Part shown: positions 1-64,000 of the stretch, piece by piece
Position numbering within the stretch: the stretch's first letter is position 1
How the letters are laid out: each line of letters begins with the position of its first letter
Assembly (NCBI GenBank): GCA_965644265.1
Contig: OZ286459.1
Span: 139,872,001 to 139,936,000, forward strand
Reading direction: 5' to 3'
DNA: 64,000 nt
Source: Glycera tridactyla
Lineage: Eukaryota
Translations under genes and position numbers: made by a program
Notes under the pieces: model-generated
What the model was told of the DNA's origin: nothing
Databases searched by the model: none
What the model saw: the letters and a program-made list of their open reading frames with translations, nothing else

Positions 1-1
1 C

Positions 2-358
2 AATGACCTAGCTGTGAAGTTCAACTGGGCTTGAAAGCCAGGTTGGAAAAGCTCTGAAGTGAATAAAGGATTTGGTGCCCTGCGACTCTGTAAAGCAGTC
101 ACAAGTGAGTTTTTTTCTGAGTTGAATCATAAAATTTCAGTTGAGCCGAGATGCCTTTTTGGTGTGAGTTTGGAAATTTGATGATATATATTTCTGTGTT
201 TAGGTGCTGTTATCCGAAATCTGGCACTTGGGACTGTAACACAGAAGGAGGTCCACCGTGGAGTCATGCTGTGGTTTCGCAATGCTGCAGACCGCAATGG
301 AGGCCAGCAGGAAAGGTTGGCCAAGAAGAATTGTCGGACAGAGCAGAATATAGAGTAG
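2..358 (+). pseudogene. Last two exons of a decayed BEN-like/DUF4806-type gene (exons 2-104 and 204-358)
   Basis: GTGAGT donor at 105 and TTTCTGTGTTTAG acceptor ending at 203 (99-nt intron). The spliced frame reads NDLAVKFNWA*KPGW...KGFGALRLCKAVTSAVIRNLALGTVTQKEVHRGVMLWFRNAADRNGGQQERLAKK...*. The FNW...W(F/L)xxAxDRxGG pattern is recalled from DUF4806/BEN-like proteins. In-frame TGA at 32-34. Confidence 0.6.
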
Positions 359-1089
359 CCAGTTGTCAAGCATCCTCTGTTTTTGCACTCTTTACAAAAA
401 AGTCTGCAATTTCATGACATAACATAACATCACATATGTTATGTTTTATTTTATGTTATATGTTATGTTATGTTTTGTAACCAACAACATCAAGTTAAAT
501 ATGAACCCTGTTGTGACGGTACAGTAAGTAGTGTACGATATTCTGTGCCAAAATGTGTTTGGCACCTGAGTGTGCGTAGTTGTAAGAAAAAATAAAGCTG
601 TATTGTTTTTCATGCATTTATATGGAATCACATGTTTATGAATATCCTCTATATGCTGGCCATCCATCAATTTTTATGTATATCTCCAATACTTCATCTG
701 TATATATGTATCTGAATAAACTATATTTTTGAAAGTAGATTTCGTTCATCAGCATTTTATTTCATCGGACATGAAATTCTGTCACTTGCCGTGACCAGGG
801 TCTGAATTGGATACTGTTCTGAATCAACTCCCTCTGGTACCCTGATGCCTAATGTAATCCAGCATTGGTGTATCACTTAACTGTTCCTGTATAGGGAGAT
901 ACTCAAGTAAGTTGAAAGTGGCATGAAATTGATTGCTGTCTTGGCCTAAAGAGAAAGATTGACTGGTGCAGCAGGACAATTTATCTGTGTATTTAGATTG
1001 GCAGATAAAAAATCATCCCCATCTTTCCTGATTTTTGGTAGTGGCTTGAGGCGCAGGGTCAGTAATAGTTCCCCCGACAGGGACTGCAA

Positions 1090-1670
1090 GGGCTGATACA
1101 ATTATGGCTTTATGATGGCTCATTTATGTTGTGATTCTGGCATACAAAACTGGGCCAGAATCAGTCTAGTTGGGAAATGCTAGTACTGGTTTGTTTGTTT
1201 GTTTGTTTAAGTTTAACGTCACTTAAACCCACTTGGGTTATATCGGACTGAAAAACTGAAAATGCTGAAGAAAAGAGTCACTGCCTGCCGGGGGCCGTCC
1301 CTACTCTTTGCGAAAGACAGCAGTGGATCTTTAACGTGCGTCAAGGAAAAGACTCCTATCAACACGGCCGGCCTTTGATATCCCAGTCGGCATGCACTGG
1401 GTGCTAGTACTGGTGTCATTAAGGCTGAGTTGTGGCTTCATTATGGCATGGTTCTGACATACAGTGCTGGGCCAGAATCGTTCCAGTTAAGGAAACCCCA
1501 TACTGGCGCCATTATGGCTTGGTGATGGCTTCATTGAGGCATGGTTCTGGCATACAGCGCTGGCCCAGATCCAAAGCAATGTGCGTGTCGGATCTGGGCC
1601 AGAGCCTGAATCCAGCGCTGTGCCAGATCCGACATTATGGTTTGCCAGCACTAGCCCAGAGCTGATCCAC
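1090..1670. repeat. Degenerate ~90-100 bp repeat with internal inverted motifs
   Basis: ATTATGGC...GGTTCTGGCATACA...CTGGGCCAGA recurs near 1100, 1432 and 1511; CTGGCCCAGATC and GATCTGGGCCAG are an inverted pair at 1560-1602. Confidence 0.6.
1191..1401 (-). mobile_element. 5'-truncated 3' end of I/Nimb family A (V-domain-like body, AAAC tail)
   Basis: Matches 8537-8745; flanked by a perfect 13-bp TSD TGCTAGTACTGGT (1178-1190 and 1402-1414). Confidence 0.9.
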
Positions 1671-1685
1671 TGCCACAATGTTATT

Positions 1686-2731
1686 TGGGGTGTCATCCCT
1701 TCTCTTCTTCTCAATATCTTTTGGAATGGGGGGTTGAATGAAAACATACCTTCAAAATTTTCTATCATCTATCTTTAGGCATTTTCTACCGAAATTGCAC
1801 TATCACCAGATTTCTTTTTCTTGACCTCTTCCCTATCCCTCTAAGCTATTTCTTATTTCTTCAGTGAAATGGTCTCAGGTGTAGGTAGCTGATGGTTTGC
1901 CTGTAGCAGATATTGTCACTATGCAAAACGCGTGTACCAGGCACACCAGTTCTGGGTTACTAGGGCTGCGACTAGGTTTACTAGGTTGTGTGATGGCATT
2001 GTACTGCAAGCATAGGGCAAGCCATGATTGTAAAGCTGGTTTGAAGTTGACAGTTCGTAATTGAAGACATTGTTTGAGTATTCTCCGAACCTAATGCTTT
2101 TCCTTGTTTCAAGTACTGTGCTTTGCGTAAAAAAAAGCATAGCTATCAGGCTTGAGTGTTAGCTTCCAGCCAGTTACATAGTTAGATATGCCATCATCAG
2201 GTTCAATATGTCTTTTTTGTAGAGTTAGAGTTGGTAGGGGTGTGTCTGAACCATCAGCTACTTCCACTTGACAACCTTTCAGGGAGTTCCCCATCATCTT
2301 GTGTTCAGGGTTTGTGAGAGTGATGTCTTCAGGGGAGAGACCATCTAGCTTTCATTAATCAGGAACACACGGCATACATAATCCTGTGGGTTGATACATG
2401 CCGTTAAGCCTCAAACAAACAAAAAAAAAAGCGTAAAAAAAAAGCATAGCTATCAGGCTTGAGTGTTAGCTTCCAGCCAGTTACATAGTTAGATATGCCA
2501 TCATCAGGTTCAATATGTCTTTTTTGTAGAGTAAGAGTTGGTAGGGGTGTGTCTGAACCATCAGCTACTTCCACTTGACAACCTTTCAGGGAGTTCCCCA
2601 TCATCTTGTGTTCAGGGTTTGTGAGAGTGATGTCTGCAGGGGAGAGACCATCTAGCTTTCATTAACCAGGAACACACGGCATACATAATCCTGTGGGTTG
2701 ATACATGCCGTTAAGCCTCAAACAAACAAAC
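1686..2731 (+). mobile_element. Family B non-autonomous or LINE-3' retroelement with I-clade-type tail; 3' ~300 bp tandemly duplicated
   Basis: Ends GGGTTGATACATGCCGTTAAGCCTCAAACAAAC at both ~2420 and ~2730; 2125-2430 is repeated at 2431-2731. Homologous copies at 8119, 22619, 29258, 30900 and 59809. Confidence 0.85.
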
Positions 2732-3014
2732 AGATAGGTATATGGAGTCTAGATTTAATGGATTGTGGGCCAGTGACCTTACATTAGTGTATATAACGGA
2801 TAACACTCCATATTACCTCCAGTGGCTAACAGAGTTGGCCGATAGGGATATTACAAATAAAAATTGCAAATGTATTTTCTTAGTGATCAGTTTTCAATGG
2901 GGGCAAAAAAATCTCAATCGCTCATACCAGGTGTTAGTGACCACAAAGCTGTAGTGGTCGACTCAGATATTAGGCCACTTTACAACGCTCCTCCGGCTAG
3001 GAAGATTCACTTAT

Positions 3015-6000
3015 CAGACATATTTAAACATGAATCGCTATCAGATGTGTCTGACAAAATTGTACTTGGGGATATGAACATTGACCTCATGTCTGATAAA
3101 AATCACAAAACGAAATCTTATTTAGCCACATGTGAGAGTTTAGGCCTACAACATCAAATCAACATTCCAACCAGAATCTGTAAGGAATCAAGTATCTGCA
3201 TTGACCACTTCATGGTAAACCGCCCGAGGTACTATCAGCGTTTTGGGGTAATCGACCTTCCCTGAGTGACCACCAACTCATATATGGGGTCCGACATCGT
3301 TTTAAACTTGATAAAGTTAAAAACATGATAGAAATTAGGTCCTTTAGGAACTTTTCAGTTGATAAATTTAATAATGAACTAGAGAATGCTGATTGGACTA
3401 CCGTCGCTAACAGTGATGATATGAATACTGCATCAACATCTTTCGAAAAGATCTTTACCACGATTCCTGCGAAAATTGATCATCAGCCCTGGGTGAATCA
3501 AGAATATCTGAGTCACATTGATTATTGCGAATATAGATGCAAAATAAAAAATAACAACCCTACGCCAATGAATATTGAAATGAAAAAAGAGGCTTACCGA
3601 GTAAAAAATCGCCTGAAACGCTCCCTGAAGAAATCTTACATAATGGATTGTTTAAACCGCACTCAAGGGGATAGTAAAAAACTATGGCAAGAAATTAAAC
3701 GGTTCTGGCCATTAACGCAGAAAATTCCAGTTTCTCCAACTAATCCTGAGATTAGCGATTAGTCCACTATAGCAAATGAAGTAAATGAATATTTCGCATC
3801 TGTAGGATCAAACCTGGCGGAAAAATTCAAAACTACATCATTTAGACCAGATGACCATGTAATACCAGTCAATCATAAGTTTGACATAACTGAGATTTCC
3901 GTGACCGTTACTGAAGATGCAATCAAGGACCTGAGCAACTCTAGCGCGGCAGGCTGCAACTCTATAAGTAGTTATTTTATCAAAATATCATCAAAAATAG
4001 TTGCCCCTATTTTGACATATTTGATAAATTTATCGATAAAGAAAAAATATTTTCCAGACAATTGGAAACAAGCAATAATAACGGTATTACACAAGGGAGG
4101 GAAATCAACGGATTATGGGAACTTTAGACCAATATCTCTACTGTCAGTTATAGGGAAAATAGCAGAACGTGTCATTCACAAACAAACATATAATCTTATT
4201 AGCTCAAACAATTTATTCAGCCCTGTGCAATTTGGGTTCAGGAAGGGGTCCTCCACCGGCACTTGCTTGTCCATATTACTGGACAAGATCTATGCAGCGA
4301 CAGAAAAAGGTGAATTAAGTGGCCTGGACCTAAAAAAAGCCTTCGACACGGTAAATCATGTCATCTTACTAAAGAAACTCCAGATCCTTGGCTTCACCGA
4401 AAATAGTATAGAATGGTTCGGATCATATTCAAGTAATCTAACACAGTCGACGAGAATCGGACAAGTTGTATCACAAAAAACTAGCTTAAATTATGGGGTC
4501 CCTCAGGGATCAATATTGGGGCCGTTGCTATTTTTAACCTATGTGAACGAAATTCTTAGTCATGTAACTTTTAGCTTTCCATTATTATATGCGGATGTCT
4601 GGAAAATCTAGCGTGGAAATTGAAGAAAAATTTAGATGTGACTTATCTGACCTAGCTAAATGGTTCAATAAACTTCAACTAACAGTGAATACTAAAACGA
4701 GCAATGTGATGATTTTTGGCACACCACAAAGACTTAGACAAACATCAGAGATTGTTTTGAAGTTGAACAATGAAATAATATCACAAACCACAAAATATAA
4801 ATACTTAGGAATACAACTGGATTCATGTTTGACTTTTGAAAACCATATCACTTACCTGATGAATAAAGTTAACTTCAGGAGGCGGGCCCTGCAGTATTTG
4901 CGACCGTCAATTTCAAAGGAACTAGCTGAGTATCTGTATATCAGTTTGATCCACCCGCTATTTATCTACCTCGATTATTTATATGATGGATGTACTGCGA
5001 CTCAATCTAAGCGATTGCAGGTGTCCCAAAACAAATGCCTAAATGCAATTGTCCAAGGAAATAAAAGATACACGGCACAGGAATTACACAGTAGTTTGGG
5101 GATTCAGGAGCTTGCCCTCATAAGGCGCAAAAACACAATCATAGAAGTTCATAAAGATCTTGGTAAGCGAGATTTGTTGGATAGTTATGATATATTTCAC
5201 TTGTGCTCAGAAAGGGATACTACCACGGGAGAAAATCGACGCATTACACGCACTCAAACTAAAGAAACCGCCAATGTTGAAGTGATTAGAAATAAACTCC
5301 ATTTTTCGGACCGAAGCCTACGATACAGAGGCGCCATCCACTGGAACAGATTAGACTTAGAAACAAAGCAATGTGAAACTAGAGAGGCACTGAAGAAACG
5401 GCTAGAATTAATTATATATTAGAATATTTAAAATAATGGTCATGAGTGAATAATTAAAATACTCTGTGGATTGCCCATTTAACGAACTAGCGCAGAAATA
5501 TTTGATGTAGATTGAGTGTCACAATATAGAAAATTGTCTCGTAATCAGTTGTCTAAAGAGTTGTCATATTTGAAGACTAAGTGTGAGCACCTCCATGGAT
5601 TGCCCATGTAGTGGCCTCCGTCGATAAGACTCTATAGATAAAGCACTTGATAAATGAGGGGTAACTATGAGAATTGAATCACATTCATTCTCTAAGATTT
5701 CGACAATTGTATATGAATGAATGTTGTTGACTACCACTCAGATTCATTGAAACCTGAAAACTGGTTTACAGGTACCTCCATAGATTGCCTATGTAGATAC
5801 CATTGCTGGTTGAACGAGGTGAGAATGAATGTATATATGAACCAGTGTCAATGACACCGAAGCTCATCTGATCCTGCATCTGTAATATGCATTTGAATTT
5901 GAAAAGTGATCCAATCAGCCTAATTACCAAGACTACTTTTGCAGGGCACTTTTTCTATTCGACATAGTCAGATATACCTGTGATGAGAGACCACTTCTTT

Positions 6001-7458
6001 CGGCAGAAGGGTGATCACTTGTCACAGGTTCCACTATCATTGGTAGTAATTGCCAAATGTTGGTGGGCTGTCGATACATATTCAATACAAACTCTGAAAT
6101 TGTTAGTGGCCATTGGATACTATCTATTTAGATAGTACCCACAGGTAGCAATGTAGAGCATGTACACACACACACGCACACACACTCACACAAACACATG
6201 CACAAACACCTACAGGCACAGGACACTCATTTCTTTAATCAATTAGGAATGGGAAGGGCAAGGGAAGGAAAGGATGAAATCAACACCCTAGTCATTGTTC
6301 AAGAATTCAATAGGTGTTTACCACTGGAGAACCTTACATAATGATGAAAGGGAAGCCCACAGGAGTGCGTTCATTACGGAGAGGTCTCACACAATAGAGA
6401 CTAAGCGAGTGATAAGCGTTGATTTCAGCTATTTCGAGAATGTGCACTATTAAGCAAGTTAGGCTTGTACACAAATGCTAGCGAAGTGGCCTAATTGCCA
6501 ATTTGTTAACAATAATTTCACACAAAACATGATCAGGCTTTATGCCCAATGGCCTCTTCTCACTAACAAAACAATCATGATCAAAATCCATCAAGAATTG
6601 AAGGAGATACAATTTTAGTGACCCATGGCTAATGACCCAATTAGCCTAATTACCATGTCATTATCAAGAAAGTCACACAAAATCTGACTAGAATCTGTGT
6701 GCAATGGTTGATTCTAACCAATAAAACAATCAGAATCAAAATCCATTGAGAATTGAGGGAGTAGATACAGTTTTTGTGATTTTCAGCTGAAAACCCAATT
6801 AGGTATGCCACAATTAGCCTAATTACTGAGTTGTGGAAAGAAATTTTTGAAAAACCCGACCAACTTTTGTGGGCAACGCTTATATCTCACCAATAAAACA
6901 ATCAGAATCAAAATCCATCAAAAATTGAGGGAGAAGATACGTTTTTGGTGATTCTTGCATAATCACTCAATTAGCCTAATTACTAAGTCATTAATGAGAA
7001 TGTCACACAAAACATGACCAGGATGTGTGTGTAATGCTCGGTTCTGTCTAATAAAACAATCAGAATCAAAATCTATTGAGAAATGAGGGAGGAGATGCAA
7101 TGTCTGTGAATTGTGGACGACGACGGACGACAGACGACGGACGACGGGTGATGGCATAAGCTCATCAGCCTTCGGCCAGATGAGCTAATTATTTGAGGAA
7201 TGGAATGTGTACTACCTGTATATATTGATGAAAGATAGAGAAAGACTGTGAGTTGGTTGAATGGGTGAATGGAAAAACATGTGATTGTACATGCGTTATA
7301 CATATTGTTTATAGTTATGATGTTCTTCTTTATCTAGTCCTACTGTATTGAAAATCTTGTACATTGTCTGCATAAGCGCGTAATATGACCTCTCGAGGTC
7401 AATTGTAATTATGTTCTCTTACTTATGCAATAAAGACATTTCTTATCTTATCTTATAG
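3015..7458 (+). mobile_element. 5'-truncated Crack/L2-like (CR1-group) LINE with frameshifted ORF2 (3015-5422), long 3' UTR and (TCTTA)n tail
   Basis: IVLGDMNID, PTR, IDH, NFRPISLL, QFGFR, DLKKAFDTV, GVPQGSILGP, YAD and YLGI motifs across ORFs 2864-5422. Stem-loop TGACCTCTCGAGGTCA at ~7386, then AATAAA and a TCTTATCTTATCTTAT tail at 7441-7456. It splits the CR1 host inside the L|F codons. Confidence 0.88.
6390..7200 (+). mobile_element. Helentron-associated non-autonomous element (HINE-like) with ~155-170 bp internal tandem units
   Basis: Four AAAACAATCAGAATCAAAATC units (~6569, 6723, 6896, 7054), a GACG microsatellite, then the terminal hairpin AGCTCATCAGCCTTCGGCCAGATGAGCT. The 5' boundary is uncertain. 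Confidence 0.75.
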
Positions 7459-8756
7459 ATTTGCCAAAGCAGACTGGGCCCAAATCAGAGAAAAAACAGT
7501 CGCTTTTGCTGAGGAATACCTTGCAGCTTGCCCAGACCAAACAGTTGATGAGAACTGGACGAGGATAAAGAAACACCTTACTGCAATGCTAAATCAGTAT
7601 GTACCATCAAAACTCCGCTCGAGTCGCTTTAACCTGCCTTGGCTAACACAGGAACTTAAGAGACAGATCTGTGAGAAGAGACGTTTTCGTTTGTTTGTTT
7701 GAGTTTAACGTCACTTAAACCCGCTTGGGTTATATCGGCCTGAAAAACTGAAAATGCTGAAGAAAAAAGTCACTGCCTGCCGGGGCCGTCCCTACTCTGC
7801 GAAAGACAGCAATGGATCTTTAACATGCGTAAAGGAAAATGCTCCTAAATACACGGCCGGCCTTTGATATCCCAGTTGGCATGCACTCGGTTAGCATGCA
7901 TACGATTCATATTTGTCTAAATACTCCCAATTCATGTAAATAATCAAATATGTCCGTTGGCTCCTAAATACACGGCCGGCCTTTGAAATCCCAGTCGACA
8001 TGCACTGGGTTAGCATGCATACGATTCATATTTGTCTAAATATTCCCAATTCATGCAAATAATCAAAAATGTCGGTTGGACTGACTTTCATGAAAAGTTG
8101 TGTCATATTTTCAACAGTTTGTTTATTTGAGGCTTAACGGCATGTATCAACCCACAGGATTATGTATGCCGTGTGTTCCTGGTTAATGAAAGCTAGATGG
8201 TCTCTCCCCTGCAGACATCACTCTCACAAACCCTGAACACAAGATGATGGGGAACCTGAAAGGTTGTCAAGTGGAAGTAGCTGACGGTTCAGACACACCC
8301 CTACCAACTTTTAACTCTACAAAAAAGACATATTGAACCTGATGATGGCATATCTAACTATGTAACTGGCTGGAAGCTAACACTCAAGCCTGATAGCTAT
8401 GCTTTTTTTTACGCAAAGTGCAGTACTTGAAACAAGGAAAAGCATTAGGTTCGGAGAATACTCAAACAATGTCTTCAATTACGAACTGTCAACTTCAAAC
8501 CAGCTTTACAATCATGGCTTGCCCTATGCTTGCAGTCTGTTTGTTTTTGTTTAACGTCACTTAAACCCGCTTGGGTTATATTGGACTGAAAAACTGAAAA
8601 TGCTGAAGAAAAAGCGTCACTGCATGCCGGGGGCCGTCCCTACTCTTTGCGAAAGACAGCAGTGGATCTTTAACATGCGAAAAGGAAAAGGCTCCTAAAT
8701 ACACGGCCGGCCTTTGATATCCCAGTCGGCATGCACTGGGTTAGCATGCACACGAT

Positions 8757-10360
8757 TCATAGTCGTCTAAATATTCCCAATTCATGCAGATAACCAAATA
8801 TGTCTGTTGGATCAACTTTCATGAAAAGTTGTGTCATATTTTCTACAGTGTAATACTTTACTCTAGTTTGCGATAGTTTTCTACAGTCGAGCAATAAATG
8901 TTTGACAGTGAGATGGCATCCGCATGCAAAGCAATTAGGATTGCCTTGTTTTTTCAGAAGGTGTGAATGGGTGAGATATGTATGTCCTATCCTCAGACGG
9001 GAAAGTACTATCTCCTCTCTTCTATTCATAGTTCTCACGGGGAATCTGTCCACCAGGTTTGGTCTGATGCGATATAATTTATCTCGCTTTTTGGTTCCCC
9101 ATTCATTCTGCCAGAGTTGGTCAATATAGAGCTTTATTCTTGGTTTGAGGTCAGAATAATGGATTTCCATCTCAGTGACTGGCAAACCTAAAGCCCTTTT
9201 GGCCGCTTCATCGGCTGCCTCATTTCCAGGAATTCCGATATGGCTCGGAATCCAGCAAAGTCTAACAGTCTTTTGATGATCTTTAATTATTTGATACTCT
9301 TGCAAGATTTGCAAGAGTATACAGTTCCTGAGATTTCCCTGCAAGGCCTGCAGAGATGACAGGGAGTCTGAAAATTATGAACTTTTGTTTTTCCGACCTT
9401 GATAAGTATTTGAAAGCCATTAGTAAGGCCCTTAGTTCAGCTGAGAACAGTCGACCAATCAGGTGATCTACAGTAATAAGTTTGTGATTCTGTATAAACA
9501 GCTGCAGATGCTTTGCTGTCACATTTGGATCCATCTGTGAAGATGGCCTCATGATCACTATAACGTGACCTAATCTCTAGGTATCTACTTTTGTATAGCA
9601 ATGGGTTGGTGTTCTCCTTTGTGGACTGAGTCAAGTCCAGATGTATTTGTGGAATGTCACAGTCCCAGTCCGCAATCTGAGCAGGATCCATCTGTGATAT
9701 TGGGAGTGTGCCAAAGTCACAACTTCCAAAGTGATTTTCGACTCCTATTCCAAGAGGAGCAATGACATGGAGATTTTCTTGAAATTCCTGTTTATATTTA
9801 GGCCTGAAGACACTCTCATGTGTTGGATTCGATGGGTTTGCTTTCAATTTCAGACAGTACTGGAGACCTAACTTTATCCTTCGTAGATGAAGTGGAGGTT
9901 CATTGGCTGGTTATGGACTGTATCAAGCATTTTGAGGTTGGTTGGGCATGCAGATCCATAAATCATGCACCCATAATCTAATTTAGATCGAATAAGAGAT
10001 CTGTAAACCATGAGCAGTGTTTCCCGATCAGCTCCCCAGTCCAGGTGGGATAACACCTTCAGCATGTCAAGTGCCCGGAGGCATTTGACTTTGAGTTGCT
10101 GAATATGGGGTTTGAAAGTCAATCGTCGGTCAAAGACCAGGCCTAGGAACTTTGTTTGTTCCACTACTGGTATTGCTGATCCACCTATAAAGAGCTCAGG
10201 TTCATCATGATGCCTTGTTGATCTACAGAAATGCATGCAAACTGTTTTGGTTTTAGAAAACTTAAAGCCATTCTTGTCCGCCCAGTCTTGAAGTTTGTAT
10301 AGGGTTTGCTGTAGTTTCCTCTCCACTACCCGAACTTGTCTAGCTCCATAGCAGATAAGA
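8757..10360 (-). pseudogene. Frameshifted I/Nimb ORF2 C-terminus (RT thumb, RNase H, zinc-knuckle-like motif)
   Basis: KFLGLVFD, RSKLDYG, IFTDGSK, LCWIPSHIGIPGNEAADEAAK, RLRIGHT and CFACGCHLTVKHLLLDC spread over several frames; TGA stop at 8759-8757. Confidence 0.9.
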
Positions 10361-10799
10361 TAAGATAAGATAAGATAAGATAATGTTTATTCATCAGAAG
10401 ACATGTGATCACAAGAATCATATTACATGCTAATGATACATGGGAAGAAAGCAGCCAAGTGACATATTGACTAGGAACAATACATGGTAATAATGGTATA
10501 AATTCAAACAGTGTGGGAGAAAGAGATGAGTGGGATAGGTGAGAGGGAAGAAAAACATGAGAGGAAGTGAGAGATTTGGAGGAGAAAGAGAGGAAAAGGG
10601 AAAAGGGAAAAGCATGGGAATGGAGCAAGAAGGAAAAATACAAAATAATATTGCTAGAGTAAAGGCAAAATGTAGAGAAGGAAACATTTGCTTAGGCAGA
10701 ACTCAAGGAGATCACTGCTGAGGCGTGTACGATGAGCTAAAATGAACTGCTAGTGGACTGGGGATGTCATTTTCAGATGGCGGTCTGACAGAAAACATT

Positions 10800-13745
10800 T
10801 CAACGAAATTCACTAAGATGAAGGGATGTAGCTTTTTTGAATGATGAAATAGTGGGGGAAATTCGGATATCAATAGGTAAGGAGTTCCAAAGAGAGGAAC
10901 CCCTGTATCTGATGTTGCGATCTGGGAAGACTAAGCGGTTACAGGGGTGTGTTAGAAGCATGGAACTATTGTGAGATGATCTGGTCAGAATGTGCAAGGG
11001 AGGGTTTTTAATGGTAAAGAGATTCTTGAGTTCTGGGGGAGATAGGCCATGAATAGCTTTAAAGACTTCAATAGCAGTAGAAAGAGCTCTTGTTGTTTCA
11101 AGCTTCTCCATTTTGAGCTCTTGCCTGAGGTGAGTAGCAGAATAGTGCCAACCAGATTGCATGATGGTACTCATGCAACGGTTATGGGCTACCTGAAGTC
11201 TATTGCAATCAATCGAGTTGCATCCATCATAGATGTGATCACAATAGGAGAAGACTGGCTTAATGAGTGAATTAAAAAGAAAAATGGCCATATTTTCGTT
11301 AATAGATGGTCGGAGAAAAAAGAGGGCACGTCTCCGTAGTGTTACTTTATTGATAATTTTGTGGATATGTTCTGAAAAGTTAAGTGTCGGGTCGAGTGTG
11401 ACACCAAGATACTTATATGAAGTGACATCCAAAATCTGAGTGTTAGCATAAGTCAACTTAAGGGTAGATGATTGGCGAAGACGACGACTGGTACCAAAAA
11501 GCATTGAGCAAGATTTAGTAGTGTTGAGGGTCAATTTTGACTCATTAAACCAGTCCGCAATAGCAGCTAAATCAACGTTCAATCTAAGTTCAATATCATG
11601 TACATCACGTCCTGTATAGCATAGGGCAGTATCATCAGCATATAAGTAAACATCACTGTACCGAATGTTTGAGTACAAATCATTTGTGTAAAGAATGAAG
11701 AGAAGGGGTCCCAAGATGGAACCCTGAGGTACACCGAAGTCCACTTTGGCAAAGGTTGAGATCTGGTCTTTGATTTTTACTGCCTGGCTTCTACCACTGA
11801 GATAGGAACCAAACCAGGCAACACAGTTTTCATGGAAGCCGTATGAGCCAAGTTTATTGAGCAGAAGGTCATGGCATACCGTATCGAAGGCCTTCTTTAA
11901 GTCCAGGAAGAGCACCCCAGTGAGACAGCCCCCCTCAGCCCCCTGATAGATTTTATCAAGGAGCCCAGTGAGGCAGGTCCCAGTGGAGTGGCCCCTCCTG
12001 AATCCGAACTGCCTCCGATACAGTACATCATGAGAAGAGACAAAATCGTATGTTTGGGAGTGGATCAATCTCTCAAAGACCTTACCGAGGACTGGAAGAA
12101 TCGAGATAGGGCGAAAGTTTCCAAAATCAGTAGAAGGACCACTTTTGTGAATTAGGGTGACAATGGCTTTTTTCCAGACAGAGGGAAAAACATTTCTATC
12201 AATAGACATATTGAAAATGCAAGTCAATATGAAAATAATGTCATCGGGGAGAAGTTTGATAACATAAGAGGACAAGCCATCAGGACCAGTGGCTCCGGAG
12301 GAGCTCAAGTTTTTTATGCTGTTTTTAACATCAAAGGTGGTAACGTGTTTGAGTTCGAAAGAGGGATGGGAGGAAGTGGGATGAGGTAACTGAGAGGGAT
12401 GGGAATTATTGTCAAATTTGTCATAAAGATTTTTGCCAATGTTTGCAAAAAATGAGTTTGCTTTTTCTACCAGAGGGATATTAGCGTTTTCCGGTTCATC
12501 ATCAGGGGAAGGACAGGTAGGGGATTTTTGAGTTAAAGGCCAAAGGTTTTTTATCTCCTTCCATAATTTTTTGGGGTCGTCTTTATGTTTGTACAATAAA
12601 TCTGAGATATGGGATTTTTTCAGGGCATGTTTGAGCCGAGTTCTTAAGCGAACAGCTTCACGTTTAAGTTCAAGATTTAGAGTTGTTGGATTTTCATTGT
12701 ACTTTTTACTTCGAAATTCAGCTAGATCAATGAAACTAATGTAGTCAAAGTTGATCCAGGGTTGACTATTTTCACGTATAGGCATGTACTTAAGAGGGGC
12801 AGATTTATCAAGAATTTTTATAATGATTTCCTGAAATTGAGATGCTGCGAGCTCCGGGTTATCCAGTGAGAGATCAGCTTGCTGAAATTCATGTCTTAAT
12901 GAAGATTCAAAGTTATGGGTATTCAATTTTCGGTAGGATCGAATTTGGTGATAAGAAGAGATTTTGGGTAATTTACGTCGGTGTCTGGTGGTGTAAATAA
13001 GTTTGTGGTCACTGAGGGCAGGGTCTAAAGTACCCCAACAGTTATAAAATTCAGGTCTATTTGTAAGAATATGATCAATAAGGCTGGAGGTATTGGCCGA
13101 GATTCTAGTGGGTGATGAAATGATTTGGGAGAGATCATGTGCTTTTAAAAAATCAGAGTAAATTTTGGGAGAACCTCCAATTTCTTCAGAGCAATCAATG
13201 TTAATATCACCAAGAATGAGAATGTCCGCGGGATATTTAAGTGAATCACTTTCTAGAATCTTGTCCAAGGAATCAAGGAAATTAGAGATTGATCCATTGG
13301 GTGGCCTATAAACACAAAAAATATAGGTGGGCCTAGCCTTGGTTAGCTTCAGGCATACTGGTAAGATCTCAGCATCAGGTGAGCAGTGGCACAAGTCATC
13401 AATAATAGTAAGATCATACTGCTGCTGATAGTAGACAAGGAGGCCGCCACCTCCACGCTTACCAGAAGCAGCAGTACGATCAAGGCGGTGAAATTTGTAG
13501 CCAGGTATATACACTTCATTGTCATGTATTGACCCATTGAGAAAAGTTTCATTGATACAGAGACAGTCCAGTGAACTACTAAGAAGCAGAGTTTTCAGGT
13601 CTTCATGCTTCCTAATGATACTACATAGATTAAGAGAGCCAACTGATATGCCGGGAAGATTGGATAAGCACTTGGAGCTGTAGTCAAGATCAGAGAGGGG
13701 TGAGTCAAGAGGAAAGACAAATTTTGGTTTTCTGGGGGGAGGCAT
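10800..13745 (-). CDS. LINE ORF2: apurinic endonuclease plus reverse transcriptase, intact, 981 aa from the first ATG
   Basis: APE motifs SLNLCS, INETFL, GGGGLLVY, VYRPP, LGDINID, PTR, IDH and SDH; RT motifs NFRPISIL, QFGFR, FLDLKKAFDTV, GVPQGSILGP, YADD and YLGV; CR1-group C-terminus RYRGSSLWNSLP. The ORF-track start at 13901 is a TTG; the first ATG is at 13745. Confidence 0.97.
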   Translation of the reverse strand: MPPPRKPKFVFPLDSPLSDLDYSSKCLSNLPGISVGSLNLCSIIRKHEDLKTLLLSSSLDCLCINETFLNGSIHDNEVYIPGYKFHRLDRTAASGKRGGGGLLVYYQQQYDLTIIDDLCHCSPDAEILPVCLKLTKARPTYIFCVYRPPNGSISNFLDSLDKILESDSLKYPADILILGDINIDCSEEIGGSPKIYSDFLKAHDLSQIISSPTRISANTSSLIDHILTNRPEFYNCWGTLDPALSDHKLIYTTRHRRKLPKISSYHQIRSYRKLNTHNFESSLRHEFQQADLSLDNPELAASQFQEIIIKILDKSAPLKYMPIRENSQPWINFDYISFIDLAEFRSKKYNENPTTLNLELKREAVRLRTRLKHALKKSHISDLLYKHKDDPKKLWKEIKNLWPLTQKSPTCPSPDDEPENANIPLVEKANSFFANIGKNLYDKFDNNSHPSQLPHPTSSHPSFELKHVTTFDVKNSIKNLSSSGATGPDGLSSYVIKLLPDDIIFILTCIFNMSIDRNVFPSVWKKAIVTLIHKSGPSTDFGNFRPISILPVLGKVFERLIHSQTYDFVSSHDVLYRRQFGFRRGHSTGTCLTGLLDKIYQGAEGGCLTGVLFLDLKKAFDTVCHDLLLNKLGSYGFHENCVAWFGSYLSGRSQAVKIKDQISTFAKVDFGVPQGSILGPLLFILYTNDLYSNIRYSDVYLYADDTALCYTGRDVHDIELRLNVDLAAIADWFNESKLTLNTTKSCSMLFGTSRRLRQSSTLKLTYANTQILDVTSYKYLGVTLDPTLNFSEHIHKIINKVTLRRRALFFLRPSINENMAIFLFNSLIKPVFSYCDHIYDGCNSIDCNRLQVAHNRCMSTIMQSGWHYSATHLRQELKMEKLETTRALSTAIEVFKAIHGLSPPELKNLFTIKNPPLHILTRSSHNSSMLLTHPCNRLVFPDRNIRYRGSSLWNSLPIDIRISPTISSFKKATSLHLSEFR

Positions 13746-14139
13746 TTGGGTTAGGGAGAGGGGTGATAAGGAGGACAGAGAAAGGATGGAGTATAAGTGA
13801 GGGAAGGAGGAATAAGAAACAGAGGAGCTGGTGGAAGGATAAGTGGGGAGGGGTGTAAAGGAGTAACGGGGTTGGTGGGGTGGGAGGGATGGTGTGCACA
13901 AAGTTGTATGAGAAAATAGAGTGGGATGAGAAAAATAAGTGTGTTAGTTATCTGAGTAGAAGTGGTGGGGAGGTAGTCAAAATGTAGGGGAAGTAGGTGT
14001 ATAAGAGGAGCAAACAGGTGGTAGTAATGATAGTAAGGAATCAGGGGAGCGATCAGGTGGTAGTAATGATTGTCTCATTGATAATTACTCGAAGCCTTTA
14101 TAGAAAGATACATTACTCATATAGATTATGAATTTGTAG

Positions 14140-16159
14140 GTTAGATAAGTGGCCAGAAACCAACCATCTTATGGAACATATAATTGGAGGGATTTAGGTG
14201 AGGGTTTAGTAAGAGTAAGGGAAGAAAAGAATTTTAACTAGGCTCTCTAGAAACTTGCCTGAGCCGGTGGCCCACGTTGTGAGGGCGACTGGACAAAAAA
14301 GATGGAAAGCATGAATCCAATACAGGAAGTTTAAGTAATATGTGAGTATATCATTCCTGAGCACACTGGCCTACGTTGTGAAGGCGAGTGAAATGAGGAA
14401 GATTGAAAGAAGAAAGTTGGACATGTGAGTGAAGAAAAAGAATTCAGCTGAAAGAGAGGGGGGAGGGAAGCTCCAATTGTGTTTTAGAGGTCAAGGTGCA
14501 CAAACCATCATGTTACATGATGTGTGGAATTATAAAGTACAGGTCATATATGCATTGAGAGACAGAACAATTAGTGATGTTGAAGCAGCACATCTAGACA
14601 TAGACCATGCAAAAATTAAGTCAAGAGAACAAAAGCAAGTCTTGTTATGTGAAAGAGGTTTGAGAGAATCGAGTGAAGGTGATATCAAGGTGGATATAAC
14701 TAACAGGTGGGTACAAAATTGTCACTGGGGATACTAGTGAACATGAAGAAATAGTGATTTAACTAACAAACAGGTACTAGCTAACTCCCAGGATAAAAGT
14801 GAACATGTAGAATAAGTATTCAAGAAACAATGCAACATATATACAATTTATGACCAAGTATGGCATCAAGGATATAGTCAACCTCGCATAATGCATCGAA
14901 GAAATGAATTGAATTGAGTTTAAATTGAAATGATACAAGGCATAAATGCACAAAAGGTTCGCATGCACGCTACTTTTCGAGAGGGTACACTGCCGAGTGT
15001 GAGTGCGTGTGTGCGCGCGTGTGAGTGTGAAAGTGTGTGTGTGTGTGCGCATGTAAGCGCGTGTGTGTGTATGAGTGTGTGTGTGCGTGTGAGTGTGCGA
15101 GTGCGTGTGTGTGTGTGCGAGAGTGAGTGTGTGTGTGTGTGAGTGTGAAAGTGTGTGTGTGTATNNNNNNNNNNNNNNNNNNNNNNNNNNNNNNNNNNNN
15201 NNNNNNNNNNNNNNNNNNNNNNNNNNNNNNNNNNNNNNNNNNNNNNNNNNNNNNNNNNNNNNNNNNNNNNNNNNNNNNNNNNNNNNNNNNNNNNNNNNNN
15301 NTGTGTGTGAGTGAGTGATTGTAGAAAAATGGTTAGAAAACAACCATTTTATGGAACAAATAATAGGAGGGATTTAGGTGAGGGTTTTAGTAAGAGTAAG
15401 GGAAGAAAAGAAATTGGAACTAGGCTCTCTAGAAACTTGCCTGAGCCGGTGGCCCACGTTGCAAGGGCGACTGGACAAAAAAGATGGAGAGCATGAATCC
15501 AATATAAGGAAGTTTAGTAATATGTGATTATATCATTCCTGAGAACACTGGCCTACGTTGTGAAGGCGAGTGAAATGAGGAAGATTGAAAGAAGAAAGTT
15601 GGACATGTGAGTGAAGAAAAAGATTTCAGCTGAAAGAGAGGGGGGAGGGAAGCTCCAATTGTGTTTAAGAGGTCAAGGTGCTCAGACCATCATGTTACAT
15701 GATGTGTGGAATTAAAGTACAGGTCATATATGCATTGAGAGACAGAACAATTAGTGATGTTGAAGCAGCACATCTGGACATAGACCATGCAAAAATTATG
15801 TCAAGAGAACAAAAGCAAGTCTTGTTATGTGAAAGAGGTTTGAGAGAATCGAGTGAAGGTGATATCAAGGTGGATATAACTAACAGGTGGGTACAAAATT
15901 GTCACTGGGGATACTAGTGAACATGAGGAAATAGTGATTTAACTAACAAATAGGTACTAGCTAACTCCCAGGAATAAAAGTGAACATGTAGAATAAGTAT
16001 TCAAGAAACAATGCAACATATATACAATTTATGACCAAGTATGGCATCAAGGATATAGTCAACCTCGCATAATGTATCGAAGAAATGAATTGAGTTGAGT
16101 TTGAATTGAAATGATACAAGGCATAAATGCACGAGGGTACGCATGCACGCTGCTTGTCG
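14140..16159. repeat. ~1.0-1.2 kb direct tandem duplication in the esterase-ORF2 spacer
   Basis: ~14160-14975 is nearly identical to ~15338-16159, with scattered substitutions and indels. The copies are separated by a GT microsatellite and an N-gap. Confidence 0.85.
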
Positions 16160-18265
16160 NNNNNNNNNNNNNNNNNNNNNNNNNNNNNNNNNNNNNNNNN
16201 NNNNNNNNNNNNNNNNNNNNNNNNNNNNNNNNNNNNNNNNNNNNNNNNNNNNNNNNNNNNNNNNNNNNNNNNNNNNNNNNNNNNNNNNNNNNNNNNNNNN
16301 NNNNNNNNNNNNNNNNNNNNNNNNNNNNNNNNNNNNNNNNNNNNNNNNNNNNNNNNNNNNNNNNNNNNNNNNNNNNNNNNNNNNNNNNNNNNNNNNNNNN
16401 NNNNNNNNNNNNNNNNNNNNNNNNNNNNNNNNNNNNNNNNNNNNNNNNNNNNNNNNNNNNNNNNNNNNNNNNNNNNNNNNNNNNNNNNNNNNNNNNNNNN
16501 NTGTGTGAGTGAATGTGTGTGTAAGTGTGTGTGTGTGAGTGTGAGTGAGTGCGTGCATGAGTGTGTGTGAGTGAGCGTGCATGCGTGCGTGAGTGTGAGA
16601 GTGTGCGCGCGCGTGTGCGCGTTGCTCGATGTAGCGATTTGTCCATGACAATAAGTAACTAATCAATGCTATTTCTCATTTCAGGTGTACAAATTCCAAC
16701 GGGACGAGGAGCCTGGCTATCCAGGCAAACACTATACAACAACGACAAGAAATGCGAAAAAATGATAGAGAGCAAATTTATGCGTGTGAAACGTCACCCT
16801 AGCGGATGAAGTCGGAATTAATCGCTTCTGCAGCGCCTCCGGCGGTCATTTTGTTAACTATACGAAACAAGATGGCGATGAAGCGTATATTTGACAATTC
16901 GTCGAGGAATAAAGAATCATCTCAGCGAGAAACAGGGCAGGTACGGTGGTTTTAGGCGTGCGAATCGCGTAAACGCTTATACAATAGAGATCGCAATCGT
17001 ATGTCGCGGCCCAGCTGAATTTATTTATCCTGAAAACCGGGATTGTTTGCGAAGAACTTCGAATAACGCTCATTAAATTGCAGGGCTTCCGCGGAATTTG
17101 GTGTTTGTTTACGCGAGGTTTGTTAGATTGAGCATAAACAGGGATATATTCTGTCTGACCGTCTGTCAGCCTGTCACTTGTGTGAAATGAAATGAAGTGA
17201 AATGATCTTCTTAATAGCTCACTCTCAGAAATTATTTTTGGAAAAGATAAATCTTTCTTTCAAAAACTGGATAAATATGCATATGAAAAGTAGACCAAAA
17301 TTAGGGTCCATACATCAAAAGCGTCTGTTTAGTCTGTTGTGGATCATTGACAAAATAAAACAAATCTAACCAAAAGCTAATGGAAAAACATGACATGAGT
17401 CAAACTTCACAAATTCTGTACATTCATCTGAAGAAATACACAATATTCATGGGCAGTTTTGTGGTGAAAATTAGTCATATATGTACTGCATGGGCAGTGG
17501 GATGAGGAGGGTACTGCTGATTACATCATCTGAAAACATCCCTCTCACTTGTGAGTAGATGGGATACACTGGCTAGTCGGGACTTTGTTTACACACCTAC
17601 ACTGTTGTTCCCAGGTCATACATGTAATCAGTAACCTCAATTTGTGGTTATGATGGGCCAATCACAGGAATAAAATTGTAGAGAACTACAAATCTGGTAG
17701 GGAATTGCCGATATCCTTTGGGCAGGGAAAGGTTGGAATATAGGAACATATCCTGCCATGTAGGTACTTATCTNNNNNNNNNNNNNNNNNNNNNNNNNNN
17801 NNNNNNNNNNNNNNNNNNNNNNNNNNNNNNNNNNNNNNNNNNNNNNNNNNNNNNNNNNNNNNNNNNNNNNNNNNNNNNNNNNNNNNNNNNNNNNNNNNNN
17901 NNNNNNNNNNNNNNNNNNNNNNNNNNNNNNNNNNNNNNNNNNNNNNNNNNNNNNNNNNNNNNNNNNNNNNNTCACTAACACACACACAAACTCACACACA
18001 CACATAAACTCACATACGCACGCACACACTCACACACGCATACACACCCACACACACTCACACACACACACTCACACATACACACACACACACACACCCA
18101 CTCACACACACACCCACACACATACACAAACACTCACACACATATGCGCCCACACGCGCACACACACACACCCCCACACTCACACACACACTCACACGCA
18201 AGCACACGCCCCACACACACGCACACACACACTCACTCACACACACTCACACACAGACATACACA
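14995..18265. repeat. Imperfect (GT)n blocks (14995-15164, 15302-15316, 16502-16620) and a (CA)n block (17972-18265) adjoining assembly gaps
   Basis: Read directly. N-runs at 15165-15301, 16160-16501 and 17774-17971. Confidence 0.95.
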
Positions 18266-18292
18266 AACAACATCTAAACCTTTTCATGATCC

Positions 18293-18395
18293 AACAAGGC
18301 CACGGAGGGGCAAGATACCCCACACATGGGAGCACTGTGAGTAATCTATATCACACACGGGAACACAGTGGGTAACCCACCATGTAGAAGGTCAT
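18293..18395 (+). mobile_element. 5'-end fragment of the HINE family seen at 45949
   Basis: AACAAGGCCACGGAGGGCAAGATACCC...ACACGGGAACACAGTGGGTAACCCA matches 45949-46040. Confidence 0.75.
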
Positions 18396-18596
18396 TGGAA
18401 CATGAGACTCGAGCATGTAAAAGTTACATGCCAGTTACACATGATAAGAAAAACAGACCAAGTATCCAATATTGTGATTGTTAAGGTATTATGAGATGTA
18501 TCATCTTGGAGTATTCCACCACAGTATACATAAGACCAAGCATGCATAAGTTACATTCATAGGGCACCAAAAGCAAAAACACTGACTATTTGCAGC

Positions 18597-19403
18597 TTAT
18601 TTATTTCTGATTTTCCACCAGTCCATGATTGATGGGAGGATGTCTCGGAAGACTGCCTGATAACCATATTCATTTAGATGGACATTATCAGGCTTGAGAA
18701 AGCCTGGGATGATGTCATCTAACTCTCCAGTTGCAATTTTGGGTTTCTTTTCATGCCAGTATAGGGATCGGGTTTTCAGTTCACGTACATGATATAAACT
18801 TTTGAAATAGTAGTGAAAAAGATAACTAATGTGATTGGCAAGACGATGAGTATCGTCACTCCACCCGCATCGAGGAAATATGGGGATAAAGCCAAGTTTA
18901 GAGTCAGGAAATGTAGAGGAGATATCAAGCAATAAGGAGTCAAGGTGGTTGAACATGCCCTCAAACCATTCAGTGCACACATTTTCAATCTCATGGTCAT
19001 AAGCTGTTCCGGTAAGAGATTGGCTGAGGGTAACCTGGTGGGATTCTAGATCCGCACAATCATTACCTCCAATTAGAATTACAGTATAGTCAGGGGTAAA
19101 ACCTGTAGATATAATGGTATCCCATTGATTGCCATAGAGGAGGACTTTCTCATGGCTCATATGGAGACCGCGAAGATTTGCTTTGAGCTTCCAAATTTTC
19201 GATCCCCTAACACCAAGAAATTTAGCGTTGGATAGAAAGGGTTGAATGTCATTGGTAGCAAAGTTTTTGATCTCATCGGAGGCACGGGCAATGTGACTGT
19301 CACCCAAGAAAAGTATATTCGGAGCACCAAGATTTCTTAAGGTGAGTTTGGGTCTGTCAAGTCGATCGGTGCCAGAAGCTGGTGTCACTCTCTGAATCGC
19401 CAT
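18597..19403 (-). CDS. Stand-alone SGNH/GDSL-family esterase ORF (268 aa) inside the LINE
   Basis: Block I LFLGDSH, block II GVRG, block III IGGND and block V PDNVHLN; the Ser-Asp-His triad residues are all present; ATG start and no internal stop. Confidence 0.9.
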   Translation of the reverse strand: MAIQRVTPASGTDRLDRPKLTLRNLGAPNILFLGDSHIARASDEIKNFATNDIQPFLSNAKFLGVRGSKIWKLKANLRGLHMSHEKVLLYGNQWDTIISTGFTPDYTVILIGGNDCADLESHQVTLSQSLTGTAYDHEIENVCTEWFEGMFNHLDSLLLDISSTFPDSKLGFIPIFPRCGWSDDTHRLANHISYLFHYYFKSLYHVRELKTRSLYWHEKKPKIATGELDDIIPGFLKPDNVHLNEYGYQAVFRDILPSIMDWWKIRNK

Positions 19404-20246
19404 ATTCGTATGATGTTCAGTGCACTCCTGTCAAAATAATCATAGTCATAACTAGATATAACTCGAGAAAAATGAATTTGGATAGGATTGTTATGAGTGG
19501 GAAATTAAAGTATGAAAAATCGAGTGTGAATAATCGAGCTAAAAGGAATTAAGGAGGCTGATTCAGCTAATGTATACAAGATATTCAATTAGGGTGAATT
19601 ACCCAGGTGAGGCATGTAAAAACAAGTAAAGTAATCATGTTACATCACAGGGATATAAAAACAAACAAAATTAATCATGTTACATCACAGCTCAAGGTAA
19701 TAATATCCATGATTAATGATGAGGAGGATCAGTCAATGGTGGGAGGTAAACATTTATGTGGTACAGCAAGATGAGATTTCCAAATCATGGGCACATGCAT
19801 ATGAAATAATTCAATCAAGTAGAAGTAGTACATAGTAAATGGCAAGTATGAACAATGTAAGGAATACTATCACAAAATAATTAGTGTGATTTGAGTAAAG
19901 GTAAAACAGGTGATTGAGCATTAGGTGCGAGGATAACAAATATATCAAGAAGTGTATTCGTCCATGATTAAATGAAATGAAATGAAATCACTGATATAAT
20001 TGAAATCACTGGCCGACGTTGTGAGGGCGAGTGAGGCGGGGGGGGGGGGGGGGGGGGGGGTGATGTACATTCAAATCAGCTGATTGAGCAATAATGGAAT
20101 GAGAATGATGTAGATTGTGAATAAAATTTCATAAAAAATTTTTTTTTTTTTTAAAAAGAAAAATTTATAAAGTAAACTTACAAGAGGCGGCATAGGGTAG
20201 CGAATGTGGTATTGTTGGTAGATCGGAATTTGAGCCATGATTCAGG

Positions 20247-22389
20247 CTAAAGAGCCAGGTTGGAGAAGCGATTGTAGGTGTTAATTCTGTAATCTGGGAG
20301 AGGAAAATTGCGAGCGTGTTGAAGAGAAGGTGAAGGACGAGGATTGTTGCTGTGCGAGCGGCCACTTCGACGCAAGCAGGAGGCACTGATCCAGGGGTTA
20401 GCGTTGCTCGCATGTAAGTCACGGTGGTTATTGTGGCTCAGATCAGAGTGATTTGCGAAACTGGGTTGCTTTACCCGGGTGTTAACGTGACTCAACCTAG
20501 TACTGGGCTCATCATTATGTACTTGATCGGCAGAAATGAGAAAGCCTGAAGCATGACTTGATTGTTTAGACCTGGAAGCAGAAAGTTGATTAGATTGTTG
20601 AGCATTGGGAGGGAAAACAGATCCAGTATGTTGAAGGCTAATGTTGCTGGTAGTTGTGTAAGATTGGATACCACTTACTGGAGGTGAAATTCCATCATTT
20701 TTGGTAGTGATGGGCTGATATTCAGGTATTTCCCCCTGGGGCAAGTTGTTCAAGGTAGGTTTACGTAGACCAAATGAGGATCTATTTTCAGAAAGCAATT
20801 CAGGCATAGTAGAGTTAGGACGAGTGGCCCAAACTAGGCCATCATAAGACCAAACACGTGTGTATTCATTGTTTTTCTTAGACATTCTGGCATTGTAGTA
20901 GGTCTTGGTGTTTCGAGACGTTAGATATTCTTTGATAAAGACCTGTGTACCTCTTAGATGACCCTTCATTTTGAGAAGATATCTCTTCAAGTTGACATCC
21001 TTAAAGCGCACTAATATTGGGCGAGGATGTAGGCCTTGTTTACCGAGAAAAGAGCACTTTTCAATGTCATTAGGAGAAACACTGAGGCCAAGAGTTTGAT
21101 CTATGCAGTATATCAGATTTTCTGAGATTGAGAAATTGGGATAAATGATGACACCCTCGAAGATGAGTGAACAGAGACGATTGGAAATTTCTAGACTTTC
21201 AACACGATCAGATAGTTTGGAGATGTCATTTTCTATAGGTGGAGTTGGGTCAGCAGAACTCTTAGAAGTAGGAGGCCCAGATGAAAAGAGAGATTTGACA
21301 TCTTTTTTGATAACTTCGATAGAGTGCTCATGTGCGAGTAACTCCTGTTTGACTTCTAGAGTGATTTCATGCTTGAGCTCAGCTATGACACTGGCCCTGA
21401 TCTCATCCTTAATTGATTGATATAGTTCAGCTTTCAAGTCATGGTACAACTCATCTTTCAGGGCAGGTAGAAGTTTGAGCTTGAGATCATGAACATCAAC
21501 TTGGGAGGGGGGGGGGGGACAACTGAGTGATATTGAAACTGGGGGATTGGATCGACATGCTGGATGATAGATCAGGTACTGAGCGAGACTTTTGTGCTAG
21601 AGGAATTGATGAACAAGAACTGGTAAAAGAAGACTGTTCTGTAATCAGTTCAGGATTTTGACTAGGTTGATGACCGAGACATCTTCTCTTCTCTGGGTCT
21701 TCGATGGGATCATCAGTAGGTGAGAAACAGTCATTTTTCCTCTTGGGCAGTTTCTGGCGAATGATTTGTGGAGCCGAACTATGTCTAAGTCTACCATTGT
21801 TTATGGAGTTGGACAGATCATCAGGTAGGCGCTGGACAGAAACGATGGGGCTTAGGATGGCCAGATTGGGAAGGCCAGAGTTACATAAAATGTTACCAGA
21901 GTACTTAGAGAGATCCGTAACTGTAGGTGTACTAGTTAGATCAGCCTGTGAAGCTGAAGGTGGAGCTTTGAAGACAGGAGGAGAAACGTCATGAGTTGAA
22001 AGATCACGGGCGGCACATTGTGAATCACAGGCGGCACGTTGCGCAGATTGTTTGAAGTTGGTCGGTGACATCTCTGTTGAAGAGGGACAACCAACTTCAG
22101 ACTCATCAGCAGGCCAATCAAGGGAAGAATTGGCACTAGAAGGCATATCCCCGATGTGGACAGAATGATGAATGATGGAGTGTTGAGAGGTTGACACTTC
22201 CGCCGAAGTAATAGGTTGAAGAGCAATGTCAGAGAGAACAACGACAGGGCTGACCTTGAGTTGCAGGTTGCAGCTTGCATTATCACTCAGGTCACTCTGG
22301 CCAGTTGAACTAAATGAGCTGTCAAGTCCTTCAAGTGAGGAACTTGTCTTACTATTTGTATTAGAATGGAGCCTTGGACTGTCCGACAT
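20247..22389 (-). CDS. LINE ORF1, ~714 aa (Ser-rich N-terminus, coiled coil, RRM plus C-terminal domain of L1-ORF1 type, Ser-rich tail), split by a 1-nt shift in a C12 run
   Basis: ORF-track entries 21496-22389 and 20247-21449 fuse if one C is removed at 21507-21518 (..QLSPPP/SQVDVHDLKLKLLPALKDELYHDLKAEL..). Motifs: DRVESLE..NRLCSLIFEGV, IEKCSFLG, PRPILVRF, VFIKEYLT, VWSYDGLVW. The downstream ORF has only a TTG start. Confidence 0.85.
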
Positions 22390-23951
22390 CGTTTCGTTCG
22401 TTGGTTGGTTAGATCAGTTGTCTAGAAGAAGAAAACCGCACTTTGATCGCTCCCCCGGTTCGGCGTTTACACGTCAGTCATATGGTGCGCCGCGTCCTGA
22501 AACCAAGTCATCTACATATAAGGAGCAATTGGTGTCCTGGGAGAGGCATTCAACGATACTATTCATTTTAATGCTGAAAAGGGTAACTGATAGGATGCTT
22601 CCTTGTGGGACCCCCATTCATCACACAACCTAGTAAACCTAGTCGCAGCCCTAGTAACCCAGAACTGATGTGCCTGGTACCCGCGTTTTGCATAGTGACA
22701 ATATCTGCTACAGGCAAACCATCAGCCACCCACACCCGAGACCATTTCACTGAAGAAATAAGAAATAGCTTAGAGGGATAGGTTCATCATGATGCCTTGT
22801 TGATCTACAGAAATGCATGCAAACTGTTTTGGTTTTAGAAAATTTAAAGCCATTCTTGTCCGCCCAGTCTTGAAGTTTGTATAGGGTTTGCTGTAGTTTC
22901 CTCTCCACTACCCGAACTTGTCTAGCTCCATAGCAGATGAGAAAGTCATCTACATATAAGGAGAAATTGGTGTCCTGGGAGAGGCATTCAACGATACTAT
23001 TCATACTATTCAATATCTGCTACAGGCAAACCATCAGCCACCTACACCTGAGACCATTTCACTGAAGAAATAAGAAATAGCTTAGAGGGATAGGAAAGAG
23101 GTCAAGAAAAAGAGATCTGGTGATAGTGCAATTTTGGTAGAAAATGCCTAAAGATAGATGATAGAAAATTTTGAAGGTATGTTTTCATTCTACCCCCCAT
23201 TCCAAAAGATATTGAGAAGAGAAGGGATGATGCTACACCTAGGCCACATCATCCCCAATGGCAACACTTCAATAGTGTAATACTTTACTCTAGTTTGCGA
23301 TAGTTTTCTACAGTCGAGCAATAAATGTTAGACTGTGAGATGGCATCCGCATGCAAAGCAATTAGGAGTGCCTCGTTTTTTCAGGATTTGTGAATGGGTG
23401 AGATATGTATGTCCTATCCTCAAAAAGGGAAGGTATAATCTCCTCTCTTCTATTCATAGTTCCCACAGGAGATCTGTCCTCCAGTTTTGGTCTGATGCGA
23501 TATAATTTATTTTGCTTTTTGTCTCCCCATTCATTCTGCCAGAGTTTTATCCTTGCTTTATCCTTGGTTTGAAGTCTGAATAGTGGATTGCAGAGATGAC
23601 AGGGAGTCTGTGAAAATTATGAACTTTTGTTTTTCCGACCTTGATATGTATTTGAAAGCCATTAGTAAGGCCCTCAGTTCAGCTGAAAACACTGTTGACC
23701 GATCAGGTAACCTGCAGTAATAGGTTTGTGATTCTGTATAAACAGCTGCAGATGCTTTGCTGTCACATTTGGATCCATCGGTGAAGATGGCCTCATGATC
23801 ACTATGATGTGACCTAATCTCTAGGTATCTACTTTTGGATAGCGCTGGATTGGTGGTCTCTTTTGTGGACTGAGCTAAATCCAGATGTATTTGTGGAATG
23901 TCACAGGATCCATCTGTGATATTGGGAGTGTGTCAAAGTCACAACTTCCAA

Positions 23952-24128
23952 GGAATGTTAGGGTTTTAGGTCCACTGTCTGCACTTGAGTAGGCTAAATC
24001 AGACCACCTGCCAAGGAGGAGCGAAGATGAAGGGTGAAACATTCCTGCATGGTAGGACCGGGGATTGAACCCCAGACCCATAGCACGCCAGCCCAGCATG
24101 CTACCACTGAGCCACCAAGGCAGGCGCC
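23952..24128 (-). mobile_element. Full-length tRNA-derived SINE
   Basis: A-box TGGCTCAGTGG, B-box GGTTCAATCC, tail ..CCTAAAACCCTAACATT; 12-bp TSD CACAACTTCCAA (23940-23951 and 24129-24140) inside A1. Confidence 0.92.
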
Positions 24129-25487
24129 CACAACTTCCAAAGTGATTTTCAAATCTTATTCCGAGAGCAGCAATGACATTGGGATTTTCTTGAAATTTTT
24201 GTTTCTATTTCGGCCTGAAGACACTAATGTGTTGGATTTGATGGGTTTGCTTTCAATTACAGACAGTACTGGAGACCTAACTTCATCCTTCGTAGATGAA
24301 GTGAGGGTTCATTGGCTTCCACATGGAGGCTTTCATTAGGTGATGTCCGAAAACCTCGGAGGCAGATACATAAAGCTTGATTATGAACTGTAACAAGCAT
24401 TTTGAGGTTGGTGGGGCATGCAGAGCCCTAAATCATGCAACCATAATCTAATTTAGATCGAATAAGTGATCTATAAACCATGAGCAGGGTCTCTCGATCA
24501 GCTCCCCAGTCCAGGTGGGAAAGCACCTTCAGCATGTCAAGAGCTCGGAGGCATTTGACTTTGAGTTGCTGAATATGCGGTTTGAAAGTCAATCGTCTGT
24601 CAAAGACCAGGCCTAAGAGACAACGTTATAATAAAGCACGCAAGACGAATGCAGCAGACTGGGCTGTATACAGAAAACTCAAACGCGACCTTAAAAACGC
24701 CATCAACAAGGCCTATGACAACTATGTCGATTCTGTACTCACTAGTGCTCTCGATGAAGGTAGTTCCAAACCATTTTGGTCCTACGTTAAATCAAAACGC
24801 CAGGACGCCGCCACTGAAATGAGATGGCACACTCCACAGCTCCAGCATGGATAAAGCGGAAACATTGAGCTATCAATTTGAATCCGTGTTTACAAGGGAG
24901 AAGATGAACATCTCATCACTACATGGGGAACCATATCCAGGCATATCAAGCATCGAAATCACATGAAATGGTGTGGAGAAATTGCTCAAAAGAATGGTTA
25001 CATCTGAAGCATCAGGGCCTGACTGTATCCCCAATACCCTATTGAAGGAACTGGCAGCTGGACTGTCCCCGACACTCATTGCATTGTTTAACCAGTCGCT
25101 CCAGTCTGGTGAGCCTCCAAGAGACTAGAAACATTTCCCCTATCATTAAAAAAGGGGAAAACACCTCGCGGCCAATTATAGGCCAGTCTCTAACATGTGG
25201 TTGCTCCAAACTAGAACACTGCATTGTCTCCCATATCATGAACCACATGGACAGATATAAGATCCTCACAGACCTGCAACACGGCTTTCGTCAACGTCGC
25301 TCCCGTGTTACCCAACTACTGCTAACAGTAGCAGATATAGCTAAATACTATGACGAGGGTGCGCAAATTGACATAGGGATCCTCGACTTGAGTAAAACAT
25401 TCGATGTAGTGGCACATCGTAAGCTACTTGAGAAACTGAAGCATTATGGCATTGATGGACACGTCAACTGGTGGATCAAGAGTTTCC

Positions 25488-26676
25488 GCTACCAAATCTT
25501 GTTCAATGCTCTTTGGTACCAACCGTCGACTGCACCAGTCACCTACCCTAAAATTATCTTGCGACAACACACAAATTTCTAATGTAACTTCTTACAAGTA
25601 TCTTGCCATCACTCTTGACCCCTCTCAATTTCTCAGAACATATTCACAAAATTATCAATAAAGTTGCTCTTCAGAGACGTGCCCTCTTCTTTCTTCGACC
25701 ATCCATTGATGAAAGTATGGCTATCTTTCTCTTTAATTCACTCATTAAACCAGTCTTCACATATTGCGATTACATCTATGATGGATGTAACTTAGTCGAT
25801 AACAAGACTTCAGGTAGCACACAACCGTTGTTTGAGTACCATCACACAGTCAGGTCGGCACTATTCTGCCACTCATCTCAGGCAAGACCTCAAAATGGAG
25901 AAACTTGAAACAACAAGGGCTATTTCTACTGCTTTGGAAGTCTTTAAAGCCCTCCATGGCCTCTCTCCCCCAGATGTCAAGAATCTATTTACCATTAAAC
26001 ATCCTACCTCGCACATTCGGACCAGATCAACTTACCACAGTAGCATGCTACTTACACACCCCTGTAATCGTTTAATTTTCCCTGATCGTAACTTCAGATA
26101 CAGAGGTGCTGCTCTCTGGAACTCTCTGCCTGTTGAACTTCGAAATTCCCCCACCATTTTATCATTCAAAAAAGATACATCCCTTTACTTAAGTGAATTC
26201 CGCTAAAACTCTGATTGTATTTGACCGTCATTTTTTTTTGGTCAGACCACCATCTGACAATTTTCTTTGACTTTTCTGCAGTTTTTATCTACCTAACTAC
26301 ATACCCCTCTGCACTGATCTTCTTTGAGTTCTGCCTGAACAAGTTTATTCCCCTCTCCTGCTTTTGTCCTCTGCGAGTCAATCTCACATTGAAACCTTAC
26401 CCTACACGTCTTCTCTATTCCCGCTTGCTCCCCTGCTCACACTTTCCTCTTATTCTGCCCCCTCTCTATCATCTCACTATCACCGCCCTTCACTCATCAT
26501 ACCATATCTATTCCTGCCATCTGATTCATCCCTTTCAAATTTTATGCTTTTACTCTTCTTACCATGTTAGTTCCTAGTTACATGTCACTTGTTCGATGTC
26601 ACCCTGTATCATTAGCATGTAACATGATTCTTGTGATCACATGTCTTCTGATTAATAAACATTATCTTATCTTATC
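25488..26676 (+). mobile_element. 5'-truncated sister-subfamily copy of the 12-kb LINE (ORF2 C-terminus, 3' UTR, TTATC tail)
   Basis: Peptides KSCSMLFGT..RRALFFLRPSI..RYRGAALWNSLP..LSEFR closely match ORF2 at 10800-11540, and the terminal ~55 nt are nearly identical. It splits the CR1 host at SF|LEG with no TSD. Confidence 0.93.
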
Positions 26677-28001
26677 CTTGAGGGAAGAGTGCAAGATGTT
26701 GTGGTAGATGGGGTTTCATCGCATGAAGAACAAGTACTGTCGGGCGTCCCTCAAGGAACTTGCCTTGGCCCTATTCTTTTCCTGTGCTATGTGAATGATA
26801 TTACTGTTGGCAAAAAATCACAGATGCGTCTCTTTGCCGACAATGCGTTACTTTATCGTCCCATTCATTCACAACAAGACCAAGTTATCATGCAGCAGGA
26901 CCTTAACACCTTAAAAGAATGGGCTGACAAATGGGATATATCCCCAGAAGTGCTATATCATGTCAGCAAAATGGGAAGGTGGAAAAGTCCATTTATATTC
27001 GCTCTGTGGCATCGTTCTGCAAACAGTCAGCACCAACCCCTATTTAGGCGTGCTTCTCAGTGATGACCTGTCATTTACAGCTCATATCAGGAAAACCTGT
27101 GCGAAGACCAGCAGCACCTTGGGTTTTACTGGCAGGAATCTGAGACACTGTCCACAAAAGTTGCGTGAGACCGATCAATACTACAGTATTAATCCGCTAT
27201 ATGGGATCCGCAGCTAACGGGCGAACAACAACAGCTGGAGCATATCCAAAGAATAGCTGCCAGAGTTGTGTTGAAGTGTTATGATTGACGCGCCAGCGTG
27301 ACGGAAATGCTGAAAGATCTGGGGTGGGAGCCGTTGGACCACAGGAGGAAAAAGGCACGCCTTCTTCTCATGTTCCAAATCATCACAGGTGGGGTTGAGG
27401 TTCCTATTGATGACCATCTAGTAGCAGGCCGACGTGGGCATTATATTCATCTGTCACACCATCACAAAGGATATTAATACAGCTTTTACCCACGCACCAT
27501 AAGGGACTATTGCCGCAGGGTCACTACTGAGCTGATCAGACTCGATCCGCCGCTGTGATACCCGTTCGGGGTTTTTAGCAGAATACCAACAGATACAGAT
27601 ACAGATACAGCCTTGCTATGGTACTATGTTTCCTCTCTTCCCACTCAAAAAATCAGCATAGCATAACCAGCTCGTTTCGGAGATAATTGGATTTGAAGTC
27701 AGGGTGTTGGGAATTTCTCTCACCTACCCATGGAGTATACCCTTATGAACCTGGTTACTCACGGGAAAGAACCTGCCCCAAAGGCATGAATACATGTTCT
27801 CTATACAAGTTTCTACTCATTGTTGGAATCAAATAAACATGTACTTCTGTTCAAAATATAGAATGGTTTCATTCCACATCGTCATCAGAGTCATAGAGCT
27901 CTAATTATGATTCCCCATTATAGTTCTTGTAGCCTCCAGCGACAGCCACTAAATCGCGGAAGCCACCCAGGTCCAGAGGCACTACACTCCTATTGACTTT
28001 G

Positions 28002-29030
28002 AGTTGGTTGGTTGGTTGTGGCTTAACGTCACATCAGCACCATTCGGGCTATATTGTGACGCCCATGCAACGGGCATGGGTGGGATCTTCCAAGACTCCT
28101 CCTTCTGGGTCCCAAACGGAAGGTGAAATGATATGAAAATCACAGACACAAAGTGTTACTGAATATGGGGTTTGAGTCAATCGTCGGTCAAAGACCAGGC
28201 CTGGAAACTTTGTTTGTTCCACCCTAGTATTGCTGATCCACCCAGAAAAAGCTCAGGTTCATCATGATGCCTTGATCTACAGAAATGCATGCAAACTGTT
28301 TTGATTTTCGAAAAATTAAAGCCATTCTCGTCCGCTTAGTCTTGAAGTTTGTATAGGGTTTGCTGTAGTTTCCTCTCCACTACGTGAACCTGTCTAGCTC
28401 CGTAGCAAATAAGAAAGTCATCTATGTATAAGGAGCAATTGGTGTTCTGAGAGAGGCATTCAACGATACTATTCATTTTAATGTTAAAAAGGGTAACTGA
28501 TAAAATACTCCCTTGCAGAACCCCCATTTCCTGGTCAAAATAACCTGAGAAGGTAGATCCAACTCGGACACGGAAAGACCAATTCTTCAGAAAATTTTAT
28601 ATGAAAATGGGCATCCTCCCTCTCATGGTCATTTTGGATAGGTCTCTCATAATTCCATATTTCCAGGTGGTGTCATAGGCCTTCTCAATATCAAAGAAAA
28701 CTGCAACTAAGTGCTGCTTCTGAACAAAAGCCTCGCAAATAAATGTCTCAAACCTTATCAGGTTGCCTAGTGTACTTCTGCCCTTCTGGAAACCACTCTG
28801 ATATGGTGTCAAGTCATTTGACCTCAAGTACCACACTAACCTCTTATTTATCATTCTTTCCATGGTCTTACAGACACAGCTTGTAAGTGCTTTTGGCCTG
28901 TAATTAACAGGATCAAATGGATCCTTACCTGGCTTTGCTATGGGAATGATGATGGCTTCTGCCCGTGAAGTGGGAAAACAGCCATATCTAGTTAAAGATA
29001 TCAAGCATCAGTTGTAAAGAGCAGGCTGGA
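28002..29030 (-). mobile_element. Internally deleted I/Nimb LINE: RT fragment joined to a third tail type (family C)
   Basis: NYRPKALTSCVCKTMERM, QSGFQKGRST, FFDIEKAYDT and QGSILSVTLF. 3' end ..CACAATATAGCCCGAATGGTGCTGATGTGACGTTAAGCCACAACCAACC; the RNase H region is missing. Confidence 0.85.
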
Positions 29031-29089
29031 AGATGTCTCCGCATTTGATAGTGGACATCATCTTGCCCTGGGGAGGTATCATGGGATGC

Positions 29090-29680
29090 ATTCAATGAAT
29101 TTGAATCTTTATTTCACAAAAGCATTGTAACAACATATAAAATGCTCTGGTGTACAATATAACAAGCAACAACAAAACATATATACAAGGGCTATATAGT
29201 AGCCATACACGCTTACAGTTGGGCTGCAGACAGGACATCAACACCCACTAGGTATGATTGTTTGTTTGAGGTTTAACGGCATGTATCAACCCACAGGGTT
29301 ATTTATGTTGTGTGTACCTGGTCCACTAGGTATGAGAATACATCCACTAGATATGAGAATTTAAGAATTGCCTACATCCAGCCGGCAATTATGTAACTGG
29401 GAATACACAGATTACCTAGACGCACAAACAAATGGGCTACAGACAGAGCATTAGCATCTCCTGCATATGAGATGTTGACTATATATAGACGGCAAAGGGA
29501 CATCTTGTATCTGAGGGTATGCTGAGATTGCTTAAACAAAAAATCTCCATGTTTTTCTTGAAAGTGGACTGACTTACATTGGTCCTCAGATTTGCTGGAA
29601 TCCTGTTCCATAGCCTCGCTCCTCTAATATAGACACTACTGCCTGCAAACGCAGTGCGAGTGAGCCCCACCTCCAGATCA
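29090..29680 (-). mobile_element. 3' fragment of a Crack/L2-like LINE
   Basis: IRGARLWNRIPANLR..STFKK ORF2 end; AATAAAGATTCAAATTCATT terminus at ~29115-29090. Confidence 0.75.
29258..29322 (-). mobile_element. 65-bp, extremely 5'-truncated family B insertion
   Basis: B tail sequence with a perfect 13-bp TSD CCACTAGGTATGA (29245-29257 and 29323-29335). Confidence 0.9.
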
Positions 29681-30039
29681 TTTCTGGAAGATTGTCGTGT
29701 ATTCCTCTATCCATCCCGCAAGAGCAGGGATAATTTCATGCTGTGCTGTGGCAAATGGCACATAAAGTTGTGAAAAGGCACATTAAACCATATATCTTGT
29801 GCCCAGAAGGCACATGGAATTTTCCACACTCTTGATATGATTACATGGATTGAGGGACGCACAAATCCGAAATGGCACATGAAATCTGCATCAATGTGCC
29901 CGAAAGACCCATACATAATCCCAAGCAAGAAAATCCCTGCAAGAGTATTTTCACTTTAAATTACCTCTACTAAGTATGCACCTGTCCCAAACATGCATTT
30001 TGTCTCTTCCCTTGACTACATGCTCAGAACAGGTCACCT

Positions 30040-30140
30040 CAGCGCTATTTGTGCTATATTGTGACGCCCACGCAAGACTCCTGGGTACCCAATGGGTGGA
30101 ATTTATGAAATTCACAGACACTCAATGTGTCATTTCTTTT
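30040..30140 (-). mobile_element. Family C tail fragment
   Basis: GCTATATTGTGACGCCCA..CAAGACTCC..TATGAAATTCACAGACAC matches 28048-28150 and 38285-38388. Confidence 0.7.
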
Positions 30141-30188
30141 ACTAAAATTCTGACCAGTGTTACCCTGTGAACCTGGGATTGATTCACA

Positions 30189-30189
<1 letters not shown>

Positions 30190-30233
<44 letters not shown>
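30190..30233. repeat. (CA)n microsatellite
   Basis: Read directly. Confidence 0.98.
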
Positions 30234-30235
<2 letters not shown>

Positions 30236-30899
30236 TGATGGGGTTGTGGAATTGACCCACACCGGAATGATTAGAGTGCACAAATCTTCCAGAATTCAGA
30301 CCCAAACATTTTGTGACAGGTGTGATTAGGAGAAAAATGACAAACCTATCATTATGTAACACAACTTTTAATATGCATCATAATTTCATATAATAAAGAG
30401 TTCATCCATTCATCAACAAACAGATCAAAAGCAAATAATTTAGTCATAGATTTAACTACTCACTGTAAACTCATAGTTAACGTTGTTCATAGGCTGTTCA
30501 TATAAGTCAACTTCATTGACAATGACACTAAAAGACTGGAAAAAAACAATGCAACTCAGCTGCAAATTCGAACCCTACGTGCTGATGACTGATTATGGTT
30601 TTTGTCATTTGATGAGGAATCATGTGGGAGATGTGATGCAAATCGATGAGAGCTAGGTGCAATGTAGTCTGGAAACATCACATAGAAGAACCAGAGGGGC
30701 TGGCTGTTTAGACACTAATATGTTTGTTTGTTGGATGATTGGTGTTTGACAACCCATAGATGTATGTATGCTGTAAACCTATGAGCTGATACACCACCTG
30801 ACCAAATAAACTGAGCAGGAATGTGAAAATCGGACCAGAATTGGTGGAGCACAGAGATAGTATGGAGTTATACTATTCATTAGTCAGCAGTTGCTGGGG

Positions 30900-31352
30900 T
30901 TTGTTTGTTGTTTGTTTGTGGTTCACCAGCATGTATCAACCCAAAGGATCATGTATGCTATGTTCTGTCCCTTGCAGGTATCACTCACACAAACCCTGAA
31001 CAAAAGATGATGGAGAACATGAAAGGTTGTCAAGTGGACGTTTCCGACACACCTCCACCAACTCGAAATAAACATATTAAACCTACTGATTGCATATCTA
31101 ACTACTAGCTGGAGAATGTGTTAAATCATGAACTGGCAACTTAAAACCAGCTTTACAATAACGGGTGCCCTATGCTTGTAGTACTAATGCCATCACACAA
31201 CCTAGAAAACCTTGTCACAGCCCTAGTGACCCAGATCAGGCTTGTATGGTAACTGCTTTTTGCACAGTGACAATATCTGCTACAGGCAAACTGTTAACCA
31301 CCTATACCTGAGACCATTTCACTAAGAATTGAGAAAGAACTTTGAGGGATAG
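30900..31352 (-). mobile_element. Older, degenerate family B copy
   Basis: TTTG tail, GCATGTATCAACCC, CACAAACCCTGAAC, GTGACAATATCTGCTACAGGCAAAC, GAGACCATTTCACT. Confidence 0.85.
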
Positions 31353-32699
31353 AAGCGGTGACAATAAAAGAGATAATTCTATTCACTGTGTTCATTGGTC
31401 TACGAAATCTTGTTGAAAGTGCCTTCAATCAGGTGTTCAGGGTTTGTGGTTGTTGGCCCATCACAATCTTGACTGAGAAAGAGAGAAGATGGTGGTACGC
31501 ATGGGCTTCACCATATCTAATGGCAGTACCTGAACTCACCCTGAACACAATTTGATAGGGAGCCAGCATGGTTGCCAAACCAATCTACAAAGACTAGTCA
31601 CATTCAGGAGTGGTCTTTGTAGAGAGGTTGTTCACTGTAGACAATACGTTTGTACTTGCAGCCCAGAGTCGCCTTTGTATACAGGTTGTCTCAAGCAAGT
31701 TTAATTATCAGCCAATCAAATGGAAGGTTAAGTTTGTGAAATCAAGACAGCAATGCTTCCCAAGAAAGTGCAGCATTTGTAATACATATCATCGATCAAT
31801 TGGCCTGGTTTTCACTATTCGTTCATCACATCATTATCGGCTATACTGAGACACTTAGGCCATTAGCATGAGATGGAAACAATATATACTCTTTTTGGAT
31901 CCCCGAAGCAGTTGAACTTTGCAGCCACGTGAAGGCTACTTCTATCCAGATATCCACTCATCTAGAAGATGATATATTTTCTCCTACATATGAGTCATGG
32001 CTATCATAAAGGACTGAGTGATTGAGAATGACTCATGAAGTTACAATATAAGTCCAGGGAAATGGCCCCCAACAGAAAGAAATACAGGTTATCAAAGCAA
32101 GATGCTACTCGCTGAACACCTTACCTTTCCATACAAGCACGATTTCGAAAATACAACCGAGTATTCAACATGGTAAATAACTACATATACAGCTGCCAAC
32201 ATGATGAATTGATGTCTCGCTTAGGTGCATCATTTAGACTTACTATACTCTTTCTAGAAAACTGTATATTCTCACCCTCTATCACAATTTCACCACATGA
32301 ATAATTCATACAACAGTTGGAAACATTGCATTATGAACAATTACCTGACTATGGAGAAGTGCATGTTAAGTGCATTTTCTATACTAATTGTTGCATAATG
32401 ATGGACACCCTGCTAAAATGGAGAGCATTTTTTATGGTACATGATATGACCCAATACTTTACACAATTTCGACTTGCTGACTGAATTTCCATGAAATGAG
32501 ACACAAGACAATATGACCTAATGAATTCAAGCCTCCAATCACGCGGTGAAAAAATGCTATGAAAAGAGTGTGTGCAGCGTCTTCTTCACATTTGCCATTT
32601 CATCGTTTTGCTGAAAAAATCAGAATGTGTCATCAGTTCAGATGAATGGGATACCAACGATTGGCAATTGACACTAATTCCAAAACTATCTTGGTGATG

Positions 32700-32894
32700 C
32701 GATGGTCCTACGGCCAGTTTGTTGGGTACTTTTTGTATTGGGGTGGCGCTCAACACTTTTTCGTTGCATACGAATCTCAATGGTCATCTCACTACATCAA
32801 ACTTGTTACACGAAACCTATTTGGGTGGGCTACGGCCATTAAGTACATTTCCGCCAACGCACGTCCAACGAAACCAACCAGTTGAATAGGGCTA
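32700..32894. mobile_element. Degenerate copy of the ~220-bp GGCCTATTCGACTGG MITE
   Basis: Right TIR CAACGAAACCAACCAGTTGAATAGGGCTA, with internal similarity to the copy at 36877. Confidence 0.7.
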
Positions 32895-34032
32895 ATCTTT
32901 GTTGCTTTGCAGAAAAGTTGTTTTCTCAATTACAGTCACAGAAGCCCACTCTCTCCTCTACATGCAAATTATTGAAGACCCTTCACAATCATTGTGCCAA
33001 TATATTCGTCAGTAAATAAAAGCCATTAGTAAAATTGATCATGGTAAGTACATGGGGACAGAGATACAAGCTATCATACATGTGTATCTCATCTGATAAA
33101 AACGACTGCAAGCAGGATCAGACAGATTAAGGTAGAAAAACACACTGGCGAATTCACTGAACCCAAGGATGAAAAATCCAGTTTGATGGTAGCATAGAAA
33201 GACTGACTTTCTGAGGAGTTTTGTGTTCTTATGGTAATCAAGGTGATGTCAATATCAAATCAATGTATTTTAGCCATAGCAATAAGGGGCTCTGTCAAAT
33301 AGGCAAATACCTGGTAAACAAATCCAACAATCCTAGCCCTGACAAGAGTTGTTGGCCTGCTGAACTGTCAGGTCAGCTTCAACCAAAAACAGTATTGTTC
33401 AAAATCAACGACTTGCAGTTGTTGAGGGCACTAATATGGCATAAAGGCAACAAATATTTTTTGTAATAAATGGGGCTACTGATAATTGTTGATCGATCAG
33501 ATGTACAATACTGGCTTTTTTTTCATCAAGTATCAATGTGTCATATACAGAAATACAGGGTCACTAGAATGTGATATTTGTTTGGGTACCGGCTGGATCT
33601 TGCAATTCATTTCTCAGTCGCTCAATTCATTTAATGATTCCACACCCAAAATGGTGTGATCAAAATAATATATAAACAACTTGTTTCTATCAACACTGGT
33701 GCAAAACTGCCGCTAGATTTATTGTACAGTGAAACCAAAAGCAGTCCCCAACGAGCAACCATCTCTCTCGTATGACAATTTTTTTCCATAATGACCTCTG
33801 ACAAGCCACCACCTGTCCAATACAACCAGTGAATGGCCTGAATTGTGACAATTACCTACTCAAAAAACATTGGTGTCTTTATTGGTTATGACGCGGGCAA
33901 TAAAGAAAGGACTATAGCCTATTGTCTGGTCTTTTATGCCTACATGCTACACTATGCTCTTACAAAGAAACACCTGAACACTGAGAATTGCAGCCATAAG
34001 ATGTCATTGATAGTTGAAAATCTTTCAATTTA

Positions 34033-34234
34033 CCATATATTTCCGTATACACGCGCATCCCCAATTAGACGTGCACCCCCAATTTCCCTGAACCGAACTC
34101 TCAATTCACCCGCCTTTAATGCTTTCTGAAGCAGTTTCTCAAGCACTAGAATGTCACTTTTCTTTGATCCTAATACACGCGCATCCCATACGTTCTTGCA
34201 CTCACGCACTGCGTGTATATTCGGCAATATACGG
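34033..34234. mobile_element. Tc1/mariner (pogo-like) MITE
   Basis: Imperfect TIRs CCATATATTTCCGTATACACGC / GCGTGTATATTCGGCAATATACGG, TA on the left flank, and an internal repeat ATACACGCGCATCCC. Confidence 0.65.
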
Positions 34235-36639
34235 GCCTCATTGCGATGGTAGAGAAGGTAAAATGGTATATTTATAAAATCTGCCTCCTTCAGAAACATT
34301 TTTTTCTACCAATAAAGACATATTCCTGCGTTCAGAAAGATGTCTTTTATTATTTGATATTTCAACATTGATTGAGAGTTGATGGCTATGATGATTCAGT
34401 TAGTCTATCCTGATTAATGTTTATGAGGCCATGGTCCAGATGGGCAGCTGATCCTATACGGCTCACAGTGAACAAAATTGATCACATTTCTGGAAATGAT
34501 GAAAATCTGTCCCACATGCATTTCTACCTTATTGACTTCTCTTTGAATACAACGCCTTGTATTTGCCGAATTTCTCTGTGATTATTCAGTGAGAGATCAA
34601 TAACTAGCATTGTTGGAAATATACATTTGCTCTCTCCACATGGTTGCTGGGATCGACCATCATGATTAAACCTCTGATGAAAAACCGACCATCTTAAACT
34701 ATCACTTGTCCTTACATTTAGTTCATGGTAGATTTTTCTGCATTATATGATTTAGGGATAATCTAGTGTAGCCCTTACCTTCTGAATTGTGTCCTTCAAT
34801 TATTCATTATATCTGAATAGTGGATTTCAATGAGATTTCACAAAACACACATGCATGCAAACACACACCCACACAAAAGCACCTACACATACACACGTAC
34901 ATATATTAATATCGTATATATCTCATATGATGCTGCAATTATATCGTACATACCGTTTTATTCAGAATTTTCCTCTGCAACCGGGCCATCTCGGCCTTCA
35001 ACATGTCCCTCACTGATACCTGCAGGATTTTACAAGAGTTCATACTTCAAAAATTAATATAGAATCTAGATGTATATAATTCATTTCAGCCTATCAATTC
35101 TTCTGGATGATGACTGCTCATAATTACAGTTTGGATAAAGAATACGAAACCCTGTGACCCAACACTATAAAGTAAATACTGATAGATCGACATGTCATTG
35201 AAATAATAAGGCTGTTTGGCAGGAGAGGCAGGATAGTAGCAAAACAAGTAAAATACTTCAACAGATATGTCAGGAATAATGCCTCATCATATGATGGCAG
35301 TGGAGTGAGATAGGGCGGGTATGGATAAGTGAGTCAAGGAAACTTGGCTTTTGCAGGTGTTGGATATGGGCACCATGGGTTGAGGTTCTTTGTAACTGCA
35401 GAAGTGGTTGGAATGACATCGCTGATGGGTGAAAAGGAGCAATGGGACTTGTATGCTGATTGTTGATTTTCCGCAGTCACCATTGGAATAGAAATGTCAA
35501 CAATTGATAAGCAGCCAAATGTGCAACTGAGCTACCTAAAGGTGCTTCTTTGCCAACCAAAACAAAGCAACTGACCTGTTGTCTGGATTGCTGTGACTCA
35601 ATCTGGCCAATTTTGGCATCAAACCGGATCTCCTCATTCTTTACATTTTTCATCCTGTAATTGAACAATGTTCATTTTATATAGTTGTGTTGTTTCATTA
35701 GATTATCATGACAACCATCATGTGCGGTAATGACTTGTGGTCATACAAACATTACAGTGGGGAAAGTACCAAAATCAGTTTGAAGTCAAAGTCGGTAATG
35801 CAAATTTCATATCTGATCAAAATCTTGTGAGACTGTATATCACAATGAAAGCTTACATGATTTTGTAGAGGCATCATCTGAAATCTCAGAGCTCATGTGA
35901 CAATGTATTTGTTGCTTCCTTAATCTAACCATGATCATGCAGCTCTATGAAGTACATTTAATGAGGAATGATGGAGAAATCTTCAAATACATCGTGACAT
36001 ATTGTTCTACTTATCTAATTCATTCCAGCTTACCGATTCTGTTGCGAATGCATACATTTCTGCACTGATGAAATGTGCTGAGTCACAAACGCCTGCAATT
36101 AAAAATATTTGAACCCCTGTAAGGTATGTTTTCCACCCTACCATTATAAATATGTATTGGACTGAAAGGAAACACTGAAAGATTTCCTCAGGTGACTAGA
36201 AATGTGTTCTATTGCATATCTAGCCCCAGCGCATCAGATATGTTAATTTCTCGCAGTTTTTAGAGCAATGGCAATGGCATCCATGATGTGAATATCAGGT
36301 GATCCGGTCAGATCTGCTGTGTAAATGCAATGGAAAGAGAGCACCTCCCATTCATATGTGTAGACTAAAAAAAACAGATTCATCGACTGCGGGTGGTCCT
36401 ATACCATCCTGTCATGATGATAAAACTAAGAGCATATGAGAAATGAGCATGTGAAACATAGCCATCAATTCAATAGTAAAAATTCCAGTAATTACATCTT
36501 CCCTGCCTTACTGGCACTGTTTCGGCAACATTTCGTAATCAAAATAGAATTCCCAGTCATTTTTAACTTGGAAGGAATTCGCCATATATTTTTCATTGGC
36601 GGAACAGCATTTTGCTGGTACACACTAAACTTCCACAAT

Positions 36640-37730
36640 GATGAGTATGATAATCATGAGACCACAAGGGTCATATTACATGCTAATGTCCTCAGGGATC
36701 ATAGCACAAAAAGGTTACCAATATGGAACATCAAACAGTAATAAGAAAATTAAGGCAAGACAAAAGGTATCAGGTAGAGTAGAAAGTGCAGGGTAAGTGA
36801 AGGAGTATGATTGAGTTGAGTGAATGGCGCGGAGGGTGAGGTGAGGGTAGGGAAATGAGAAAAGGGGAGGAGGTAATAGCCCTATTCGACTGGTCGGTTT
36901 CGTTGAGTATGGCCGGTCTGTTGAGTATGGCCGTTCGTTGACTACGATTCGTATTCGGGTGGTCACTTAACACTTTTTTGTTGTGTACGATCTCAACGGT
37001 CAATTGACTGCGTTGAACTTGTTAAATGAAATCTATTCGGCTGGGCTACAAGCGTTGAGTACATTTCCGTCAACGCAACGCAACGAAACCGACCAGTCGA
37101 ATAGGCCTAATGAAAGAGATGAAGTGAGTGGGGGGGGGGGGGGGTAGTGATGAGGAGAGTGGGGAGTAGAAGAGGGGAGGTATAGTTGAGCTGGTTCAGA
37201 GGATCATAATGCAGTACACATGAATAGAAAATAAGATTATATGGCGAGAGTATTGAAGCTCATAGACAAAAATACAGATAGAAGTATAGCTTGAGTGAGG
37301 AAGCACATGGAGAAGACATGATGGGGCTGAACATATACAGTCTACAAATGGTGGAGAGGTACATTGACAAGATAATCATTAACGATGATGACTTCAATTA
37401 TGCCAAGATATGCAATACATACAAGTTCACACATAGTGGAATGAGGTACTTAGGAATGAAAACTTTAGTAGTGATGACGAGATGAATTATCAGTAATAGG
37501 GTTATACGAGTACACAATGGTAAGCAATAGGGTGGATAGGTGAAAATCCAGGCAGGGAGAGGGACAAGGTACACGAGCAGATCAGAAAGAGAGTGAAGTC
37601 TATTGAAAATTGCTGAGGAAATTTTTGATAGAGAGGCCGGGAGAATTTCGAGTTTCATTGGGGAGGGAATTCCATAAACGTGAACCTCTGAGAAAACAAA
37701 GCATTAATGATGCAAGAATTCCTAAGAAAT
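36640..37730 (-). mobile_element. 3' part of another relative of the 12-kb LINE, interrupted by a MITE
   Basis: FLRGSRLWNSLPNETRNSP ORF2 end at ~37700-37600; pyrimidine-rich 3' UTR; CACAAGGGTCATATTACATGCTAATG matches 10410-10435. Confidence 0.75.
36877..37109. mobile_element. MITE with ~29-bp TIRs
   Basis: TAGCCCTATTCGACTGGTCGGTTTCGTTG ... CAACGAAACCGACCAGTCGAATAGGCCTA. The TSD is TA or a 3-bp AAT, so the superfamily is unresolved. Confidence 0.88.
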
Positions 37731-38024
37731 GTGCAAGCTACCATTAACTAGCATTTACTATCAATGAGTAACCTATCACCCGCCTAAGCCCGGAAGTGAA
37801 TAAATGGGAATTAGCCTTATGCGAGTACGACTCACGCCGGTGGTCGCGCGGGTGAGCACACCTGTCACGCACCTAGCAAACGGCGTGAGGGGTAACAAGC
37901 TTTGAGTGACAGCTCCATTGACTGCTGTATAAAATGGGCATATTCAGTTTTTCACACCCTCAATCCGCTACTCGTCATCAATACCACAACACACATGTAT
38001 ATGTGTGTGTGTATGTGAAAGAGA

Positions 38025-38224
38025 GTCCAACCAGTCTATGAAGTCTATGAAAACCATCTTCGGTCACATCAAGAAGTTGCCTTCGCAGGCAGTCGGCTTT
38101 TATAGAGAGGTGGTCTCTCGAGCTGAATCAACTATAGAGTCGAACCTGTCATTAAAGGTCACCTTCGGTCGCATCGAAAATTGGCCTCCACAAGCAGGTG
38201 GTCTCTCAGGGAGGTTTGACTGTA
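38025..38224. mobile_element. Tandem remnants of CAGT/TA-type Tc1-pogo MITEs
   Basis: GAGTCGAACCTGTCATTAAAGGTCACC ... GGTGGTCTCTCAGGGAGGTTTGACTGTA; a related remnant lies at ~5960-6040. Confidence 0.6.
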
Positions 38225-38244
38225 GATACCACCACCACCACCAT

Positions 38245-38440
38245 TTGTTTTGTTGAGGTTTAACGTCACGTCAGCTCCATTTGTGCTATATTGTGATGCT
38301 CATGCAACGGGCATGGGCGGGATCATTCAAGACTCCTACTTCTGGGTCCCTAACAGAAGGCGAAAATTTATGAAATTCACAGACACTCGAGGTGTCATTT
38401 CTGAATGGATGGATGGATGAATGGATGGATGGATGGATGG
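38245..38440 (-). mobile_element. Family C tail followed by a (GGAT)n microsatellite
   Basis: TTTG..GTTTAACGTCAC..GCTATATTGTGA..CAAGACTCC; GGAT repeats at 38404-38440. Confidence 0.8.
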
Positions 38441-40007
38441 AACTTTGGCCCCCACACCACCACCGTATCCCTGTGATCATGATAGAGTCTGTTTAGCTGT
38501 GAGCCATGGCTTCCACAAGGCCATGGTCCACCTCTTGACTCAATCACAGGTAGACATCAAATGTGTGAAGCCTCGGCTCAAAGTGAGACTAGACTTTGCA
38601 AGATCACAGGGAAACATCAGAGGTGTGAACCCACGCTCAAAGTATATCCAGATTGGTGTGAGATCACAGANNNNNNNNNNNNNNNNNNNNNNNNNNNNNN
38701 NNNNNNNNNNNNNNNNNNNNNNNNNNNNNNNNNNNNNNNNNNNNNNNNNNNNNNNNNNNNNNNNNNNNNNNNNNNNNNNNNNNNNNNNNNNNNNNNNNNN
38801 NNNNCTCATCATCTCCCTCCATTAAATCCATCTGCCTTCTGCTCTCACCGTAAATCACTGAAGCATGAAGATTCACCACATAGGTCAGTGTGCTATGATT
38901 GAGTGCTATGTGAGAGTGTGGAAGCCATGGCTCACAGGCCCCATTGAAGTCGCATGTGAACTGTGAAGGTGTGAATGAACCCCTGTTGGGTTCAAATATG
39001 AATTATGAAGGCATGGAAGCCATGGCTCAAAGGTGGACCAGGACTTCAAAAGTGGTGGCGTAACACCAGTGTACGACATGATGTACGGAAAGCTTGTTAC
39101 CCTAGCGACGCCGATAGATGGCGTTGCATGCTTCTCGCATATTGCTAATTGCATATTCACTCAATGGATCAGCATCTCGACAGATAGGTTCGGAAGAGTG
39201 CATACCATCCTAAATTGTTTTAAAGCCCTCTAACTGCCCACCGCTTGCCCAAGCACAGAAAAAATGTATCAATACATATGTAAAGATTGACATTACAGGG
39301 AATCGGTTTGGTGTGAATTGCTGCATTGGTTTTCTTCATATAGTCCACAGAGTGCATGCCATCAGGCCCTTTATCTGCCCTTGGGCAGCCCATCACTTGT
39401 CCATGCCCAAAATAAATGTGCCAGTGCCCATCTCATTGAAATGAGTCAGGGTAAGTCGATTTAGTGTCGAGTGATGCAGCATCCAAGAGATATGGAACTT
39501 GGTCTTGAAGCCTCGGCTACTGTGTCAGTCATTTCTGAGGAAAACCATGATGCAACGCAATGGTGAGCAAACACACCTATCGTCAGGGTGGCACTTGGAA
39601 TGCCTGCCAAACATGATATACTGACCTTTTAAATCTAAAATTGGTTTTTGCAAAGGTACTGTATCAAAGGACATCAAAATGAGTATACCAATAGGATACT
39701 TCAATTGAGTATTCTTAAATAATCAACAGATCTTTATATAGAATTCTGTATTTTTGAATATGTTTAGTGTGTGAAAATCGGACCATCTTTCCTAACTATT
39801 GCCGTGATGCTACAGATATCGAACCTGCAAAAATGCAGTTGATCCTCAACTGCGATTGTTCACTGACCAATCAGTGGTGGTGTGCATGCATCACCTGACC
39901 AGGTGATGGTTATACCACGTCATATAACCGGAGGTTATACTCCACCTATGATAGCGCATGGTAGATGGAGATTACATACACGCTAGGCATGGCATCGGAT
40001 GATATAC

Positions 40008-41310
40008 TATGCCTGTAGGCCTGAAATGGTAAGCGGCAGGCGGATGAATTTGGTGGTGTGATGGTGGGTTGGTTTGGTGGTCGGTTGGTGGGTAGGCAGG
40101 TAGGTAGGTGGTTGGGTAGGGTGGGTGGGTGGTTTGTTTGAGTTTAATGTCACTTAAACCCGCTTGGGTTATTTTGGACCAAAAGAAAAACAGAAAATGC
40201 TGAAGAGAAGAGTCACCGCATGCCGGGGGCCGTCCCTACACTGCGAACGTGCGTACAGGAACAGACTCCTATCAACACGGCCGGCACGTGGGTGGGTGGG
40301 TAGGTGGGTAAGTGGGTAGGTAGGTAGGTGGGTGGGTATGTCGGTAGGTGTGTGGTTAGGTGGGTGGGTGAGTGAGTAGCAAGGGTGGGTATGTCGGTAG
40401 GTGTGTGGGTAGGTGGGTGGGTGATAAAACTATGCCTGTAGGCCTGAAACGATAAGCGACAGGCGGATAAATCTGGTGCTCGGTTGGTGGGTAGGTAGGT
40501 GATTGGGTGGGTTGTTGGGTAGGTGGGTGGGTGGTTTTTGTTGAGTTTAACATCACTTAAACCCGCTTGGGTTATATCGGACTAAAAAAAAACAGAAAAG
40601 AAGAACAATAGAGAAGAGTCACCGCGTGCCGGGGGCCATCCCTACTCTGCGAAAGACAGCGGTGGTTCTTTTACATGCGTACAGGAAGACTCCTATCAAC
40701 ACGGCCGGGCTTTGTTGATAGGAGTCTCTTCCTGTACTCACGTGGGTAGGTAGGTGGGTGGGTACATAGTTGGGTGGGTAGGCGGGTGGGTATGTGGGTA
40801 GCTGGGAGGGTAGGTGCATTGGTGGGTGGGTGGGTTGGTGTGTGGGTATGTCGGTAGGTGGGTGGGTAGGTGAGTAGGTGGGTGGATATGTGGGTGGGTG
40901 CATTGGTGGGTGGGTAGGTGAGTCGGTGGGTGGATGTGGATAGGTGGGTGGGTGCCTTGGTAGGTGGTCGGGTGGATATGTCGGTAGGTGGGTGGGTAGG
41001 TGTGTGGGTAGGTGGGATGGGTGAGTACGTGAATGGCTGGATGGGTAGGTGGGTGGGTGGCGGGTTAGGTGGCTGGATGGGTGGTTAGGTGGTCGGGTAG
41101 GTGGATAGATTGGTAATTGACAGGTCAGTGGGGGTGGGTGGTGGGGGTATGGGTTGGTGGCAAGGTATATTTGTGGGGAGGGAGTGGATGGGTTGAAAGG
41201 TACATAGGTGGGTTGGTGAGTATGTGGGTAGGTGGGTGGCTGAGTGTGTAGGAGAGTGCATGGGAAATGTGTCGGTTGGACGTTTAGGTGCATGGATGGG
41301 TAGGTAGGTC
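40008..41310. repeat. G-rich GGTG/GGTA low-complexity satellite with a 423-bp local duplication carrying two family A tails (40133-40285 and 40535-40737)
   Basis: TATGCCTGTAGGCCTGAAA at 40008 and 40431. The A-type sequence GAGTTTAA..CACTTAAACCCGCTTGGG..GACTCCTATCAACACGGCCGG appears in both units. Confidence 0.9.
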
Positions 41311-43917
41311 GTCGTTGTTGTCATCCTCGTCGTGGTGGTCGTCATCATCATCGTCGTTGTCGTGGTTGTGGTCTCTTTCTCCCTCTGCAATGCGTGCACG
41401 TGTGCTAACCCAACTGGGTTGTTAGCCGGCAGAACCATATTGACTGAAATCAGCATGGTGACCTCGCACTGACCAACACAGAAGCATGAATGCCTGGCTA
41501 TTCACGGCACTATGTAGGTCATACTCAAAAGCAAAGAATGCCAATGTTAGCCTCTAAATCTCATGATATAACCCCATCTTTCTTATTTATTTCTATTCAA
41601 AATGAAAATGTGATGCCAGCAACTGTTTTTATGAACAGTGAACAATCAACATCAATGCCATCTCACAATTTGGTAGCCTGCCTCTACAGTATGAATGAAT
41701 AGTGTCAGGAGGTCGAGAGTTTCCAGCACTCTCCCTCTCCCATATCAATTTATGAGAGCCCACGAAAGTCAACAATTTCTAATCCTTTATTTCTCGATTT
41801 TTTTTCACTGAAATCATGCTATATATTTTTTATCTATAGACACATATCAACATGGTGTTCAAAATGCTGGCATTTCCCTCATTCAATTCTAGGGAAAAAA
41901 AACACCGCCTTTTGCGAACTCAGCCACCACATGCTCTGAATGTGGAACCCGGCCAAAGCCGGCTTACCACAAAAGGATACTTACCTCTAGTTTCTCTCCT
42001 AGATCCATGCTGTGAGCAATATCTGCCTCAATGCCTTTCAATTCTCTCATGATGGTCTGTTGAAATTCACTATAGGCAATTTCTCTGTAAACAGGAATTT
42101 TGAAAGATTATATCTTTCCTGAAAATCTGTCCTTCACCTTCTAATCACAAGATGATTAGGTTGCAGCAGCTGGATTGTTCAGATAATTGGATTCATACCC
42201 CCACATTGCAGTATACCTCCATATATATACATTCATATACATCTTTCCCTGGATGCAATTTGCATACACTTCTCATTCGCCAGCAATTAACACACCACCT
42301 ACCCCCCCCCCCCCCCGGGATGGATAAGGCAGAACATACTCCTGGTGGAGATGGATTACTCACTGGATGGCCAGTAAGAATGCTCCAATAAATCAAATGC
42401 ATTCCTGTATTAACACTACAGTAGATGCCAATCATTACACACTAGCAGCTAGCACTGTTCTGGGGCTCATAATTTGATGTCTTTCGGCTCATATTGGATA
42501 TGCTAGATTGGTCAATCGGTCCTTATCTTGTCAGCACCATAATGGGTATGGAAATTGTTGAACATTTCAGACATGCAGGCTGTCGAGATGCTTCATTTTA
42601 ATCCAGTATCACGATCTAGTGCTTGTATCTGCTGAGGCATACTATAAGGCTGGTTCGTGGTCACTATCTATAGTGCCACCACTAACCCAGGACCATTGTT
42701 TCATATTCCAGATAGACAAGCTGTCTTTATACTCTGAAGATCACGCAACAGACTAGCTGCAGTAGCAGTCTTTCCACATTTGCATCATGTGCCAAGACAC
42801 TACCAATGGACCACAATAGAATTTCATCCCATTTAAGCGTACATGCTCTTGAAGTACATTTCGGGCGATATTCTGTAGTCCTGCAAACGTTTGCCCAAGC
42901 CAAAAATATTAGGGCTGCCTGCAAATGTACATGCTCCATCCTTAAATGACTGATTATTTGTTATCAAACAAAACTGGGATGGTCTCTTAGTGCATTAATT
43001 TTCTTGTGCTAGGATTGTGATTGTGATTTCATTTGTGTGGCCTAATGGTCCTTCCCAGCACAACGGGCTATTTCAGGATATCTCCACTTGAAAATTCCAG
43101 CATTAAGCAGATGAATCGAGAAGGGATGAATGGTTAAAAGTACAAATAGATCGATAGAAATTAACTGAGAGGATGGATGAACAGGCGAATTGATGATGAA
43201 TGAAAGTGAAACCAACATTGCCTCTCCGATCACCGGCGATGTTGTTGACAGTCATCTTCATGGTGAATTAAACATCAAAATGAAGCATTTACTATTCAGA
43301 AGACAACAAACGTGCCACCTCCATCACCACCGCGTCAAGTCATACGGCAAATATAGGCCAGTGAGTTGTGTATTTCTCAGCGCAAAGGTACAGAATTCAC
43401 CTGTCACACTGGCAGCGTGAACACTCACATTTTCGAATGAAAGTTCATCGTTTACCCTCCATTCGTGGGTATTCGATTATTCAATAATACAAGATGGCGT
43501 GCATATTCATCATATAATTTGCATTAACCAGCGAGGTTTTGGGTCATTGATCTTATTATTTGTATAATGAGAATTGGAAATAAATAAGAATTGAACATGC
43601 ATAAAGTTTATATTCTTTATGAACCATCACCGCAGTGCAGCGCATGATGTCAAATCAAGGACACGTCACTAAGATATAATTCATAATGACTGGAATCGCT
43701 TTCCCAATCAGTGAAAAAAGTATGTGTTAGTCCTAATTTTCTCAAATCGCTGAATAAGTTGACCTCATTTGACAACTTTCTTTGATGGCTGTCAGCAGTT
43801 CAGAGATGATGCTCAGCGCTGACAGACATATCAATGCAAATTGTTGGTATATATTTCAAAAACAATTTTCGTAAGATTCTTTTTTTGGTTGATGGAATCA
43901 AAGTTTAGCCATTCACT

Positions 43918-44315
43918 TCAATTCAGAGGGTGGGGGATTGTAGTTATGCCAGCCAAACTTGTCCAAGGTATGAGAGCATCACCGATGAGGGTGATCCAAG
44001 TCAAGTGAAGGCAATTTATAGATGTGTAAAGCAGTTGGCCTGAGAGTAGTGAGTTGGAGTATCGTGCCACATGTATCACCTCATCAATTGCCCTTCTGAA
44101 AGTACCCAATACAATCATAGAAATTTCAAAACTAAATATCATAATATTGGTTCATCCTGCATGACTAATTAATTCAGTCATTGACTGCTGAAATTACAAA
44201 CACAATAATACATGGCTTACCTGGCCTGGCGCTGGGTCCGCCATACTTGAGCAATGTCTTGTTGCAAAGCTGTGACAGCTTCACTCATATTTGAATCTAA
44301 ATGCTGCTTTTTCTC
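43918..44315 (-). pseudogene. Two candidate spliced exons (44315-44221 and 44095-~43915) of an unidentified, probably decayed gene
   Basis: TTTTTAG acceptor, a 95-nt open exon, GTAAGC donor, a 125-nt intron and a TTTCAG acceptor, all phase-compatible: EKKQHLDSNMSEAVTALQQDIAQVWRTQRQARRAIDEVIHVARYSNSLLSGQL.. No family recognised. Confidence 0.4.
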
Positions 44316-45948
44316 CTAAAAATGAATTGAAATAACATGAATTGCACAAAATTGGTTCATGCTACATAAAAAAATAAATGATCCAGGCAGTATTATCGTA
44401 AATAACTGAGTATCTATTCGTCAAGCTGAGAGTAGATTCTGACTGGGTCAAAACAAGTAAGCAGTTGAGGGTTCAAAATGAGGTGTTAGTGATGAGCTAC
44501 TGGTTGCAGCCAGTAGCTTAAGTAGGTGAATAATGTCTAAGCGAGGGTGAGGACGATGCAATATCAGTTGTGAGAATAGGACAGTTAAACAAGATGAGTG
44601 AATGGAAGGTGGATGATTGATAGGATAGACTACATGGTTTATTGTCCTTCCCCAGGACACATGGGCTATACATGTATCATGGCTGGTTAATTGTGTGTGT
44701 CATCAAGTCTCATCAACACCACATGATCTTGACATCCTGGCCAATGTATTATCTTGTGTAGGGATGTTATTAGCTAACAATAAAGGTCCCTGAAACCTGT
44801 CGGAGGTCAATTTCCACATTTTATTGTGAACAATGCAGACCCTAACAACTTAGCAATCTAGTGGACACATTCGGCCTTTTTGACCGGTCGCTTTCATTAT
44901 GTATGGCATGATCGTTTAGTACTTTCTGTATTCAGATCGCACCCAACAAATTTCTTCTGACCATGAATTTCAACGCTTGTCTGGAACTGATAAAGTTGTT
45001 GAAGGGAGGTCACATGACTCATCTTATGGTGACAGTCACCTATAAACAGCAATTCGGCGAATTACTTCATTATCAAATATCAATATAGCAGCTTTCTCAA
45101 AGAACAAGCATCTAGTGAGGCAGTATCCTGCTATATGTGGTCTCTACTCTCCCCTTTCTCCCCTCGCCTCTCACCTCTCTACTGTTCCCTTCCCCTCATT
45201 ATTCTATCAGTTGTCATCCATTTTGAATATAGTTAAGAAATATCTTGATAGATCTGAAACCAGTACTGATGTAATAGATTATAGAATTAGACCAATTAGA
45301 GGCCAGTATTTGGCCGAAAATTGCTGAAGCGTGATGGTGCACTGATTGGTTCTGAAAGCCCTTGTATGAGTTCACAGTTCTGATATGGAAGCCCTGCAAT
45401 CAGCGACTCAAGAGATAATGGTTGGGAACCAATGTGTGACGGAAGGACAAATGGACAGAGGGCATTTCAATAGTCCTAAATGGCGTGGGACAATAAGCCA
45501 GCCTGATGGGTGGAATTGATAAGCACTTCAAATGCCAAGAAAAGATTATTATGGCAGATTCGATGACGTAAACCAACAATGCCATCTTGGATGTTTCCGT
45601 ATGACATGGTCTATTTGGGTGGTGAGTTTGCATTGAGCACATTTTGTAATCTGCGCAGATGGGCAGAGCTCAGTGAAAGTGACCAGTCAAATAGGTTTTA
45701 TGATTCAAGAAAAGTTATATGGCAGACATGTCATATTCCCTGGCCTAAGTTCTGTGGAACTATAGTATCCCTGCTATGAGATAAGACTAGTTCACACTGG
45801 TGGCGAGCCAAGGTTCGAGTAGAATGTGAGCATTTGGGTCCAGCTCCAAAATGTAATGTATCCTACTATCAATACAATATTAACATATGTACATTATTCA
45901 CTTGCGGTTGTTTGCTTGAGTCCCTGACATTGCACAAAATCAAGATTT

Positions 45949-47409
45949 AACAAGGCCACGGAGAGGCAAGATACCCTGCACACGGTAGCACAGTGGGTCA
46001 CCCATATCATACACGGGAGCACAGTGGATCACCCATATCGGAAAAGTTCAGTGAGATGTTTGGTTGGCTATGTAATAGGTCACTGGGTCACTGTGTAGAA
46101 TGTGAAAATCTAATAGTAGCACCTGTAACCTTCACCTTGACCTATGACTTAGGGTCACATGCATTGAAAGGGAGATGTTGCAACATTGCTTGATCATCCC
46201 AGGTCAATTTGATCTTTATCCAACAATGCTAGCCTGAGTTATTGTGTGAGATCCGGATATCAAACATAGCTCCGGTGACCTTGACATTTGACCTAGGGTC
46301 ACATGCATCGAAAAAGAGATGTCTCACCATTGGGTAATTACTTTGTGTATGTTTGGTGCATATTGATCAATGCAAGCCTGAACTGGATTGTAAAATGAGA
46401 AAATCTTTAAATAATTCCTGTGACCTTGACCTTTGATCTAGGGTCACCTACATCGACAGGGAGATGTCCCATCATTGGATCATTGTGCTGTGTGAATTTG
46501 GTCAATATCTATCAAAGCTAGCTTGAGTTATAGTGTGAAAAAAGAAAGTCTATAAATAGCTCCTGTGACCCTGACCTTTGACCTAGGGTCACATACCGGT
46601 GCATTGAAAGGGAGATGGCCCACCATAGGGTGAATAATTAATGTAGGTTTGGTGCATCTACTTCCATGCTAGCTTGAGTTAGTGCATAAAATAAGAAAAA
46701 TCTATGAATAGCTCCTGTGACCTTGATCTTTGACCTAAGGTCAAATGTATCGAAGGAAGGTGGCCCACCATTGGGTGATCACTTTGGGGTTACATGCATC
46801 GAAAGGGAAGTGGCCCACCATCGGGTGATCACTTTGTGTAAGTTTGGTATACATCCATCAATGGTAGCATGAGTTAGAGTGTAAAATGGGAAAATCTATG
46901 AATAGCTCCTGTGACCTTGACCTTTGACTTAGGGTCACATGCATCGAGAGGGAGATGGGTGATTATGTTGTGTAAGGTTGGTGCATATCCATCAAGGTTA
47001 GCTTGAGTTAGTGTAAAATAAGAAAATCTATGAATAGCTCCTGTGACCTTGACCTTTGACCTAGGGTCACATGCATCGAAAGGTAGGTGGCCCACCATTG
47101 CGTCATTAATTTGTGTGAGTTTGGTGCATATCTGTCGACGCTAGCTCGAGTTAGAGTGTAAAATAAGAAAATCTATAAATAGCTCCTGTGACCTTGACCT
47201 TTGACCTTTGGGTACAAAAATCAAATTCCGGAATACGATTTTTACATAGATCACAGTTATGGAGTTTTATGAAAATTGGATCAGCCAATCCAAAGTTATT
47301 GCATGAAATGTGAGCGGAGGGACGGACGGACGTACGGACAGACGGACGTACGGACGCCGGAGGTGAAACTATAATACCCCGCTTTTTCAAGAGCGGGGAA
47401 TAAAAAAAA
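45949..47409 (+). mobile_element. Complete Helentron-associated HINE with ~120-bp tandem units
   Basis: Starts AACAAGG after TTT; about 8-9 GTGACCTTGACCTTTGACCTAGGGTCAC units; GGAC microsatellite; terminal hairpin CCCCGCTTTTTCAAGAGCGGGG (47377-47398) and an A-tract. Confidence 0.9.
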
Positions 47410-47580
47410 GTGTATAACTTGATGACTCATCACAAAGGGGAAATGTGCGCATTAATGAACTTCAAAGCAACTGTAAACTACAATAAATTACAATGAAAGA
47501 GAAAGGATCATGCTACACACGGCCATTTCACCCTCTGTACATTTTCAAAGTAAACACCCAATGCCAACAGATTTCTGCCA

Positions 47581-47658
47581 CGCTCCTTGGCAGGTGGTCT
47601 GATTTAGCCTACTCAAGTGCAGAAAATGGACCTAGAACCTCAACATTTCATTTCATTT
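47581..47658 (+). mobile_element. 5'-truncated tRNA-SINE
   Basis: CTCCTTGGCAGGTGGTCTGATTTAGCCTACTCAAGTGCAG..CAACATTTCATTTCATTT. Confidence 0.85.
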
Positions 47659-48128
47659 TCTGCCACCAAGGAATCCTGGATTTCCATGTTCCTCTTAGGG
47701 ATCTCTAAGAACTAACTGGCTGGATCACATGAACACAGGCTGGATGAACAGTTGGTATGTCTATTGAATGAGAAGTATTTCCACCCACTCACCAATATAT
47801 TCTTATGAATTTCAGAACTGAATGATGTGATGAGTGATGAAACACCCTGGTGAAGGCTGGTGTTCAATGTCACAAGGTCTTCTTCACATTCAGATGCGGC
47901 ATTGTCTCCCCCAGTAGTAGATCGAATATCTGAAATGATTATAAAACAAGCTCTATTTATGATAATGAAAGTTGAATTGAAGAGCCAAGAACACGGTGCT
48001 GTAATGCTTAGTTATGTTACACTATGTATAAGTACAGTCTATTCAATATGAGATGAGACTCCAGGGGCGGTCTCATGATGTAGCTTAGTATCACATGTCA
48101 CCTGTACACCCTATCACTACAAAACACA

Positions 48129-48307
48129 GCCTGCCTTGGTGGCTCAGTGGTAGCATACTGGGCCGGAGTGCAATGGGTCTGAGGTTCAATCCCCGGTCTT
48201 ACCATGCCGGAACGTTTCACCCTTCATCTTCGCTCCTCCTTGGCAGGTGGTCCGATTAAGCCTACTCAAGTGCAGAGAGTGGACCTAAAAGCTCAAAATT
48301 TCCATTT
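48129..48307 (+). mobile_element. Full-length tRNA-SINE
   Basis: A and B boxes, same body as 23952-24128, CATTT tail; degenerate TSD CTACAAAACAC/CTGCAAAACTC. Confidence 0.9.
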
Positions 48308-48879
48308 ACTGCAAAACTCTGTGTTGTCAATCATACTACTCCTCTGCTCTAAATGTTTAAAAATATGGGCACATAGTTTTCACTTCAAAACATCAACCAG
48401 AAATTAGTGAAAATTGACAATCTTTTTTTGAATTTGGCGAAATATTTGGACTTACTAAGTTCATATGTGAATTTCCTGAGCTGGTCCCTAAGATCACACA
48501 CTCAGACCCACTGTCAGGGTCAATTTCAATGTCCTGAAGACATTTATTGCTTGACCTAACAAAACATAACACTTCAGGCCTTGGTATATGTGATTTATGA
48601 GGTGTGAGCTGAAACAAAGATATCATTTGTCCCTTTACCATTTTCTTGAGCCTATATTATATGTGTAGTTGGGTGATAACAGTCTTGCTATTCTATATGC
48701 CTAGGTTGACCCATGACCTCACCCAGGACACTGATCTGCCAGCTACCCTGTGAAAGGCAGATGTGCAGCCCCTCCTCCAAGGTCTCAACTCCTGTTGAAT
48801 AAACTGTAGATCCCGGAGAAGAGTATTTCCCATCAACTGGAGAGCTGTTGTTACTCCCCTTCATGAAGGAGGTAGTTTC

Positions 48880-50505
48880 TCTGACGGCCACAATTACCGC
48901 CCTAATTTCAATTCTACCCAGTTTTGGAAAACTCCTGGAAAGAGTGATCCACGCGAAATGCAGCGATTACATATACAGCCACAAACTTCTTTCAAACTGC
49001 AGATCGGGCTTCAGGAAGAACCACTCCACTGTGACCTGCCTCACAGACTTTGGGCATGCAATCTATAGTGCCATGGACAAAGGGGAACTCAGTAGGGTGG
49101 TCTTCCTGGGCCTGACGAAGGCGTTTGACACTGTGGATCACACGCAACATCTAGATAGACTATCTTCCCTAGGTTTTCGTAGATCAGCAGTATCTTGGTT
49201 TGCCTCATATCTGTCCAACCGTGAACAAGCAGTCAAGTTCCGTCAAAGCATTTCAAATTTCTTGCCGATCAAATATGGTGTCCCACAAGGCTCCATCCTT
49301 ATTGAGCCTCTCCTCTTTGTACTATATATTAATTCACTGGCCTCCATTGTAAATCAAAGCCTGGTTTTCATGTATGCCGCGATACGGCACTCCTGGCTAC
49401 AGGGAGGATGAAGTCTGCGAGATACTACTGTCAGACATGAACTCCGTCAGCCAATGGCTTGCGATAAACAAGCTCAGTTTGTACACCAAAAAGTAGAAAA
49501 TTATGTTCTTTGGAACACCACAATGCATAATGAGTTCGCATGGTAAGGACTTGCCCATGGAGTTCGAGATAGTCACTTCTTTTAAATACCTGGGGATCTG
49601 GCTAGATCCTAACTTCAACTTTAACGTACATATTGAGAAGCTCTGTAAACATGTTATCTCCAGACTCTTACGCCGAGTAAGGCCATTTATCAACATAAAA
49701 CTGGCAATATATCTCTTAAAAACCTTGATTCTATCTTTTATAAAGTATGGGGATATCATATATGTAGGGATGTGCAAACACTCTGTGCACCGGCTAGATG
49801 TTCTTGTCAACCCTGGTAAACGTATTTGCTTAAAATGCAAGCGACGTACCCACACTGGTGATCTATATTCTGAGTCTGGGATTTAATGTCTTGACAAAAC
49901 AAGAAAATTCCATACATTAACTGAATTTTATAAAATAGTGAATAACCAGGGGGCCACCAGCGCGTGTAATACCTTTAACGATCTTTATATTCCTGGAATA
50001 CGGAATACACCAGCCAATACTAAGGGCCACCTGCGTATACCTGGCACTCGCCTGAAGAAATCGGATGAAGATTTCTGTATAAGAGGTGCTTTTCTCTGGC
50101 ATTCCATTAGCGAGGAAACCAGAAATGCCCCGTCAGTTGGAAGTTTCAAGCGTAAACTCAAACTTGAACCAATGTTCATCGATGTTTTTTGAGATGGATG
50201 TTTCAATATTTCAATACATGGAACCATCTATGGCAGTATTGCACACTGACGCTTGCTGTAACCAGGACTGCGTGTGATCACCCCAGTGTCTTGCTCAAAT
50301 CTGTTTTCAAAACCTTGTTCTGTCTTGTCTCGAAATGCTGTATTTTATCCATATGTTAACTTGTGTTTTACTCTGTTTACATGTACTGTTTTGCCATGTT
50401 TTGCTAGATTGCGATTGGTTGTTTGTTATTGTACTCAAGAGGGGAAAGAAATAGTCTGTGATCTTCCCCTGGTGAGTGTAAAAAAAGTTTCAAAATTTGA
50501 ATTCA
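48880..50505 (+). mobile_element. 5'-truncated, frameshifted Crack/L2-like LINE
   Basis: ISILPSFGKLLERV, SGFRKNHST, FLGLTKAFDTV, GVPQGSIL, YLGIWLD, IRGAFLWHSI; terminal stem-loop AGGGGAAAG..CTTCCCCT followed by an AAAGTTTCAAAATTTGAA tail. Confidence 0.9.
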
Positions 50506-53449
50506 TAGGTGCTTAAAATCAATTTCAAGTTTGTGACAGGCTAAATAGATGGCTTTTGATAATGGAACTCAGCATAAACACATAAAGCTTCCAATTAAGC
50601 TATTTTGAATTTCTCGAAAGACTTTCATTCGCTGCACAGAGAGGGCCTGAGATGGAATTTGGCAGTACTGGAAGACTTGCTGTGCCTTTAGTACAAGGAA
50701 TCAAGTCGCAAATAAGAACAGTGTTTTGCTTTCTTTTTCTTCGAGTGAACTCTAGGAGGGTGAAATCACATGAATGGTGGTGAGGAACTGGAGGGAAGAT
50801 GACACCGGGTAGAGCCGGAGATGACCAAACTATTCTGATTAGAAACAAACATTGCCAAAAGGTGAATTCAATCTTGACAATTGTGTGTGATTAGCAAGAC
50901 AACATGGATTTCCTAATGGCAACAAAGTATGAAACAATGTAGCTGGTTAAATCATAGATGAACTTGGTCCCGGTTGAGGGCAAAATGGGGCCAGCTTGGA
51001 TTTGTAAGTATCCAACTCCCTCTTCTAGATGCAGCTCTCTTGGCAGATGTATTTATGCTAAATCAAACACAAACATGGAGTGTGTACCAGAAACATGTTA
51101 TATCACTGTGATGGACCATATTGTATATCAGCTAAAGTCACATAAAAAGTGCACAAGATTGGCCCAGTCCATGTGTAGTTAACATTGAATTATTTTTGGT
51201 GAAAACGTCATTAGTCCTTAATCTTCTCCCAGGCATTCGACTGATGTAGTCCAAAATGTAAAGTTGAGGCTATTCATTTGTGAATTTCTCATGAAAGCCT
51301 TCAGATATGCTCTGTTTGACAAACATTCATTTCACAGTTCACAATATTACCAATTGATTATTGAATTGCACCCCAGGATGTACCCCAGACACTTTATATT
51401 TCACTAACAGATGACATGTAGAAGCGCAGATGTCACTTATGGATGTAATATGAATGGGGATGTTTTTTGAGTGAGAAAACTGCATTGAGAAAATCACCTG
51501 GTGTATCTGTAGGGAAAAGTATCCTTGGTCTGAAGCTTGAGATTTCATGTAGAGGTCCAACTGAAGACTGTGTAAAATGATTTCTGGTGATTGGTTCTTC
51601 CAGCTGAAAATCTTGTTGCCATTCCTCCTCGTCATAATTCATATGTGCAAAATTAAGGAGACACTAGCTTTTAACACTTGCAAAACACAAGGAGCAGATG
51701 GAAGTTGGCATCAACACCACCAGCAGCACCACTTTCACCACCACAGAACCATTGATGTAACATCATGATTATATATGGATTGAATTCCTATTTTCTGAGG
51801 AATATCTGTGAAATGAAGTGAAAGTTCTCCCATGGGAAGTGCCATTAGCAGCACTTCTACATTCTGGGAATTCATGTCAAGCTGCCTGCATGGCATAACA
51901 CGCAGGAGAGGATGTTCTTCCCTGGGTAACTGTCATGCAGAACAATGGGACCAAACAATTGTCTTGAACAGCTTGATGATTTTTTTCAAGATGGTGGAGA
52001 TCAGAATAAAAATCTCACACAAATTTTATTCAGATTATGAGGGTTTTTCCGTGGTCTGAATGTACGGACAAAAACATTTTTTGAAGAGGGTTTGATCGAG
52101 ACCTGGCTCAGATAGATCGGTGCAGAAATGACGAGTTCCGTGGAGAACGTAGCTGTTTTTGAGTACAGCTATGCTGGGCTCTATAAAGGTGGGCTAATCA
52201 GCTGAGAACTTGCCATTTGACAGGTGGCCCGCTGAAATCAAGCCCGCCAGCACACTTCCATTGGAAGGAATACCCACCTCATGCTTGCCATGTGGCTAGA
52301 TAGATGTTTTGCTTCCATCAAACCGAATGTAGCATGTGGCAGGTAACTTCCTATCTCCACAGGCTTGTTGTATCAACTCAAGGTTTATGGCTACAAGAAG
52401 TCAATAAAGTCACCATTTCCAAAAAAAAACCTCGGTACTGAACATGGCGAGGGTATTTTCTGAAAAGAGCCATGATAGTGTAATTCCACTAAATATTCGG
52501 GATTATTATTATTCTTTTAGTCAAAAGTGGGGTGAGAAGTCATGTTTGATCAGTGAAAGATTGGCCAAACCATTTTTCCAGCTGTGCAACCAGGGATAAA
52601 TAGATTTGTCAAACTTGCCATGTACATGCGGAACTTCATGGCAATTACAGAGGTATTCACGGATTTCAGATTGGAATCATATTTTCCTCACAACTTGAGG
52701 GTGACTGGCGACTAGGCTTTACTGTGATTAACAGCTACTTGCACATTTGCACAGGGAAATACACAACTTACATATCAAGACCAGCTATATGAATGATCGC
52801 AATGGTGAAACAGTATCACTTAATCTTTCCGTGAACCATTTGTCTTGTCTGAGCACTGTTTAATCCAGAAAAATACAACTGCAAACAATGGCTCTGGCAC
52901 TCGGGAGCCTCCATGTTTGCCTGTCAGCCTTTTCTTCAGACCGAACTGAGACCGGTCGAATATATATTTGGGCGATGTTCAGCTTGGCAGACACATTTAC
53001 ATAGGTTCTGCTTCTCATTATTGATTTTTCGGAACTTCAATTGTGAAGGTATAGCAATTGTCTTATTACTACGCTCCAGGGCAAGTATGGTAAGCTGTTT
53101 ATCAATGGCACCCTTTCTTCCCGTAACTTTCATCTTAAGAGACTCCTGGTTGAAACAAAATGATTCTTTTGCAAATACAAGAGGGTGGAAATGTTTGATG
53201 GGATATTTTACTTGTATGTGCCAGGTTTCTGACGCGAGTACCAAATAATTGCAGTGCAATTTTCCTATACGATATCCTGATGATCACAGGCTTCACTCAG
53301 GTTATTCCCCAGTAGGACTCTCCCATATGTTCCTAGCAATACGTCACAACTTGGCGGCAGCCAGAAATGTGAATAAACGACTGCGAGGCTCGATTCTGTG
53401 GGTTTAGTTTTGGAATTAAAAATACAATTATGTGACATTTGGTGGGGAT

Positions 53450-54745
53450 GGATCCAGTTTTATCTCAGAGACCATATTCTATCATATTAATTGAAACATT
53501 GACTCATTTAGGCATCACTACCTCTTGCAAGTGGAATGTACTCACCCAACAGATCATGCAGGGATGCACCCAGGATTTTCAAAATTTGGGGCATTTGTCC
53601 TCTAATGTTAGCCTGAGGAAGGCATTTCCTCAATAATCTATGAATGTGATTGGCTAACAACCCAAGACCCTGAAATCCTTACCAGCGGCACTTTTCGCCA
53701 AGATATTGTGGACCAGAAACACCAACTGCTGGCCAATAGCTATTATAACTCAAATACATACTCTATCATTGCTAATTCTTTGAAATACATGGATTGATGC
53801 ATTTGTGATCAAACACACGGAAATCCGCAGATCCACAAAATCATCACATCCGCATCATCTGGAAAGGATACAAGTTGCTGCAATGCTTCTTCAGAAAGTT
53901 TCTTCCGTTTGCATGGCCCTGAAAAAGAAGCATCATCTGTCAAAATCCTATTGAATTATTTTCTGAATTAGCACAAAATAATGCACACTGAACCCTACCA
54001 GATTTTCAGTCATCTTTGAATAACCATACTAATAAACAATGGATTTTGTGCCCTTTCACCTTTCCAATAAGATGAAATACATACTCTATCATTGCTAATT
54101 CTTTGAAATACATGGATTGATGCATTTGTGATCAAACACATGGAAGGTATTCTATTTTCTAAATCAAAACTTCGTGGCTTTAGACCTTCTCAGCTCATGT
54201 GGTTCTCCTCCTATCTCGAGAATCAGACTCAATCTATCTAATATTATGATGTGACCTCTTCTGCACACCAGCTTGATTCTTTGTGTACCTCAAGGCTCTA
54301 TCCTTGGGCCTTTATTATCTGTTCTGTTCATTATTGATATCTTCTTCATGGCTCAATTTTCAAGTATGTTCATGTATGCAGACACTGCTATTATGGTCAG
54401 CAGTGGAGATGAGGATGACATCCTTCATGAGTTAGAATCAGATGTTCTCTCCAGAAAACAATAAACTCACGATTGACTGAAACAAATCCAAATCAATGTT
54501 GTTCGGTACTAGAATTTTTTTTCCAGTTTTGAGTGGAAAGTTATGAGTATCTCGGTGTCATCCTTGACTCTTGCCTGATCTTTAATCTTCATGTTGAAAC
54601 TTTAGTATCCAAAGTAAAAATTCATACCGGTCTATTATGGCGTTTCATCGATAGATCACTTGGTTTATACCTCTGCAGCAGCTTAACTCTCCCTTTCTTT
54701 GATTATAGTTATGTTCTTGTTCTTGGCCTCAGAGTTCAAAATTGA
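53450..54745 (+). mobile_element. Highly degenerate Crack/L2-like LINE fragments with a ~68-bp duplication (53751 and 54076)
   Basis: WFSSYLENQTQ, VPQGSILGPLL, MYAD, YLGVILDSCL. Confidence 0.75.
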
Positions 54746-54750
54746 AAGAA

Positions 54751-54967
54751 TAGGCCTATTCGACTGGTCGGTTTCGTTGAAAGTCCGTTGACGGAAATGT
54801 ACTCAACGATCGTGGCCCAGCCGAATAGGTTCTGTTCAATGAGTTCAACGCAGTCAAATGACCGTTGAGATTGTACACAACGAAAATGTGTTAACCCACC
54901 ACCCGAATACAAAACGTAGTCAATGGATCGGCCGTACTCAATGAAACCTACCAGTCGAATAGGCCTT
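54751..54967. mobile_element. MITE of the same family as 36877
   Basis: TIRs TAGGCCTATTCGACTGGTCGGTTTCGTTGA / TCAATGAAACCTACCAGTCGAATAGGCCT. Confidence 0.88.
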
Positions 54968-57608
54968 ATGCTATGACAATACATTACGTGCAGCACACAA
55001 AAGATACAACAGAACATCCTACTCAATCTTGCTTAAAGACTTGAATAGGGTCATTTTTTTCACCAGCTCTATAACAGGTTTGAACTTCACGATTCTGTGG
55101 CCATCTCTGGAATGACCTTCCTCTCAATATCTGTAGGTCGAAAAGCATATCCACTTTCAAACATAGACTTGAAAGTCATTTAAAGGGTTATTGTGAAACA
55201 CAGTTTCATATGATGTTGATTATTGTAATCACTCCTGGTCACTATCTTGTGATGGTGTACTTGGTTCTACTTCAGTCTCCGGCAGATATCCTGTAATTAC
55301 TAACTCAATATGCTTTCCCTAATAATGTCTATTTCACTGTCAATACTCATAATGGTTATCTGTAATATCAGTCCCCTGTGTAACATTACACCACTATCTT
55401 GTTTGCCCTCTTGTCGTAACATTTGTCCAAATTTGCTCAATATTCATTTGACCTGCTTGTCTTCACTGCCCACTATCTTGTAATGCCTCGTACCGCCTAC
55501 CACTACTTCATATCACTTCTTGACTCCATGCCTCAAACCTTCAACTCTTACCAGGTGGCATAAACTGATCTCTTTCCAGGTCATCTTCATGGTAATTGAT
55601 ACTATTCTGGTTCACTTACCAGTGTTGCCCTACCCTGATTAGATCAAACTCATGCTGCTACTTCCTTGATAGCCATGTATTCTGTATCAGCTATATACAT
55701 GCCTATTTACTTGGCTTTTACTACCTGTCAGTTGTACCTTTATTTGTCCAATTTTACCTGTCATTGACCACTATTCTGTTCACTGTTCACTGTATATGGT
55801 TGCATTCTGTTACTTGTGCTCCTAAGGGCAAAACATAGCCTTGCACGACCTGTCAGGGGCAAGTTCGGGTCAGTGACAATTGCTGCCAATCTTGCGTTTG
55901 ACTGGCTGGAGCTTAATAAAGTCTTTTCAATCCAATTAAATGTACAGCTTATCTATTTCATATTCCACACATTTCCTTGCAAGTTTGCTCATTTCAGTAC
56001 CCAAGTACCTCTGTGGGGAATGCATTGAACCCCATGAATTGTGATTCAACCTCAAATGATCAAAAACATTAGCGAAATTGTGAAAAACAAAGAAATGTAA
56101 CCTCTGGAGATTTAGGATATGCACGCTTGGATATATGACACATGGTTCAGCATCAAGTTTCGTTCCCACGACCCTGAAATTGCCCAAAGGTCAAACATAT
56201 TGGGCAAAACTGTAGACACTATGGCAATGAAGATATGCACTGAATTCAACATGGAAGGAATGACGAACCCATGATGTACAGAGGCTCGAGATTGAATGTA
56301 ATCCAATAGGCACCACTTTCCGAAGGATCAAATGACCTTGAACTTTGGTCTGAATCAAGACAAAACTTACACAAACACATGCAACTGATCTCAGTGATTC
56401 TTAGCTACAGGAAGTCAAAATTTGTGTGATCAACTGTTTTCACACTGAAGTGAAGTTTGAAAGAAAAAGCATTATTCAACACTCAAATAAATCCAACTAT
56501 AATATTGACAATATAAAAAGAACATCAAGAGAAAATGACCGACCTGATTTCCAACCAAAATTATCCACATTCCTTTCCTTGGACTTATCTTCCATTGAAT
56601 GTGATAGAAGAGTAATCACTTCACCATACTCATCATTCTCTATTTCCTAGGAAAAAATCAGAAAATGCAACGTCAATCATCTACACCCAATGATCAGCAT
56701 TCACTCTGATTTCATATCGTCCGTGATGACGATGCAGATATACTCCATAACAAAGTCCATTAGGATTCACCCAGAATGGTCATTTGTACCCTTCTGGAAC
56801 AGTATTTTGTGAAGCATGTCATGTATAGAAATAGTGGTACCAAAGAGGTTTTTGAAACTTCTATTAAGAATACTTCATCTGGCAAATATTGGATTGTCAA
56901 GCAGCCAAAAGTGGCCAAGGTTTGACGGGTATACTATAACTCCCAAATTGAATAAGAAGACACTGTGGTGATTGCAAATCTTCACAAAAGTTCACTGAGT
57001 GATGAAAAACCCAGTGGAGTTCGCCCACAGGTAAGGCCAATTGGCAACCCTGAACATGACAAAAACAGAGCGTGATAAGCCATTGAATCAGAGCAATGAA
57101 AAACACTGAAATATGGCTGATCCACTGAATGATCACATTAAGTCAAACTTGTCCTATCAAAATAGAAAAGCAGGGTTGATAGGGGTCAAGAATTCATCCT
57201 GATGAGTCCATCTCTCACTTTTTCGATTGAATAGCTACAGGTTATCATCCCACCTTGGTATTTTTTCACTACAATTGAGCTGGACTTAGCATGAACTGGC
57301 TTTCAGCACATGGTTTATGACATCCCTCTGCTTCATGCTTAGGACAAGTTTGACTGTATATGTAACAAATCACTGCCAGTATCTGCCGAGGACCAGTCAA
57401 GATATGCCAGTGACGAGCAGACATATGCAGGCTATCCTTGTCAATCCTGCACATGCGTTCTGGGGGTAAGAGCTGAAACTGTTTGCGTGAAATTGTAGCA
57501 GACTTGTCAATCCTGATTGAAGGAGTCAATCCTGGTTGCAGGACTATCCCCAACCATAGAAAGTGAATGGGGTGAAATCATCGACAGGTGAACACAAGCT
57601 TGCAGCTA

Positions 57609-58093
57609 CAGTAAAACCTGCTCGAGTGAAAACCTGTGCTAGGTAAAATCCTGTCTTGAGCACATACGCCACGGACCGCCCAACTGTTTTTTCACTTTAA
57701 TTGTCCTGGATTAGGCGAAATCCTGTCTAACCTGAACAATGAAACATCATTTTTGGTCCCGCGGTGCCTTCCATCCTGTCATAAGTGAAAAGTGAAGTTG
57801 TGATCAGCTCAATTGTGAGCGTTTCTACATTGCTTATTGCAGGTAATCGCCACCATTTAGGCCAGTGGCTGGTCATGTTAGAGAGGTGATCACTTGTCAC
57901 AGGTCATTTAAGAAGAATTTGGTATTTTGGCAAAAAGCAATCGTTCAAGAGCGGTGATCGCTCATGACAGGTTTCATTATATTTCTCATCCATATCAGAC
58001 AAACAGTAGTGAAATCCTGTGCTAAGTGAAATCCTGTCTTAAGTGAAAACAATTTTTGGTCCCGTGACTTTTCACTCAAGACAGGTTTTACTG
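57609..58093. mobile_element. Tc1/pogo-type MITE, probably composite
   Basis: TA|CAGTAAAACCTG ... CAGGTTTTACTG|TA; repeated GTGAAATCCTGT and TTTTTGGTCCCG motifs. Confidence 0.8.
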
Positions 58094-58209
58094 TATGTTC
58101 ACAGATTGTTGACAAGGTCATGAGATGAATGCAATATTGTTGACAATCTGCTACAATTCTTGATAAACCAAACCTGTTCCTATTGGGCTAACGGAGAAAA
58201 CGTTAGCCA

Positions 58210-58360
58210 GAATGGAAATGTTGAGGTTCTAGGTCCATTTTCTGCACTTGATTTGGCTAAATCAGACCACCTGCCAAGGAGGAGCGAAGATGAAGGAAGG
58301 TGAAACGTTCCTGCATGGTAGGACCGGGGATTGAACCCCAGACCCATTGCACGCCGGCCC
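58210..58360 (-). mobile_element. tRNA-SINE lacking the A-box end
   Basis: Same body and B-box as 23952-24128. Confidence 0.88.
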
Positions 58361-59061
58361 AAAACCCTGATAAGTATCTTAAGGGTCACAAAAAAGGGAC
58401 CTGTTTCCAATTACAAAATGTTACAAAACATTAGCGACAATTGCAGACATGAATGAGAAATGTGCCCCATGAAATTCCTCCTCCTCAAAACCATAGTGAT
58501 ATCACCCATAATACTACTCCTATTTCTAAAATACAATACTGACCAATGGGCTGAGTGGTGCAGGCGTTTTTGGCGTTTTCAAGGTTGAGATATGCGTTGT
58601 CTGTGAAAATCCACTCAGCTCTGTCATAACTTCAAAGAGGGCATCACAATTGATAGGTGACAATTCCAAGTTTGGTGAAGCAGCTGACATCAACTCCATA
58701 CACATCTGAGTGCTTGGCTGAAAAATATGTATAATGAGCACAATCTATGGGTATTGGTTGGATCATTCAAGACTCCTCCTCTTCTTCCTCATGTAGCCCA
58801 TCCTTGAAGCAAGGCTTGCATAGAGTAAATGCATATATTAGTCATATCTATCAAGATGATAAATATTCAGATGCCTAGTATTGATGTGCCCACCCAAGCT
58901 TCAAGAAACATGCACTCCTTATAAATTATTTTGCCTGCTGCTTAACAGCATTGCTCATTACCTCTGTTATTTTTCAGATCATTGATTATGCATCCACCAT
59001 GACATAAAAAAAGTTATAATCACTGATATTATGAGGATTGTACACACACTTTGTCTCATTC

Positions 59062-59305
59062 CCACAGGATAAGTTAATGTCCATACCCATTTCAAGACTA
59101 TGAACATAAAGAATGTACAATAAATGATTTGGGAAAAGTTGGCAGTCTGCTGAAAATTCCAATAATCTTAAGGATCATCAGGTTTGGCTTATTCCCACAA
59201 GATAAGTTGATATCTGTATCCATTTCAAGATTATGAACATGAAAAATAGGCAACAATGAATTTGGAAAATGTTGGCACCCTGTTGAGAATCCAATGACCT
59301 TGAGG
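59062..59305. repeat. Two degenerate ~125-130 bp tandem units
   Basis: CCCACA(G/A)GATAAGTT..CCATTTCAAGA(C/T)TATGAACAT..TTTGGAAAA(A)GTTGGCA occurs twice. Confidence 0.7.
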
Positions 59306-59808
59306 CATAATCTATGAGTTCCAGAACGTGTAGGAACGTTTCTATACAAAACTATCATGTGATGGCAACAATTCATTGAATATCTGCTTGTTAATAACAT
59401 GAAAAATGAAAACCATGCAGAGTTTAGCTCTGTTTAAATAGATGAGAGGGGGGAATTCATAAGCCTTAAAAAGCTTCACTTCCTGCCAAAAGCCCAAGTG
59501 TATCACAGGTACCATATATACTCGCATATAAGCCTTCTCCGCGTATAAGCCAGGGGTACGATTTCGCCTCCAAAAGTCGGGATTTAGTCAATTTCCCGCA
59601 TATGAGCCGCCCTCATGATTCTGCTGATCGAACACGGCAAATGTGCGAATATCGAAAGAAAAAAACGATCGTTTGAAGATGATGAAACTAGTCTGAGATC
59701 AGTTTCAGCAAGTCAATAAAAGTGATGAAAGGAGTGATACATCAAAGACAATCATGTAGAGAAGCCAATTCTGCCCTTACCCCACCATTTTACTGATCAT
59801 TCAATCCA

Positions 59809-60465
59809 TGTTTGTTTGTTTGAGGTTTAACGGCATGTATCAACCCACATGATTATTTATACCGTGTGTTCCTGGTTGATGAAAGCTAGATGTTCTCTCC
59901 CCTGCAGACATCACTCTCACAAACCCTGAACACAAGATGATGGGGAATCTGAAAGGTTGTCAAGTGGAAGTAGCTGACAGTTCAAACACACCTCTACCTG
60001 ATCTAAACATATACACAATAAACCTAGGATGGCATATCTAACTATTTAGCTGGCTGGAAGCTAACACCCAAGCCTGATAGCAATGCCTTTTTTCGCAAAG
60101 CGCAGCACTTGACACATAGAAAAGCATAAGGTTAGAAGAATATTTAACCAAAGTGTTCAATTACAAACTGACAACTTCAAACCAGCTTTACAATAATTTC
60201 ATGTCCTATACTCGCAGTACGATGCCATCACACATCCCAGTAACCTAGTCATCAGCCCTAGTAACCCAGAACTGGTGTGCTTGGTACCCGCTTTTTTGCA
60301 TAGTGACAATATCTGCAACAGGCAAACCGTTAGCTACCTACACCGGAGACCATTTCGCTGAAAGAAATAAGAAGGAGCTTAAGAAAAGAGGTGAATAGAA
60401 AGAAACCATGGTGATAGTGTAATTTTGGTAGAGATGACAGAAAATTTTAAGGTATGTTTTCAAGA
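59809..60465 (-). mobile_element. Family B copy nested in the pogo-like element
   Basis: TTTG tail and a colinear match to the reverse complement of 1740-2420. Confidence 0.9.
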
Positions 60466-61028
60466 ATGTACCCGCAAACAAAACTACAAGTGTTTCTTAA
60501 TAAGACTGGCTGACAGCTTCGATAGCGATCTCGGCGCAGTTGATTCATCATGTGATCATGTGGTTTCACCACAAAATAAATTATGCAAATGAGCAGAAAA
60601 TCGAATCTAGGTTAAGAAATATGCAAATGAGCAATAATTCAAATGTAGGTTAAGACAAATTGTTGTTGAGCTAGACTGGACTATCCAGGTTGCTCACTCT
60701 CAAAGTGAGCGATGATAGGTTATTTCACTGTGGCTGTGGAGCCCTGCACTGGCTACCGTTGGTTGTGTGAAAAAATAAACAGTCTAGATTCCATAATACC
60801 TTCCACTATCAAGTTACTTTTGTATCTGGCATCACGGATTCGATCTTTTTTCTTTTGCTTAATCTTATTCTTCTTCATTTGAATTTGAATTTGAATTATT
60901 TCTTGTTCTTAGTCTTGAACAATTTTTCATTGAGCATGCGCACAAGTGCCAAAATGGCGGTCAAAACAACTGATCTCAACCTGGCTGGTGAAGATGGGAA
61001 TATACAATTTTCTCTCAATAACTACGCG

Positions 61029-62567
61029 ATGAATCAACTAAAATCTAATGGCAAGTGAAGCAGGACAATATTGCTGACAAATCGCTCACATGGATAGGAT
61101 TTTATCTGTTGGGGAACTTTGTCAAATTCGATGACATTTGCACGTGTTTTGGTTAAGATCAGTCTCGGCCATTTTCGCAATGGCGTCTGTAATCGTGTCA
61201 GAAATATATCAATTTCTCGAGAACCATGCAACGAATCAACTAACGGCTTATGCAGGGCGCGAAGAGATAGCCTCCTGAACGTCCCGGGCGTGCCGAAATC
61301 GCGGTCGGACGGGTGGATCTCAAAGTTACACGTCCTTTTCGGGCGGGCTTTTGAGCATTTCATCAACGGATAGCATCTAAAAGTCGCGAAAGCGAATTGT
61401 AATTGTCAAATTCGTTTGCGAGTTTCGTCACTTCGGCAAGTTCCGAGTTCGATCGCCATCTTGTTTGCTGGAGATGAGGAAGAACCTACTGATATAAGTC
61501 ACGATCTCTGATTGGCCGAATCGAGAATCGCGGCGGAATCGACCAATCAGCGACCTACTTTCATGGGGCTCTCGTTGCGAGATGTCAACAATGTGCGCAG
61601 AAGACGATTTCCGAGCATCCGCGCAGGTTGGAACCACGAGGAAGCCGCTCTTACGAATGAATTTATCACGTTTGACTTGTTTTCTAACGCGATTGGACGT
61701 ATATATACGAGTGTTTCCTCAATCCTAGTGACTTTCGTGTACGGACGGGTTGTTTTTCGACAGGGGTGGGTGAATTCGAATTTCACCCGCCCGTTGGGCG
61801 GGTGGAATTTTTCGATGTCTTCGCGCCCTGTTATGGCATGATAAATAGAACAATATTGCTGACAAATCTTCGGCATGGATAGGATTTTATATGTTGGGGA
61901 ACCTTGTCAAATTTGATGACATTTGCAATTGTTTTGGTTAAGATCAGTCTCGGCCATTTTCGCAAAGGCGTCTGTAATCGTGTCAGAAATATATCAATTT
62001 CTCGAGAACCATGCAATGAATCGACTAACGGCTTATGGCATGATAAATAGAACAATATTGCTGACAAATATCCGGCATGGATAGGATTTTATTTGTTGGG
62101 GAACTTTGTCAAATTTGATGACATTTAAACGTGTTTTGGTTAAGATCAGTCTCGGCCATTTTCGCAATGGCGTCTGTAATCGTGTCAGATTCCATGTCAT
62201 AAATATATTAATTTCTCGAGAACCATGCAATGAATCGACTAACGGCTTATGGCATGATAAATAGAACAATATTGCTGACAAATCTCCGGCATGGATAGGA
62301 TTTTATTTGTTGGGGAACCTTGTCAAATTTGATGACATTTGCACGTGTTTTGGTTAAGATCAGTCTCGGCCATTTTCGCAATGGCGTCTGTAATCGTGTC
62401 AGATTCCGTGTCATAAAAATATTAATTTCTCGAGAACCACGCAATGAAACGACTAACCGCTTATGGCACGATCAATAGAACAATATTGCTGACAAATCTC
62501 AGGCATGGATAGGATTTTATTTGTTGGGGAACCTTGTCAAATTTGATGACATTTAAACGTGTTTTTG
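61029..62567. repeat. Minisatellite of ~202-214 bp units (about 4.5 copies), interrupted by a MITE
   Basis: Units start at 61831, 62033, 62247 and 62461 (partial), plus one unit at ~61029-61252. Confidence 0.93.
61253..61830. mobile_element. 578-bp MITE with CAGGG termini and a 5-bp TSD
   Basis: TIR CAGGGCGCGAAGA / TCTTCGCGCCCTG (13/13; 15/16 when extended); TTATG duplicated at 61248-61252 and 61831-61835. Confidence 0.88.
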
Positions 62568-63011
62568 TTGGTTCTTTTGAAATCCAAGATGGCGGTGGCC
62601 GCTTGCGAAGCCTTCCCCAGCTCACGGATCTTCGTTTTCGTTGATATTTGGCTCGAACAAAACCTATACTTGCGTATAAGCCCCCCCCCCCCTTTTGCCC
62701 TGATTGTTTGTCATCAGAAAATGGGCTTATATGCGAGTATATACGGTAATGTACAGAGCTGCATTCAGTTATTCATCAAGTGGGGCCAATTTCAGGCCAA
62801 TTGGCCCCATCTGTAAACAAGAAATTTCTTCCAAAAAAAAATGGTCGTCGATTTACAGCGGAGAGGTGGTAATTTAAAAGAGGAAAATGCATGAACTGGC
62901 AGAGATAAGCGGCCATGAGAGGATGACATGAAAATGAGAGAAATGGGGTAATCAATCAAACTTTGTGGGCATACAAGCCTAGTTTTTTCAGACTACAGTT
63001 GCGAGTTGTAC

Positions 63012-63049
63012 GAGACAGAGAGAGGGAGGGAGAGAGAGAGAGTGAGAGT

Positions 63050-63080
<31 letters not shown>
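63012..63080. repeat. (GA)n microsatellite
   Basis: Read directly. Confidence 0.97.
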
Positions 63081-63099
63081 AGAATGTACGTGTTAGATC

Positions 63100-63560
63100 A
63101 CGTAAAACTGCCAACACGGCGATCGCTAGTAGTGCCCGCATCACGGCTCAATTAGCAGCGGGATTGCGATCATCGTAGTGGCAGTTTCAGTAACTTGACA
63201 TTGCAAACACAGTAATCTCCGCTCATCTGCCATCAGTGTCGCTGCCCGTATCGGGAGGTGTTGATCGGCTCAGTGACTCGAGCACTGGACCCTTGGCGAG
63301 AAACGAGCGAAATACCGGCGAATATGCGCAATATGACTCAGTGTAATGATGAAATGAATTTGATTACAGCAAGTCGTGTATAATCTATGTATAAATCATG
63401 TCAATCCGTTGAATATTCGCAAAAGCACTGGAACTATCGGCGACTGGCAACTTCTCCTGCGCACCGCCATGTTTGCTAGTGATCTCGAACTGTGATTCGC
63501 TGGTTCACTGCTCTATTATGACGTCACGGAGGGGCTTCCCCATAATGGCACTGCCTTTGA
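63100..63560. promoter_or_regulatory. CpG-rich, promoter-like region
   Basis: High CpG density, TGCGCA plus CGCCATGTT (YY1-like) at ~63457-63472, and a perfect CRE TGACGTCA at 63519-63526. No linked exon is seen, so it could be a transposon end. Confidence 0.3.
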
Positions 63561-64000
63561 CCACCGTGTGTCACTTAAAAAAAAATATTTTTCTCTCTCA
63601 ATGTTCTTACGCAGGCAGTCATCTACAATATTCAAATTTAACAGTATTTTATGCAATAACTAATGTTTTTCACACAATTTGCTTATTTTCCATGCAGTTT
63701 TGGTTTAATTCTGATGATTCTATAGCAGCCGTTTACAAACGGCTGCTCACATACTGTGTAAGGAGAACCTAGTCAAACTGCCCCACAAAATGGATGATAG
63801 TATTGTCTAGAATGAGTGGGAATCCCGAACTGAAAACAGTCAAGTCTCTGACTCAAAAAATGGCCAGGCATCTTATCGCATGCTCTGCGCATGGTGTTCC
63901 AAACCCCAATCTCCACTTTCACCCAAAAAGTGGCTGATCCGACATGGACAACACCAAACAAATAGGTGAACTTACCAATGTGCATGCAGGAGATAAGTCC

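Follow-up and report, generated by a model that had tools for sequence, protein, structure and literature searches.

A probable three-gene LINE lineage with a stand-alone SGNH esterase gene between an L1-type ORF1 and an APE-RT ORF2

The 64,000-nucleotide stretch of Glycera tridactyla DNA analyzed here (hereafter the window) contains what is very probably a young copy from a lineage of APE-type LINEs that end in microsatellite tails and normally carry three genes, encoding an L1-type ORF1p (long helix, RRM, CTD), a stand-alone esterase and an APE-RT ORF2p. The original prediction of a LINE that combines an RRM-type ORF1 and an APE-RT ORF2 with a dedicated esterase gene is supported, and none of the counter-evidence that it named was found. 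Its anatomy was partly confirmed: the places of the parts held, while the frame of ORF1 and a 0.84-kb spacer did not. The prediction also did not recognize the architecture as a described one, and we found in the searchable literature no description of an ORF1-esterase-ORF2 LINE layout and none of a conserved intron within the coding genes of a LINE.

Structure and insertion site

The LINE block (10353-22504) was inserted once into an I-element RT, with UTRs, ORFs and tail all on the minus strand, as predicted. Its 5' flank (62 nt, 98.4%) and 3' flank (155 nt, 99.4%) align to the same continuous I-element copy, which bears out the claims of a single interruption and of an empty-site copy about 430 bp away. 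All that separates the two flanks in this uninterrupted copy is 8 nt, TCTCATCT, which resembles the tail unit, and the final 8 nt of the LINE tail match the target's TCTYATCT. Integration would have occurred by target-primed reverse transcription, with the tail repeat pairing with this target. In contigs from other data sets (X1, X2), loose ends read the usual I-element sequence at the LINE target. By self-BLAST, a 5'-truncated relative at 25489-26676 shares 75% identity with the 3' part of the LINE (10369-11521). The features are as follows.

22780-23004, minus: uninterrupted I-element RT paralogue ("empty site"; flank alignments)
22390-22504, minus: 5' UTR (boundary to the I-element flank at 22504/22505)
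21496-22389, minus: ORF1 first frame, 297-aa ATG-ORF, Ser/Pro/Thr-rich N-terminal part (ORF list)
21507-21518, minus: C12 homopolymer, overlap of both ORF1 frames (sequence, frames)
20247-21500, minus: ORF1 second frame with helix, RRM, CTD and low-complexity tail; the ORF itself extends to about 21590 (translation)
about 21171-21480, minus: ORF1 helical heptad-like region (translation)
about 20822-21170, minus: ORF1 RRM plus CTD (AF2 model, PDB matches)
20249-20247, minus: ORF1 stop TAG, end of the low-complexity tail (translation)
20182-20238, minus: esterase exon 1, 57 nt, 19 codons, MAQIPIYQQYHIRYPMPPL (three-frame translation, alignment)
19428-20181, minus: candidate spliceosomal intron, 754 nt, phase 0 (sequence, colinear exons)
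18597-19427, minus: esterase exon 2, SGNH catalytic domain (Pfam, 21-sequence alignment, AF2, Foldseek)
18597-19403, minus: esterase ATG-ORF, 268 aa, within exon 2 (ORF list)
13746-18596, minus: esterase-to-ORF2 spacer, 4851 nt including 677 N (self-BLAST, N runs, TRF)
about 18284-18424, minus: spacer, high-copy repeat fragment (word depth)
17978-18269, minus: spacer, (AC)n (TRF)
15165-15301, 16160-16501 and 17774-17971, minus: spacer, three N-gaps (N runs)
14997-15162 and 16502-16619, minus: spacer, GT-type microsatellites (TRF)
14142-14979 and 15322-16159, minus: spacer, 838-bp unit in two copies, 95% identical (self-BLAST, unit alignment)
about 13750-13960, minus: spacer, pyrimidine-rich leader (sequence)
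10800-13745, minus: ORF2, intact, 981 aa from the first ATG as predicted (ORF list, Pfam)
about 12990-13630, minus: ORF2 APE (Pfam Exo_endo_phos 2.5e-09, Exo_endo_phos_2 3.2e-12)
about 11390-12150, minus: ORF2 RT (Pfam RVT_1 6.1e-33)
10384-10799, minus: 3' UTR (between ORF2 stop and tail)
10353-10383, minus: 3' tail (TATCT)n, about 6 units (TRF, sequence, empty-site comparison)

Relatives in other assemblies

Full-length elements with the order ORF1-esterase-ORF2 were found on gap-free contigs of other assemblies (L001 and L008). The two are 99.67% alike and differ in the length of their (TAA)n tails, the L001 sequence stopping within the tail with its 3' flank outside it. L010 and L011 hold the esterase and, after 810 nt, an APE-ORF2 37% identical to that of the window, and L013 holds an ORF1 (E 3e-15 to the window ORF1), then 697 nt, then the esterase, so that the order whose conservation had been put forward as a check recurs in full in the first pair and in part in the other three loci. 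All relatives with genomic context derive from two assemblies and a metagenome, which have identical or 99.7%-identical sequences in common; they may represent one species or close kin, and two organisms is the safe count. Esterase relatives number only 91 among 1.84 billion proteins, and LINE ORFs adjoin them wherever the context is readable.

For all three genes the closest relative of the window is the L001 family (identities of 30% for ORF1 at E 3e-26, 33% for the esterase and 40% for ORF2 over 965 aa). In a tree of the 59 nearest ORF2s, those of the window, L010, L001 and L009 form one clade (SH-aLRT 100). Given a nearest relative common to all three genes and esterase-linked ORF2s in one clade, sequence comparison shows that the three genes are inherited together.

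The L1-type ORF1

ORF1 had been read as one ORF of about 714 aa; it consists instead of two different frames that overlap at the C12 run, at which the X1 contigs end exactly. The frame change needed at this run may mean that the window copy is dead or that the run was mis-sized in the assembly. The predicted RRM/CTD is supported, the modelled core having the fold type of human L1 ORF1p, with a long heptad-like helix before the RRM where a coiled coil had been predicted. An AF2 model built on two sequences (mean pLDDT 64.8) reaches pLDDT 75-89 in the core, with a beta-alpha-beta-beta-alpha-beta arrangement followed by alpha-beta-beta, and all 10 best matches in a fold search of the PDB are human L1 ORF1p structures (2yko, 2ykp, 2ykq, 2ldy; E down to 4.4e-06). 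The core is thus modelled to fold like human L1 ORF1p, RRM plus CTD, and by homology the protein would be an RNA-binding chaperone. A Pfam search with ORF1 recognized no family, Transposase_22 included, and the first-frame N-terminal part is without similarity to the ORF1 of L001.

The esterase gene and its candidate intron

The 268-aa ORF was found as predicted with its GDS-G-GND-DxxH motifs intact. It matches Pfam Lipase_GDSL at 26.4 bits (motifs GDSH, G, GGND and DxxH) and, with residues counted from the ATG at 19403, carries the catalytic set Ser36, Gly67, Asn114, Asp239 and His242. Across 21 sequences of about 25% identity, Ser36 and His242 do not vary, and the other three are nearly invariant. 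The AF2 model (pLDDT 90.3) is matched by Foldseek to SGNH hydrolases at probability 1.0. Judged on its sequence, this is a stand-alone SGNH/GDSL esterase in which the Ser-Gly-Asn-Asp-His set is complete.

The "0.84-kb spacer" between ORF1 and the esterase turned out to be mostly a 754-nt candidate intron plus the 57-nt esterase exon 1. The candidate intron reads GTAAGT...ttattttgacag and contains an A14 run, a C23 run and a 40-nt repeat in two copies. The exon pieces are colinear with intronless homologues, and exon 1 aligns with the N-terminal motif (L/I)PIY(R/Q)R that is conserved in P0001, P0003, P0005 and P0006. In the window, L012 and L013 the distance from the acceptor to the downstream Ser codon is exactly 43 codons; in L010 and L011 the acceptor is displaced from this common site by 4 nt, while in six intronless loci, from five families, the frame continues uninterrupted across the position. 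The donor hexamer of L013 is identical to the window's; exon 1 was looked for in L012 and not found, and the predicted intron of L010 is in phase 2, versus phase 0 in the window. No splice joints were seen in the contigs of the available runs, whose library type is unstated. A phase-0 GT-AG intron would be ancestral to the lineage and lost in some families. In a spliced RNA, the exon 1 ATG, 8 nt past the ORF1 stop, could permit re-initiation, the product being an enzyme of 295 aa that includes the conserved N-terminal motif, whereas in unspliced RNA the same start codon would give a short peptide only.

The esterase might instead be the C-terminal domain of ORF1p, reached by splicing or frameshifting, in a two-protein LINE whose separate ORFs reflect decay, which we consider improbable. 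In L010, exon 1 is continuous with the upstream ORF, whose stop TAA falls inside the predicted donor AT|GTAACT, so that splicing would join ORF1 and the esterase in frame; in L013 no stop interrupts the exon-1 frame for >80 codons upstream. The window's exon 1, by contrast, has its own ATG, preceded two codons earlier by a TGA, its frame differs from that of ORF1, and an X1 contig spans this stretch without indels. Likewise, the esterase ORF of L001 and L008 starts at an ATG of its own, 146 nt beyond the ORF1 stop and with intervening stops, and the five intronless homologues with full alignments (P0002-P0006) are stand-alone ORFs of 273-338 aa. The L010 family may nevertheless make its esterase as an ORF1p fusion, and the predicted term "tricistronic", which suits the window, L001 and L008, therefore does not suit every member.

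Differences from the X1 contigs, which may be paralogues or alleles, were compared over 18280-22600 (7, 7 and 8 sites). Exon 2 shows six synonymous and no non-synonymous differences (p about 1e-4) and exon 1 a single one, synonymous by hand reading, so that the whole esterase gene is 7/7 synonymous. The ORF1 core and tail show six synonymous and one non-synonymous, and the ORF1 N-terminal part three and five.

Continuity between the esterase and ORF2

The esterase-to-ORF2 spacer ranges over 0.8-4.9 kb across elements. As predicted for its length of about 4.85 kb, it is partly nested or duplicated DNA, and in the window copy it would have been inflated by the tandem duplication, the microsatellites and the repeat fragment, for which X1 and X3 give a word depth of about 700 at 18280-18424. 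All three N-gaps lie inside it, each adjoining a GT/AC microsatellite. Since none of the ORFs spans a gap, the reading frame across them is no concern.

It is very unlikely that the ORF1-esterase half and the ORF2 half come from different elements or loci, joined across the gaps by assembly or scaffolding. The gaps and a gap-bounded duplicated 838-bp piece do sit exactly between the esterase and ORF2, the X1 comparison spans a region outside this join, and the case for physical continuity across it depends on the scaffolding, on flanks that match and on a phylogeny that agrees. Against this, the two outer flanks match a single continuous I-element target, the window's three genes are each closest to the L001 family, and the three-gene order recurs on the gap-free contigs of L001 and L008, which also speaks against a one-off chimera of two LINEs as named in the original prediction. 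A GT microsatellite directly abuts the left edge of the duplicated unit's copy 2, a junction absent from copy 1, so that a real tandem repeat fits better than a misplaced allele.

A two-ORF LINE that in the window copy alone carries a secondarily inserted esterase element or host esterase gene is highly improbable as well: the spacer holds foreign or duplicated DNA and the gene has a candidate intron, like a host gene, but termini, a tail or a target-site duplication of the esterase segment's own, raised by the original prediction, were looked for and not found, position and order are the same in families with ORF2s only 36-40% identical, the relatives lie beside LINE ORFs, and the esterase differences from another copy are all synonymous.

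Comparison with known systems

Type IV (esterase-type) ORF1p is known from CR1/L2 LINEs such as zebrafish ZfL2-1 (Kapitonov and Jurka, 2003; Schneider et al., 2013, PMC3905857). Like these and RTEX, the window element has a conserved-residue SGNH esterase upstream of an APE-RT ORF2 and is a LINE without a poly(A) tail. There, however, the esterase is a domain of the sole ORF1p, preceded by a coiled coil and without an RRM, and none of the esterase-bearing ORF1p in Repbase has an RRM (Schneider et al., 2013, PMC3905857). The window esterase lacks a coiled coil, has its own gene after an L1-type ORF1 and, in several families of the lineage, is split by a candidate intron. The ZfL2-1 esterase is absent from the PDB sequence matches at E<=1 and from the top 50 fold matches, and a common origin with known LINE esterases is therefore not claimed. 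Liposome binding led to the proposal of a membrane or lipid role for the ZfL2-1-type esterase (PMC3905857); by analogy, the window esterase would tether the ribonucleoprotein to acidic membranes or lipids, and RNA binding would be left to the separate L1-type ORF1p.

Type II (L1-type) ORF1p occurs in human L1 and some CR1/L2/Daphne elements (Khazina and Weichenrieder, 2009; Metcalfe and Casane, 2014, PMC4120745). The window ORF1 shares the helix followed by RRM and CTD, with 2yko, 2ykp and 2ykq as best structural matches. It differs in having no Pfam Transposase_22 match and in its long disordered N-terminal part and C-terminal tail, and the described Type II elements have no esterase gene.

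In retroviruses, splicing of env mRNA serves an accessory gene. Penelope-like elements keep introns (PMC3846280). The likeness to both is a sense-strand GT-AG intron (a candidate here) kept in genomic copies of an RNA-replicating element, and the difference is that this intron, predicted from genomic sequence, belongs to a LINE lineage. If spliced, it would place expression of the accessory esterase under the control of splicing, as in these systems.

Ngaro tyrosine-recombinase retrotransposons carry a similar esterase ORF3. Stand-alone GDSL/SGNH ORF3s are found in bdelloid Vesta LTR retrotransposons and Athena/Terminon Penelope-like elements, and known LINE esterases do not cluster with them (PMC5408684). 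The Vesta, Athena and Terminon ORF3s are likewise separate accessory esterase genes with intact catalytic residues; these elements and Ngaro belong to other retroelement classes (LTR, PLE, YR) and place the esterase after pol, whereas that of the window follows the gag-like gene and precedes the RT gene. As a separate observation, a DIRS/Ngaro preprint mentions SGNH, and a Tyr-recombinase protein with an SGNH fold is on record.

Anatomy of the element and its insertion site

The element is encoded on the minus strand and, read from 5' to 3', consists of the following parts.

Features of the element
22504, minus strand: 5' end of the LINE, reached from the I-element RT flank
starting at 22504, minus strand: 5' UTR, 115 nt
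22389-21496, minus strand: first frame of ORF1, a 297-aa ATG-ORF with many Ser, Pro and Thr residues
open from about 21590, stop at 20247-20249, minus strand: second frame of ORF1, with a long helix and a globular core
19403-18597, minus strand: esterase ORF
between esterase and ORF2, minus strand: 4.85 kb of non-coding DNA
13745-10800, minus strand: ORF2, 981 aa
downstream of ORF2, minus strand: 3' UTR of 416 nt, then a (TATCT)n tail ending at 10353, beyond which the I-element RT resumes

ORF2 is intact over 981 aa, as the original prediction had it, and a single ORF carries all three Pfam domains (Exo_endo_phos, Exo_endo_phos_2 and RVT_1), that is, an AP endonuclease followed by a reverse transcriptase. 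Indirect hints to its Repbase clade (such as CR1, L2, RTEX or Daphne) are that no RNase H domain was detected, that the tail is a microsatellite and that sister ORF2s bear an N-terminal PHD finger. An Rfam search of 10300-22600 returned no match. With an APE-RT ORF2, a simple-repeat tail, a precise single insertion, 5'-truncated relatives and no LTRs, the element is an APE-type LINE (non-LTR retrotransposon).

The two flanks of the block (62 nt at the 5' side, 98.4% identity; 155 nt at the 3' side, 99.4%) align to one unbroken I-element copy at 22780-23004, in which only TCTCATCT lies between them, and TCTTATCT, found at the target place in loose contig ends from other I copies, is the repeat unit of the LINE tail. 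The block thus went in once, with its tail repeat matched to the target, which bears out the predicted single interruption of an I-element RT with an empty-site copy nearby. No target-site duplication is visible when the filled and empty sites are compared.

The I-element is locally duplicated around the insertion (22640-23100), where an 83-nt piece (ctatccctctaagc...gcagatattg) and an RT stretch are each present in two copies some 310 bp apart. Past ...catgatgaac, the first copy gives way to the repeated piece, at the point where the RT frame would go on, and it is this duplication that supplies the 'empty site'. Elsewhere in the window, a 5'-truncated relative on the plus strand (25489-26676) is 75% identical to the last 1.15 kb of the element (end of ORF2 and 3' UTR), which shows a second, older family from the same lineage.

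The two proteins upstream of ORF2

The esterase ORF contains the residues GDSH, G67, GGND and D239-x-x-H242, corresponding to blocks I, II, III and V of SGNH/GDSL hydrolases, and matches Lipase_GDSL in Pfam at 26.4 bits against a cut-off of 23.6. Among 1.84 billion representative sequences only 91 relatives were found, the best at 33% identity, and near-full-length matches are mostly proteins of about 240-340 aa. An alignment of 21 homologues at about 25% identity shows no variation at Ser36 and His242 and hardly any at Gly67, Asn114 and Asp239. The AF2 model (pLDDT 90.3) has a three-layer alpha/beta/alpha, flavodoxin-like fold, for which Foldseek returned 3p94, 1vyh, 7pzg and 2hsj at E about 1e-06 and probability 1.0; the proteins matched at that probability are GDSL lipases, PAF acetylhydrolase Ib and sialate O-acetylesterases. 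In AlphaFold DB and the Atlas, the neighbours retrieved were generic SGNH proteins only. By its catalytic blocks and modelled fold the protein is thus a predicted esterase of the SGNH/GDSL hydrolase class, and the expectation of an intact enzyme is upheld by the complete Ser-Gly-Asn-Asp-His set. The esterase chain of ZfL2-1, a zebrafish L2-type LINE with an esterase-type (Type IV) ORF1p, was absent from the PDB sequence matches (E<=1) and from the top 50 fold matches, a result that is little informative given that this structure was crystallised as two half-domains. In contrast to ZfL2-1-like Type IV ORF1p, in which the esterase domain follows a coiled coil within one ORF and an RRM is lacking, the esterase studied here has its own ATG and an upstream stop, and the ORF1 of the same element bears an RRM-CTD, which sets it outside Type IV.

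Sequence searches with ORF1 came back empty: Pfam gave no match at E<=10, Transposase_22 included, PDB sequences gave chance matches only, and a word-index search found nothing for this ORF1 and, for the ORF1 of a related locus (L001), only its own near-copy. A fold search was therefore needed. In the model of 21290-20700 the core (pLDDT 75-89) is arranged as beta-alpha-beta-beta-alpha-beta followed by alpha-beta-beta, and its ten best PDB fold matches are all human LINE-1 ORF1p (2yko, 2ykp, 2ykq, 2ldy; lowest E 4.4e-06), the alignments to L1 ORF1p trimers or RRM-CTD covering 156-172 columns; ordinary RRMs match only from E>=5e-03. Since L1 ORF1p leads these matches, the modelled ORF1 is of the L1 type (Type II), with an RRM followed by a CTD. 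The RRM is preceded in the model by a helix whose sequence looks heptad-like, and the Atlas feature neighbours of ORF1, clusters of Baculo_FP_2nd and Transposase_22, are a lead only. Of the ORF1 first proposed, then, the RRM/CTD stands, and the single frame of about 714 aa does not: two frames overlap at a C12 run (21507-21518), where a frame change would be needed for the 714-aa reading. X1 contigs (assembled from one of the sequencing run sets) break exactly at this run, and the frame break could be either decay or a homopolymer length error.

Conservation of gene order in related loci

Loci with homologous esterases were compared for genomic context, which was available from two assemblies and one metagenome.

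Related loci with informative context
L001, 9.7-kb contig of GCA_029979705.1: ORF1, 784-aa esterase ORF, 971-aa APE-RT ORF, (TAA)n tail
L008, 10.4-kb contig of GCA_013332675.1: same family as L001
L010 and L011, a metagenome contig and GCA_013332675.1, respectively: 269-aa esterase, 810 nt, APE-ORF2 37% identical to that of the window
L013, metagenome contig: ORF1 (E 3e-15 to that of the window), 697 nt, 314-aa esterase

The order ORF1-esterase-ORF2, which the original prediction proposed to look for in other copies, is complete in L001 and L008 and present as partial stretches in L010/L011 (esterase-ORF2) and L013 (ORF1-esterase). Identities between the L001 family and the window are 30% for the ORF1 core (E 3e-26), 33% for the esterase and, over 965 aa, 40% for ORF2. 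A tree built from the 59 nearest ORF2s places those of the window, L010, L001 and L009 (the last with a short upstream context) in one clade with an SH-aLRT of 100, and ORF2s with an N-terminal PHD finger in nearby clades. The same order in diverged loci, together with a single ORF2 clade, makes it a property of the lineage and not of one copy.

L001 and L008 are 99.67% identical over 9.65 kb, and their 32 differences do not suffice for dN/dS; the (TAA)n tails are of unequal length, the L001 contig ending inside its tail, and each ORF1 has one 1-bp indel, at different places, with a private stop besides in L001. Identical proteins occur in the metagenome and in one assembly, and a 99.7%-identical element in both assemblies, so these relatives may be one organism or close relatives. 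Seven further loci on contigs of 1.3-4.7 kb had no informative neighbour, and the only neighbours in L012 are two short unannotated ORFs.

The L001 esterase ORF (3958-5415) is extended by about 485 residues of low complexity rich in Asn, His, Tyr, Thr and Ser, and the homologous protein P0045 has a similar tail; the window esterase, unlike that family, ends directly after the domain.

A candidate intron in the esterase gene

The 0.84-kb spacer originally assigned between ORF1 and the esterase has to be revised, as most of it is a candidate intron inside the esterase gene. An ATG 8 nt past the ORF1 stop, in a different frame, opens a first exon of 19 codons (MAQIPIYQQYHIRYPMPPL, 20238-20182), which adjoins GTAAGT; 754 nt downstream, ttattttgacag precedes GAG TGC ACT..., in frame with the esterase ORF and in phase 0. 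The 19 residues align to the N-terminal (L/I)PIY(R/Q)R motif, which intronless homologues encode in a single ORF, the residues past the acceptor carry the alignment on, and the two exon pieces abut on the homologous protein P0001 with neither gap nor overlap. The extended consensus and a restored frame colinear with intronless homologues argue for a putative GT-AG spliceosomal intron.

A comparable arrangement is found in L013, where a 15-codon exon ends in ATT|GTAAGT and is followed by 521 nt and then tattttcag|CCA. Relative to the catalytic Ser codon, the window, L012 and L013 all place the acceptor AG exactly 43 codons upstream, and L010/L011 have it 4 nt away from that point; for L012, exon 1 was not found within 583 nt upstream. 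The position of the candidate intron is thus conserved among homologues. L001, L008, L002, L003, L004 and L007 read straight through the acceptor point, and we read the candidate intron as ancestral and lost in some families, a loss that is expected when spliced RNA is copied back. X1 contigs, from a library of unspecified type, contain no joints, and the search for RNA runs carrying the element came back empty.

In L010 the upstream ORF runs into the first exon without a break, and its TAA (260-270) lies inside the predicted donor AT|GTAACT; splicing there would drop the stop and fuse ORF1p to the esterase in frame. The candidate intron of the window contains A14 and C23 runs (20040-20160) at which X1 contigs stop, and these run lengths are uncertain.

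Selection on the coding regions

X1 contigs, either paralogues or alleles, span both ORF1 and the esterase with an identity of about 99%, and the counts are small. Esterase exon 2 differs by 6 synonymous and 0 non-synonymous changes (p about 1e-4, or 2e-3 with a generous synonymous fraction), and exon 1 by 1 synonymous (position 20233, GCT to GCA, hand-read) and 0 non-synonymous. The core and tail of ORF1 show 6 synonymous and 1 non-synonymous changes, and its N-terminal part 3 and 5; a 188-nt contig piece within the intron has 3 base differences and 2 indels. Small as these numbers are, neutral decay after insertion would not produce such a pattern; the differences arose under constraint on the genes.

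Comparison with known elements

Classification of LINE ORF1 proteins separates RRM types from an esterase type. Schneider et al. (2013; PMC3905857), in their structural study of the esterase type, reported that none of the esterase-bearing ORF1p in Repbase has an RRM, noted that both types were never found together, and asked if they are redundant or mutually exclusive; they also reported that ZfL2-1 ORF1p acts on or binds lipids. Esterase and Transposase_22 ORF1s occurred only as alternatives both in the work of Metcalfe and Casane (2014; PMC4120745) and in a 2026 survey of vertebrate CR1-group elements. In the searchable literature, a scope outside which Repbase falls, we found no description of a LINE, whether termed three-ORF or tricistronic, that includes an esterase, in line with the initial impression of an undescribed architecture. 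Outside LINEs, the ORF3 of Ngaro elements is similar to separate GDSL ORFs. Such ORFs are known from bdelloid LTR and Penelope-like elements (PMC5408684), and SGNH is mentioned in a DIRS/Ngaro preprint.

A lineage that keeps an RRM-bearing ORF1 and an esterase as separate genes, under purifying selection, across ORF2s that diverge down to 36-40% identity indicates that the two functions can be complementary. The element also provides a natural setting for deleting the esterase while leaving the RNA-binding protein intact, and the role of the esterase in retrotransposition, long open, therefore becomes directly testable. An intron held at one codon in several families of an RNA-copied element would be unusual, and would bear on the RNA species used as template and on intron loss via reverse transcription.

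A proposed mode of action

A working cycle can be outlined from the observations made: the three genes are inherited together, ORF1 has an L1-type fold, the catalytic set of the esterase and the intron position are conserved, and the single insertion shows microhomology between tail and target. ORF1p would bind RNA, and the spliced RNA would yield the esterase by re-initiation 8 nt past the ORF1 stop. The esterase may act on or bind lipids, by analogy with ZfL2-1 ORF1p (PMC3905857). Target-primed reverse transcription would be carried out by ORF2p.

In retroviruses, splicing serves as a switch for env. It is possible, if somewhat short of probable, that an old LINE lineage uses an intron at a fixed codon of its third gene as a comparable splicing switch, with the esterase and an L1-type chaperone handling the RNP on membranes. 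Unspliced RNA would then be both genome and ORF1p message, and spliced RNA would give the esterase, either free (window and L001 type) or fused to ORF1p (L010 type). Alongside the L1-type RNA chaperone, the esterase would serve in assembling or moving the RNP on membranes. If this holds, RRM and esterase functions would be complementary and not the alternatives suggested by Schneider et al. (2013).

The spacer between esterase and ORF2

The three N-runs are all located in the esterase-ORF2 interval; a GT/AC microsatellite adjoins each, and no ORF crosses them. An 838-bp unit is present twice (14142-14979 and 15322-16159; 95% identity). The second copy is flanked by two gaps, yet a GT microsatellite touches its left edge, a junction that the first copy lacks; because this junction is private to the second copy, a misplaced allele is less likely than a real tandem made of the unit and (GT)n. 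Beside an (AC)n array, a repeat fragment of about 140 bp (18284-18424) has a word depth near 700 in both X1 and X3, run sets labelled as different organisms, and recurs at 45940-46035. The fragment, nested in the spacer of the LINE, probably derives from a SINE or MITE. A duplicated unit and a repeat fragment add to the present length, so the native spacer falls short of 4.85 kb, as had been anticipated, and relatives have 0.8-1.1 kb at this place. A pyrimidine-rich stretch of about 200 nt stands just before the ORF2 ATG.

The near-palindrome TGATGTAACATGA has 14 matches against 4.1 expected, among them 14508-14520 and 15690-15702 (both copies of the spacer unit), 19635-19647 and 19675-19687 (esterase intron) and 26615-26627 (3' UTR of the related LINE fragment). 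As a mechanism it was dropped, as the hairpins fold no better than shuffles (z -1.5, -0.5 and +1.2).

In L008, the spacer between esterase and ORF2 (5990-6660) contains, by eye, about seven copies of a motif of ~25 nt resembling (A/C)AATCCAnnnAGnAGnGGCnTTAG, of which a strict pattern search recovered two against 0.02 expected; this motif could be a protein-binding or translation element.
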